The translations under genes and the position numbers were made by a program. 64,000 nucleotides of DNA, from NCBI GenBank assembly GCA_964188305.1, contig OZ076885.1; one strand, written 5' to 3'. The stretch is from Podarcis bocagei (Eukaryota). Under the pieces are notes generated by a model. It was not told where the DNA came from. It was given only the letters and a program-made list of their open reading frames with translations, and did not search any database. This document shows positions 1-64,000 of this stretch, one piece after another. Positions within the stretch are counted from its first letter, which is position 1; every line of letters starts with the position of its first letter.

Positions 1-23
1 AAGAAGAAGCCTCATGCCAGCGT
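1..23 (+). CDS. GRK2: GRK2 exon, partial (KKKPHASV)
   Basis: aag aag aag cct cat gcc agc gt|gtgagt; activation segment. Confidence 0.9.
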
Positions 24-852
24 GTGAGTATCAGACAGGAATCTAATCCTCGGCCAGCAGCTCCGTTCTCTGTATCTCGACCTAAAACTGCTCCTGTCCA
101 AGGGTCTTGATAAATGTCAGGACACCTTTTCCCCTTCTCCCTCAGCTGCAGGGTGAGCTACTGGAAGTTCCTCCACTGTTGCTTCCTCTAGCTTTTTATA
201 GGTGTTAATTCCTGTATTATCTGGGGATCACAATATCACTTGTTCAACATCCACTCATTGGGACATTTGCCCTAAGGCCTCTGTCCAGTAATGGAGACCC
301 AAAATATGGACCACAAAACTGGAACCTACAGATTACAGGCCTCAGATTCCGGTAGTGGATTCATCTGCAAAGGGGCTTTCTGATTCTGGGGTGTGTGAGA
401 TAGAACGAGCTAGTTCAGTCCCAATGCCCAGCTTGCACAGGAGCGAATGTCTTTATGTGATCACTTGTTCTTGGGAGATGCCGGTGTTGCAAGGAAAATG
501 GCCCCTCTCTAACTTTTTCTGCTTGGAACCATTCGTATTTTGTGGGGAGACAATTCCTACAGGCCACAACTGTGGTTTAAAGGGGCATTGTAAGGAGGAA
601 TTAGTATCTGCCTCCATTTGCAAGCACATGCGTACCCAGATTCATAAGCGAATGCTTCTCCCACGTGAATGTGTGTATTTCGTAAGTGTACATAGATCTA
701 TTTGCCACTGGCCTGGGTGTTTATTTTTCCTGTATGTTTATTTTTCGAAAAGGATTCCTTACCCACTGACCTGTCCCTGCTGAGCCGCCCCCCCCCTCCC
801 GACAGGTGCTGTGCTGTCTTTTGTAACTCTCAGTTTCCCTCCACCCCTGCAG

Positions 853-960
853 TGGCACACATGGGTACATGGCGCCAGAGGTGCTGCAGAAGGGCGTTGC
901 CTATGACAGCAGTGCTGACTGGTTCTCTCTAGGCTGCATGCTCTTCAAACTACTGAGGGG
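853..960 (+). CDS. GRK2: GRK2 exon ([36 protein letters not shown])
   Basis: cag|t...gg|gtaagt; kinase APE motif. Confidence 0.96.
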
Positions 961-1236
961 GTAAGTGGGGGAGAGCCAAGGTGGAGAAGAGTTTGCAGGG
1001 ATGGGGATGGGAAGGAGGCCTAGCTGGCAGAGGGAGCCGTGGTTGAATTCAGAGGGTGCTGGGTTGGATTGATTGCAATGGGAATGGCAAGAATTGGGGG
1101 GAAAACGCCCTGAGATCTACAGGTATTGGGCGCTATACAAATTTAATTAATTAATTATAATAATAATAAAGAAGTGTTAGGGGGTGCCTGTGAGGCCTGA
1201 GTCTCCTTCTGACGCTCTCCTGGCTCTTCTTCTCAG

Positions 1237-1303
1237 GCATAGCCCCTTTCGGCAACACAAGACTAAAGACAAGCATGAGATCGACCGCATGACGCTCACT
1301 ATG
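1237..1303 (+). CDS. GRK2: GRK2 exon ([22 protein letters not shown])
   Basis: cag|g...atg|gtaagg. Confidence 0.96.
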
Positions 1304-2880
1304 GTAAGGAAATGTTGTCAAGCTCAGTCAGGGATCAGCCTGGATCCCAAAGCTTCCAGGTGCTGAATTGTTCGCCTCTTGCCCCTCGGGTCTCCAAAAT
1401 TTCAGATCTTCCCTTTGCCAGTCATCAGAGTTATACCCACGCTTTGCAGAGCCTGGCTGACCTATACTACATGTCAACTTGCCAGTTTCATGTGGACTTA
1501 GTACATATTCCCAAATAGATTCAGCATTTTGACATGAGGTTTTTCCTGAGCTGAACCCCCATTATTCTCCCTCGAAGTCAAATATCCCTACACTTCAGAC
1601 CGGGTCCATTTCCGTGAGTTCCAGCACCCTCTGTTTGGTTAGCTGGGTGGCTCAGTGTGCGCATTTGTGTGAGGGAAGGAGGGAAATGGGTACGCAGAAT
1701 TAAATTTCCCACTATTACTGTAAGTTATGCTACTGCCTGAAGAACATGAATAGATCGGGGACCTTCTATTTTTAGCACCGCACAGACAAATCACAAAGAA
1801 ATTCCCTTCCCTAGGGAACGTGCAGAGACTGTAAGCAGATGCAGTTTGGTTGAACTCAACAATTACTGTTTGGCAAGGCAAGCAGCACAACTCTTGCCAA
1901 GGTGTCAGGCTGCTAAGCAGTGTCAGGCAAAGGTGCCATTAGAAATTTCTGGGCTGGGCATAAAAATGCTTTGTGCCAGTCCGGGGTGCGGCTGTCGGGA
2001 AAAGGCCCTTCCTCCATGCCTTTGGTGTACAGCTGTGGCGTGGCTGCAACTATTTGCTGTTGAGGTTAATTCAGGGCATGACTTATACAAAGTGTGTGGC
2101 AGGGGTGGGGTTCCCTCTTCATTTAGCAAAAGTTTATGGGTGGTTCTGAGGACTGCTGCTGCAGCTGCTGTTTCTAGAAAGTCCTAGATTTCGATTCTTC
2201 TTCCAGCAGAGCTCATGTGTATCACCCTAGATTTCCATGAGGGTGTAGGATCCCCCCCACAGCCCTTTTTGCACACACTAGAACCGGGTAATGCCGGCAG
2301 CGAGGGGAAGAGGGAGACAATACTGATCATCATGACAGACTCGGGTTTCGATGCATCAGCTGCCTAACTGTTTGACAGGCTTTTTGAGGCCTCATGGTGA
2401 GATGGGAGGGAGCTGAATGGGGTTTAAGGTGCATAAGAGGCAGCTTTGGATGTTTGCAATAGCCAAGCCACTTTTATCGTGCAAGGCAAGTTGTGGAGAA
2501 ATTGTGCTTGTGGGCAAACTTAAAATAGGTGGGCAATTAAGATAGCTATTTTCAGATCCGTGCTTGCAGTGGTGGAGGAAGGGGGCGCAGGGAGTGTGGT
2601 TCGCCCTGGGTGTCATCGGGGTGTGTGTGTGACAAAACGGTTTTTTAAAAAAATTGGGCTCATGAAACTTTTTAGGAGTGACGTGGTGGCTTAGGCGCCT
2701 GCAGGTTCTGCGCTGCGTGAAACAGCAGCGTGGGACTTGCCTCTGCCTACTGCCTTTCCCTCAGCCGCCCTACAGCTGAGGGGGAGGTGGTGGAGAGGTT
2801 CCAAGCGTTGGAGATGCTTGTCCCGCCCCCGGCTGCAGAACACGCCCCCACACCAGGCACCCGAGCAGCTAGCTATGCCG

Positions 2881-2881
<1 letters not shown>

Positions 2882-2954
<73 letters not shown>
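2882..2954. repeat. Compound microsatellite (TG)n(GA)n
   Basis: Directly visible. Confidence 0.97.
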
Positions 2955-2957
<3 letters not shown>

Positions 2958-3625
2958 TTTCACAGTTGGGTTGGCATTTGATATTAAAACACCTTTTCTT
3001 CTGATGACAACTGAGGAGTCCTTTAGCCCACTGCCTCTCTCTCCTACACCTCTTGCCAGGAGTGTGATTCCGTTGCCACTGGATGAAAGTTGTCTTTCCT
3101 GAGGATTCTCTGTGGGCTCCAGGAATAGGATGGGCTTGTCCCTTCTGTCATAATGAATGAAATAAACCGACCCAATCGTTCTGCACAGCTTTGAGCCATG
3201 GGGACAGATTAGTGGGAGTAATGCCCCTAGATACCAAAGGACATTCTTCCTGTACAATAGGGATGAGGAAACTGTGGCACCTCCTCCCAATGTTGCTGGA
3301 CTGCAGTGCCCATTATCCCTGAACATAGGCCATGCTGGCTGAGGCTGATGGGAGTTGGAGTCCAACAATATCCAGAGGGCCACAGGTTCTTAGACCCTAG
3401 CAGGATCTTTCTTACTCCAGATCCTTCCCATCCCTATTTCCATGATTAACACCCAGTGCCCTTTTAAAATGTGATGGGGAAGGGGTTGTTTTTGTAAACA
3501 CTATGTATATTGTGTTTTTATATTGTGATTTTATGTTTTAACTGCCCTGAGACCTGCGGGTGTAGGGCGGTGTGCAAATGTAAGAATTAATAATGAGAAT
3601 AATTCTGCCCTTCTCGTTCCCACAG

Positions 3626-3726
3626 GCTGTGGAGCTCCCAGACTCCTTCTCACCTGAGCTGCGTTCTCTGCTGGAGGGGCTGCTGCAGAGAGATGTGAAC
3701 CGTCGGCTGGGTTGTATGGGCCGCGG
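3626..3726 (+). CDS. GRK2: GRK2 exon ([34 protein letters not shown])
   Basis: cag|gct...gg|gtgagt. Confidence 0.96.
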
Positions 3727-3796
3727 GTGAGTCTCCGGGGGGAACAGCTGAAGCGCCTGGATGGGCTGTAGGGCAGGGATGTTGGTGGGGAGTGAG

Positions 3797-4140
3797 CATA
3801 GGCGCCGACTCCATGGGGCTTGAGGGGGCCCGAGCCCCCTCAAAAATTCGTTTGGGGGGGCTCCGCCCCCCAATAATCTCCGGCGCCCCTCCAGCAGAGC
3901 GCCATCGCCGCCCCTCCCCCAGCCCAAAATGCACAGGGTCGGGCTGCATGCCTCCTGCCCTCCCTCCCGAGCAAAAGCTCCACCCAATTTCCTTCGGAGC
4001 TGATTAATAGGCACAGCACGCTCTCCCCTATTCGCTCACGAGGAGGCGGCGCCACTTTATTTGCTTATTCATGAGCTTATTTATTATTCATAAGCTTTCC
4101 CGGCCCCCCCCCCAATATTTTTTATAAGTCCACGTCCCTG
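3797..4140. mobile_element. hAT-type non-autonomous DNA transposon (MITE)
   Basis: Perfect 8-bp TSD GGAGTGAG (3789-3796 and 4141-4148); imperfect TIRs CATAGGCGCCGACT / AGTCCACGTCCCTG; CpG-rich. Confidence 0.75.
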
Positions 4141-6077
4141 GGAGTGAGATTCCTGTGGCCCTCCAGTTGTTGCTGGACTGGTTGGTCAGCAGTCAGGGGA
4201 AACTGTAGCCCAAGCGCATCTGGGAGGCCATTGGTTGGCTGAGGGGATTAAGTTGCCCAACCTTCTTATACAAAGAATGCTTTCAGAATTATCAGTGGAG
4301 TGGAGTTTTGTTGTTTGGAACTCAGCTAAGAATAGTTCTTAGCTGGGGAAATGGACAAGCATGCTATTTCCAGGTGCTCTGGTTGCCACAACAAGGGCAG
4401 GTTTAAAATACATATATATCACACTCTACAGGACCAAGAAGTGCCTTCCATTTTTAAAAAGTATTTATGGCACAGGCTTAACATCCTGCTGTTAGCTTAG
4501 CTTTCCCAGGCTCCCTGCTTGCCCTGTTCCTCAGGTTCAGATTGAAGCCACAATCTGATAACTCAAATTTAGATGACCTTGAAGCAGAGGATGTACTGCG
4601 GGAGCTAAGGAATGCTCCGGCAACGTTATTCCTTTGTCGGCAAGGCTCTGGGCTTTCCATGTAGTGCCCTGTTCAGCGCAAGACCTAAGATAGGATCTGG
4701 AATTCAAAGAATCACAGAGTTTGCTTTCTTAAAAAAATCCAGTTTATGGCTTTTAATGGTTGCAGAGAAGCAATCGTGGACTAAATTGGCTGCTGTGTGC
4801 AAAATGTGCGCCTCATGTTACCCTGCACCCCAGCAGTCTGTCTCTTCCCCCTGCTGTCTTTTATTCTCCATTACTTCTGATTTTGTTAGCCTAGTTTTGA
4901 TTTTTCTCAAAACATAAAATTTTCTATTACAACACTTTTCAGGTCTTTTCAGAGCTATGAATCGTTATTACTCACTTGCATATACAATATCTGTTGTAGG
5001 GAGAATGGCAGATGGGAGTCCCTGCCTAGGTACTTGCTGATTCACCCTTTCATAAAATAATAATGGAGCAAATTAAACAATCCTGCCCCAGAATAGGCTA
5101 TTCTCAACTCTTGCGACGAATATATATAACCCAGAAACTGACGTGTCTCATGTAGGGACAAATCAGCTTTGTTTACATCCTGCATCTGATGAAGTCGGCT
5201 CTTTCCTATAAACGTTTGTGCTACGATGAGTCACTTAGCCTCCAGTTAAGGTGTGATGTGCAGACTTCGTGTTAACAGCGTTCTGTGGCTAGGCAATCCA
5301 AAATCTGTGTCAACAAGAGCTGTGTTCTTTGACTTGTATATAAGAGGTTTGCACATTTTCTGAAGCTGCCCGCCCCTGAATCTCTGATCATCTTTCTCTA
5401 GGTTCTGAGTTTTTAGTAAGCATAGCTCACATACTTTCAAATATATATTCAAAACCATAAGGACTACAGACTTGCCTGCCTTAAAAATGAGACCTGAACT
5501 TTTCAGAAAGCTGGATTCTGGGTGTAGAATCTAACTTTCTGAGAAGTTCAGATCTGCCCTTCTTCTGAGCACCTGCAGAATTGCAGTATTTGCCCAGCCC
5601 TACCTACCTTTAAGTTGCTCCATGTCTCTCTTGTCCTTTGTTTGCTACAGAACAGCTCAGGGTTGTTGGGTTTTTTGGCAGAGGGCAAAGAAGGCACACC
5701 AGGCTGAGTTAATCTAGGTGGTAAAAGTCAAGAGCTGCAGATGTGGTTAGGCCAAGCTAAATCCTGATGTCCTTTTAAACAAAACAAGTTTTCCTTCAAA
5801 GGAAATTGCTCAGCTGTTAGATGAACACAAAGGCAGCATTCCAGTTCTGTGTGGCTGTTCATGATGAAGCTGCTGTTCCCAAGCTTTTCTCTAGCCCCTA
5901 ACTCAGGTAGCTGACAAGAGATAGTAATGAACAGCCCCCAGCCTCCCTCCCCATTGACCAAAGGGTGTAATAGTTCATACCGTCTGGTGGACACTGCATT
6001 GGCTACCCCTGCCCTAACTATTCAGTGCTCAAAGGGAGGAGGGAACTCTATGTAATCTGCAACCGTCTTTCCAACAG

Positions 6078-6144
6078 GGCTCTTGAGGTGAAGGAGAGTC
6101 CCTTCTTCCAGGGTCTAGACTGGCAGATGGTTTTCCTCCAAAAG
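6078..6144 (+). CDS. GRK2: GRK2 exon (ALEVKESPFFQGLDWQMVFLQK)
   Basis: cag|g...aag|gtgagc. Confidence 0.95.
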
Positions 6145-6208
6145 GTGAGCAGGGCAGTTGGGAAGACAGTGGAGTTGCTGGGGATAAAGACTCTGCTCGG
6201 TCATCATG

Positions 6209-6530
6209 AATCATAGAGTTGGAAGGGACCCCAGGGGTCATCTAGTCCAACACCCTGCAATACAGGAATCACCACTAAAGCATCCATGACAGATAGCCAC
6301 CCAACCTCTGCTTAAAAACTTCCAATGAAGGAGAGTCCACAACCTCCCATGAGAGTCTGTTCCACTGCTGAACAGCTCTTACTGTCATAAAGCTCTTCCT
6401 GAAGTTTAGTCGGCGTCTCCTTTCTTGTAACTGAATCCACTGGTTCAGGACCTAGTCTTGAGAACAGAAGAGAACAAGCTTGTTCCCTCTTCAGTGTGAC
6501 AGCCCTTTAGGTAGTTGAAAATGGCCATCA
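6209..6530 (-). mobile_element. CR1 LINE 3' fragment
   Basis: Reverse complement of a CR1 3' end (gaatcatagagttggaagggacccc...catctagtccaac) followed by CR1 ORF2 C-terminal-like sequence. Confidence 0.75.
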
Positions 6531-6607
6531 GGGAAGGAAGGAATTGTAAGGGATAAGCGACTCTCCTCTGCTCCTTGGTTGACTTTCCCCCCATCATGTC
6601 TTCACAG

Positions 6608-6703
6608 TATCCGCCCCCCTTGATCCCACCACGCGGGGAGGTGAATGCAGCTGATGCTTTTGACATTGGCTCCTTTGATGAAGAGGACACCAAAGGCATC
6701 AAG
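6608..6703 (+). CDS. GRK2: GRK2 exon ([32 protein letters not shown])
   Basis: cag|tat...aag|gtatgt; AGC C-tail. Confidence 0.96.
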
Positions 6704-7137
6704 GTATGTGGGGGGGGGGGGCAGCCCTTAACCTACTCTCTGCTAGGGCAGCTGCAGCTTCCTCCTCTTCTCTTTGGTTTGAACATGCCTCTACATTAAT
6801 TAATTAATTAATTAATAATAAATGCATCTCCCATTTTTCTTCCAAATGTGGCACTCAGAGCAGGTTTGATTACAAATACATGGTGTGGGCTTCAGCAGCA
6901 AAGTGGAAGCAGCAGCGCTAATGGGTGGAACTGCACTGTAGGCTGCAATACTATGTTCTGCTACTAGGGAATAGGATAACGCAGACAAATGAATGTTACT
7001 GACTGATTTGACAAATGAATGTTACTGGACTGATATGTTGGCTTCAGTCCATCTAGTTCAGCACCTTGTCTCCGACACTAAGGTCAGCCACAGACCACTG
7101 GGAAACTCACAAGCAGAGCATGATGGAGATAGACACC

Positions 7138-7140
<3 letters not shown>

Positions 7141-7169
<29 letters not shown>
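7141..7169. repeat. (TC)n microsatellite
   Basis: Directly visible. Confidence 0.95.
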
Positions 7170-7174
<5 letters not shown>

Positions 7175-8389
7175 CTTCAGTAGTTGGAGCTATACTGCCT
7201 CTGAACATAGAGGTTTCATTTATCCTGGCGAACAGCCATGCATGTGTTTAAACCTTTGAAGAGCTACTTGGGTAGTGGCCAGCATGTCATCTTTGGTAAT
7301 GAAGTCCACAAAGTAAATAGCACATAAGACGGGGATGTTCAGCCTTAGCCAAACTATTCCTTATATGTGGAAGAAGTTTGTCATACGATTGCTGCATCCC
7401 CTAGAACCTAAATCTACTGTTCTGAACAGCAAACTTTGGGAGTGTTTTGAGACGTGTCTAACAACCCAGCGGTTCTCCAAATGCCTTAGGTACCAGGGCA
7501 AGCAGAATTTTGTGTAGAGGGGTTTACCGGACTGAGAAAAGTTACTTGACTTTAAGCCAAAGCGAGTTGCAAAGTAAAGAACAGAAATCACACACACACG
7601 GCAATAAAGAACTTTACAATGTGCATCCATAGATAAATATACGAAGCATGTAGCCCACTAAAAGGAAGACCAAAAAAAGAGGCAACAGACATAACTAAAT
7701 AACCTCCAAATTAAGGTTCAAGGGGCTGGGTAAATAAAACTGGCACCTAAAGGCAAACAATGATGGTGTCAAGCTTGCTTCCCTTGGGAAGCCACCATTG
7801 AAAAGGCCCGTTCTTGTGTCACCACCCTCTCTGCCTCTCTTGGAGAGAGCAAACACAGAGTGCCCTCAGATGATGAGTGCAGGACCTGGGTTTGTTCTGG
7901 AGGGGAGAACTCCTTTAGGTGGTGGGATCCTGAGCTGCGTAATGGTTCCCCCCACCTCTGCAGGCAGGATAGGAGAGGTGTTGTGTCTGAGTTGGTTGGG
8001 AAAGAACTGGAGAGAGCTGAGATCAGCTGGGAAGTGATTAGGGAAAACCTGGTGGGTTTCGGTTTTAGTGCCTAGAAGAGGTGGTGTAAGTCTGGGAAGG
8101 TGGAGAAGTGCAGAAGGCAGAGCCAGAGAGAATATCCATGTCAAATACTTAAGATAGAAAGGAAGAAATGGGACTCACCCCAAACCTCCACAGTAGAAGA
8201 ATGCTGCTGGATCAGACCAAAGGCTATAGTTCTGCATGCTGCTTCCCAGTCGGATAGACCTCTTAGAAGCCCACAAGGGGGGCACGAGGGCAGTAGCCCT
8301 CTCTTGCTGTGGTTTCCCTGGCAGCTGATATTCAGAGCAGGGGGACTGTGCCTGTTACCCTGGAAACAAGGGCTCACTTCTCATTCCAG

Positions 8390-8552
8390 CTGTTGGACAG
8401 TGACCAGGAGCTCTATCGCAACTTTCCACTCACCATCTCGGAGCGTTGGCAGCAGGAGGTGACAGAGACCGTCTTTGACACAGTCAACGCAGAGACTGAC
8501 AAGCTGGAGGCTCGCAAAAGAGCCAAGAACAAGCAGTTGGGCCATGAGGAAG
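8390..8552 (+). CDS. GRK2: GRK2 exon ([14 protein letters not shown]...KQLGHEE)
   Basis: cag|ctg...gaa g|gtgaga. Confidence 0.96.
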
Positions 8553-8855
8553 GTGAGACCCACGGCTGGTAGGACAAGTGGCAGTGGGTTTCCTCATTCA
8601 GGCTAGCTCTGCTCCATGACCCAGTCCTCCTCAGCCGCCATTGCCACCCAGCTCTGCCTGCCAGTTTGCAGGGCACCTGCTTTTGGACACTCTTGGCTGC
8701 AACACCCACTATGGAGAGAAGACATGGCTGGATGACTTGGGTTGTTTCCCCCTGAACTGTTCCCTTTGGTGTCTCCTTGTTTTGTTTCTTGTGGGGGTTT
8801 TTGTTTTGTTTTTGCCTGTCCTTGATGCTCTTCTCTTTGCCATTCCCGTACACAG

Positions 8856-8992
8856 ATTATGCCCTGGGCAAGGACTGCATCATGCACGGCTACATGTCAA
8901 AACTGGGGAACCCTTTCCTCACACAGTGGCAGAGGAGGTACTTCTACCTCTTCCCAAATCGGTTGGAGTGGCGTGGAGAAGGAGAATCCCCG
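8856..8992 (+). CDS. GRK2: GRK2 exon, PH domain ([16 protein letters not shown]...EGESP)
   Basis: cag|at...ccg|gtaaga. Confidence 0.96.
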
Positions 8993-9255
8993 GTAAGAGG
9001 AGATCTTTCCTCTAAGGAAGGAGGGGAGGGGGAAATGGCAGGTTTGGGGTGAGGGTGGAGAGTCTTGCGATATACAAGTGGGAGAGCCTAGGTTTGTCTC
9101 ATATGGGTTTGGGGCAGGGCAGGATTAGGCATTGATTGCAGTGCCTGGAGGATGGGATTATGTGGAGGTGGGCAAGGGATGTAGAATGCATGTTTAACCT
9201 GGGGTTATATAAGTGGCTCTTTCTTTGACCAAAGATGTTTTGGACCCTACAACAG

Positions 9256-9369
9256 CAGTCGCTGCTCACCATGGAAGAGATCCAGACTGTTGAGGAGACA
9301 CAGATAAAGGATCGAAAGTGCATCCTCCTAAAGATCCGGGGTGGCAAGCAGTTTGTCCTGCAGTGTGAC
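9256..9369 (+). CDS. GRK2: GRK2 exon, PH domain ([38 protein letters not shown])
   Basis: aacag|cag tcg...gac|gtgagt; tandem CAGCAG acceptor. Confidence 0.94.
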
Positions 9370-9692
9370 GTGAGTTTTTCCTCACATTGCCTCTCCTAGA
9401 AGAAAGTCCAGAGGTTGCCAAAAATTGGTGATGGGCAGCCCCCAGTTTCCCTTGGCATGGTTTGATGACTGGACAGGACTTAGGATAATATAGCACATCT
9501 TGACTGTTTGAAGTGTTTCACGTACATTATCTCAGTAATTCTTACAAGGCCTTTGTAAGACGGGACCATTGTTGTCCCCATAGTGCAAATGGGGGGCGGG
9601 GGCTGAAGCTGAGAGAGAACTTTGCTTGCAAAACCCCACCCAGTGAATACATGGCGGAGGCAAGATTACAACCTGAGGCTTCCTGATTTCAC

Positions 9693-10050
9693 GGCACTGT
9701 GGTCTAAACCACTGAGCCTAGGGCTTGCCAATTGGAAGGTCAGCGGTTCGAATCCCCACAACGGGCTGAGCTTCCGTTGCTTGGTCCCAGCTCCTGCCAA
9801 CCCAGCAGTTCGAAAGCACGTCAAAGTGCAAGTAGATAAATAGGTACCGCTCCGGTGGGAAGGTAAACGGCGTTTCTGTCCACTGTTGTGGTTTCGCCAG
9901 AAGCAGCTTAGTCATGCTGGCCACATGACCCGGAAAAACTGTCTGCGGACAAACGTTGGCTCCCTCGGCAGGTAAAGTGAGATGAGCACCACAACCCCAG
10001 AGTTGTTCGCGACTGGACTTAACTGTCGGGGTCCTTTACCTTTACCTTTT
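9693..10050 (+). mobile_element. Sauria SINE (slightly 5'-truncated)
   Basis: tRNA-like head with B-box GGTTCGAATCC, body 'gcaagtagataaataggtaccgctcc', 3' (ACCTTT)n tail characteristic of Sauria SINEs. Confidence 0.85.
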
Positions 10051-10309
10051 TATGCTACACTAGTTCATGGTCTTATTTCTGTACCTGAGATTAATAAAAA
10101 TCCTGCTGAGGTCACATTCTACATGTTTGGCTGGGCTTGCCTAAACAAAACTATGTTAAGCAGGTGCTGAAAAGAATGCAGCCTGATGTCAATAAGCAGG
10201 GAGTTCCAAAGGGTTGAGTACTGCCACACTGAAAGAGCAATTTCTTACAAAGGACTTTATGTGACACCTGTAATGGTGCCAGTTCCACAAATTGAAGCAA
10301 AGTAGACTA

Positions 10310-10543
10310 CAGTGGTACCTCGGGTTACAGACACCTCAGGTTACAAACACTTCGGGTTACAGACTCTGCTAACCCGGAAGTAGTACCTCAGGTTAAGAAC
10401 TTTACCTCAGGATGAGAACAGAAATCACGTGGCGGCGGCAGCGGGAGGTCCCATTAGCTAAAGTGGTGCTTCAGGTTAAGAACAGTTTCAGGTTAAGAAC
10501 GGACCTCCGGAATGAATTAAGTTTTTAACCAGAGGTACCACTG
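10310..10543. mobile_element. Tc1/mariner-superfamily MITE
   Basis: TIRs CAGTGGTACCTC / GAGGTACCACTG flanked by TA target duplication; internal GGTTAAGAAC/GGTTACAGAC repeats. Confidence 0.88.
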
Positions 10544-13000
10544 TATTCCCAAGCTGTTAAAGGCTTTATATATAAATAGTGACACCTTGAATGGTAACAA
10601 ATCAGCAACCAGTGCAGATCTCAGAACAGAGGTGTAATATGATGGCAGGATCTCTCTCCAGTCAGCAGTCATGCTGCAGCATTCTGCACCAACTGCAATT
10701 TCTGGATCAAGCACATGGGAAGGTCCACATAGAGCGGCAGTAATTCAGTCTTGAAGTCAACAGTGCCTGTGATTAAGCTCTCCTGGTCCAGGAACGACCA
10801 TAGTTGTCATACCATATGCAGCTGGTAAAAGATGCTTCTAGCTCCTTAGGGTACCAGAAGCACTCAAACATTGTGTGCCTGCCCCTTCAAGAAGAGAGCA
10901 ACTCCATCCAAGGTGGACAAATGACAAATTTCTCTGACACAGGAAACACCCACGGTGCCTTCATCCTGCCAGGATAGATTGATAGTGGAGGGGGCTTGCT
11001 TACATTCCTGAAGTTTGCAGCTTGTTTTAGTCACTTGGAGGTATTAGGCCAACACCTTTCTGAAGTTGTGTTCTTGATTTGGTAGGTTGTTCTGGTCAGA
11101 TGAGATCAGGGGAAGGGTTGATGGTCCTTTCTTGCAGCTGAATCAAATTTGAATCCTCAGGTGTAGGATGAATCAGAGGCACAAGTATATTGCAGCTCTT
11201 TGTGTTTGTTTCTCATTCAAATCTGAAACAGATCTTTTCAAGTCTACCCTCACAAGGGGGTGAGCAAGTGTGGGGAGCTTAGGAGAGCCAAAAGAGGAGA
11301 TAAGAGTGAGATGACAGAGCAGAAACAGGAAGTGTAAAACAGTTGTGCTTCCTGTTCTCCCTATTTAACTCGATGGCCTGTGTTCCCTTCCTGTTCTGTG
11401 ATTTCTTGAATTCTATGGTCACGAGGTCCCCTACAGGCTACTGGAGGAGGGGGAGCCCCTTCTCAATCTATGGGGAGGGGGAATGTCCTGTTCAGTTAAG
11501 AAAGCTAGTTCACATTTTAGAAGACTATAAATAGGGCGGTGTGTGCTTTGCATCAAAAGAAGAGATTTCTCTACAACCAGAATAATTATATGTATTCATC
11601 AGATGTACAGAATATAGCTGAAGCTGCATAATTCTCTTAGAACTTGTTCAAGCCTAGAGGAGTTGGAGTAGCGTGTGTTATTGTATTGGGAGGCAAGGAC
11701 TTTGCGTGGGTGCAAGAGGTTTATCCCTTTGCTGGAAAACCCATCTGCAGTGCAATCCTAAACTTGCCTACTCTGAAGTAGGCCCCACTAATTCAGTGGA
11801 GTTTTCTTTTCCCCAGGCAAGTTTGTGTAGCAGGGATACCTAACCCACGGGCCAAATCCATCCTCAAGAGTGGATACACGCACATACCTAGCCCCGAAAT
11901 AAATTGACGATTGAATTTGTGCTATTTTTTAAAGCCTGCATTTTTGCTGAGGTGTCCCTCACTGTCGCTGTGATGGTCCTACTGCAGGCAGCCTAGCCAG
12001 CATCCCCAAAATTGGGTGCCTCTGCCTTGACCATCCAAAGGCACCTCTTCTCCCTCTCTCATGCTGCACTGTTGATAGGTCTATAGTACTCAGGAATCTA
12101 TATGTTTTTAACAAAGGCCATATTTTGAATTAAGAGAAGGTTAATCATTGGCTGCATCCATTGCCTCACTCCCACATGACCCCATATACAGGCAAGCACC
12201 TCTTTAAGCCCTCTCTGGTCCAGTATGAGTAGTCATAGGGGCTTTGGCAGTCTGCCCTATATTGTTCCCCTGAGATCTGGCTTTTATGCGCAAGCCAAGC
12301 GACAGGCAAATGTGACTGAGCAGTTGTGATGCATAAGAGGAAATCAACACAAGTAATATGTGTGGGGATTAAACAGCCTTTTGCCTGAGTGTTGGTCCAT
12401 GCAGGAGAAGAGCATCCTAGGTGAACAACAAGATGCTCCTTATGATCAGGAGCTGTGCTGAGAAACTCTTTACCTCTGGCTTCCTATTCCTTCTCTACAG
12501 AGAGAAAGTATTGGTGCTAATGGGCTGGCACAGAGAGGTGCCATTAGGAAATAATTCCAGAAAGCATTATCCATTTGTCCACAGCTTCCAGAATTTTAGT
12601 CTGGTGGTTGTTTTCTGACAACATTCAGAACATTTAAAAACAATCACATGCTTGCACAGCTAATGATGTCAAGGGGTTGCCAAGAACAGTATCTTCCAGC
12701 CGTCATAGGCCTGGTTAAACAGGAATGTTTTTAAGTTGCTCCCAAACCTTAATAATGAGGGAGATGGATGCATCTCGCCAGGGAGGGTATTCCATAAACC
12801 CAGAGCCACCGCTCAGAAGGCCCTGCCTGAGTAAGTGCCAACTGGGCACCAACCAGTTATGGCAGCACCACTCCCAAGCCGATTGTAAGGTCCAAGGCGA
12901 TTGATACCCTCTCCTGCCCTGAGCAAAATAATGGCTGCTGCCTTGTATTCCTTTGTATTCTAGTGGTCCTCATGCTAATCCTTTGTCTTTCCTCCTCCAG

Positions 13001-13171
13001 AGCGATCCGGAGTTGGTGCAATGGAAGAAGGAGCTGCGCGAAGCCTACCAGGAAGCCCAGCAGCTGCTGCAGAGGGTGCCCAAAATGAAACACAAGCCGC
13101 GCTCTCCGGTGGTGGAGCTCAGCAAGGTCGCTCTGCTCCAGCGCAGCAGCAGCAGCACCAACGGCCTCTGA
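13001..13171 (+). CDS. GRK2: GRK2 last coding exon ([14 protein letters not shown]...SSSSTNGL*)
   Basis: cag|agc; stop TGA 13169-13171. Confidence 0.96.
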
Positions 13172-15122
13172 CCCTCCTTGACTTCCTCTCCCATCCTTAA
13201 TTTATTTGGCTGGGTTTGTCCACCATCCCCACCCTCTTTCCTGTCTCCTTTCGCTGATCATTGTGATGTCCACCCCAGCCCCCTGGGGTATTATAGTGAG
13301 GGGGTGGGGCATCCAGAAGGTGTGGGACAGACCTCCCTCTCCCCATCCCCCAGCACAGGGGAACCAATACCCATTTGAGGGGAAGGAGCCTGGTTGGCAA
13401 GGTGGATGAGCGTCTACCCCACCCCCCTGCCCCCCACGAAGGAAAGCTGGGATTAAAGCCCTGCCTCTAAATAGGACCAATGGAAGGAGATGCCCTGAGG
13501 TGTGCCACACATCTTGTGTCCTCCCTGCTTCCTCCCCTGTGGCTGCCAGACATGCGCTAGCGCACTCACGAGAGAGCCTGCTGGCTTAGGCCTTGCTCCC
13601 CATGGAGTGGCTGGCAGGGCATGTCCTCTCAGGTGAGTGAGTCCCTTCACACCAGCTTCAGGTGAAGAGACGCATCGGCACAACAACCCGTGTCCCCAGC
13701 CCCTTTTCTTTCCAGCGCCAGGCTCTGGCGTACGGTTCCACAGCAGGCCCCCTGCAGAAAGGGCACCCTGGTTCTGGCATAGATGGGATAGCTCAAAAGA
13801 GTGTATTTCCCGCCGCCCGTCACTCACAGAATATCGGCTAGGCAGCCACTGTGCCATAAGCAATCCCCTTCAGCATTGGCTGGGTTTGCACTCTAGAGTG
13901 TGATAAGGAATTGCCTTGAAACTCTTACACTGTAACGAAAATGTCTAACAAAAAAATGAAGGCTTGCTCCTGTTCTGTTCTCTTCCCTTCGTCCCCGAGT
14001 TCACGTCCTGAATCCTTCCCTACCACCCTCTTCTGGTCCCACCAGTTGCCATTCCAAATCCTGAATTCCTGACCTGGGGCAGCAGCTGCTGCTGCTGCTC
14101 TTGCTGCCGCCTCAGAGTTGTGGCCTGCCCTCTGCCTTTTGCCACCCTGCTCTCCCAGGCATTCTCTTATCAACTGTGCCAAATTTCAAGATTATTGTTG
14201 TGCCCTTCCCAGTTGGCCCCGTGGAGTCTGCAAAAAGTCGTACTCCCTGGGGCCGAATCTGGACAAGCTCCTTGCGTTTGGCTTGCCCAGTCTCTGTACT
14301 ATTGCCTCTGAATCTTCTCCTTGGAGTGGGATGAGAACTGCCTCTTGCTCTGCTGTCTCTACTGCCAAATGCCCATCTTGCTTTGCTGTGGAAAGAGGGG
14401 AGGGGCAGCAGGTTTCATGCCAAAAGAGATTTCTGAGCTGCCTGGCCCCTCTGCTCTCAGGGCCTCTCTGGGCTGAGCCTGGAGTGGGGGGAGTGGGGGG
14501 GGTGCGGTCACTGGAAGCTCGGCCTGGATGAGGCCCTGTGCCAAGTCCCAAGTGTCTGAAGGATTCTGTAAATATCTTTGTGCCAAGGGGGGGCCTGGCT
14601 GGGTGTGGAAAAACTAGGCCCATTCTGCCCCTCCCTTCCAGTATCCCTCTGTATTAACAGCTCCCCCCACTCACCACCTCCCCTTCCCCTAGCAGTGTTA
14701 CGGATTCTCCCACAGGATGGGGAGAAATATCAAGTTGAATTGACCCTGTACCCCTCCTCCTCCTCCTCTTCCCTCCATCTGCGGTTTAACAGAGGGGTTA
14801 AGGGTAGGTGGCTTTCGGTTGGGGATCAGGTCTCTCATCCCCATGGTGTCATGCCCCAAGCGCATGCGATTGCCTCTGCTGCATGCCCCCCCCACTCCGC
14901 CTCATGTGATGAGTTTTTGCCTGTTCTGCTACATGGCTCCCACATTCCTCCCAAGGCGATTGGCCCTGGGAGGGGGAGGGGTAGAGCGGGAGCCCCCCCC
15001 CCCCTTTCCCTGCAGTGTTTGTAAATATTGATCTCTGGTTTGTCTCTCTGGGTTATTATTATGGATTTTTTGCCGATTTTTGAATGTGATTTTAATGAGT
15101 GGGATAAAAAGACTGTTTTTAT

Positions 15123-15128
15123 AATAAA
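15123..15128 (+). terminator. Probable GRK2 polyadenylation signal AATAAA
   Basis: AATAAA at the end of a U-rich block ~1.95 kb after the stop codon. Confidence 0.65.
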
Positions 15129-17689
15129 AAAAATCCAAAACCCACAAAGCTTAGAAAAATGCAGGCTCTTCTGTGGCTCTCGGCACCAGAATGCGTAAAA
15201 CGTGTCGCTGACGTAGATTGAGTTGGGCTGTCGGCTCAGGGTTGTCAACTCCAGCTCTTCCAAAGCTGGTATCCAATCCAGGTGTTTTAAGAATACAGCC
15301 TCCATTAGCCCCAGTCAACAAGACCAATTGTCACAGATAGTGGGAGCTGTAGCCCACCAGGTTGGGGAAGGCTGGTCTATGGCAGAATCCAGCCCCAAGA
15401 CCATGGAGACTGAAGCTGGGACCATAGGCATGCAGATTGTGTGTTTTCCATGGTGATATGGGTGCTCCGTTTCCTTTCTCTGGAGCAAGGATGAGAAATT
15501 TTTTGTCTTCCAGGTGTTGCTAAACTACATCTCCCATCAGCCCCTGTCAGCATGGCCATTAGTCAAGGCTGATGGGAACTATAGTTCAGTAACATCTGGC
15601 GGAGCAAAGTTTCCTCACCCCTGCTCTAAATTGAAGCATCCATTTAGGAATCTATGGTAGGAAGCACACAAATATGTCAAGAAATTCTTGCATTATAATA
15701 GGTGACCAACCAACTCTCTCCTATGGGTCTCAAGCTCCAACGTAATATAGTGCATCACTAACAAACCAAGTCCTTCTGCTGTCCCCATAGGATAAACAAA
15801 GTGGTGGGAGAACATTTCTGATATCCTCAATATTGCCATGCTTCACACAAAAAAAGTTTTCTAAGGAATACTCCAGCATAAAATAGCTAAATTAGAATTT
15901 ATCATCAAATTCAGTTCTGTTCAATTTGGACCTAATGGGGACTGTGGTTCTCCCCTGCAAACATGGTATGGAAGTGCTGAATTAGCATTGCATAGTAAAT
16001 GATTCATGCCCCACTCTTCCCATAGAACCCATATGGGGGGTTTCATGAACTACAAAAACTCTCAAATAGGAAAAAAAACACACACCTTAAAACACTAGCA
16101 TCAATAAACAGCAAAGAAAGATCAATAGGATTATAGTGACTGCAGCTGAGAGTACACCAGTCTGTGCTTATCTTGTATACATTTGAGCTCTGCACAAAAA
16201 ACGTCACAGACCTGCTGCAACCCTTTGCATTTTATAGCCTCTTGGACCTGCTGTTTACATTTCCCCCTCTACAGCTATGTGCATGTATATATTATCTGTC
16301 AACTGAGGATAACACTTCATGCATCTGATGTCGTGCGTGCTAGTTCATGAAAGCTTCTGCCACAACAAATCATTCTTGAAGGTGCCACAAGACTTGCTTG
16401 TTTCTGATACAAGAGTCTCAATGAACTTACCAAAACAAACTGAGCACAGCCGGGCTGGAGCTTAACACAACAGCTGGAATACTTTTCTCTCCATAAAAGA
16501 CCTTCATGGCCCAGTGGAATTCCATTTCCCCATCCCTCTTAACAACATTTGATAATAATTTAATAGCATCTGTTTGAGGCAGAAGTGTAATGGGGAGCTT
16601 TTCACAATCTAAAGTAAGCCATGTTGGAGTAAGCTGCCCTGTTGAATTTCTGCCCATCACAGAACTCTTAAAAGCCAATGGAACCCTTCTCTGTCAAAAA
16701 TGGAGAGAAAGACAGGCTGGGGTGTATGACTGGAGGTGTAGGGTTTATGATTCACAGAGCACGTTTCTTGACTCTTGAGAAAGGAAAGGTTGCCTTGCTG
16801 TTTTAAAGGTGCCTCCTCTACACTTCCTGTACTACATTTTTCTAGGCCTAGTCATGGAAGGCCTGTTTACTCCATGACAGGTGAAAACAACTTCAGGTTT
16901 AACTGGGTGCCAACTACTTTGTTACTTCAACCACTGAACAAGTCTGCAACAAGGCAACACTTCCCCAAGCAGGTAGAGAGCAGGTCCTGCATGTGAAAAC
17001 CTGAGGGAGCCATTACTGAAAGACTGTTAGTACAATAATCATATCCATGTCTACTCAGAATAAAGCGTCACTGAGCTGAATAAGATTTATTCCCAGGGGG
17101 TATATTGGATGACCAATACCTGTGACCTAATACCCACTAAACACAGAGGGACTCATTTCTGAATGCACATGTCTAGGAATGTGTTTTGAGAAATGATTTC
17201 CCAGTCCTATATCCTTCTGGCTTGAAAGATGCATACACAAAACAACTTTAAATAAAAAGCAGTGGATAGTCCATATTTAGGATTGGAAGGATAGAGTTTA
17301 ATTTCTAGAATGAGTTGTGTGAGGTTCAAGAAGCTTGGCTGGAGTCCTGGTTGTTCCTACTCAGTAGAGAAAGGTGCACTCTGCATATGCTTAGGTGCAC
17401 TAGTTTATTGAACCACATTTCACAGCTGAGCCCTGGCAAGGCAAACAGCCTAGAAGGCAGCTCCAGGTTTCAGTTCGCCACTAACCAGAAGCCACACGCA
17501 ACCCCTCCTGGTGCGATTCTTATTTCCCTGAATAATAAAAGATGCAAGGGGAAGAAGGCTCTCTAACTGAACATGATCCTACATGTATCTCTACTCAGAA
17601 GTAAACTCGGCAGAGCTTAATAGGCCCCAAACCAATGGATTCAAGTCGCAAGAAAGGAGATTTTGACCAAACTAGGAAGAACTTCCGGA

Positions 17690-17850
17690 GAGTAAAAGGT
17701 GTTCGGACTCCAGGTGAGGTGGTAGACTCGCCTTCCTCGGGAGGTTTTTAAGCAGAGCTTAGATGGCCACCTGTCACGTATGATCTAGCTGAGATTCCTG
17801 CACTGCAGGGGGCTGGACTAGATGATCCTTGGGATCCCTTCCAGTTCCTC
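17690..17850 (+). mobile_element. CR1 3' end fragment abutting the ANKRD13D CpG island
   Basis: 'ggaggtttttaagcagag...ctggactagatgatccttgggatcccttccagttc' CR1-type tail. Confidence 0.6.
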
Positions 17851-17879
17851 TCGGGTGAATGGATATCTGACTGCAGCCT

Positions 17880-18680
17880 CAGCCTTCCCGTCCGCCCCCA
17901 GCAAGCAAGCGGAGCCAAGCCGGCCCAATCGCCCACCCTTCTGGGGACCGAGGACCCCGAGGAGGCCGTGGCTCCTGCTGCCGGGGGCTGCAATTTCGCC
18001 TCCGCCCGCTTCCCCTGGCGGCTGACGAGGGAGGCAGGCTGCCCAAGGCGGCCGGCTCCGCTCCCTCCCGCTGCCGGTGGTGACGCAAGGGGTGTTGCCT
18101 GTCCTCGACGCCCAGAGCGTGGCCCTCTCGCGTGGGCTGGAGCAGGGAGCGAGCGAGGCCGGAAAAGTGCCTGGGCCAGCTTTCCGCGCCCCTGCCGCCG
18201 CTGTCTCCTCCCTGCGCCCCGCAGGCCCGCCCCTTCTCCCCCAGCCCCGCCGCTCCCTGGCTCTGGGTCGGCCCCGGGAGCCGCAGCGAGCGAACCCCGG
18301 CCAGGCCGCGCGTGCGCCCCGCCGTCCCTCCCTCTCCGCCTGCCTGCCTGCCTCTCCTCCCGGGAGTGCAGCCGCCGCCACCGTCGCAGCGGGGCCCAGC
18401 GCAAAACCGAGCAGGAGGGAAAGCGCCGCCGCCGCCACCACCCGGAAAGGCCTCGGGCAGAGAAGGATCGGAGCAGAGACCCGGCCGGGCGCGGGGACAT
18501 GGTGACGGGATGGCCCGCATCACAGACGCCTTCCCCCTGCACCTGCTCGTCTGGCACAACCGGCACCAGGCGCTGGACAGCGAGCTGCGCAAGGGACAGG
18601 TACGGGGGAGCCCTCAACCCCCCCAATCTCCTAGGACTCCTTCCTTCCTTAACCCCGCATTCCAGGTCGCCCCTTCCAGC
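17880..18680. promoter_or_regulatory. CpG island / ANKRD13D promoter and 5' UTR
   Basis: Very GC/CpG-rich; GC boxes (CCCGCCC), CCAAT near 17925, half-CRE TGACG sites; contains coding exon 1. Confidence 0.85.
18510..18599 (+). CDS. ANKRD13D: ANKRD13D exon 1 (MARITDAFPLHLLVWHNRHQALDSELRKGQ)
   Basis: gggATGg ... cag|gtacgg. Confidence 0.92.
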
Positions 18681-21600
18681 CGGAGTTGGAGATGTGGCAG
18701 CCAGGGAGGGGGATGTGATGTGGGATCCTTCCAAGATGGTCCCAGCCCTTCGCTCCCCCCCCCCACCCGCTGGTAGCCCTACTGCTGCCACTGGGAGGGA
18801 GAATGAACAAGGGCCAGATACTGTATATCTGACTGCTGCTAACCTAGGTTTGTTCCATCTGCATCCTGTTAAACCTGCCACATCCAGTTAACTCCCCCCC
18901 CTCCCAGCCACGCCACACACACAAGCAGGAAAGCTCCCCAAGGGGCATCTCTTTACCCCCCCCAGTGGTGATAGCATCATCACCTTTCCCCCACCTTTGT
19001 AATGCTCTTGGTCCCCTCTCTCCATTCCTTCTCTTTGTACCTCTGGATTGTAACTCTTCCCTCCTCACCCCAGCCGAACTGGTGGTTTCAGAATAGCTGT
19101 ATAGATGTTTGATGATTCTTTTGGGCTGGGAATCCCCAACCTCATAATTCCTCATCAGACTTGGCAGTTGAAGCTTTGAAGCAAACAGCAATCCTCATTT
19201 GAGGCCATCTGTTTGGAATCCCAGAATCCACTGCTCCTTCGTCTTAGGCCCCCTCGTAGTAATTTGGGCACATGAGGGCAAGACACGCGAGGGATCAGCA
19301 CACTCAGCTGGTTCTGAAGGGTGCCGTGATACTCAGTCCCATAACATCCTCTGGCAATCGAGGCCTAGTGTTTTGTTTTTTGTTTTTTACAAAAACAACC
19401 TTCCTGTGGTGGCTTCATGTTTAGTGCACTGATAGCCACCATTTTGGAAAAGAGAAAAAGGGAGAAAGGCAAAATAATCCTTAAAGATTGATGTGCGTGT
19501 GCACAGCTGGTATGGGTCTCTTTTAAAAATTCAATTCAATTATTAGAGCCTCCAAGCAAGTGCCAGCTCTAGCACCCTGTTGCATTGGAGAGGGGAAATT
19601 CACAGGGTTTCCTTCCTGCTTGCCCCTATGGACCACAGCTGAGCACTGGACTAGGCTGAGCATCTATTCTTTAAAAAACTCTTGGTTCTCCCACCTAGAG
19701 TTAGAACCAAGAGAACAGAGTCATTAGAATACCTGTATGGGAGAAGACTGACAGGAAGAGTTCTGCCTGGCAACTGATTTGGAACTGGGAGAAATGCAGA
19801 TCAGGGAGCATGGCTTAAAAGAAGACTGGGCTGGAGATAACTGATCGTACCTGAGATAATGATGATTCCCATTTCTTGTTTTGGAAGGGGGAAACGGGGA
19901 ATGAACTGACTTATAGAGCTAGGGGGATGAATTTTGGGAGGATCTCAAAAAGAAAGGAATTTGGGGCAGAGGTTTGGTCAGCCGGATGTTTCTGGAATCT
20001 AATTACATAGGGCACTCCGATGATGGCCTTCTCTTGTTGTCAGTCCCTAACAGCTGATACTCAGAGGTATGTTACCTTTGAAGAGGGAGGTTCTATTTAA
20101 TTTGGTGGTTGAGGCTAGTAGCTGTTGACAGACCTGTCCTCTGTGAATTTATCAAATCCTTTTTGAAACTAACTTAAGCTAGTGGCCATCAACATACCTC
20201 ACAGCAGTGAATTCCATGAGTTAATTACCCCTTGAGTGACAAAGTATCTGCATTTGCTTTTATCTTGTTTCTAAAAAATCATGGGCAGTCTGGGAAAGGT
20301 GGGAGAGAAACGATTCAAAGTATGGCATACAGTGGCATTGCAACAAAAGTTGGGAAATGGTGTGGAGGGTTTGGGGCTCTGCCTTGTGTTCAATTTGGCT
20401 AGGTCACTTGTCTCTCAGTCTCACCAGTTCTCCTTCTGTAAAATGGATGTTGCAGTATCAAATGTGAGGTCAAAGAAGTGGTTTGGTGTGTAGAGCTCAT
20501 GCTCCACCTTTGCATTGTACTCAGGTTGCAGTCTTGGAGAAAGTCAGGTGTCTCCATCTAGTCCAGCATTCTGTTTCCAGCAGTGGTCAGCCAAATGCAT
20601 CTGAAAATTTTACAAGCAAGGCCTGAGGTCAACAGTGTTCTGCTGTTGCTTGTATCCAGCAGCTGACATTCAGAGGCAAATTCTTTCTGAATATTGTGGT
20701 GCTTCCATCAAATTATGACTTTCAGGGTGGGTGTTGGGGTGATGGAGCTTTGAGTGGATGGAGCCTAGGCAAGGGAATGGCTTGGCAGGGTGGGCAGATT
20801 TGTAACATCCTGAATTTCTGAAGGTATCGGCTGCTGTTACATCTTTTTTGCAGGTGCTTTAGGATGTTCAGCCTAAAACCCTGCACATGACTTAACTTGG
20901 TGGTAGAAGAAATCACATTCTGACTATTTTCAAATATACTCTTGTGGTCAACTAGTCTGCAAGTGCAGTGAAAATAGGCCCAGCTTATGTAGGATATAAG
21001 AGACCCTGGGCTGTTCCAGGTAACACAGAAGGATTCTGGAGCTATGATAGAACCCGCCAGACCTCTCTGCAGCAAGCACTCCCATTGTTGGTGAATTGCT
21101 GGTAATCAGCTGTTAAAAAATGTGATTCTTAGCCCCAGTGCTTGAAGCGATTACACTACCCTCAGCATAAGGAAGGTGCCCATGACATCTGCACAAAGCT
21201 CTACAGCCCTGTCTCCTGATCCATTTTTATTATCCATCCCTCAAAAGCGTATTTACTTGTGGGTTTGTTTGTTTTTTGTTTCTTTTCTTTAATTCATAAG
21301 CCGTGTACTCTCCTTCTGTAGCACTTGAGTGCACTCTTCTTACAATTAAAAACAAAACAGGTTGTTTCACAATATAGCTGGGCTAGTCCCTATTCTGTTC
21401 TATCATGTGGGGACAAAGGCCTTTGTGGTGAATGGCCCCTTCTAATTGCATCTTGGAACAAGACAGCATTTGCCATTGCAAAGAAGGTCCTTTCATCAGG
21501 AAGCCAAGACACAACATTAATTGATTTCCATATATACTTAGATTTCCCCCCACTTTTCAAGCAATCAAGAGTCTCCCAAAGTGGTTCAAAAACAGAGTCA

Positions 21601-22390
21601 GGCCCTGCCAGCAGGCTTGCAAACTGAAAAGACAAGACACACAAGGAAAGGGAAGTGGAGTGGGAGAGAGATTAGTCCTTCCAGGCCAGAACAAAGTGGG
21701 GAGCTATAAGAGAGGGCATTTATGCTCAGTGGAGGCCAGGGTAGGTAACCTTGCCTTGCTGGTGTTCTCACTTGAAGAGGAATTGTTGGCTCAAGCTCCT
21801 TTGACCAATGGGTGGGGCAAGCGCTTCAAACTTCTCCCTTTTGCTTCTATAGTCCTGGGGCGAGTTGGAGTTGAGTAGGAAGGGAAGAGGTGAGTTCCAT
21901 GTAGCCTGATGGTTCTCTGGCTGGTGGTTGGGGCCAGGGTGGTCTCCTTGCCATGATATTCTTCCTTGGAGGGCAACTGGACTGTAGCCCTAATGTGCTG
22001 CCCTTCACTTCTGCAGTCCCATCAAGGCTTTTGAATATCTGAATATCAGCATGCGCAAGCTTAGATTAAGCAACAAGGCCGGCTCTTCTATTCTGGCCAG
22101 TGGATATGATACGTCATGGTCCCTTGGGTCGGATATTCTATAGGATATGTGAATTCTATCCTAGTCCCCTGGATGTCCTTGTAGGTCAGGGACAGCATTA
22201 TCTGGGGACAAGCTCTGAGTGAATCTTCCTCTTTTGCAAGAGATACTGGTGCAAGGGCATTAAAACCCTGCTGAGTCCTAACACTGAAAACTGTTTCCAG
22301 GAATGAGCCCCAGAGCAGAGAAAGCCTCAGCCCTTGTTCTCCTGCAAAGGAATGTCCACCTAGCTCATTAATCCTCTGGCTCTTTTGCAG

Positions 22391-22526
22391 CACGATATTG
22401 AGATGCTGGACCCACGAGGCCGAACGCCCCTGGAGCTGGCCGTGTGCCTGGGGAACCTGGAATCCGTCCGGGTGCTGTTGCGACATAATGCCAGTGTGGG
22501 CCAGGAGAATGCCAACGGCTGGACAG
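22391..22526 (+). CDS. ANKRD13D: ANKRD13D exon 2 ([18 protein letters not shown]...NGWT)
   Basis: cag|cac...aca g|gtatga; ankyrin repeat. Confidence 0.95.
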
Positions 22527-23300
22527 GTATGAAGGTTCAGTGGACAAGGGGATGTGCCCCATGTTGGTCCGTTTCAATTTCTGTCTCCTCCGCTTAAAGC
22601 TGGGGTGAGGAACCTGTAGACCTCCAGTTTTTGTTGCACTTACAACTCCCACGCTGGCTATAGGCTGATGGGAGATGGAGTCCAACAAAACCTGGAGAGC
22701 CACATGTTCGTCCGGATGGTCAGGTTGCACGACTGTGAAACGCCTTCTGCTTGAGACCTTGCAGTGCTGCTGCCTAATACTGGGCTCAATAACATATTGA
22801 AGCATCTCCTTATATCCTAGGCAAGGGGGGAAATAGAAGGAATGTGTTGAAAGGGTTGTTGTGAAAGCTGAGCAAGGGAAGACAGCAGTTGAGAAATGAA
22901 AGGCCTGAGACATGAGGGCTGTGGTTTTGAGTGGTAAGCAACACGAATGAAAGCCAGAGTCCAGTGCTTAGGCCAGTACTGGAGTAATATGTGTGTTTTG
23001 AAGGCAGAACTCTTCCAGGCACTTTTGTATAAGGCACCTATCCTTGCTTCTCTGGCTTAAGTTTCTGGAGCCTTGCTTTGCCCTGCCTAGGATGGTAGAG
23101 GTTTCCCTGGGAACTGAGCACTGATTGGCATGATACCTGTGCCCTTGGCAGCCAGACATGTCCTTTTGGCAGATCAATAGGCTGTCTGCTCCTGGTTGGG
23201 AGTGAGGATAGAGGAGAAACTCATTTGGACTTGAGAGATGATGGGCACAGTGAGTGGGGCCAAGAAGCCAAATACTGATTTCCCCCCTCTGCCTCTCTAG

Positions 23301-23425
23301 TCCTGCAGGAGGCAGTAAGCACAGGGGACCCAGAGATGGTGCAGCTGGTGCTCCAGTATCGCGATTACCAGCGGGCCACACAGCGCCTAGGCGGCATCCC
23401 AGAATTGCTCAACAAACTGCGCAGA
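23301..23425 (+). CDS. ANKRD13D: ANKRD13D exon 3 ([14 protein letters not shown]...NKLRR)
   Basis: tag|tc...aga|gtatgt. Confidence 0.95.
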
Positions 23426-24087
23426 GTATGTACGGTCAACTTCAGTCCTTGTGTATTTATCAGTGTCTACAGATTTTATTATAGGGGTGCCCAACCTGTA
23501 CTCTTGTCAGGATCCCTGGCAAAGGGAGAAAGAAATCTTGCCAAATCTGCCCTCTCTTAGGATCTTAATGGAATCTCCTTTTCTTTCTAAAACTCTGGTT
23601 GTGTTTGTGTTAACTAAAAGCCACAACCCTCTCTCTGGATACTTCTTCCATAGAGCACCAGCATTAAGTCCCTCACTTTTGTGTGGGCACAGAAACATTG
23701 CAATTTAACCATTCCTATGTTCTTCTAATGCACACTTCAAGAAGGGAAACACTCTTGTCCCTCCCACATTCCCTTGCGAAGGGGCTTGGAAGATGAATCA
23801 TTTGAACAGCATGGTTTCAAGATGACAATGGCAGCAGTTACTCTGCATCCCAGAAGCATCAACCCTCTTCTCCTCTAAACCCCCTGGGATGCTCAAAAGC
23901 ACTCTTGGGTTTTCTAGCTAGCAGTTGCTAGATCTAATTGAACTCCCATTGGCAAAGTGTGACTCTTAATAGGATTATGGTCACAGCAAAATGTAGTCCC
24001 TTTAGAGAACAGGGATTGGCTGTTCTCGCTGCCCCTTCTTTCACTTGCAGTGCTCTGCCCCCTCACTTTGGTTCTCCATCTCCACAG

Positions 24088-24133
24088 GCTCCTGATTTCT
24101 ACGTGGAGATGAAGTGGGAGTTTACCAGCTGGG
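24088..24133 (+). CDS. ANKRD13D: ANKRD13D exon 4 (APDFYVEMKWEFTSW)
   Basis: cag|gct...tgg g|gtaagt. Confidence 0.95.
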
Positions 24134-24519
24134 GTAAGTCAGTGCTTCACTTCTGGGAGTGGTCCACAAAAGCCTGAGCAGGTGACAGGAGAGAGCTATC
24201 CAATAAGGGAGCAGTTTGGCCTGGGGAAATGATGCAGCAGAAGAGTTAACTACCTAGCCCTCCTGAGCTCAGAAACATAGACGACATTTTGAGGAAGAAG
24301 AAAGCCGTGGCTTCACCAAGGAGCAGGATCCATGCTATTGACATGTGGTGTCCTAGTCGTGCTCCAGAGATTAGAGGTGTGACACTCTGAAGGAATGATG
24401 TGATGCCAGGCAGAGAGGGCAAGAAGTATCTCTCAGCCATGAGACTCATTGGATACTTTGGAGCATGTTGTTGTCTCTCAGTTTGACCTTCCACACAGAG
24501 GCTATGGCGCCTCTCTGAA

Positions 24520-24712
24520 GGGCTGTCGCTCAGTGGGAGAGCACCTGCTTTTCACACAGAAGATCCCAGGTTCAGTCAGGCATTTCTATGTAGGGCTGGG
24601 ATAGGCCTCCCATCCTGAAACTATGGAGAGCTGCTGCTAGTCGATGTAGACAACACAGAAATTTGATGAACCAGTGGACCAGATGGATCAGTATAAGGCA
24701 GCTCACTGTGTT
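24520..24712 (+). mobile_element. tRNA-derived SINE, degenerate
   Basis: A-box 'gctcagtgggagagc', B-box-like 'ggttcagtc', tail 'gtataaggcagct'; related copies at ~38125-38310, ~41225-41350, ~47310-47492. Confidence 0.65.
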
Positions 24713-24804
24713 TCTGTGGATGAAGTACAAATGTGGCAAACAAGTAAATGATGCTAAGCAATGTTCCCTCTCCCTCTGCTCCCTCTCTTCCTCTCCGTCA
24801 CCAG

Positions 24805-24948
24805 TGCCCCTGGTCTCCAAGATATGCCCAAGTGACGTGTACCGGGTGTGGAAGCGTGGGGAAAACTTGCGGGTTGACACCACCTTGCTGGGCTTTGAGC
24901 ACATGACCTGGCAGCGGGGCCGCCGCAGCTACATCTTTAAAGGCGAAG
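24805..24948 (+). CDS. ANKRD13D: ANKRD13D exon 5 ([19 protein letters not shown]...FKGE)
   Basis: cag|tg...gaa g|gtcaga. Confidence 0.95.
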
Positions 24949-25033
24949 GTCAGAATATCTCTTTTCTGGGGTGCTTGGCAAGGTGTGGGAGGCTATGATA
25001 CTGACTGCTTTTCTCCTTCCCCTCATTGGCCAG

Positions 25034-25223
25034 ATGAGAATGCTGTGGTGATGGAGGTTGACCACGACAAGCAGGTGGTGTACACTGAAACGTTGTCTCT
25101 AGCCTTGCATGAGCCGGAGCTGATGCTGGCTGCCATGCAGCCTTCCGAGGAGCACGTGGCCAGCCGGCTCACTTCGCCCATCGTCTCCACCCACCTGGAT
25201 ACCAAGAACATTGCCTTTGAGCG
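25034..25223 (+). CDS. ANKRD13D: ANKRD13D exon 6 (DENAVVMEVDHDKQ...NIAFER)
   Basis: cag|at...cg|gtgagc. Confidence 0.94.
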
Positions 25224-25973
25224 GTGAGCTGGGGCAGGGGGAAGGGTAGCGTATGGGTCTGTGTGAACCATGTGCTGCTGCTGTCACTGGTTGTTAACCC
25301 CAATGACTATATGCTGCCTCCAGGATCAGAGGCAGCCGCGTGCTGCTCAGGATACCGGAATTGTCAGGGGACAGTAGCGGGAGAGGGCTAATGGCATCTC
25401 GCTAGCTGGCTTCCCAGAGGCATCTGATTGGTCATTGTGGGAAATGGGATGCTAGACTAGACTATGGATGTGATCCAGCTGCAGAGCTCTTTTTATGGTA
25501 CAGGATGAGGCCCATGAGACCAAAGCTGGGAAGGATGAAGTCTGCCCAGGCCCTTGAGCATCAACTAGTTTTGTGAGAAAAGAGGGGGACCAAGGCCCCA
25601 GCTTCTACTGCCATAGGTGTCTGCAGCACTGTTACCGCAGATGCCCCTTCTCCCCTCAGAGGAGAGACCTCCACTTGCAGCTCCCTAGTCCCAAGTCTTT
25701 CAAGGGCAGGGTTGGGAGAGGTGAAGGTAGAGGTGTGTGTGTGAGAGAGAAAGTTACATTTGATGAGATGGTTATCTTTTAGGCTGAAGAGTATGAGGGC
25801 ATTCCAAGTCTGAAAAGGGTTGGAAGAGATGAAGCTCCATTGTAGCAGTGATGTTTGAGAAAATGGCATTTGGAGAAGTGGATATCTTTCGGCTGCATTG
25901 TGGCGGGGGGCGCAGCTGAGGTCTGCAATGGCCAACTCTATCGCTCTTGACCTAAGGGCTTTCCTCTCTGCAG

Positions 25974-26040
25974 GAACAAGTCTGGCATCTGGGGCTGGCG
26001 CTCTGAGAAGATGGAAAACATCAGCGGCTATGAAGCCAAG
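25974..26040 (+). CDS. ANKRD13D: ANKRD13D exon 7 (NKSGIWGWRSEKMENISGYEAK)
   Basis: cag|g...aag|gtacaa. Confidence 0.95.
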
Positions 26041-26186
26041 GTACAACTCTTCCCCCATTCTTGTTCCTTATGTGTGTAAATCTGAAAAATTCAGCAAAGT
26101 TTAGCTTAGCTTCACTGCTTTGAGGAATCAGGGCTTGTGTTGGATGGGACCAGGTGATATCAATGGTCTCTTTGTCCTTTTTCCAG

Positions 26187-26268
26187 GTTTACAGTGCCAG
26201 CAACGTGGAGCTTGTCACCAAAACCCGTACTGAGCACCTGTCAGACCAGGACAAGACACGCAACAAAG
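26187..26268 (+). CDS. ANKRD13D: ANKRD13D exon 8 (VYSASNVELVTKTRTEHLSDQDKTRNK)
   Basis: cag|gtt...aaa g|gtaaaa. Confidence 0.94.
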
Positions 26269-27398
26269 GTAAAAGCAGATGTTGAACCGCCTCCAGTTGT
26301 GTTGACTCATCCAATGACCCTTCATGCTGCTAGGGATTATTTTACCCTACAATTCCCAGAACTCCGATTAATTGTGTGCTGCACTTGCTGTTTGGTAGCT
26401 CCTGCCTACCCTTTGACCACAAGTGACTTGTCTTCATTAGTCATGATGTGCTCCTCCCATTTACAGGCTTCACCTGGTGGTTAAGAGAACAAAAATGGCA
26501 GCAGCGCATACTGAATATTGGCCTGGTCTATATGTAACGCTCAGCTGAACCATGGCTGAGCAAGAATGAAAATTGCACAAGTGCACCGAGCAAATATTGC
26601 TGCCACTTCATTCCTTCCTGATTCCGCTGCCTAAGAAGCAACAGGATAGATATGGATTTTGGCTGTTGTCCTGTGTAGACAGCTTTCCAAACCACTGGTG
26701 GGAGAGGCAGAGTAAATGGGAATATGTGCACAGCATAACTGTAGGAGTTTGAGAGGGGAGGGACCACTTGGGCCATGCAGGCCAATGGAAGGCACCCACT
26801 TTCATGGAGGAGTCTGAGAAGGAGGATGTCAGGCGGTAGATGGGCTAGCCTTAGCGGCTATGGCAGGTAGAGGAGCCTAGTGATTCCATGGTGCTGGTGG
26901 TTCCATACTGCATCTGGCAATCCTTGTGTAGATCTTCCCCCATAATGTAAAAATCATTCAGTTCATGGATATCAGTATCTGTGGTAGTAATAGAGAGGAC
27001 CTTTTCTGTAGCCACCTATACCCTGCAACTCTGTCGAGAGAGACCCACCTTGACCTCTCCCAGAAGGCCTTTTGCCATAATGCAAAGATCTTCCTTTCTT
27101 GGCAGGCATTTGGTCTGTCGAGCTGCTGACCTTAACCTCCCAGGCAGGTCACTTTCTTTTTTAATCTGCTGCCTCTGCCTCTTTTATCTCTTATCAATGA
27201 CTGTTTTGCTGCATTTTCCTTGGATTTTGTCATTCTAATGTTACTAGCCGCCTTGAACATTGCTGGGTAAAGGCGCTCTAAAACCATTTCAGATAAATAA
27301 AAATAAGATAACGAATAAATTGCACTAAAGTGGTGGAGGTGGTGGTAGGTTCTTTGGAGAAGACTCATTCACTTAGACATCCTCCTTTTGTCTTCCAG

Positions 27399-27460
27399 GT
27401 TCTAAGACTCCATTCCAGTCCTTCCTGGGAATTGCCCAGCAGCATGCTGCCCAGAATGGG
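27399..27460 (+). CDS. ANKRD13D: ANKRD13D exon 9 (GSKTPFQSFLGIAQQHAAQNG)
   Basis: cag|gt...ggg|gtgagt. Confidence 0.93.
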
Positions 27461-27655
27461 GTGAGTGACCAGGTCAGATCCTGCCCGTATATGGGGAAAG
27501 GAGATGCTGGCCCAGCCACACAAATTTAGCCTAGGGGTACATGAGGTGGGGAAGCAGATCACAAGGGGAATGTGCCAGAGAAGGGATTGTGTGGCTCCAA
27601 AGTGTTGGTGTTCTAGTTCCTGCCCAGATCCAGACCCAGATCCTCACTTTTGCAG

Positions 27656-27786
27656 GCCCCTGTACTGCAGTCAGCCAGCCCAACCAACCCAACGTCTATT
27701 ACCCCTGAGGAATACTTTGACCCCAACTTCAACCTGGAGTCCCGCAATATTGGCCGCCCTATTGAGATGTCCAACAAGGTGCAGAG
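27656..27786 (+). CDS. ANKRD13D: ANKRD13D exon 10 (APVLQSASPTNPTSITPEEYFDPNF...KVQR)
   Basis: cag|gcc...ag|gtgaga. Confidence 0.94.
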
Positions 27787-28060
27787 GTGAGAAGGATGGG
27801 GGGATACTGCATGGATTAGTGGGGTGGGGTCAGAAATGGAAGAAGATGTCAGGATGTGACAGCTGGCATGTAACTCTTACAAAAGGTACTCATTTTTCCA
27901 GAGAAAGGTAAGAAACAAAAGGTGGAGGAAATAAAAGCATGTCCCTGCAGATAATTCACCCGTGTAGGGGAGTTGCAGGTCCAGTCTCTCCGTGGGCAGA
28001 TGTTGGGGGCAGGGAGCTGGAGGAATCTCCAGGAAGATTAACATGCTCCTTGTGTGACAG

Positions 28061-28218
28061 GTTCAAGGCCACTCTGTGGCTCTGCGAGGACCATCCCCTC
28101 TCCCTGGTGGAGCAGGTGACGCCCATAATTGACCTGATGGCTATCAGCAACGCCCACTTTGCCAAGCTGCGTGACTTCATCACCCTCAAGTTACCTCCTG
28201 GCTTCCCTGTCAAAATCG
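28061..28218 (+). CDS. ANKRD13D: ANKRD13D exon 11 ([13 protein letters not shown]...PPGFPVKI)
   Basis: cag|g...atc g|gtgaga. Confidence 0.95.
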
Positions 28219-28680
28219 GTGAGAGGTGTGAAGCCTGGCTGGTTGGGGGGACATTATCTGCTCAGGGCGGGGGGGGGGGCAAGGAGACAAGCTGACGGGA
28301 GGCAGAACAAGAGGGGAAGAGAGAAAAAGGAAGGCAGAGAATGAAGCTGTGGGGCTCCGCCTCTCCAGACATTCTTTCTGTTGTACATCCATAATGATTT
28401 GTCCTCATGAAGGCATTGGGGTAGTTCATACACAACCTTGCTTTCAATGTCATTTGTGCCTGCAAAGGTTTCAGAGTGGACATACTGCTTCATTTCAAAT
28501 TGGTGAAATCCTGTAATGTTTCATACCTCAAATGTTCTTGGGTGGGTGCAAGAGTGCCCCTCCAGAGGGCAATAATGCAATAACTTTGGGGAAACATCTC
28601 AGAACAACTAATAAAGCAGAATGATGTCTGCTATAAATGCACCACCAATGCACTGTTATTGCACCTACAGAAAAGAAAAA

Positions 28681-29010
28681 CCTAGATCCATCTGCACTTT
28701 AAATTTAAAGCAGTATCATACCACTTTGAGCAGGCATGGGTTGTTCCCCTCCAAGAATCCTGGGAACTGTAGTTTGAGGGTTCTATGAATTGTTAAAGAG
28801 TTCCCTCTTCTCTTCACAAAGCCAAAATTCTCAGAGTGGTTTAAATCAGCCCCTTTTCCCAGGGAACTCTGGGAATTGCAGGTCTGTGAAGGGAATAAGG
28901 ATCTCCTAATAACTCTCAGAACCCTTAACAAATTACAGCTCCCAGAATTCTTGGGGGGCAGCCATGAATGTTTATATTTAAAGCTGTATTATACTATTTT
29001 ATAGTGCAGT
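28681..29010. mobile_element. Old palindromic MITE-like element
   Basis: Arms 'ccaagaatcctgggaactgtagtttg' and 'caaattacagctcccagaattcttgg' are reverse complements; relatives at ~36745-36935 and ~48160-48460. Confidence 0.6.
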
Positions 29011-29163
29011 CCCCAATTTGGAGAAACCCTCAGCCTTTGTTGTGGGGAAAGGGATAATGTCCTGGGGAGGGGAGTGGTCATGAGGGAAATCAGTGAAAAG
29101 CTTGAAAATAGAGGTTTACCAACCCCCCAACCTCCCTTTGTACATTTTCTTTCTTTTTCCCAG

Positions 29164-29322
29164 AAATCCCCCTCTTCCACGTGCTAAATGCCCGGATCAC
29201 TTTTAGTAACTTGTGCGGCTGTGATGAGCCACTGAGCTCAGTGCGAATCTGTACTCCCACCCACACCCCAGAGAGCACCGAGGAGCCGACTGCTGGGGCA
29301 GAGGCAGCCAACAACACCAAAG
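29164..29322 (+). CDS. ANKRD13D: ANKRD13D exon 12 (EIPLFHVLNARITFSNLCGCDEP...NNTK)
   Basis: cag|aa...aaa g|gtagga. Confidence 0.92.
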
Positions 29323-30375
29323 GTAGGAGGAGCAGGATGGGGTGGGAGCCAGGGTCAGGACTTCCAACAGCTAATCTAAACCTTGGAGGGGGGAGAAGAG
29401 TGGAAGAGGTGGAGGATGTTCCCGCAGGCTGGGAGAGGAAGGGAGGCAGCATTAGGGTGTCGTGGCCGTGAGCCCACATTGCAGAACTGGGAGACAACGG
29501 GGTTAAGAAGGAGATGTGAAAGTGTAAGATGTCTGAGTGACTGGAAAACGGGTGACTCCTCTGTGGAAGGGAAAGCATGCTTTCTAGAACTGACACATCC
29601 TTCTCCATGATCCCGCTACTGACCATCACATTTTAAAAATGGACATATTGGCTCAATATGTTTATCGTCATTTTTTAAAAACATCAAGTCTTTCTGCTTC
29701 AAGAATGCTAGCGCAGCCATGTTCCTTTTGTTTCCCATTGATGTGCCTGAGAAAGTGGGAGCTATGCCTGCTTGTTGCCACCTTTAGGCTTATGCAGACA
29801 ACCTGTGTATTCAACTTTTACCCGGATTTGCTTGCGCAAAGCTTACACGGAGGTTAGATTGTATCTGGTTTTTATTGAGCATTCATTCTGATTGGTTTGT
29901 GGGCCAGCTATGCCCCAACAAGCATTCATCCCACATTCATCCTGATTTGCTTGCAGGCTGTTGGTATGGCTTCCTGTTAGTCATTTGCTCACCCTGCAAT
30001 TTTCAGTGCACTTCCCCACCCCTTCCCAAACTGCAAAAACGCTGGATTCTTTTTAAAACAGCATTTTTTTGTGCGAGGGCAACAGAGCCCTTCAATCCAC
30101 TTCAGTTGCGCAAACCTAAATTTCCGGTGCGTGTTGAGTCTCCTGCAAATTTGTGACAATCAGGAGGGACTTTTTGTTAAAGAGGCCCAGCCCATTTGCT
30201 GCTTGCCTTAGGCCCTAGGGAGATGTCCTTTGGCAAAAGTTTTTAAGAGCCCTTTTCATGGGTGGAGAAAGTGAGGCAAAGATGAAGGGACTGGTCTTTG
30301 GTGACACAGGAGATTGCAGAAGTTGCGTAGTCCGTTGGCCAGCGTGCTAACCATTGTTCTCCCTTCCTCCCCCAG

Positions 30376-30539
30376 TGTACCCTTTCCCCTGCGAGGTGGA
30401 CCCATCAGTTTTTGAGGTGCCCCAGGGCTATACAATGTTGGGCGCAGGTCGTACAGAGCCCATGCGGGACGAGGATGATGACCTGCTCCAGTTTGCCATT
30501 CAGCAGAGCCTCCTGGATGCTGGCACAGAGACAGACCAG
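30376..30539 (+). CDS. ANKRD13D: ANKRD13D exon 13 (VYPFPCEVDPSVFEVP...UIM1...ETDQ)
   Basis: cag|tg...cag|gtgact. Confidence 0.94.
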
Positions 30540-31058
30540 GTGACTGGGAGGGCGGAAACCTGCCTGCGCTGGGGTGAAAACGGGTCCATTATAGCAGGGA
30601 GGCATGACTAACTGGTTCTTGGAGGGAGGGCACACGGTGCCAGGATGCTTGTGCGGGGACCAAGTAGAGGTTGGATTGAGTGGTGTAGCAAACTAACTCC
30701 CAGTTGTTGGCACTCAGAGTGGAGATAATTCTTGGCTGCCACTTATAAATGTAGCACTGAGTGCTTTGCAAACCTTGATCTCATTAAGGCCTTTACATCC
30801 CAGTAGGAACTGGTGATTATATATTTCCTTTTTGCATGTGTGCGTGTTTGTGTGAGGGGGTGGAACCTGAGGCCATCAGATTATGGCTTGCCTCAGACCT
30901 CCCAGAGAGTCCATGGCTTAACCAAAGCATTATGGCTTATTATTTTAGCATTATTCCAAGTCCAAGCCTCAAATTATTACCTGCTACAGCAGGAGCACAC
31001 ACCCATTCTGCCTCTTTGCTATCGGTTTTAGCATATTCATTCTTGTGTGTTACACCAG

Positions 31059-31138
31059 GTGACCATCTGGGAAGCTCTGACCAACACACGGCCAGGATCC
31101 AATCCTCCATCCTATGATGAGGAGCTACAGCTGGAACG
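31059..31138 (+). CDS. ANKRD13D: ANKRD13D exon 14 (VTIWEALTNTRPGSNPPSYDEELQLER)
   Basis: cag|gtg...cg|gtgagt. Confidence 0.94.
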
Positions 31139-34100
31139 GTGAGTGTTTCCGTAGCAAGAAGAAAGAGGTGGTATTACGGATTCAGTTCTGCAACCTGTAT
31201 GTTAAGGTGTATTATTTTCTAAAACCTACTTTGTGGTCACTTGGTCCACCCACCAGCAGCAATTCCATCTTAGCTGGATTGAGCTTCAGTCTTGCCAGGC
31301 CTCATCCACACCCTCACTGCTTCCAGATACTGTTTCAAGGATTTCACTGCCTCAGTGGGGTTTAAGAAAAAGCAGACAGAACTGAGCAGGATCTCCCTAT
31401 CCTCACAAGACCTCTCCCATCGGCTGAATGCAGTGTTCTTCCCCAACTGTTTTCCTTCATATTCCACTATAAAACGGGGTGCAGGGCATCTCCCTCGGTC
31501 ACCTCACACTCCCCTTCTCTCATCCTTTCTTACCAAGCAGAATGGGAATGCCCTCTTGGGGAACGTGATGGCAATGAAGGAATTGGGGCATGCTTGAATT
31601 AGCTTCCAGTGCGTCACCCATGAATGGAGTTTGCCTGCTTGTAAGTGATATACCCGTCTGTCTGGGAGATCCCCAGGAACTGGCATAGGTGCTACGAGAA
31701 ACTGAGTTTGGCATAGTTCAGATTGTAAACACTTTGAAGATGGGTAAAAATCCTCCAGCTCAAGCAGATGCAAATGTATTTGGAGAAATATCCCCTCTTC
31801 AGCCTTCATAATTGTGGGTGTTATGTGGACCTAGCTGGTTTTCCTACCACCTCCTCTCACCTTACACTCTCATGCATTTGGCCACTCTGCCTAGTATGAA
31901 GTGTGATTGTTTATCTGTCACGTGGATCTTCTTCCGTGTGAGGAAAATAAGGCTGATGTACAGCTTTATATCCTTCTGGGGGCATGGATGGGGGCTTTTT
32001 TGGGAGGCGCTTGTGATATTTCACATTCAGCTGTAAGATTCCTATGTGGGTTTTTGCAACGGTGCCAGTTCTTATTTCTAATAATAATTTGAAAATCTCT
32101 TGAACAATTGCAGTCTGCCAGTGGGTGGAAAGCAAGCACCACCCGCTTTCCGGCACCAATTGGAGAACGATGCCAACAGAACTGAGAAGGCTGAGAGAGC
32201 CTGAAGGAAGTTTTTGGGTATGAGTAACCACCCATTGCTCTACAAGCACAGAGCTTCCTTAAAATTCAGCAGTTGAGAGAAGACTGAAGGCACATTTGCA
32301 CCTATGCTCTCAAGCAGCAGGAATTTACTCCCAGCAGTAACTTCTGAGATAACAGAATCTTAGAATTGTGGGGTTGGAAGGGACCACATGGGTCATCTAG
32401 TCCAACCCCCTGCAATGCAGGAATTTAGTTTGTTTCTTCTGTGTTGTCAACACTGCAGTTTAGTTTACTCCTACCATTCAGGCAGTGCAGACAGCCCAGA
32501 AGTGACATACTTTACTCCAATTCTGCCCCCTGTGTCTACTCAAACGCTATCTCAGGACCAAATAACATCAGCCATTCCGTTAAGGGTTCATTGGCCTGTG
32601 CATCTTCTCATGTGACGTACGCTGTCATCTGCTGACAATGCCGTTGTTTACATGGGTCAGACTGCTCACTTGTGACATGAAGGAATAAACAGACACAAAT
32701 CAGACATGGAAATAGTCACAGAAGCCAAGGCAAGAGGAGCATTTCAGTCTCCCAGAACTTATTGAAACAGACCTTGAGGTCCCCTCCTTAAAAGTACAAG
32801 CAGACCACAAAGTTTCAAATGGCAGTTCTTGTGTGAGACCGGGCTGGGGGGCTGTTCTTTAATTTTTCTTACATTTATATCCCACCTTTCTTCCAGCATA
32901 CAGATGGTTCACAGGTGGTCTCCCAGGCACTGACCAGGCTCACACCTTCAGCAAAGAGCTGGCCTTAGGTGCTTTCAGATCACTTCAGCCATTAGCTCAA
33001 ATTCATCACCAAGTCTGCTGCAGTGAAACTTGGACTTGATGAAGACCAGGAGTGGCTAGTTAACTAACATATTTGTCTTTCTTTTGGTCTTTATTTACCT
33101 GATTCAGCTTGTTGTTCCTAGTCACCCCAGAAGATCCTTGTTGAGAAAGAGTTACACCTGCTCTGAGTGGGTCCATCAATCAAATGAATGTAGTTTTATT
33201 TGTGCTCTGGCTAGTATTGTGGCAAACCTGCTGCTATCTTTTGTATTGCTTGTGGTGGGGAGGTTGGCCTCACCTTGTGGAAAGAAAGGTTCACTCTCTA
33301 CTTTGTGGGTAGGTTCCCACTTTGGCAGCCACTCCATCTAACAAAATGGGCTTTAGCCCTCAAAAAGTTCATGGTGCAAAATGGCCACAGTCTTTACAGT
33401 ACCACAAGATGCTTTATTCTCGTCACTGAAACAGACTACGCGTGCAAAATTGCCCTGGCAGTAATCTTAGCAGTAAACGACAGCTGTTTTGAGAGAATTG
33501 GTGTGAACATTCCCTGCACTGATCCAGAACTGGGGCAAGCCCTTTGCTGAGATGTAGAGTATAGCAGTGTAGGTAAGAGCACACATAGACTGCATCAGAG
33601 GAGATCCTTTAGGCTTCTTGTAGGGCATAGAAAGGCATAAGGAGTGAAAACCAGGGAACAAACAGGGGGGAAACCCCTGGGTCATGGTGTGGCCTGTGCA
33701 GGCAGTGAGGTGTTTTCTTCACTACAAGCAGTAGCCTCTTCCCCTTTCTCCCACATGTCCTGAGTTGCTGCCCAGCAGGGAACCCACCCACAGTTGTGAT
33801 GCATCGCAACAATCTGGGGACAACAGGAAGAAAAAACACAAGCCTTTCAAAGGCTAGATGACTGCTGTTTATCCAATCCAGATAAGATGGAAAAATTGTT
33901 GATGGGTAATGCCTATGTCCAGAGAATGCTATCCAATCTGTTCTGCATAGGATTATACTCTGAAGAATCATTCTTACGGTTTAGGGGGCTTCTACACCCC
34001 ACTTTCTCACTAGAGGCCCAAGTGGGACAGAGCACCTTGAGACAAGTGCACCAGCTTGCGGCTCTGCCCTGGACAAGGGGGTAGCCTATACTTTGGGTTT

Positions 34101-35000
34101 CCATTCCCTGGTAACTTCAAAGCTTGGTTACTGAAATAAATTCTACATGGGAGTACCTTTGAAAACTGCCCAGAAACTGTAATTAATGCAAAATACAACT
34201 ACTAGACTGTGAAATGGGATGAGGTGTTTCAAACGTATCACCAACATTTAAACAACTGTACTGGCCCCTGGTTCATTTCTGAGAGCAATCTGAAGTGTTG
34301 GGCTTGGGGCCTGAAGAGTCCCCTAATCACAAGATGAGCCTTTCGATGAAGTAAGGTCAACTTTGGAGGGTCTTCACTGTGTATCCCCACCAGCTAAAGC
34401 CACAGTGGCCCAAAGGCCTAATTAGGCCCACCAGGGCTTTGAATTTGGCCATGAATTAAGCCTTCCAGGCCATTTTGGGCAAACCAGCTGTCAGGTTATC
34501 TTTGATGTAAAATGATGTGGAAATGCCCTGGAAAGTGTGAGATAACACTTGCTTTGAGATAACATCATCTAGCTTCCTTGCAAACCTTTAGATAGCAGGG
34601 AGATTAGACAAGGTTGGCTAACAAATGGGCATGGATGTTCAGTAAACAGGTAGCTTTGAAGCACCCTCAGTGTGAAAATAGGTGTATTACAATTACACAA
34701 AAAGCACTGTTTTTAACCTGTGAATTGTATTGATGCAGAGAGCACCAGAAAGCTATCAGGCACACTGGGAACCAGACTGAGCCAAAGGCCAGCCCATTTC
34801 TTTATTTTTTACTAGCATCCAGCAGGCTCTGGGCAGTTGTGTGGGAACGGAGGAAGCCCAGATTGGGCTTGGGGGTGTTGGGACATATCTGAGAGCAGCT
34901 TGAGCAAGCTTGCCTGAACCAGGCCTGAGAAGCATGACCAAGTAGCCATATCTTGCTGCCCTGTTTGCTGATGCCTCCTTCTCATTCTGTGTCCTCCCAG

Positions 35001-35280
35001 GGCTATCCAGGAGAGCATGTTCCTTCAGGCGGGGCCAGGCCTGAGCCCAGTGGAGTCTGGAGGTGGCAACGGTGGCGCTCCTCCTCCCGAGAGCAGCCCA
35101 CCTCTCAGCACCAATGGGGGTGGCTCCTCGGCCTTGCCCCCGCCCTACCCCAGCTTTGATGAGCAGCTGCGCTTGGCCATGGAGCTGTCTTCGAGGGAGC
35201 AGGAGGAGAGGGAGCGCCTACGCCGTGAGGAGGACGAGGAGCTGCAGCGCATCCTCCAGCTCTCTCTGACGGAGAAGTAG
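35001..35280 (+). CDS. ANKRD13D: ANKRD13D exon 15 (AIQESMF...UIM3, UIM4...LSLTEK*)
   Basis: cag|g gct atc; stop TAG ends at 35280. Confidence 0.95.
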
Positions 35281-36060
35281 CGTCCTAGCCTCCCTCAAGC
35301 CTCACACCGCCCAGCCTAGCTGTCCTTGCCGTCATTGTATTTTTAACCTCTGGGGGTGGGGTGGGTTTCATGCTTTGCCCCTTCCCAGTTGAGGGTCAGG
35401 CTGGATGTGAGAAGACAGCGCCTTCTGCATTTCCTGGGACTCACTCGGTTCCATCCTCTGGTATTATTTCCTGTAAGATTTTTTTTAAAATTTTCTTTAT
35501 ATCCTCAACCTTCACTGAGGAAATGTTTTCTACAGCACAGAGAGGCAGGTTGGAGAAGAGGAGCAGCAACAAATAAGAAGGAGACGGGATGTGGGGCGGG
35601 GGGGGGGGAGAGACGTTGAGGAAATTTTTATCATGAGATTTTTCTGAGACTGATGGTGAATGTGCTGCTTTCTCTTTCCTTGCAAGGGTTTGGGCCTGTT
35701 GAGGACGGGACCAAGTTGGGAAGTGGCAATAGAAGGCGGTGGGGAAGCCTGGAGCTTGATGCGCTGATGTTTTGCGGTGAGACCTGAAACCAGGCTGCCG
35801 TGTGGTGAATAATTTTCAGTCCCGCGTTTTATTTTCCTCCTCATTGCGAGCTGCTGCTCTCCCTGCCCCCCTTATTTTTAATTTATTTTATTTATATCTC
35901 TAAAGATATATACAAGAAGGGGAGTGGGAGGTATGTGGTTTTTGTTTTTTTTTAAGAAACTGAACCCAGTGGGTCTAAAGGGAACAGCTGTGCCCACTCC
36001 TGAGCGGCTTTCTCCTGTCGTCTGGGAACCAGGCACAGGGGGCTCTGGGCAGCAGGAACT

Positions 36061-36070
36061 ATTAAATAAA
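36061..36070 (+). terminator. Probable ANKRD13D polyadenylation signal (overlapping ATTAAA/AATAAA)
   Basis: attaaataaa ~780 nt after the stop codon, followed by U/GU-rich sequence. Confidence 0.7.
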
Positions 36071-36176
36071 ACTAAGAAACCAGCATTGCTCTTCTGTGAC
36101 GTTCTTCCATCTTGGTCTCGGGTTGCATGGCTGTGACATAAACATAAAACTTGGCTCCAGAACCTGCTAGGATTTA

Positions 36177-36530
36177 CAGTGGTACCTCGCAAGACGAATG
36201 CCTCGCAAGACAGAAAACTCGCAAAACGAAAGGGTTTTTGGTTTTTTGAGTTGCTTCGCAAGACGATTTTCCCTATGGGCTTGCTTCGCAAGACGGAAAC
36301 GTCTTGCAAGTTTGTTTCCTTTTTCTTAAAACCGTTAATACAGTTGCGACTTGACTTCGAGGAGCAACTCATAGCACGCGGTGTGGTAGCCTTTTTTGAG
36401 GTTTTTGAAGACTTTGGTATTTTTGAAGCTTTTCCAAAACTTTTCCGACACTGTGCTTCGCAAGACGAAAAAAACCGCAAGACGAAAAAACTCGCGGAAC
36501 GAATTAATTTCGTCTTGTGAGGCACCACTG
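36177..36530. mobile_element. Tc1/mariner-superfamily MITE (second family)
   Basis: TA|CAGTGGTACCTCGCAAGACGAA ... TTCGTCTTGTGAGGCACCACTG|TA; internal TCGCAAGACG repeats; CpGs retained. Confidence 0.88.
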
Positions 36531-38124
36531 TATGTGGCTCTCCTTATGAAAATTAGGAAACATGCTAATTAGTATAATCACAAAAAACCCCAAAACCCTG
36601 ATAGTTTGAACCATAAAAACATTATACCAGCATTATTTTGTTCCTAATGATCCCTAGCATGGGATTTGCCTTTTTCACAGCTGCCACACGCCTGTTGACA
36701 TCATTTTCACCAAGATATCCACTATGACCACAAGGTCTTTCCTAGGCTGCATACAAACTACACCCTTAAAGCACATTCAGAACATACTGTCCCTTCCCAG
36801 AATTCTGGGCACTGTAGTTTGTTCAATGTTGCTGGGAACCGTAACCCTCTGAGAGGTGAACTACAGTACCCAGAATACTTTTGAGGGGGGATGTGCTTTG
36901 AATGTCCTTTAAAGGTATATAGTGTGTGTGCAGCCCTGGTCAGTCACTGCCAGTTCAGACCCCATTACTATATATGTCAAATGAGGATTTATTTTACTTA
37001 CATTGAATTGTGTTTGCTATTTTAAGTTCACCCAGTTTGGAGAAATTCTTTTGGAACTCCTTGCAATCCCTTGTTTTGTTTTGACAACCCAGAACAAGTT
37101 AGTATCATGAGCAAACTTTGCTCCCTCAATACACTAATGGGACTCCATATGTTGGTGATAGTCTGTATCCATTTTGGTAAACGATAAGGTTTACAAGCTG
37201 CTTTAGGGTCTTCAACAGGCTACGTTGCTATTAATTCCCAATTTGGTGGGAGCAATAGCAGAGAGGGCAGGTGGGGGGTGAGAGAGGGAGGGAGGATAAT
37301 ACGATCTTGGAGTTGTAGAGTAGTACCATCCTTTTTCTTACAACTGTATTCAGAAAGTGTTCAGTTTAAATCATTAAGTGAAATCTACACACTTCCTTTG
37401 CCCTCATTGCCCTGTTGACAATGACAGTAAAGCAACAACTAGCTTAGTTTCTTGGCAGAGTCTACCCTCCACCTTTGCTTCCTCCCTTCCTGCCAATAGT
37501 ACACAGCCCTTGCACTATCTAGATTCTAGACCATGTGCATCATTTTGCACCAATACTCTTCCTTTTCCCCATTGCTCTTCGTCAACACATCTCTGCCACT
37601 CCTTGTCCCTACATGTCCTTTCTTAACTTTAATCAAACCGACAACTTCCATCTTGCCTCAAAAAAACCAATGGATTTGTTCTCTGAGTCACTGAAATTAT
37701 ATGTCTGCTCAGCCAACATAGCATCATAGTTTTGGACTGCCCAAGTGCAAATATATACATACACTACTCTTTGTATAAATCCCTGTTGGCCTTGCCTGAC
37801 ACAATGCATATCCCCATCTAGTGTGCATACATAGAACTGCAATTTGTCTCTATCTCCCTCCCTTCCTCTCCTGCTCCCCCCTTGCTCAATCTTCTGCATG
37901 GTGCAATTTAGGAAGCCAGGCACGATGATTGTACACTGAAGAACCATGGCTGCCACGTGATAGCACAGTGTCTCATAGGACCTTAAACAGAGCAGGTGAC
38001 AATGGTACTGTTAAAATTGCTTTGGCTGGTTTCAGTTGCCAAGTCTCCCCTGCCAGTTTGGAAGGTGTGCAAGGGGCTCCCGAGAGCTGCTCTGCCTTAA
38101 CCAGCTGCATTTTGGGGGAAGAGC

Positions 38125-38310
38125 TGTACCCAGTGGTAGTGCAGCACATGCTCTGCAACCAAAGATCCCGGGTTCAACCCCTGGTGTCTCCAGCTGGGGC
38201 TGGGAAATGGCTTCCCAATCTGAAACCCTTAAGGAGGTGCTGCCAGAGAGTGCAAGCAATACAACTGACCTAGACATGCCAATAGCCCGATTTGCTATAA
38301 AACAGCTTCA
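38125..38310 (+). mobile_element. tRNA-derived SINE, degenerate
   Basis: 'cagtggtag...cccgggttcaacccctgg' head; same body as the 24520 copy. Confidence 0.6.
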
Positions 38311-38737
38311 TAATGGCCTGCAGTAATTTTGGGTCCAAATTGCAGCACTGTGTCATATAGGCTGTATTGTAACTGTGTGCCTGGGGCTGGCTTGGGGAAT
38401 TGAGGGGGTGGGTAGGCTGAGTGTGCCGAGATTAGGGCTGCCTGCAGTGAACCTGGAAATCCTGCCGCCTCCTTTCAAAAGCTCCAAAGCAACAAGAGAT
38501 GCTGCTGCCTTTCACACCGCTGACCCGCCTGCCCACGCTCCTTTCCACCTGCTGCGTCTTGGGCAGGTAGGAAAGTGAAGTGGTTGTCTGCCCTTTCATT
38601 GGTTCTGTGTGTTTAAAGATCAAATGCAAAGCAAACAATTCCATTATGTTCACGAAGCAGCTTACATTAAGCATCAACAACAAAAAGCCCCAGGAATTAG
38701 CTGCAGTTCCTGCTATGTCTTCTACACTTAACAAATT

Positions 38738-38850
38738 CTCAGTTGGTAGAGCATGAGACTCTTTATCTCAAGGGTGTGGGCAGAAGATTCCTGCATTGCA
38801 GGGGGTTGGACTAGATGACCCTTGTGGCACCTTCCAATTCTATGGTTCTT
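38738..38850 (+). mobile_element. tRNA(Lys)-like headed SINE with CR1-type tail
   Basis: 'ctcagttggtagagcatgagactct' then 'gattcctgcattgcagggggttggactagatgaccct...cttccaattctatggttct'; T-arm deleted, so not a tRNA gene. Confidence 0.7.
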
Positions 38851-39620
38851 GGAGGTTTAACTGTGGAAACTAGTGTGCACTATGCAACTTGCACTTTAAT
38901 GTTTTAAAATATACGATCATTTCCTTGATTATTTTTTTAAAAGCATCCCCCTTACAAAGGGCTAGTTGCTTGAAATGATTTGGATCAAAACTGCTTCCAA
39001 TGAGAACTGGTTAGCAATTTGAGCTTTTAGGGGGAAGAGCTAGGTGTCTATCTAGGTCGCCTGCTGGCAGCCTTCCGCAATATCCGAAGCATTTAGAATT
39101 TCAGCACTGCTGAGTTCTGAACAGATTTTACTTTTACCTTCGATAGCCTGGCCCGGCGGTATCAGCAGCTGGTGATGTTTGCAAGGCGGTGCTTGTGGGT
39201 AGCTCAGCTGTGCTATGGATTAGGAAGGCTGCTTTTTGGATCCCGATATGCGGCGGGGGTGGCAGTGGGCTCCATGCGGCCGTCGTGCCTGATGTGTGGG
39301 GGGGGGGCGCTGTGCTGCTTCTCCAGCATCTGACGTTCGCTCGACCACCTGCTGAGTCATTGTAGTAATATGCGGGGGGGGGGGGACTGGCAGCAGCGGT
39401 AAGGCGTTAGGTTTTCATTTTAAGCTCCGACTCTGGTGTTAGCTGAGATTTTAACTGCATGCATGAAAACAAACAAACACGGTGCTCGCCGCCCTCCCTA
39501 ATGTTCAGGCCACAGCGGGAAGAGAGCCTCCTCCGTTTCACACGGCTGCACCAACACTCCCGAGGCAGAAGAAGCAGCAATCTCACAGCAGCTGCAGCAA
39601 CCTCCGCACATCCTCAGAAG

Positions 39621-39817
39621 CATGAGAGCCAACTCCTAGGGGCCGCTGTGGTCCCTTCGCCCCCCCTTTATAAAATATTTGAGCGCCCCCCTCCCCAAAA
39701 AAAGAAGTTGATGGGCTTTGCCATTCAAATAGTGTGCGTGTCATGTGATCGATTATGTGGGTCCGGGCTTACCTGTCTCTCCCCCACCCCCATATTTCAT
39801 TCAAGTTGGCACCTCTG
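39621..39817. mobile_element. hAT-type MITE in the SSH3 proximal promoter
   Basis: Termini CATGAGAGCCAACT / AGTTGGCACCTCTG; 8-bp TSD CTCAGAAG / CTCAGAGG; similar layout to 3797-4140. Confidence 0.65.
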
Positions 39818-39819
39818 CT

Positions 39820-40720
39820 CAGAGGCGCTTGTTACCCCGCTTCCCATCATACGCAGGCCTAGCAGCACTCAGAATAGGTGCCGGGGCTGAGCCTTGGCCC
39901 CTGTGATGGTAGGGTGCCACTGCGGCTTGGGGAAGCGAGCCCTGAGCAGCCCGACGCTCCTCCCACCTCCGCTCCCGGCTGGGGAAAACCCTGCCGCGTC
40001 TTGGGGCTGGTTCCTTTAAGAGCCTCCCGCCAAGGACGTGCGCGATTCCGCCGCGCAGCATCCTTGAGCTTCCTGGTTAAGGCAGCCGGGTGCAGGGGAA
40101 GAAAGTTTACGGCCGGCAGGTTCCACCCTGGCCTGACCCAGGGAGTGCGCGGCAGGCTGGGCACGCCTGCCCCCTGGAGGCTGTCTGCAGCGGCGCCGAG
40201 TGGCACGATCTTTCCCCGTCGGCTCCCCGTCGGCTCCCCGCGCGCTGGGAGCGGAGGAAGGGCGCAGCAAGCCGCGCATGGCGCTGGTGACCGTCTGTCG
40301 CTCCCCGTCGGGGAGCGGCCACTCGACACCCACCGGCAGCAAGGTGAGCTCGCACGCCGCTTCTAGCCCAGCCTCAAGCCGCCCCAAGAGAACCCCACCC
40401 TGACCCCCGACGGGACCCACACAGCAGCGGCTCTTCTTTTAGGCACGGCTGCGATCCATCATCCCCTTTCTGGGGCCGGCGGGGGGTGTTGTTTCGACGG
40501 CTGCGCCATCGTGTGCCCCTTTCTCGCCACCTCTCTCTCCCATTGCAAGCTGTATGCTGAGCTGTGCAAGCGACTGCACCTTGCACCATTTTGGCCCCGA
40601 AGGATCTGACCGTTTGTTTTCGCACCTCCCTGCAGGGGCGCTGTCGGAAGAAGGACTGGCTTGCGCGGGGTGGGGGGCGGCATTGCGCACAGAAGGGGGC
40701 CCAAGCGCCAAAGATCAGGC
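39820..40720. promoter_or_regulatory. CpG island / SSH3 promoter
   Basis: GC/CpG-rich region containing coding exon 1. Confidence 0.85.
40278..40343 (+). CDS. SSH3: SSH3 exon 1 (MALVTVCRSPSGSGHSTPTGSK)
   Basis: cgcATGg...aag|gtgagc. Confidence 0.93.
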
Positions 40721-41412
40721 AAGAGATTTCCCCGTCCTCTTCTTCCCAGTAGAGGGAGCTCCCTGGGATGAAGCAGTAGCACCAGTGGGATAGGGAAAGA
40801 AAACGATGGTCTTCCACTCTTATGTGTAGGATTTCTTTACCTGCTGCAGCAGGGACTCGTGTTTCCCACCTTTGCCACTCAAGGTGGGCCAGTCTCGACC
40901 TGAAACACGAACTCCACTTAGCTGTTATGTCATACTTGCATTCAGTGTAAGTCACAGAGTGTCAAAAGGATGGGCTTTCTTCTTCTTTTTAAAGCCATCA
41001 TTTGTAGGGGAAGGCCTGTAGATCCTCATGATGGCTATGTTCTGCCGCCATCCTTCTGAATACCAGTTGCTGGAAAGCTCAGCTGCTGTTGCTGTCGTGC
41101 CCCGTTTGCAGGCTTTCTGTAGGCATCTGGTTTGACCACTCTGAGAACAGGATGCTGGATTAAATGGGCCTTGGGCCTGATCCAACAGACTCTTCTTATG
41201 TTCTAGACTGCATCTGCTCTGCCTGCAGGTTCGATTCCCAGAGTTTCCAGGCCTGACACCCTGAAGAGACGCTGCCAGACCACGAAGAGATAATATTGAA
41301 CTAGGTGGGCCAGTGGTCTAATTTGGTCTAAGGCAGCTTCCTATGTTAACACCTCTCATGGAGTAGTATTAAAATGTCCAAGCAGAGGCAACTACCTCTG
41401 TGCTGGTAGAAC

Positions 41413-41545
41413 TAAGGTCACCAGATTTTTTTCAATGAATTTGGGGACACGTTTCAACTTCAGCCAAATTCAGTGGATTTTGTCAGGGAACCGATTTGTA
41501 AATCTGGGGACTGTCCCCGGGAAACGGGGACATCTGGTAACCTTA
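41413..41545. mobile_element. Short hAT-like MITE
   Basis: TIRs TAAGGTCACCAGAT / ATCTGGTAACCTTA; TSD not clearly preserved. Confidence 0.55.
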
Positions 41546-44500
41546 TTGTAAACAGTTCTGGGTTGCCTAATGGAGCGGGAGAGGCATACAAAGGCATGAT
41601 CTTGAGTATGTGGCATCCACAGAAAGGTATGGTGGAGGCATTTTACCAGCATCTTCCTTGGGCTGGGTGCTTGCACAACTCATAGCCTTCCTGGATGGGT
41701 GGGTGGAATGAGGGGTTCATACAGAGTGGAATAATCTGGCTGCATGAAGCCAGAATGTTTGAGCTTCACAGTCCCTCCTCATTGCGGCTGCTGCAGAGAG
41801 CAGGGGCCAGCTGTGAAACGCCCATTCAGCTCCTCTGGCCTGAGCCTCTCTGCCCCACACAGGGTGCCTTGTTGTGGGATTCCTTCCCTCCCTGATCAAC
41901 TCTCTCTCTCAATTATCCATGTAAGGAAGCCTGTCAAACGCATGCCACAGTGGTCAATTGCCTTTCCTTGCTTGGGTCCCCACAGATATGCTTTCCCCAG
42001 TCCTAACTCCTTCCCCCTTTCTTTCTCTAATCAGCTCTTGACAGCTCAGGATCCTGTGTAGGAGAACTGGGCATTAATAAGTGACTTGTCAGGGAGTTTC
42101 ACAACTTGCCACTTCCTGTCGGTTCCTTGCAGATTGCAACGTCAGGGGCCCGTGGAAGGCAGCAAAAAATATCCCTTGCAAAATAGCCTCAGAAAAGCAA
42201 GATTTCCCCACCCCGGAACACCAACCCTGGGATACCTCTGTGTCCCTTTGCACTGGGGTGCCTAGTGCTAGAGTTCTCACACCCCAAGCTTGGCAGTTTG
42301 CTGGGCTGATTGCATTTCAAGCATAATTAGACATTGTGCAAGGAGCTGGCAATTAGGAAGTGGCAGGGACAAGGTTTGTGTTTTTTTCCATGCTTAAAAA
42401 TGTCACAGGAAATTGCCAACAGACTAGGAATCACATAGATAAGGTTATGCAAGAGCCTGAATTCAAGGCCGCTCCAGGAAAATATTTGCAACCATTCCAA
42501 GGAGACGGGAGACTAGCAGTGTCCTAAAATGGAACCACACTGTGTATTTCCAAGCTGGATTCCCTCCCACCCACCCACCAGCCCTCAGCTGTGAAACTGT
42601 GACATTGTGCAGGTCTGCACAGCTTGTGATCCACCAGGGCAAACACAGACCACCAGTCGCAGATTGTGAAACGCACAAGGCTTGATAAATCTAGTTTATT
42701 TCTTATAGGGGATATGGACCTACAAAAAACATGGTGGAAAGCACCTCTCAGCCCATAGATGTGGTCCGCAGGGAACACTCAGCTTAGTGGGACATAAGAT
42801 GTCCAGGCTTGGTGCAGAATGCTAAGAATTAGTGTAGTAGCTAACAGCTTGAGCTGCAAAGTCCTTGGTTTGACCCTTGCCTTAGCAGGGAACTCGTTTT
42901 GTAGCTTTGGAGAAGCCACTCTCTTTTGGCCTCAGCCCCACCATCTATAGTGCAGGGATAATAATACTGACGACTAGATGATCTTCAGAGTCCCTTCCAA
43001 CTCTACAATTCTATGATTGTTATTAATTGGTCACCTTTGTCTTCAGCAAGTGTTCTAGCTTCTTATATAGGCCAAGAACCAGCAGGTTTATAAAAGCATC
43101 CCTTTTATGGCAGAATCCCATATTCACTGTAGAGCCAGCCCTGATTTTCCACCTGAAGCGAAAATCAATATGGTGACCTTCTGTTCAGTTCTGAAGTGTT
43201 TTTTTTAATGACATGAAGACAAGAAATTGGAGGTAGGAAAATGGCACCCTTCTGGAATCTGTTGCCCATAGGTCCCAGATCCAGCCCTGACTTGTAGGCC
43301 CATAATGAAAGGCTAGCTACTTCAACATCTCTTTCAAATAAGGTTGAGAACCAAGCCAGCTTCTGTGAAGGGGGATGATCTCTGCATCCTGTGTCTAATT
43401 GTAGCATGCAACCTTAGTATTTGATTAGCTGCATGATGAGACATTTGGGGTTCTTTCTTTTACTCCCCCCCCCCATAAAAAGAGAACATCTCTAACCCTT
43501 TTGGTGCTGAGATAAATTGGGAACCTGCTTGTGAAATTGCAGATTTCTGAAAGCTGAGCAAGGCTTCCAAGACCTTAAGCTTCAGTGCTTAGACTTGGTC
43601 CTTCTCTCTTCTGAAATAATAAAAAATGATCCAAAACAAACACCAATGCACAAAGTCAGGCTGTCGCTTGGGGCCTGTAAAATATGGAAGTATGGAAGTC
43701 CTGTTGATGTTCGGGATCAGAGGTGGCATAACAGTTCTGTGCTTGTGGCACAGAAGGGACTGCTTGGAACAGGAACATTATGTCATGCTGGGTTATTCCA
43801 TGGCAGAGCCAACAGCGCAAATGCAATTTTGAGGTGGTTTGGTTCTTCTGGTATAAAGGAATCGTTCTGAAGTTGCTATGGAAGGTGCCAGCCACCTGCC
43901 CCAGCCATGGGTGTAGCCCGCCAGAACTTGGGCCTTCTCCACTCTTACCTTTTGCCCCACTCTTTCCAGGCACAAGTCTGCACTTTAAAGCTCTGTGTTC
44001 AAGTGTGTTTCTTTTTTGCCACAGAGCTTTCCCTCTGAAATCAGAGCAAATGTCAATTCTGGTTTTCTGCAGATTGACATGTGCTCCGACTGAATACTAA
44101 AGAGTGGGTTTTTGCAGGGAAAGCTCTGGAGCAAAAAATAAAAAGTTCCTTGGACACGTACCTTTGAAGCACTGATTGTCCCTGGAAAAGACCAGAGGAA
44201 AGGCAAGTGTGGAAAAGCCCTTAAACCTGTGCTCACCAGCAGTGCGTTCTTTGTATGCCTTTTGTGTTGGCAAGCGTGAGCTTAAAACATTTCAGCTGTG
44301 CATGAGGTAGATGATTTTAATAATAAATGGTAGAATATTTTATGGTTTTACAGCCTGCATTTACAATGTTTGTGCATTGCTGTATGTTATGGCTTTGTGG
44401 TCTAGACAAATAAACTTATTCATCACTTAAAAGAAAGGCAGCCTGCTATCACTCCCAAGTCCCACCAAGGTAAAAGCCTCAGTGATTTAATTGGGTCAAA

Positions 44501-45233
44501 CTGTTTTATCCCCAGGCCCATGCAGAGCTTGTCTGAGGCCTGGGGTGGGAGTCCCCAGTTGGCTAGGAGGCATGACAGTGCAAGTCTGGCAGACTTCCCC
44601 AGCCAGCTTAGCCCTCTGAGGAGTCAGTGCCATTTTTCTAGAAAAAGAGGTTCTGGAACTCTCCATGAACACCTCCCTCATTCTCTTAGAATGGCAGTGG
44701 TGCCCACCTGAGAGGTGCTGGGACTGAGTTCCGGAGAGTTCCGGCTGAACAAAAGCCCTCTGAGGGCCCCCTGCTCTGTGTGGACCTGCTTACCTCTGGA
44801 AGACCTAGGTGGCAGGGCCACCTCTACCATTAGGCAGAATAAGATGGCTGTTTTGGGCAGCATTTGCTGAGGAGTGTAGAGCACTCAGTAGAGTCGAGTG
44901 TAGAACTGAGTGTGCCATGTGATCTGCCTTGCAGTTCCCAAACCAGCCTGCTGCCCTCAGGTCCAAGGGAGGATGCTGTCCCATCTCCACTGTTCAGGTG
45001 ATATTCAGGGGCCTGCCTGGTTGGCTTCTGCATATGGAATAAGGGGAGCGGCATCTTGCCCCTTTGGCTCAGGAAGCAAAATGCCTTGGGACAGCCCTTG
45101 GTGGAAATGACCGTGTCTAGGAGATTGGTGCCACATGTGTGGAAACTTAGAGCATCGTTTAATCTGGAGCAGGAGATTTCTTCTTCTTTGCTCTGGATCA
45201 GAAGTGACTGATCTACCTGGAATTCCCTTGCAG

Positions 45234-45271
45234 GATGAAGAGCTTCCTCGGAAGAGACAGCTGCAGCGACG
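45234..45271 (+). CDS. SSH3: SSH3 exon 2 (DEELPRKRQLQRR)
   Basis: cag|gat...cg|gtaagg; phases fit both neighbours. Confidence 0.88.
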
Positions 45272-46019
45272 GTAAGGAGCTAGCCTTTGTAATCCTGTCC
45301 CTTCACACATACATACAAACAAAAAGGCCAGGGTCCTCCCAAACCATTTTATTAAAAAAATGTTTTGGATTTAGTGTGTTACTCCCAGTAGCAGGAACCC
45401 AGCACCAGAGTACACCCCCCCTTAAGGCATTTGGGGGGGGCAGTTGCACTTTGCAACTTATTTTTTAAAAGATGGTTCCAATGCTGGAGCTGCATCGTGA
45501 AGAAATGCAGAAGGAAGAGAGTATAAATATTCCAAAACAGTGCAGTGGGTAGTGGCGGTGCAGGAAGGTGGAGCATTGCTGCTGCTTCTTCTAACTTTAA
45601 AAAAAAACAACTAGTGCTGCACCAAGAGCCCCTGTACTAGAAAAATATAGTGTAGGAGTTCAAACAGGAAAAAATAGTTGATTTATTTTTACCCTGTTTT
45701 TCATGAAGCATCCAAAGTGGCGTACTACAAAAGATATCATAACAAATTAAACCGTTAAAAAAGCTACAGGTTAAAAAGACAGCAGTGACCCAGAGTAAAT
45801 TTAAATCATGAGACCATACTCTGGAATCAAAAATTAGCACACATTTAGGAGCATATTCTGGTGCCTTTCTAAGCTGAAGGGAGAGAGGGTGCCTGCACAG
45901 AGAAGACTCTTCTTGGTTACTGCCAAACACACATAAAAAGTGTGCCATAGCTCATTGTAATGAGCAAGAAGCAGAAAGGGAGCCTTCAGGTAATTGGTCC
46001 CAAACTGTTAAGGCAGTAT

Positions 46020-46250
46020 AGGTCAAAAGCAAAACCTTAAACCTGGGTCAGTAGCTAAGTGGCAGCTAATGGAGCTCTTGTAGGAGTGGTGTAATATGCA
46101 TGTGGTAAGGCACCCCGGTGAGTTGTCTAATTGTTGCATTTTGCACCAGTTGCAGCTTGCAGGGCAAGCTAAGGGCAGCCCCACATAAAGCACATTGCAG
46201 TAATCCAAACTCAAGGTTATCAATGCCTGAGTCACAGCAACCAACTGATG
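46020..46250 (-). mobile_element. L2-clade LINE ORF2 relic
   Basis: Minus-strand translation VTQALITLSLDYCNVLYVGLP matches the L2 ORF2 C-terminal motif (LDYCN.LY.GLP). Confidence 0.7.
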
Positions 46251-47309
46251 TGGGTGTTTGGTGGTGAGGAAGAGGAGAGAGTTGTGTTCCTCATTAATAT
46301 CCCATGACATTTGCAAAACCAAATTGTACACCGCAGTCCCAATTGCATTGGAGGGAAGAATTACATTTTCACAAGAGAAGTGCAATCTTGAGACAAGATT
46401 GTGTGCAGCAAAAGCATAACAACTGCATGTTTGTTGCTCTGAAAAGAGGGGAAAAACCTTGCAAAGAAGAGTGGGGAATAGGATAAATTATCTTGCAATG
46501 GAAAATGTGCACCAAACAAATACATGGGAGGATACTGTGCATTAAATATAAATGTACAGTATACTGGAAAGATCTCTAATTCTGGTGAACTGGAAGGATC
46601 TAATTCCCTCGTCCTCTGTAACAGAACTTGCCATCTTTTCAAACACCTTTGAACTCTACAGGTGGGGCAGGGGGGTGAGGTGAACAGAGAAATAATGACT
46701 GGGGGAACAGCTACTGCCCACTTCCCCTACTTCTCCTCCACTCTAAATCGCTTCCCCTAGATAATCTCTGCTTTTTGAAAAATGATGGGAGCACTGTTAA
46801 ACACAATAGTGTGTAGCATGTAGGGAGTATTATAGCCTTTTTGTCTAATTAGTCATGGGTTGGCAGTCATTTTTAGAGCACACATCTCTGTTTAAAAAGT
46901 GTGAGAAAAGCGGAGATTCGGCAAATAGTTTTTAAAAAATATTTTGAAAGGCACTCTTGGGGGGAATTCCTTATACTTTGTGTTGTTGTTTTTAAGTAGG
47001 TAATAAATCAATGTTGACATATTTTTCTTAAAAAAGGTTGCAATTTCTAAAATGCTTGCTTGTATTCCAGCTGAGTATAGCTAATATTGGTTATATGTTC
47101 CTTAGAATCAACGTTTTTCAACATTTTATTTTAAAATCTGATGTGATTTTCCAATATTCTGCCACCTCTGTATACATTTAATAGGCCTTAAGGCTTCTAG
47201 ATAGCACAACCTACCTAGTTTGCCTTGATGGCTAGGCCTGCCTCTCTTGGACTACTTCAGATTTTGTGACTGTTCTGTAATTGCAAATTGCTCCCAAGCG
47301 TTCATGGGG

Positions 47310-47492
47310 AAGGGCCGTAGTTCAGTGGTAGAGCACCTCCTTTTATACAGAAGGTCTCAGGTTCAGTCCCAGGCGTCTCCAGGTAGGACTGGGACAGATT
47401 CCCAGCCTGAAACTCTAGAGAGCTGCTGCTGAACAGTGTAGAAAACACTCAGTTCAATGGATCATTGTCAGGGTAAGGCAGCTTCCTGCATT
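47310..47492 (+). mobile_element. tRNA-derived SINE, degenerate
   Basis: 'gggccgtagttcagtggtagagcac...ggttcagtccc' head; tail 'gtaaggcagcttcctgcattc'. Confidence 0.65.
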
Positions 47493-47584
47493 CCCCCTTA
47501 GAATGAGGAAGGATTTAATGGGGCAAGCTCTCCTTCTGGCGCAAGAGGGTTTTTCTACCTATCTCCGTTTCTTTCCCTTTTCAG

Positions 47585-47774
47585 CCACAGCTTCGTCATG
47601 GTCAAAGGAGCTGCTTTGCTCCTGCAGGAAGAAGAAAAGCTGGAGTCTGTGCAGGAAGGCCCAGCCACCCCCCTGGACCACAAGCCTAAGAGTGAGAATG
47701 CCGCGGCTGAACAACAGGAGCAGCACTTACAGCAAATGGTGGGGTTGATGCGGCCAGAAGACAGCATCCGGCTG
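47585..47774 (+). CDS. SSH3: SSH3 exon 3 (HSFVMVKGAALLLQEE...RPEDSIRL)
   Basis: cag|c...ctg|gtgaga. Confidence 0.93.
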
Positions 47775-50297
47775 GTGAGACTGTGAGGGCAGGGAGATAC
47801 GGCAGAGTGTGGATGACAAGAGACAGGAAAGCAATTGGCCTGACCACAAAATGTGCCTCTTCGGATAAAGAGTCTGGAGCAGGCGGTTATGGAGTTCAGT
47901 GTTTTTGACTGCCTTGTAAAAGAGTTTGCTTGGGGCAGGGCCTTTGCCCTTTCCCCTCCTCCTGTTCTGGAATCAGCACGGTCTCCATTTCCACCCACTC
48001 AACCCTGCCAAGGCCCAACACCCAGGGCAAATTCCCTTCCCTGCCTGGCTCAGCATTGCTTACTATTGGAACAAAAAATATTCCAGCTTTCTGCTGCCAA
48101 GCCAGGCCAGTTTAAGATTCATTCTGTTCATCAAATGATCTTATCTTGACCTTCTGTAGTAACACCCACAAATTACAATTAAAGCACATGGCTTCACCCA
48201 CCCCAAAGAGCCCTGTAGGTTGGTGCTGTTTACTATAGGTCTGTGATTAGTAAACTATTTGTTTATTACTTATTAAACTTCTATACCACCCTCCATCCGA
48301 GGATCACAGAGTGATTTACAATATAAAAACACAAAAATACATAGCACAGTAACAAACAAATACAATAACATCCTCATCACCACAGAGTGTTTGTTTTATT
48401 TATTGCAGCTCCCATGGGAAGTTGTGACTATTAAGATGGTATAGCTGTGCTTTAAATGTATGTTAGTGGGATTCCTTTCCTTAATGGCATAAGTGCTTTC
48501 CTGCGCTCCTGTCCAGAGCCACCAGCTGAACCCAGTGTGCCATGCTGCTGTCCTACAGGCCTGGTTGGGCAAGCCGTGCCACAAGAGACAACTGTTCTGA
48601 AATGAAAGAGGGCTATTTTCTGCAGACACAATATTTCAGAAAAGGGAGGTGTGTGCCCTCAGGCTCCGGCCTAGTTCTAAGAGGCATTAAACCTGTGTCT
48701 AGACAGTATCGCTTCAGGCTGTGGGTGGGATTCACATGACTGAATCCTTCCATCGTGGGATCGCACCTGAAGCCTGAAAGGACACAAGTTTACTGCCTCA
48801 GTGAGAACGCCTTAGTGACCCAGATTGCTTCCCAGGCTAGTTCAGCTGGTCTGTGGAGTAGACACCCGACTATTAACTCCTTCCTCTTGACCTTGATCTT
48901 CACCTTTCTCCTCCTCTTAGCACGATTCTAGAATCTGTGTTGCCTCTTGCCTGGGAGTCCTGTGATAATATGATTCCGCTTTGCCTTCCTGCTGCAAAAC
49001 TCTGTGCTGGAGAGGCCTGGCTTCTGAGAGCCTCATTGTCCACGCTTGTGGAGGCTCAGAGCAGGGTGGCGAGGGATTCCTCTCCTTGAGGAATGTGGTT
49101 TTCAGCAGACATTCAGCCGGGAGCTGCAGCCACTTCCCCATTTATGGCCTGCGGGGCTTTTGCTCACTTGGGCAGACAGCCAGAGCTGGCGTCTCTGCCG
49201 AGTCTGATCCCGGCTTTGGCTTTGGGGACTCTGCTGGGAGATTTCCAAAGTAGCATGTGCTGGGTTTTCTTTCTTTTCTAGAGAGTGAGTCACAACAGCC
49301 TCCAGGTACCTGGGGCAGTTCCTGAAGGCAGCGGTTCTCATGCTGCTTTTTGGTAGCTGCTGATGTTCTCAGGAGCTTAGCAGACGTGGCTCATTCGGAA
49401 GTTCAGTAGCAGCAGACAAGCTGCCCTAAAAGATAGCTTGCTCCCCACTGCGGATCTTCCCTTGCAGTGTGGAAAATAGAGAATTAAATAAACAAACATG
49501 CATCTGTCCAGTATAATCTCAGTTCAGGCAAGTCAGTACTGAGGTCTCATATGCTTGTCTAGTGGTCCACAATAACACTCCCTGCCCCCTCTCTGTGTGT
49601 GTCTTCCTAGAACATGCCCCAAACCCCTTGGCAAAACTACTGAAGATCTATGGCATTTGCCAATGTGGAAAGTAAAAATGTGGAAAGAAAAATATGAAAA
49701 ACACTCCCATAACACTTAGGTCCAGAGGCTCTTCCCTCTGATCCTACCACGCAATGCCAAACTGCATTCACTTAATCCAGGGGTGGGGGGCCTTTTTCTG
49801 AAACTTCCCTTCTATTTCCTAATGATTTTGTGCTAAAAGCCTTGTATAATATGATTTTCAATGGATGATTTAATAGCTTTGAGAACCTCAGTGCCAGGGG
49901 CTCTTGGGCTCAGAGATGAAAATGTGATGCACTTATTTCTGGATAAATGTAAATGGAGTTTCTCCTCAAAACCCTTTCCCCCCTCGTACTGAAAAGTGCA
50001 CAAATGGCTACTGACAAAGGAACAAGGGGCACTCTGTCTTAGTCCTACTTGGATTATCCCAAGTTGCTATCTTATGTTATTTCCACACAAGTAACAATAT
50101 GATACTTAGCTATGACACTGGTCTCAGGAATCATGGAATTTTTTTCAGAAGTTGCTGGTGGTGCTAAACAAAGAACTATCCCTGGATCTGCCAAATGCAC
50201 CACCAACAGTTATGGTGGAATCTTACTGTCATATGTGTGGAGGTGACACACACAGGGACAGTCTTGCAAGGACTGTATGTTTGTTTCCCTCCTCCAG

Positions 50298-50416
50298 GCT
50301 GTGAGGCTGGAGTCGGCTCGAGCTCACCGGATCCGGTACTTGCTGGTTGTGTCAGCAGCAGAGGTGGAGAGCAAGAGTGAGATGGTGCTGCTGGGAGTTG
50401 ACTTCCCTGAAGAAGG
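50298..50416 (+). CDS. SSH3: SSH3 exon 4 (AVRLESARAHRIRYLLVV...LLGVDFPEEG)
   Basis: cag|gct...gg|gtgaga. Confidence 0.94.
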
Positions 50417-50707
50417 GTGAGATGACAAGGGAAGGAGCACGAAGAAGCAGAAGGGGTGGGGCCCAGGCACTTCTAAGCTAGAAAGCTTCCAGCTGTCTAT
50501 ACTGTCCTGCCTTGTATCTTCTGCATGATGTCTTTCATCAAGGCTAGGACCAAAATGAGATACCCAATAAGGTTCTATTCTTGACCCACTTGCCTGAGAA
50601 TAAGCCCCATTTAATTATATAGGACTTTCGTTCTGAGTAGACATGACTAGGATTGTGCTGAAAGTCTCTTAGACTACAGGCTGATGCATACTACTTCCTT
50701 GAAAGTA

Positions 50708-50958
50708 CCGTATTTTTTGCTCTATAAGACTCACTTTTTTCCTCCTAAAAAGTAAGGGGAAATGTGTGTGCGTCTTATGGAGCAAATGCAGGCTGCGCAG
50801 CTATGCCAGAAGCCAGAACAGCAAGAGGGATTGCTGCTTTCACTGCACAGCGATCCCTCTTGCTGTTCTGGCTTCTGAGATTCAGAATATTTTTTTTCCT
50901 CCTCCAAAAACTAGGTGCGTCTTATGGTCTGGTGCGTCTTATAGAGCAAAAAATACGG
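50708..50958. mobile_element. Tc1/mariner-superfamily MITE (third family)
   Basis: Perfect 23-bp TIRs CCGTATTTTTTGCTCTATAAGAC with TA duplication; internal palindrome. Confidence 0.88.
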
Positions 50959-51576
50959 TAAGTCCCATTGAATGCGGTGGATCTTACTTCTGAACAAACA
51001 TGCATAGGGAACAGGCAACATTCTCTGCTTCAATAACCAAGGTTGTGTTCCAAATTACCATTAGCCGAAGGCAAGTACCGTTGAAATTAATGGGGCATGC
51101 TTCCAAGAAAATGCACTTGGAAGAACACAACCCCTTTTCTCTCTGCATGATGTTTGTTCAAAACCCTTATCGAAAGCATCTTTGCTTCAGAGTGCTTTCT
51201 TTCTGTCCTTCGCTGTGTGTGTATCTAAACTCCTTAATGTATTTTACTCCCTGGTCGAACTGGTTTGGCAACCCTTCACCCAGTCTTTCCTCTCCACCCC
51301 ATTCCCAATGTCTGTGCTCCAGAAGAACCTTTGTTTATGTATTCCGTAAGGGCACAGGCACGCGAGCATGCCGCAGGAAGACGTCCAAATCAAGGAGCTG
51401 AATGGAAGATAGCTGTGCAGTTCGCCAAGCAGCTCTGTCACAGCTCTGGAATGCTTGCTTGGCTTTGCTATCAGTGATTTTTACAATGCTGATCAAGCTA
51501 TTGAAAAAGCAGGTTAAGAGGCGAGTGCAGATGGGGTGAATGGGGAACGTTTGTAGGACAAGCACAGGGACCATAA

Positions 51577-51825
51577 CAGGGGTCAGCAAACTTTTTCAGC
51601 GGGGGGGACCAGTCCACTGTCTCTCACACCTTGTGGGGGGCTGGACTATATTGGAGGGGGGGTGAACGAATTCCTATGCCCCACAAATAACCCAGAGATG
51701 CATTTTAAATAAAAGCACACATTCTACTCAGGTAAAAACACACTGATTCCTGGACCATCTGCGGGCCGGATTGAGAAGGCGGTTGGGCCAGATCCAGCCC
51801 CCGGGCCTTAGTTTGCCTACCCATG
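51577..51825. mobile_element. hAT-type MITE
   Basis: TIRs CAGGGGTCAGCAAACT / AGTTTGCCTACCCATG; 8-bp TSD GACCATAA / GACTATAA. Confidence 0.8.
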
Positions 51826-51879
51826 GACTATAATAACCCCTTCAGTAGCTACCTGATCTCTTCTCTCTTTACCTCCCAG

Positions 51880-51951
51880 CTCGGCTGCCTGCACACTGGG
51901 GATGGTGCTTCCACTTTGGAGTGACACTCAGGTCTTCCTTGATGGCGATGG
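51880..51951 (+). CDS. SSH3: SSH3 exon 5 (SAACTLGMVLPLWSDTQVFLDGDG)
   Basis: cag|c...gg|gtaaga. Confidence 0.95.
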
Positions 51952-52814
51952 GTAAGAGACAGACCTAACCCCACCAGGCACCCACAATGCTCCATGTAAT
52001 TGTAATCCTCATATAAGCTCTGTGCTTTGCAAACAAACTAGGATACTCAAACAGACTGAGATAGTGAGAGGCCATTTTTTTGGTGTGTGTTTATTTTTCT
52101 CCTCGCCCAGTTTCACCAACACTGCCTGCTCTCTCATCTGACTTGAAAATGGTCTCCACAGACTACAAACCACTTACGTCCTGAATAGCTACGGGAGAGT
52201 TTGTGTTTTTTGCTGTCTCTCCCTCCAGTATTAAATGGAAACCAACCATTCTTTTTTGCATGGTCTCTCTTTCTTAAAAAGTCTCCTTGAGAGCCTGCCC
52301 CATGCTGTGTCTCATCTTATGGTTGTTGTTGTTAATAATAGCCATGTAGCACCACTAATGTGCACAGCTTTATTTCAGTGAGTCATTCTTGTGTTTAGTT
52401 CCATGATGGAAGAGGACTAGGGTATGTGTGTTCATGCCAAACTTTTCACAGGAAAGGTATGTTTTGAAGGAAATCCAAGAAGGTCTACTTCACACAGGTT
52501 TCCTGGAGAACAGTTCTAGGCATAAGGGGCAAAAGGGGGTAAAAGGCAGAGTCATCTGAGTTAGCAGGAGAGCTTCAGGCAGTTGAAGGTGGTTGAGCTT
52601 GAGGTACAAAGGCCTTGAGTGGCCATATTTGGGGATAAAAGAGCAAAGAGATGGACTTCTGGGCCTTAATTAGCCGTGTTTAGGGAAGTTTTTAATGTTT
52701 GATGTTTTATTCTGTTTTGAATCTGATGAGAGCTGCCCAGATTGGCTGGGGAAACCCAGCCGGATGGGAGGGGCATAAATAAATGATGATGATGATTATG
52801 ATGATAACAAAATT

Positions 52815-53015
52815 TAAAAAATCCTTCCAGTAGCACCAGTAGCACCTTAGAGACCAGTAGCACCTTCAGATACATTGAGTGTATCTGCAGAAGTGTGCAT
52901 ACACATGAAAGCTCATACCAATAACAAACTTAGTTGGTCTCTAAGGTGCTACTGGAAGGATTTTTTTTATTTTGTTTCCACTATGACAGATCAACATGCC
53001 TACCTACCTATAACT
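52815..53015. mobile_element. Penelope-like element relic with inverted terminal repeat and degenerate hammerhead
   Basis: Inverted arms 'atccttccagtagcacc...ttagagacca' / 'tggtctctaaggtgctactggaaggat' enclosing GTAT-CTGCAGA-stem-GAAAGCTC-ATAC. Confidence 0.65.
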
Positions 53016-53958
53016 AGATGATGATGATGATGGAGGTCTAACTAGGGTTCAGGGCCAACCCAATGTATTTTGGGGGTTCAGGCAAAAAAAAAAAAAAACA
53101 TAAATCCAAATTGTACCTTCCAAAAAAAAAAATAGATAAATAAAAAGCAGACACTTTTCCACCCTTCAGTGCATTTGCCATTTCAAAAAAATCAGAACTC
53201 CTCAAACAGGACACTGGTCAGTCACTAAACCACAACTGCAAGCAATCAGACTTTCAGGTTTCCTTGTCCAGAAGGGAAATCAATAGCTCCCTGAAAACTC
53301 CAGGCTAGTTTACACTGCATAGTCAGGAAAGTCACAGGAGCATTCCAACAGCTGAGGGGCAAACCCACAATGCAGGCCTCGTCATAATACCGCACATAAA
53401 ATACAACCGTCTGTTTAACTTCCAGAGTTACACAGATACTGCTTTGCAACTTACTTTTCTGGCTCCCCGCCCCCTCCTGAGGAAAAGTAATCACAGTCTA
53501 AACTCAGTGGGGCCTGACAACTGGCCTGGTCTCAGTCGAGTTGTTAGAATTTTCCATATTTAACTTGTCCCCTGCAGAAAACTTTATGGTTAGAATGAGA
53601 GAAAAATAATTTATTTGCTGAGGCTGAGAATTTTTAGAAGGATTAAGCAGTGCAGAAGAAGCATACCTAAAATATTGACTTCAGCTGGCGCCATCCTTTC
53701 TAGAATGCGTACATTAAGGTTGTTGCCATTGCACAAGGCAAGAAGCAACACTATCCTGACTTTTAGATCTCAAGAGCAGAAAAGGATCAGATTCTCTTTT
53801 TTGCTTACAAATGGAACCTGGCACCATAGAAGATCTCAAACTAGTTTCACAACTGTGCCAAGTACTGCATTGTTATTTGCCTCTTTCCGTATACCTGCAT
53901 CTCAGGTGGAGCGCTCCCAAGTTACTTGTGACACTGCTCTCCCCTTCTCTTTCCCCAG

Positions 53959-54024
53959 GGGCTTCAGTGTGACGTCTGGTGGGCAGACCCGTATCTTTAA
54001 GCCCATTTCAGTCCAGACCATGTG
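53959..54024 (+). CDS. SSH3: SSH3 exon 6 (GFSVTSGGQTRIFKPISVQTMW)
   Basis: cag|g...tg|gtaagc. Confidence 0.95.
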
Positions 54025-54248
54025 GTAAGCAAGGCTGTCAGGTAGGGTGAAAAGCGCAAGGACATGTGTGGGAAAGGATGAATGTGGGGAACAAGGATAT
54101 AGTTGCCACTATTGCTTTGGGTAGGCTGGGAGAGGGGCATTATGGAGGAAAAAGGGAAGAGAGATGTGCATTTCTCTGATGGCAGTGGTAGCCTTCAGAG
54201 GATTTTTTTAGCGCATCTCTGATGTCTGATTGTCATCTCTGCTCTCAG

Positions 54249-54443
54249 GTCAGCGCTGCAAGTGCTGCACAAGGCATGCAGCGAAGCTGTCTGCAACAAC
54301 CATTTCCCAGGAGGCAGTGCGTTGAGCTGGACCGAGTGGTATCAGAAGGCTGTGAACTCGGAGCAGAGCTGCATTAATGAATGGCTAGCCATGTCCGACT
54401 TGGAATCTGTGCGGCCCACTTCTCCTGCAGCCTTCTCTGACCA
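54249..54443 (+). CDS. SSH3: SSH3 exon 7 (SALQVLHKAC...SPAAFSDQ)
   Basis: cag|g...ca|gtcagt. Confidence 0.92.
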
Positions 54444-55140
54444 GTCAGTGATGGCCCTTCCCCTCCTAGGGCTGGTTATAGGCTGTGAATGATGTAGTCA
54501 GCAGAGCTGCAGTGGTTCCAAGGTGGAACTCGATACCATGCAGTAGTCCAAAGCACAGACATTTCAGGTGGCCCTGCTAGCCAGTTTTAGGGACTACTGT
54601 GCAGAAAGTTCTTCTACAGGTCATGAAAGGGAAGGGTCCTTGTTTTTGTTTTTTTGTAATAATGAGGGAGGGAGGGAGATGCTGATCAGAGACACAGATC
54701 AGAGCAGAAGCCCACCCCCAGTTCAGGTCACGTAGCATCACTTTTTGTGGTGCACTGGAGTGGAGTGGTTTGGGTACCAAACTAGTACTTGAGAGAGACC
54801 CAGGTTAACATTCTTACCCAGCCATTGAGTTCACATGGTGATATTGGGTCAGTCAGAGCCTAACCTACCTCACAGCAACTTGTGAGGATAAAATTGAGGT
54901 GTGTGGGGGGGGGAGTAATAAATAAGGCCCTCAGAGGAAGCTCAGGATATACATGCAATAAATGAACGAGCACATTTACAAATGCGTAAAAGCTATCTAG
55001 GGAAATGCAAAGCTTTGGCATGGTGTCAAGATTTGTAACCCTACTGCCAATGGGGGAGGGATTCTCTAGGTGTGTCATGGTGTCTGGGGCAGAGTCTGGC
55101 GAGCCAAGAGCTTTGCCGACCCTCCGTCTCTGTGCCTCAG

Positions 55141-55234
55141 GCCGACAGCACAGGAGATGACAGAGCGGATGATCCGGGCCAAGCTGCGTGAGGTGATGGC
55201 CACCACTGACCTGGAGAACATCACCTCCAAGGAG
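55141..55234 (+). CDS. SSH3: SSH3 exon 8 (PTAQEMTERMIRAKLREVMATTDLENITSKE)
   Basis: cag|g...gag|gtggga; DEK-C domain. Confidence 0.93.
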
Positions 55235-55501
55235 GTGGGATGTTGGGCCAAGGGGGTGAGGGAGGAGGGGCCGGGGGAGAGAGAATGTGAGGGAATGGAG
55301 ACGTGGGGGGGGGTGTGAGAGAGAGAGGGGGTATGGGAGCAAGATATGTAAAACGGACTGGGAAGGGAATGTGGGAAAGCAGGGTTATGTATAGGGGTTG
55401 GAGTGATGGGTGAGGGACAGGGAATGGGCATGTCATTAAAAAGCAGCCAGGCTCAAAAGGGACCTCAGGCACTCACAAGCTCCCTCCCTCTCTTCCTGCA
55501 G

Positions 55502-55630
55502 ATCCGTACAGAACTGGAGCGGAGAGCCGGTCGGAGCCTGAACGACTATAAGGAGTTTATTGACAATGAAATGCTTCTCATTATGGCTCAGATGGATCGG
55601 CCCTCCAGGATTTTTGACTATCTCTACTTG
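55502..55630 (+). CDS. SSH3: SSH3 exon 9 (IRTELERR...SRIFDYLYL)
   Basis: cag|atc...ttg|gtgagg. Confidence 0.95.
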
Positions 55631-56400
55631 GTGAGGAAGTACAGGAAAGGGATCCATGATGCCAGCAGACTGGAGCTCCAGGCCCCTAAAAATGGCAGTC
55701 CCTCCTCTCAAGAGTCCTCAAAATTATTTCCTGGAATGGCAGGAAGATGGAAGTCTTGCCGTTATTTTGAGGCCTCCAGGCTTTGCCTTCCCTTCCACCA
55801 TAAAAGGAAGCAAAGCCCCCTGTAAAGCCTCTCCCTTTTACTACCTACAGGGCCTTCTTGAGAGATAGCATGGGGCAGCAGATTTATATTCTTTACTTCA
55901 TACAAAGTTGAAAATCACAGCAAGCAGCTAAGGCTGCAATCCTAAATGGATGGTTTGCACTGAAAAGGCTCCATCTTTGGTGGCCATCAGTCTAGCCTCA
56001 ACAGGTGGTGGAACATACAGAACAGCCTTGGAAGCTGACCTAAGAAACTGGACAGGCACTATTAAATTAGTATACCGCCCTATACCTGTAGGTCTCAGGG
56101 CGGTTCACGGTTACTCCCTCACATAAAAATCACAACCAAGCACTTGATCAGGAAGATGACTCTCTGCTATCTTTCTACATGCTGGCAATTTTTCTGTTGG
56201 GTGCATATTCAAAACCTCAGTTCCTTCACCTGCCCAGTCTGCAGTGGTATAAGCTAGGAGGGACTCTACCACATGATTTGGCCAAATGTGTTCGGTTTTG
56301 AGTATTTAATGAGCATTTGCAGGATGGCTGAATGTTTGTGAACTATTTGCACTCACCTGGGACTGAGCTCTGTGAATGGTGTTGTTCCTTTTTGTCCCAG

Positions 56401-56447
56401 GGCTCTGAATGGAATGCAGCCAACTTTGAGGAGCTTCAGAGGAACAG
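56401..56447 (+). CDS. SSH3: SSH3 exon 10 (GSEWNAANFEELQRNR)
   Basis: cag|ggc...ag|gtatgt. Confidence 0.95.
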
Positions 56448-56743
56448 GTATGTCACCAAAAGATGCTGCTCGGAGAGCAAAACTAGTACCTTCGGGAACT
56501 TCATCTGATCTGGATTCCTTGGACACTGAGATGACCATTTGACACACCTCTCCGTGTAAATTTGCCTTCTAGTCAGAAGGGATTTCTACTATGCATTCCA
56601 ACCCGACTCTGAGATACTGAGCAACTGCAGTGGGGGATGTTTAGGAAATGGGACATGGTTTAGTTAGTTGAGGCCATGCTAAAAACATGGTGAAAAAAAG
56701 CTGCTCACATTCTCTGTTGATTACTCCTTGCCTTGCCTTACAG

Positions 56744-56890
56744 GGTCAGCCACATCCTTAATGTCACCCGTGAGATCGACAACTTCTTCCCAGAGCACTT
56801 TACGTACATGAATGTCCGGCTCTACGATGAGGAAACCTCACAGCTGCTGCCACACTGGAAGGAAACCTACAACTTCATTTCAGCTGCCTG
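56744..56890 (+). CDS. SSH3: SSH3 exon 11 (VSHILNVTREIDNFFPEHF...YNFISAAW)
   Basis: cag|g...tg|gtgaga. Confidence 0.95.
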
Positions 56891-58047
56891 GTGAGAAGTG
56901 GACACCAAAATGGTAGTTGCGATTTCAGCTGCAGCACTCATGTATTGCAAGCTTGGCTTACCAACATGGTCCCCATCTAGTCAACGGGATTGCAGGCACA
57001 GAAATGGGCTTTTCAGTGGGAATCCAAGGGCTGAGGTGGAAGAGGAGGGCTCTTGTCACAAAAAGCCCCCACCTCCCTGAATGAAATGTCAGCTGTTGTT
57101 TGAGAGGACCTGTGATACCAGGTAGGACTGTCAGCCCATTCTCTCCTTTCACCCCAGAATATTTTGCAGGTGAGAATTTGGCACAGCCCATGATGATGAT
57201 GATCCCATCAGACTGGGTTGCCCCAATGCACCCTCTGCTTCATTAAGAAGTACAATGCCATCAGTTCCTAGCTTTTGATCTCTGTCAGATTTGACACAGC
57301 CAGTTACTCGTTTGGAAGAGCAAGCAGCTGAATCCAGCCATCTCCTCCCATATTGGAGGATTCATAGCTCAGAGCTACAATCACCACTGCTGGAAACAAT
57401 ATCTGGAAATTCCCATTGTTGCCTTAGCTCATCATTCAGGAAACTGTGACCCCCCTCTACATGATGTTGGACTGCAACTCCCATCAGCATGGCTAATGGC
57501 CAGGAATGATGGGGGTTAAGACTTCAACACCATACGGAGGGGCAGAAGTTCCCCATCCTTGCCCTAGCTATATCTCTGCTTCATTTATTTTTATTACTAC
57601 ATTTATATATCACCTTTCCTCCAAAGATCTCAGGGTAGCACATACTGTTTTCCTTTCCCCCAGTTTATCTTCACAACGACCCTGTGAGGTAGGTTAGGCT
57701 AAGAGATGGTGACTGGCCACAGCGAGCTTGCTTCCTGGCCAAGTGGGGACTTAAACCCTGGTCTCCCAGGTCCTAGTCCACCACTCTAACCACTACACCA
57801 CACTGGCTGTTGAACAACCATTATGTTTTCCAAGCAGCAAGGATAGTCAGTCACTTGGATTCATCATGATCACAGCACAGTGGCCTTAGCATAATATACC
57901 TAATCTGTGCCTTGGCAAGTGTTGAGTTAGGCCAAGAAGCTGGGGTATCCTACTCTTGGCTGAGGGTACAGCAACTGGATGCTGAACTTCCTGACTGTCC
58001 TGGGTGATGTTGTAGCCTTGCTTATAGCAAATATTCATTCCCCACAG

Positions 58048-58248
58048 GGCACAAGGCTCTCGGGTGTTGGTGCACTGCAAGATGGGCGTGAGCCGCTCTG
58101 GCTCCACAGTGATTGCATATGCCATGAAGGAGTATGGGTGGTCACTTGAGCAGGCCCTTTCTCATGTACGGGAACGACGCCCAATTGTCCACCCCAATCC
58201 AGGATTCATGAGACAGCTGGAGCTTTATCAGGGCATTCTGGACGCAAG
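58048..58248 (+). CDS. SSH3: SSH3 exon 12, catalytic motif ([20 protein letters not shown]...GILDAS)
   Basis: cag|g...ag|gtaaac; HCx5R. Confidence 0.96.
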
Positions 58249-58648
58249 GTAAACCCAAGGGGAGGGAGTGCAGGTCTGGTCACTGTGTATGTATGTGGGG
58301 AGGGCAAGGGAGACTGATGGGAGCTGCAGCTGACCAGCCTGATCAGACCACAGCAGAAGGCTTTGTTGTTATTGTCCAAGGACCAAACTACATGTTACAT
58401 GCAACAGCATGATTATCCTCTTAGACTGGAAAATCTACTTTCAGTGTGGCTATTGGGATCAGAGAAGATCTCCCTTTCCTGGGATTCTAAGCACCTGTGT
58501 GCAAAGGCAAACAGGAAATATTCCGTGTGGAAAAAAATGATGGGGGTGCCAAAGAGTGGCAAGGAAAAGATCCGGCATCCATGCCAACTGCTCCATTTCC
58601 AACTTCCACTCCAGAGCACTTCTTCCAGTTAAAAAGGGCTGTTTCGTA

Positions 58649-58890
58649 CAGTGGTACCTCGGGTTAAGTACTTAATTCGTTCCGGAGGTCCGTACTTAAC
58701 CTGAAACTGTTCTTAACCTGAAGCACCACTTTAGCTAATGGGGCCTCCCGCTGCTGCTGTGCCACCGTAGCACGATTTCTGTTCTCATCCTGAAGCACAG
58801 TTCTTAACTTGAAGCACTATTTCTGGGTTAGTGGAGTCTGTACCCTGAAGCGTATGTAACCTGAAGCGTATGTAACCTGAGGTACCACCG
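58649..58890. mobile_element. Tc1/mariner MITE, same family as 10310-10543 in opposite orientation
   Basis: TA|CAGTGGTACCTC ... GAGGTACCACCG|TA; body is the reverse complement of the 10310 copy. Confidence 0.88.
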
Positions 58891-59121
58891 TATTGCTATG
58901 CACACAATATTTAATCTTAAACAGGGAGGCACTGATAGCAAAGTTGTCCCACACTAATAGTGCAGCAAAAATTAAATAGACATTGTGATTATCTTTAATA
59001 TGTGTAATTAATGCTTCTCACTGTAACTGACCGGATTCAAAGTCCATTCTTTATTTGGCTCTTTATTTAGCATTCCTTGCTGAATAATCTCTTACATTGT
59101 TCACCTCATGTTACTACGCAG

Positions 59122-59557
59122 CCGACACAGCAGCCTATGGGAACAAAAGGCAGGAGATGCCCACTCAGAAGGTTCTCCAGATATAAGTGATGCCAGCAGT
59201 GATCCTTCAGGAAGCCCATACTATGAGACTTTAAGCTCAGAAGAAGAACCAGAGGAGCCAGTGACAACCCCCCAGTATTGCTTTCGTCCTTTGCGGGAAC
59301 CTCCTGAAGAACCTCACCATCCGGTGGACCTTCCTGATAGTCCCAGGCTCAGTCTTCAGGCCACAGAAGAACCTGGGGCATCGGATGACTCTGGAGCTGA
59401 GGAAGTGCGAAGACACCTGGCTACGATGAGAGTGCCAGAGAAGCCAGCCACGCTCAGACGGGAACGCATCAATCTCTATGCTGTCATGCGCAGCATCAGT
59501 GAAATGGACAGCCCAGAACGCCACATCTCTGTACCAGAGTGTGCTGCTGAGGAAGAG
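59122..59557 (+). CDS. SSH3: SSH3 exon 13 (RHSSLWEQK...AAEEE)
   Basis: cag|c...gag|gtaaga. Confidence 0.92.
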
Positions 59558-59781
59558 GTAAGAGGGTCATGTAAGGGCATGCTTCCAGAGAGAGGCAAGT
59601 GGAAAGAGTAAGGGAACTTATAATGGAGCCTCAAGGCATACAGGGGAAACAAAAATGGCAATGGATAAATCAGTGGATCTGAAACCTCAGCTAATGCGAA
59701 GATGAATGGTAGAGGCAGGATGAAGGAAAACCCTTTGTAATTGCTGGCCCTCATTCAATCTACCTCTTCTTCCTCCAACAG

Positions 59782-60285
59782 GTATTTCTTCATGATGAAA
59801 AGAAGAAGACTGTGACCTTTGAGCCATTTCCCCGAAATGAAGAGAATTCAGGGTCAGGAACAGACTCTACAGCAAAGGCGCCACTGCCAGAGGAAGAGGA
59901 GGCTCAGGGTCGCAGGGCCAGGCGACGCGGGCGGAGGGCTCACCGGGGACGTCGCCATGTTTGCAAGCAGCTTTCATACTACCCGGCACCAGGCAGGGTG
60001 CGCAAAGTTGTCCAGCGCATGGAGGGCCCTGTCCCATTTGGCCGCAGGCCCGCCTTACAACACCGGCTCTCTGTGGCTCAGCTGGCTGATGCTGCCCTGG
60101 TGGTGAGCCGGGCCAAGGAGTTTGAGGGACACACAGATCCCGAAGGACCAGACAAGCTCCGGTCCCCTTCTCCTCAGGAATCCAAACCTGAGGAAAGCAC
60201 TGCCCTCTGTTCTTCCTTGCCCTGCTCCCGGTCCCGGCGGATGGTTCGCCAGGCCAGCGTAGACATGGACCCCAACTCAGGGTGA
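59782..60285 (+). CDS. SSH3: SSH3 exon 14 (VFLHDEKK...RQASVDMDPNSG*)
   Basis: cag|gta; stop TGA ends at 60285. Confidence 0.92.
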   Translation, partial: VFLHDEKKKTVTFEPFPRNEENSGSGTDSTAKAPLPEEEEAQGRRARRRGRRAHRGRRHVCKQLSYYPAPGRVRKVVQRMEGPVPFGRRPALQHRLSVAQLADAALVVSRAKEFEGHTDPEGPDKLRSPSPQESKPEESTALCSSLPCSRSRRMVRQASVDMDPNSG

Positions 60286-60958
60286 AACCCTTGCTGTGGC
60301 ATTTCTCCCTTTCTTCTGTTCATAAGTGGAGTGATAAATGGAGCCCTGAAGGCCAAACAGGTTCACTTCCTATTGTTGGGGGTTTCTTTCCTCTGCCTGA
60401 AGCACTATTGGCAGCTGGTGTGGGAAGTGGCAATTTAAAGCTGCCTGGGAGAAGGGCAGGAAAGAGGAGGGAGACCATCCCTTTAAGAGACTATAGTGCT
60501 TCACAGGCTCTCCATCTCTTTCCATAGCTATGGAACTGCACTGGGGGCAACCAGCGCTCTTGTGGGGCTCTGTCCAACCACTTATTTCAGACCTCTAAAT
60601 GGCCTTGAAGACTGCACAGCTCCAAGATTTATACTGCAGGGCACTTCTGCTTCTTCCTTCAACTCACTTTTGATAACACTACCCTTTGTTAAAGCCGCGG
60701 GGGTCCCTGTGGCCTCCCAAGATGTCGCTGGGCTCTTAACTATCTCCAGCCGTGCCAGCATGGTGAATGGTCAGAGATGATGAGAGTAGTAGTCCAGCAC
60801 ATGAGGAGGGCTCTGGGCTCCCCACATCCCTACTTTATGAGGTGGGGCCAGGGAAGTAGTATCTCACTGTGATCCTAACCGGGGAAGAAACGGCCCCTGT
60901 TTACTTTTGCACACACATACACAACCACTGTGCCATTGCCAGCTTCACTTTGCTTGGG

Positions 60959-60964
60959 AATAAA
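60959..60964 (+). terminator. Probable SSH3 polyadenylation signal AATAAA
   Basis: AATAAA followed by a U/GU-rich downstream element. Confidence 0.7.
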
Positions 60965-61259
60965 AAAGTTGGTTAACTTTCCACTTGCTTGAACTCTGGT
61001 CTTGTCCTTTTCTTTGAAATGTGTGTCCTAATGCTTGGGACCTAATCTGTGACCACAAACTCGCCTACCTGAGGGAGGGAAACGGGGGACAGTTTTTCCT
61101 CTGGCTAGACTACTCAGTATCCACACACCTGTGGGGCTCTGTTAAAGACAGTGTGGCTGCATGGTAATAGCTGGTCATTTTAGCCACTGGCCATTTGCGT
61201 TAGGGAACAACGGGTCAATAAAGCATCCCACAACATAGGGCTGTTTGCAGAATCAGTTT

Positions 61260-61570
61260 TCCGTGGGCCCCTCGATCGTGCGGTGAGCTGAGTTTTACCT
61301 ATGCAGAATGAGGGCGCAGCTCACCATGTGACCAGTAGGTAGAGTGTGCAGACAGCAAAGCACATGGTCACACGCGCCCCAACTTCTCCAAGCGCTGACG
61401 AATCCCAGGGAGAATTGGCGAGCCTGGTTTCATTACATGTAAGCATCAGAACCTCTAGCGGAGGGTGGGGAGAAACTACAGTTACCAGCAACCCTTTCGG
61501 TCCGCTTCCTGCTTGCGCCATGGCGTCGTTGCGTAATTTTACGTCGCCGCCATCTCATGCCTGCTAAAAA
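61260..61570. promoter_or_regulatory. Small CpG-rich promoter-like motif cluster between SSH3 and the Mondo-like gene
   Basis: ZNF143-like AACTACAGTTACCAGCA (61474), ETS CGCTTCCTG (61503), YY1-like CGCCATGGCG (61516) and GCCGCCATCT (61546), bZIP TTGCGTAA (61529). Confidence 0.55.
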
Positions 61571-62069
61571 GAACAGAGCTAGGAACTTAATAGAGTAGCT
61601 TGTCTCATTGTCATATGGGGAAGCTGGATGTATATTTTTTTTTTGTCTCCAGCTGAAAGCGAGAGCTGCCCTTGGTAATTGACGGTGAGACTCAAGATTT
61701 CAGCGTAGTTATTTACTGAGAAGCAGAACCAGAAAGTATTCAGAGAGACAGCAGCTGATGTCAGGCCTTACTTCGCGTGGAAATGAGTGCCCTGCCACTG
61801 CTAGTACAGTCCAATATCACAGAGGAGCACGGCTTTCAGCAGCCTTGCAATGTAGAGTCACTGAATGAAGGGTGGAAGCAGGGCTTAGGCTGCCTTAAAT
61901 TTCCAGGCCAAAGTCCACCAGATAAAACATGTCTCGGGTTTCAGTATCAGTGGCATGTTATTTGGTATGTGCCCCTATCAGCTGCACTCCAGAAAAGTTG
62001 CGCACAGAAGTCCTACGTTTACTTACTTGTAGGCAGAAGAGTTGCACTGTTAAATGTTAAAGCAAGTCT

Positions 62070-62950
62070 AAAATACCGGAAGTAGCTCCCTGTATGTCAC
62101 TCTACTAGTGAAGTCTATGCTACCTAGCGAGTAACTGTCTCGTTCTCGCCGCTAGGTGGATGTTGAAACAAAACTACCATAACCATCATGCCCTGCGGCC
62201 ACGGCAAGGAGGTGGGGACTAGGACACATGCGCAAAACGCTCTTTCCTTGTTGCTATGGGAGCCTACGGCAGGGCAGCTGCTGGGAAGAGGTAGAATCCG
62301 CGTTCTCTTTTGTTCCTCCGCTGCGACGGCGGCATTTTGGCACCTGTCGCGACTCTTTCCCGGCTGGGGTTTGCGCCGGCGGCGGCCCCTCGTTGCCATG
62401 GCGGCGGCGGCGTTGCCTCTCGCGTGCTAAAGATGCCCCGGGAGACGGCGAGGGAGGCAGCGAGACCTCCGCCTGGGAGGATGTCGCGTCCGCAGATCAT
62501 CCACAGCGGCCACTTCATGGTGTCGGAGCCCCACGCCGACCCGGACCCGGACCCCGAGGCGGCTCTGAGCCAGCCAGGCCAAGGCGCCCCGCCGAGCGCG
62601 GCGGAGCGAGCGAGAAGGGCCGGCTCCGCGCGGAAGGCCGCGGGCGGGAAGGCTGGTGACGGGGCCCAGCTGACCTCCGCCGCCGCCGCTTACGACTTCG
62701 ACACGGTGGACGAGGCCGCGTGCCTGTGCTACCGCTACGGGCCTCGAAGCAGCGGAGCCCTCAGCATCGACCCTTCGCTCACGAAGCTCTTCGAGTGCAT
62801 GACGCTCGCCTACAGGTAAGGGCGGGGCGGGCAGGGCAGCCCCCGAGCGAACGGGGCACAGCGGGAAGTGTGTGTCTGGGGGGAAATGTGGAGAGACACA
62901 GTAAGAAGGGATAGAGAAGGGCCCGCGCGGTGGCTTCCTTTCTTGCCTCC
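62070..62950. promoter_or_regulatory. CpG island / promoter of the Mondo-family gene
   Basis: ETS CCGGAAGT 62076-62083, CATGCGCA near 62226, dense CpG through exon 1. Confidence 0.8.
62433..62815 (+). CDS. First coding exon of a Mondo-family (MLXIP/MondoA- and MLXIPL/ChREBP-like) transcription factor; start is ATG 62433 or in-frame ATG 62481
   Basis: Encodes MCR1 QIIHSGHFMVS, YDFDTV and MCR2 SIDPSLTKLFECMTLAY; phase-2 donor tac ag|gtaagg at the LAYS position; remainder lies beyond the window. Confidence 0.9.
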
Positions 62951-63739
62951 GGCCCTTGCCTCTCGGGATGCATTCAGGGAACCAGACTATGCCTTGGGGT
63001 TACAGAGTGCCTGCTGTGGGAACTGCAGCACGACCAATTAGCCTGCCATTCATACGCAAGATATACTAGTATGCATGCAGATAAACGATACTCATAAGAG
63101 AATCCATCGGCAGGTAACTTGGCATCGTTAAGTAAAAGCCTCGGATTCCTTGTAACTACAAACATAAAGGGCATTTTCACCCAAGAAGGCATTTCAAAGG
63201 CGCAGCTTGCCTTTGTCGTGTCTGCCATGCCAAGTTAAAATCTAAATGAGTGTATAAATCTAGATTTGCAGCTGCCAGTTAAGAAGTGCTCCCCTGCAAC
63301 CTTTCCTTCCACTTTAAGAACTTTCACTTATGGTAGGGAGGTTCTCAGGCATCACGTGTGAGAACAGAGTAGTCAAGGAATGAAACTGACATTTTAGAGT
63401 CAGAAACGCATACATCTGTTGAAACCAACAAATCCGGTTTTGTAGTTAAAAAAGAAAGCAGGGGGGCTAGATATGACATAGAGTTGGGCCTGGTTCTCCA
63501 GCATTCTACTGCCACTTGCTTTCTGGCACAGTATTCTTTCTTTCTTTACTCACTCACTGGTTGCAGTTCTACACACAAGGGATTAAAATCAATGAATAAG
63601 TCTCATTGAACACCGTAGGAGTTACTTCTGAGAAAAGGTGCAGAGGATTGCACTGCTACTTATTTTACTGTATTTGCAAGGTACCCAATAGCGTCTCTAG
63701 TGGCATATGGGAATATGTTCGTATAAGCACAGCATAGAG

Positions 63740-64000
63740 CAGTGTTTCCCAACCTTTTTTGGGCAAAGGCACACTTGTTTGATGAAAAAAATCTCGCGGC
63801 ACACCACCATTACAGCCCCGAGACATCAGCGCGCAGCGTCACGCCGGGAGGGACGCACGAAAGTGAAAGTTTTCAATTTTTTCCCCTCCCCCTTGCCGGG
63901 GAACCTCCAAGCTTTGGGGGTGGGGGGGGAGGAGGCAGCAAAGCGAGGGACTGAGGGACCCTAACCCTAACCCTCACCGATCACCCGGGAAAGCATGCGA
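63740..64000. mobile_element. Left end of a hAT-type DNA transposon (runs off the window)
   Basis: Begins CAGTGTTTCCCAACC after the hAT-like target GCATAGAG; CpG-rich; right TIR not visible. Confidence 0.65.

Follow-up and report, generated by a model that had tools for sequence, protein, structure and literature searches.

Gene content of the window

The window, a 64,000-nucleotide stretch of Podarcis bocagei contig OZ076885.1, contains the end of an ANKRD13-family gene, a Slingshot phosphatase gene and the first coding exon of a Mondo-family gene, here called c3, all on the plus strand. The last exons of the ANKRD13-family gene (30402..35215, +) lie upstream of the Slingshot gene and match the end of the ANKRD13 gene of emu at 66-91% identity (tblastx); in that gene, Pfam finds Ank repeats and ANKRD13_C. 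The Slingshot gene (SSH3-like; 45216..60282, +) was traced by exons matching the emu SSH gene and ends at a TGA stop codon at 60280-60282. Pfam detects the PH_SSH1-like (54247-54426), DEK_C (55352-55822) and DSPc (56721-58249) domains on its ORFs. Exon 1 of c3 begins 2.15 kb downstream of this gene, on the same strand.

The SSH exons of the window are collinear with the SSH genes of emu and Podarcis raffonei, and the window is collinear with the c3 loci of both. The gene order is SSH-c3-POLD4 in P. raffonei and ANKRD13-SSH-c3-POLD4-GLYAT-like-CLCF1-like in emu and king vulture, in agreement with the original prediction, which placed a third Mondo gene beside SSH3. In Microcaecilia, the c3 gene spans 140 kb.

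The first exon of c3

The coding part of exon 1 (62433..62815, +) comprises 127 codons and the first 2 bases of a split Ser codon. As read from the sequence, a TAG at 62292 is followed in frame by a first ATG at 62433, which has an A at position -3; from there, the frame is free of stop codons through 62815. An alternative start is offered by Met17 (MSRPQIIH...; 62481..62483, +), also with an A at -3, which is the conserved start in most species and the one with which c3 of snake, turtle, ratite (ostrich) and salamander begins. The exon closes on a splice donor GT (62816..62817, +) in the context CAG/GTAAGG, again read from the sequence, which opens a phase-2 intron; in relatives, the split last codon gives Ser and the protein reads ...LAY-S-EKLVSPKWKTFKG. 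The first 1.2 kb of intron 1 (62816..64000, +) reach the window end, beyond which lies the remainder of the gene, and no further c3 exon was found within the window 3′ of 62815.

The exon encodes two Mondo conserved regions (MCRs) separated by a linker. MCR1 (RPQIIHSGHFMVSEPHAD; 62487..62540, +) contains the Mondo motif xIHSGHFMVS in the form of RPQIIHSGHFMVS, encoded by 62487-62525, which aligns with all Mondo proteins sampled. It also displays a clade-specific SEPHA in place of SSPHS, a signature carried by c3 proteins only, among the matches listed. The linker (62541..62690, +) is variable, acidic and Pro/Ala-rich, and much longer than that of MondoA. MCR2 (YDFDTV...YRYGPRS...SIDPSLTKLFECMTLAY; 62691..62813, +) was aligned with MLXIP, MLXIPL and invertebrate Mondo, matches PDB 5F74 and includes an export-type motif (SIDxSLTKLFECMTLAY), whose LTKLFECMTLAY segment (62778..62813, +) matches the nuclear-export motif of MondoA and ChREBP. 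The original note had recognised both regions in the exon, which is intact, with its ATG, open frame and consensus donor.

Pfam returned no family covering the MCR region of the exon 1 peptide. A phmmer search of 1.84 billion representative proteins yielded 111 matches at E<=1e-3, the best with E=2.7e-29, which puts the Mondo identity of the exon far beyond chance. The matches that were named or placed in the tree all belong to the Mondo family, and the best ones are c3 rather than MLXIP or MLXIPL.

A CpG island (62150..62950) extends from the presumed promoter through the 5′ UTR and exon 1 into intron 1 (GC 0.67, CpG observed/expected 0.97, 87 CpGs; flanking 0.8-0.9 kb, 0.59 and 0.42). Self-regulation through a carbohydrate response element (ChoRE), as in the ChREBP-beta promoter, was considered and rejected: ChoRE-like tandem E-boxes (CACGTG-N5-CACGTG, <=3 mismatches) occur in the window only at chance level (14 against 13.9 expected), with none between 54 and 64 kb. 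In this respect c3 differs from ChREBP, since the window shows no sign of a ChoRE-driven internal promoter. A ChREBP-beta-like short isoform was likewise set aside; the candidate is a predicted isoform of Podarcis muralis (X2) that lacks MCR1-3 and is known only as a gene model, and its start falls in the exon 2-3 region, which the window does not reach.

Modules of the complete c3 protein

The window DNA is ~96.5% identical to that of P. raffonei, where the orthologue is a complete 759-aa model located between SSH3 and POLD4. At its N-terminus, P. raffonei XP_053255426 shares 96.9% identity with the exon 1 peptide. Intron sequence at 62816-64000 is collinear with positions 10385-11549 of the P. 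raffonei locus (L001) at 97-99% identity; exon 2 (L001 14704) follows ~4.3 kb downstream and carries the reading frame on with S-EKLVSPKWKTFKG. With tblastn, 14 segments representing nearly all of the 759-aa model were recovered from P. raffonei within 12.7 kb, with no break seen. The downstream exons, which the original prediction expected to encode MCR3-5, the HLH-leucine zipper (HLH-Zip) and further modules, are present and intact in this nearest relative, together with those of the C-terminal domain. As the window holds exon 1 only, we infer the intactness of P. bocagei c3 beyond this exon from its 96.5%-identical congener.

The MCR3 14-3-3-binding helix RDKIRLNNAIWRAWY, MCR4, MCR5 and a GRACE-like block were found in every c3 protein, among them the orthologue P0128 (97% identity over exon 1); MCR3-5 and the GRACE-like block lie outside the window. 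The helix is identical at 19/21 positions to the ChREBP peptide crystallised with 14-3-3 (PDB 4GNT, 6YGJ, 9GCP), and the c3 N-terminus matches ChREBP 1-196 (PDB 5F74) with E=1.9e-61. The C-terminal dimerisation/cytoplasmic-localisation domain (WKFWxFS...LFESY...LPxLRP) is present in the orthologues, with 47-49% identity to MLXIP/ChREBP. From python to lungfish, c3 proteins are 90-100% identical in MCR1 (65-70% versus MLXIP and ChREBP), 73-87% in MCR2-4, 49-76% in HLH-Zip and 50-87% in the C-terminal domain, and only 2-38% in the linkers. Conservation that follows the modules in this way indicates purifying selection.

The domain order of c3, namely MCR1-5 with the GRACE-like block, a variable centre, the HLH-leucine zipper and the C-terminal domain, is that of MondoA (MLXIP). 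MCR2-4 of Podarcis c3 and ostrich MLXIP are 71% identical, and QIIHSGHFMVS, YDFDTV and LTKLFECMTLAY are common to c3 and MondoA. However, MondoA has SPHSEHPPKK-G where c3 has its long acidic MCR1-MCR2 linker. ChREBP (MLXIPL, MondoB, WBSCR14) resembles c3 in the N-terminal and 14-3-3 matches given above, in an HLH loop whose length in c3 is nearer to ChREBP than to MondoA, and in an HLH-Zip of 47-48% identity. It differs in that YDFDTV of MCR2, kept in c3, is lost in tetrapod ChREBP, and in that the RRITH (Thr666-type) segment of its basic region is replaced in c3. Invertebrate Mondo proteins (Drosophila Mio, C. elegans MML-1, amphioxus Mondo) represent the single-copy ancestor state with the same modules as c3, and the amphioxus protein also shares the long MCR1-MCR2 linker.

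The basic region of tetrapod c3

In the HLH-Zip module, tetrapod c3 departs from its relatives at the residues that read DNA. His5 is replaced in 73 tetrapod c3 sequences, by Phe (55), Leu (9), Ser or Pro, and Glu9 has become Asp in 72 of the 73. Lys11 is replaced by Ala, Thr or Val, while Ser7 is nearly invariant, Arg13 is kept and the Arg-Arg pair is found in 74/74 covering sequences. The bHLH basic region of tetrapod c3 thus departs from the canonical set (His5, Glu9, Arg13), whereas lungfish c3 has that set (H..E..R), and all aligned outgroup Mondo proteins keep the canonical H-E-R as well. Against the Pfam HLH profile, lungfish c3, MLXIP and ChREBP reach 40-49 bits and align from position 1, whereas three tetrapod c3 proteins reach 20-24 bits, and in the two from lizards the match begins at profile position 12. 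Deletion of the basic region was rejected as an explanation, since the alignment shows the region present with its residues substituted. The register was the same when c3 was aligned to Mad (PDB 1NLW), an alignment used for register only; a PDB search for a ChREBP/MondoA-Mlx bHLHZ structure returned none, the weak matches being Tye7 and Mad only. The change is fixed on the tetrapod stem of c3, which is also a long branch (0.36); bird c3 changes faster than other c3.

Glu9 makes the strongest base contact and is present in every bHLH protein reading a CA core (PMC8431614; PMC3714592), and bHLH proteins lacking it bind non-canonical half-sites (PMC8431614). The loss of His5 and the replacement of Glu9 by Asp thus suggest that E-box binding by tetrapod c3 is non-canonical or weakened, and the prediction for c3:Mlx is a non-canonical half-site or weak binding of E-boxes. 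At the same time, the strict conservation of Asp9 and the Arg-Arg pair indicates that the basic region is still constrained, so that DNA binding may persist. Other bHLH proteins without Glu9 either use a non-canonical half-site while the partner reads CAC, or sequester the partner (PMC8431614), and c3 with Mlx could by analogy work in either of these two ways. The comparison with bHLH-PAS partners (HIF1A, SIM, AHR) and Id proteins, which lack the canonical Glu9 or the basic region, is one of analogy only: there is no homology beyond the HLH fold, and c3 differs from them in keeping a constrained basic region with Asp9 and Arg12-Arg13.

Alternatively, tetrapod c3 could be an ordinary glucose-activated, ChoRE-binding activator in which the basic-region changes are neutral. 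The near invariance of Ser7, Asp9 and Arg-Arg would fit this view, as would the carboxylate that Asp shares with Glu, the retention of Arg13 as reader of the central CG and the conservation of all other c3 modules. We regard it as a possible but not a probable explanation, given the universal presence of Glu9 in CA-core readers, the additional loss of His5 and Lys11, the Pfam profile, which no longer covers the basic region of the two lizard proteins, and the fixation of the change on one long stem.

Phylogenetic position and origin

The relationships of c3 were analysed in a maximum-likelihood tree of 52 sequences and 680 columns (LG+C20). The c3 proteins form a clade of their own (support 100/99), outside those of MLXIP (100/100) and MLXIPL (100/100). 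Both of the latter contain sauropsid members of their own, and the MLXIPL clade includes squamates, turtles, crocodilians, birds and caecilians. The claim that the gene is neither MLXIP nor MLXIPL is thus upheld. Within the c3 clade, the branching order agrees with the species tree. When the tree is rooted, c3 lies outside a group of lamprey, MLXIP and MLXIPL (94/88), as one of the vertebrate duplicates rather than with invertebrate Mondo. The c3 stem is long, and for this reason a long-branch effect may bear on both the basal placement and the rejection by the approximately unbiased (AU) test described below.

In the AU test, nesting of c3 with sarcopterygian MLXIP was rejected (delta lnL 68.6, p=2.5e-5). 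Together with the position of c3 outside the two 100/100 clades, this led us to reject its membership in the MLXIP orthologue group; for the MLXIPL group, membership was rejected on the clade alone. Neither c3 as sister to MLXIP (p=0.19) nor the other sister arrangement, with MLXIPL (p=0.105), was rejected. c3 may be sister to MLXIP, to MLXIPL or to both, all three being compatible with the data.

A real c3 might also stem from a later duplication of MLXIP in the lobe-finned lineage followed by fast divergence, and not from an early vertebrate whole-genome duplication (WGD). Such an origin would agree with the finding of c3 only in sarcopterygians among the matches listed, with the scores of lungfish c3 (622 bits against MLXIP, 602 bits against tetrapod c3), with the unrejected sister grouping of c3 and MLXIP, and with a long stem that could make the basal placement an artefact. 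It is nevertheless unlikely. The AU test rejects the union of c3 with sarcopterygian MLXIP alone, MLXIP of sharks, ray-finned and lobe-finned vertebrates unites in a single clade that excludes c3 (100/100), and c3 resides in a different conserved block, ANKRD13D-SSH3-POLD4. Human SSH1 and ANKRD13A, paralogues of genes of this block, map to chromosome arm 12q24 along with MLXIP, which would be the pattern expected of a block duplication. Most simply read, the sequences make c3 at least as old as jawed vertebrates and a WGD paralogue of MLXIP/MLXIPL. The gene had been proposed as a WGD ohnolog; this fits the data, in which a late duplication of MLXIP is rejected and the AU test allows more than one sister placement of c3.

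Distribution and integrity of c3

c3 is present in squamates, tuatara, turtles, crocodilians, ratites, caecilians, salamanders and lungfish. A full-length c3 query retrieved, among the matches listed, a discrete group running from 1781 to 566 bits (squamates, tuatara, turtles, crocodile, ostrich, emu, caecilians and salamanders); next came a single c3 of lungfish at 530 bits and, from ~476 bits down, true MLXIP. The lungfish c3 is an uninterrupted 2.6-kb ORF in contigs of 3.7-3.9 kb from two sequencing runs and looks like mRNA. No c3 of mammals, frogs, ray-finned fishes or sharks was among the matches listed in the protein searches (best 120 of 8000). Of the distribution originally proposed, retention in squamates holds but is far too narrow, and loss in mammals is in keeping with these protein searches.

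It is very improbable that P. bocagei c3 is decaying or has fallen silent, so that its conserved first exon would have no functional gene behind it. This idea draws on the visibility of exon 1 alone in the window and on the king vulture copy at the same position, which carries a low-quality flag, lacks invariant MCR residues and the HLH-zipper in its model, and looks degenerate. However, exon 1 of P. bocagei has an intact start, motifs and consensus donor within an unmethylated-looking CpG island, and its DNA is 99% identical to that of P. raffonei, compared with ~96.5% in the flanks. The differences are confined to the variable linker (three substitutions and one 3-nt indel within 62541-62690), except for one substitution at codon 2, 5′ of the conserved Met17. 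In addition, full-length c3 models exist in three Podarcis species, Lacerta and Zootoca.

That the exon might be the lizard's ordinary MLXIP or MLXIPL relocated beside SSH3, with no third gene at all, could be suspected from automated names such as 'MLX-interacting protein(-like)', from the 'carbohydrate-responsive element-binding protein-like' label in some tortoises and emu, and because separate copies were not located in P. bocagei or any lacertid, but is contradicted by the tree and has a negligible probability: Struthio (ostrich), the caecilian Microcaecilia and the turtle Carettochelys carry c3, MLXIP and ChREBP on different chromosomes, with contigs of different size, the amphisbaenian Rhineura, the closest case to lacertids, has c3 and ChREBP, and the position of c3 between SSH and POLD4 is kept from lizard to birds. 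A third gene, as opposed to a translocated copy, is what had been proposed.

Discussion

We conclude with high confidence that the data are jointly best explained by c3 as a genuine and intact third Mondo gene, probably encoding a sugar-gated, Mlx-pairing factor with altered DNA reading in tetrapods. It shares its modules with MondoA and ChREBP but constitutes a separate clade at a different locus (SSH3-POLD4), and unlike MondoA it was not found in mammals. From the conserved modules, MCR1 and MCR2 of exon 1 would form, with MCR3-5, a low-glucose inhibitory and glucose-response module. Like ChREBP and MondoA, c3 would stay in the cytoplasm until sugar metabolites release it; cytoplasmic retention is expected because the 14-3-3-binding helix is nearly unchanged. 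Pairing with Mlx would take place through the HLH-zipper and the C-terminal dimerisation domain, and the resulting c3:Mlx heterodimer could serve as a modulator or competitor under sugar control, and differ in this from a standard ChoRE activator.

Vertebrates have been described as having only two Mondo genes (McFerrin and Atchley 2011, PMC3177325; Singh and Irwin 2016, PMC4766361). We found no description of a third in the literature searched, including a 2025 preprint on bird MLXIPL, and the gene has apparently never been described in papers. In the papers found, 'MondoB' is used for ChREBP and nothing else, and 'MLX-interacting protein-like' always denotes mammalian MLXIPL. Databases give c3 this same automated label, 'MLX-interacting protein-like', much as the original prediction had suspected of an automated name, and it is easily confused with MLXIPL in orthology tables and expression studies.

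MondoA and ChREBP are central sugar-sensing transcription factors of animals and have been studied almost entirely in mammals, which have two. The lungfish and tetrapod lineages split roughly 400 million years ago, so that c3 is an ancient third paralogue conserved for at least ~400 million years across most non-mammalian land vertebrates, which changes the two-gene picture. Comparative studies of reptile, bird and amphibian sugar and lipid metabolism consequently cannot take the mammalian two-gene network for granted. As an intact sensor coupled to a DNA-reading part that has changed, c3 also provides a natural experiment on target choice by Mondo:Mlx and on competition for Mlx. In a more far-reaching version, which we offer tentatively and with low confidence, tetrapod c3 would be a re-engineered Mondo, sugar-gated and Mlx-pairing, that reads a new half-site or, as a glucose-regulated competitor, titrates Mlx away from ChREBP/MondoA. 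If this is true, the loss of c3 in mammals and the seemingly degenerate copy of at least one neognath bird would mean that the sugar-response network of these endotherms has been deprived of one level of control.

The first coding exon of c3

The coding part of c3 exon 1, the sole exon of this third vertebrate Mondo-family gene held by the window, occupies positions 62433–62815 on the plus strand, exactly the interval named by the original prediction. It begins at the ATG at 62433, the first in-frame ATG downstream of a TAG at 62292, and continues as an open frame of 127 codons plus two bases, the end of which is abutted at 62815 by a splice donor GT (CAG|GTAAGG). Both Mondo conserved regions that had been recognised in this exon are encoded, namely MCR1 at 62487–62540 (plus strand; RPQIIHSGHFMVSEPHAD) and MCR2 at 62691–62813 (plus strand; YDFDTV...YRYGPRS...SIDPSLTKLFECMTLAY), separated by a variable linker that is acidic and Pro/Ala-rich. 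The final bases, AG, start a Ser codon, completed in the relatives as ...LAY-S-EKLVSPKWKTFKG. The exon is held by a CpG island at 62150–62950 (GC 0.67, CpG obs/exp 0.97, vs 0.59 and 0.42 in the flanks), and the window has zero N. A short telomere-like run (CCCTAACCCTAACCCT) is found at ~63959–63975, within c3 intron 1.

The exon 1 peptide shares 96.9% identity with the N-terminal part of Podarcis raffonei XP_053255426 (759 aa, annotated "MLX-interacting protein-like isoform X2") and differs from the P. raffonei, P. lilfordi and P. muralis proteins. The window aligns collinearly to the P. raffonei c3 locus (L001), with ~96.5% DNA identity, while exon 1 alone reaches 99%, with four substitutions and one 3-nt indel; one substitution falls at codon 2, ahead of the conserved Met17, and the other three, like the indel, in the variable linker. 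The downstream exons, whose recovery had been proposed as a check, were located in P. raffonei, where c3 spans 12.7 kb and tblastn places 14 segments covering nearly the whole 759-aa model. A predicted P. muralis isoform of 621 aa (X2, P0241), known from its gene model alone, starts in the exon 2–3 region (L001 14792–15276, outside the window) and has no MCR1–3; as modelled, it recalls the constitutively active ChREBP-beta. The Zootoca models P0127, P0238 and P0239 carry ~60 extra aa upstream of the ATG (MRRTLFPCCYGS...). The homologous upstream ORF of the window (62228–62659; region 62228–62432) is out of frame with exon 1, so an annotation artefact, or a species-specific feature, is the probable explanation of this extension.

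Gene neighbourhood

Upstream of c3 and on the same (plus) strand lies a Slingshot phosphatase gene, with Pfam matches to PH_SSH1-like (54247–54426), DEK_C (55352–55822) and DSPc (56721–56891 and 58028–58249) and a stop codon at 60280–60282, 2.15 kb before the c3 ATG. This gene is preceded by the final exons of an ANKRD13-family gene (30.4–35.2 kb); GRK-like exons with a PH domain are found at 6–9 kb. The predicted placement beside SSH3 is shared by other species: c3 sits between an SSH gene and POLD4 in P. raffonei, and the order in emu, whose locus is collinear with the window at the protein level, is ANKRD13, SSH, c3, POLD4, glycine-acyltransferase-like, CNTF/CLCF1-like, identical to that of king vulture. 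The human 11q13.2 order is ANKRD13D-SSH3-POLD4-CLCF1, with no Mondo gene known in the SSH3–POLD4 gap.

The glycine N-acyltransferase-like genes between POLD4 and CLCF1-like number one or two in the birds (emu, L002; king vulture, L005). Two copies of a ~220-bp dispersed repeat, probably SINE-like, occur in introns of the GRK-like (10333–10547, plus strand) and SSH3-like (58647–58864, opposite orientation) genes; both match, with 85–92% identity, one and the same element close to POLD4 of P. raffonei (L001 28085–28310). Finally, (TG)n and (GA)n microsatellites lie side by side at ~2850–2960, their translations showing CVCVCV and RERERE.

c3 as a third Mondo clade

Searching exon 1 with phmmer against 1.84 billion representative proteins gave 111 matches, among which every named or tree-placed protein was Mondo-type; whole-exon matches came from Lerista, Phrynocephalus, Ambystoma and king vulture. 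The clade-specific MVSEPHA signature is confined, among these 111, to c3 proteins. With the full-length Phrynocephalus c3 protein as query, the matches listed include a discrete c3 block from 1781 down to 566 bits, comprising many squamates, tuatara, turtles, crocodile, ostrich, emu, three caecilians and two salamanders. It is followed by one lungfish c3 at 530 bits and by bona fide MLXIP at ~476 bits and below. P0191, an unnamed protein of 876 aa adjoining the block, is from lungfish and shares 73% identity with Protopterus "MLX-interacting protein-like".

In a maximum-likelihood tree (52 sequences, 680 columns, LG+C20+F+G4), c3 (100/99) falls outside the MLXIP and MLXIPL clades (100/100 each), bearing out the view that the gene is neither of the two. 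Within c3, lungfish branches first, then the amphibians, then turtles+crocodile+ratites and tuatara+squamates; this branching reproduces the species tree, as orthologues should. With invertebrate Mondo proteins as the root, c3 is placed as sister to lamprey+MLXIP+MLXIPL (94/88). Trees that instead pair c3 with MLXIP (p=0.19) or with MLXIPL (p=0.105) are not rejected by the AU test. A late duplication, grouping c3 with sarcopterygian MLXIP alone, is strongly rejected (p=2.5e-5), which dates c3 to the jawed-vertebrate MLXIP radiation or earlier, a dating to be read with the long c3 stem in mind, as the AU test shares the long-branch sensitivity of the model.

Database proteins named MLXIP, ChREBP and c3 were also compared by source contig in three species, and in all of them the three sit on different-sized contigs: 21.2, 22.8 and 84.6 Mb, respectively, in Struthio (ostrich), 208.5, 103.9 and 772.9 Mb in Microcaecilia, and 32.8, 27.4 and 127.3 Mb in Carettochelys. 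Rhineura, of the group nearest lacertids, has both c3 and ChREBP. Overall, c3 is very probably a real, functional third paralogue.

Conserved modules and an altered basic region

Compared with six other c3 proteins, from python to lungfish, Podarcis c3 shows identities of 90–100% in MCR1, 73–87% in MCR2–4, 47–90% in MCR5/GRACE-like, 49–76% in HLH-Zip and 50–87% in the C-terminal domain, vs 2–38% in the linkers and 21–52% in the centre. Conservation thus tracks the known functional modules and, maintained over ~400 million years of divergence, points to purifying selection. The N-terminus matches the crystallised ChREBP 1–196 fragment (PDB 5F74, E=1.9e-61), and the 14-3-3-binding helix, RDKIRLNNAIWRAWYLQYVEK, shares 19/21 residues with the ChREBP peptide of 4GNT, 6YGJ and 9GCP. 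Lungfish c3 is an unbroken 2.6-kb ORF flanked by UTR-like sequence in contigs of runs SRR6291289 and SRR6291290 (L003, L004), which look like mRNA.

The bHLH basic region reads RRITHISAEQKRRFNIKLGF in canonical Mondo proteins vs RRSTLTSADYARRRVISSGF in Podarcis c3, a register confirmed independently by alignment to Mad in PDB 1NLW. Among the 73 tetrapod c3 sequences covering the region, the canonical His at position 5 is replaced by Phe (55), Leu (9), Ser (5) or Pro (3) and kept in 1; Glu at position 9 has become Asp in 72 and Asn in 1, and Lys at position 11 Ala, Thr or Val. The Arg-Arg at positions 12–13 is kept in 74/74 sequences covering it; this, with the strict Asp9, suggests that the basic segment is still in use. 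Pfam HLH scores 20–24 bits in the three tetrapod c3 tested, two lizard proteins matching from profile position 12, and 40–49 bits from profile position 1 in lungfish c3, MLXIP and ChREBP. Since lungfish c3 (P0191, P0243) retains the His, Glu and Arg whereas tetrapod c3 is changed, the alteration dates to the tetrapod stem, itself a long branch (0.36).

The strongest base contact is that of Glu9, a residue present in every bHLH reading the CA core, while HIF1A, SIM and AHR, which are without it, read non-canonical half-sites (PMC8431614); in SCL:E47, base-specific contacts come solely from the conserved glutamates (PMC3714592). Given this role, the His5 and Glu9 changes predict altered or weakened E-box reading by tetrapod c3, to which we give an even chance.

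Distribution and public annotation

It had been proposed that the gene was kept in squamates and lost in mammals. The squamate part stands and proves too narrow, c3 being also present in tuatara, turtles, crocodile, ratites, caecilians, salamanders and lungfish; the mammalian part is provisional, as is the absence of c3 from frog, ray-finned fish, shark and coelacanth, all judged among the listed matches of protein searches. King vulture c3 (P0074; L005 10001–14448, GCA_037962945.1) occupies the same ANKRD13-SSH-c3-POLD4 interval, is flagged LOW QUALITY, and looks degenerate: invariant residues are changed (HSGRFMAS, a shortened YRYGP, LAKLSEC), and the model is without the HLH-zipper. Ratite c3 is on a long branch, and in birds the gene may be decaying or its constraint relaxed. 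The king vulture state may reflect neognath decay, parallel to the mammalian absence; alternatively, its oddities may stem from a poor assembly or gene model.

Singh and Irwin (2016; PMC4766361), whose survey of vertebrate genomes took in birds and a reptile, reported a single MLXIP, a single MLXIPL and no other; in the full-text literature searched, an incomplete collection including a 2025 preprint on bird MLXIPL, no description of a third Mondo gene was found. The gene models are public as "MLX-interacting protein-like", "MLX-interacting protein isoform X..", "ChREBP-like", a label that had been anticipated, or "hypothetical protein". The gene c3 is thus familiar to annotation pipelines but apparently unknown to the field, its identity concealed by these names.

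Proposed role of c3

By homology, the MCR1–4 module and 14-3-3 would hold c3 cytoplasmic and inactive at low sugar, sugar phosphates would free it from this inhibition, and c3 would pair with Mlx via its HLH-Zip and C-terminal domain. We consider such a sugar/14-3-3-regulated Mlx partner somewhat more likely than not. In tetrapods, c3:Mlx might recognise a non-canonical half-site next to the CAC half-site of Mlx, or it might bind poorly, so that c3 competes for Mlx; that either role, new specificity or competitor, carries physiological weight is an unlikely but conceivable outcome.
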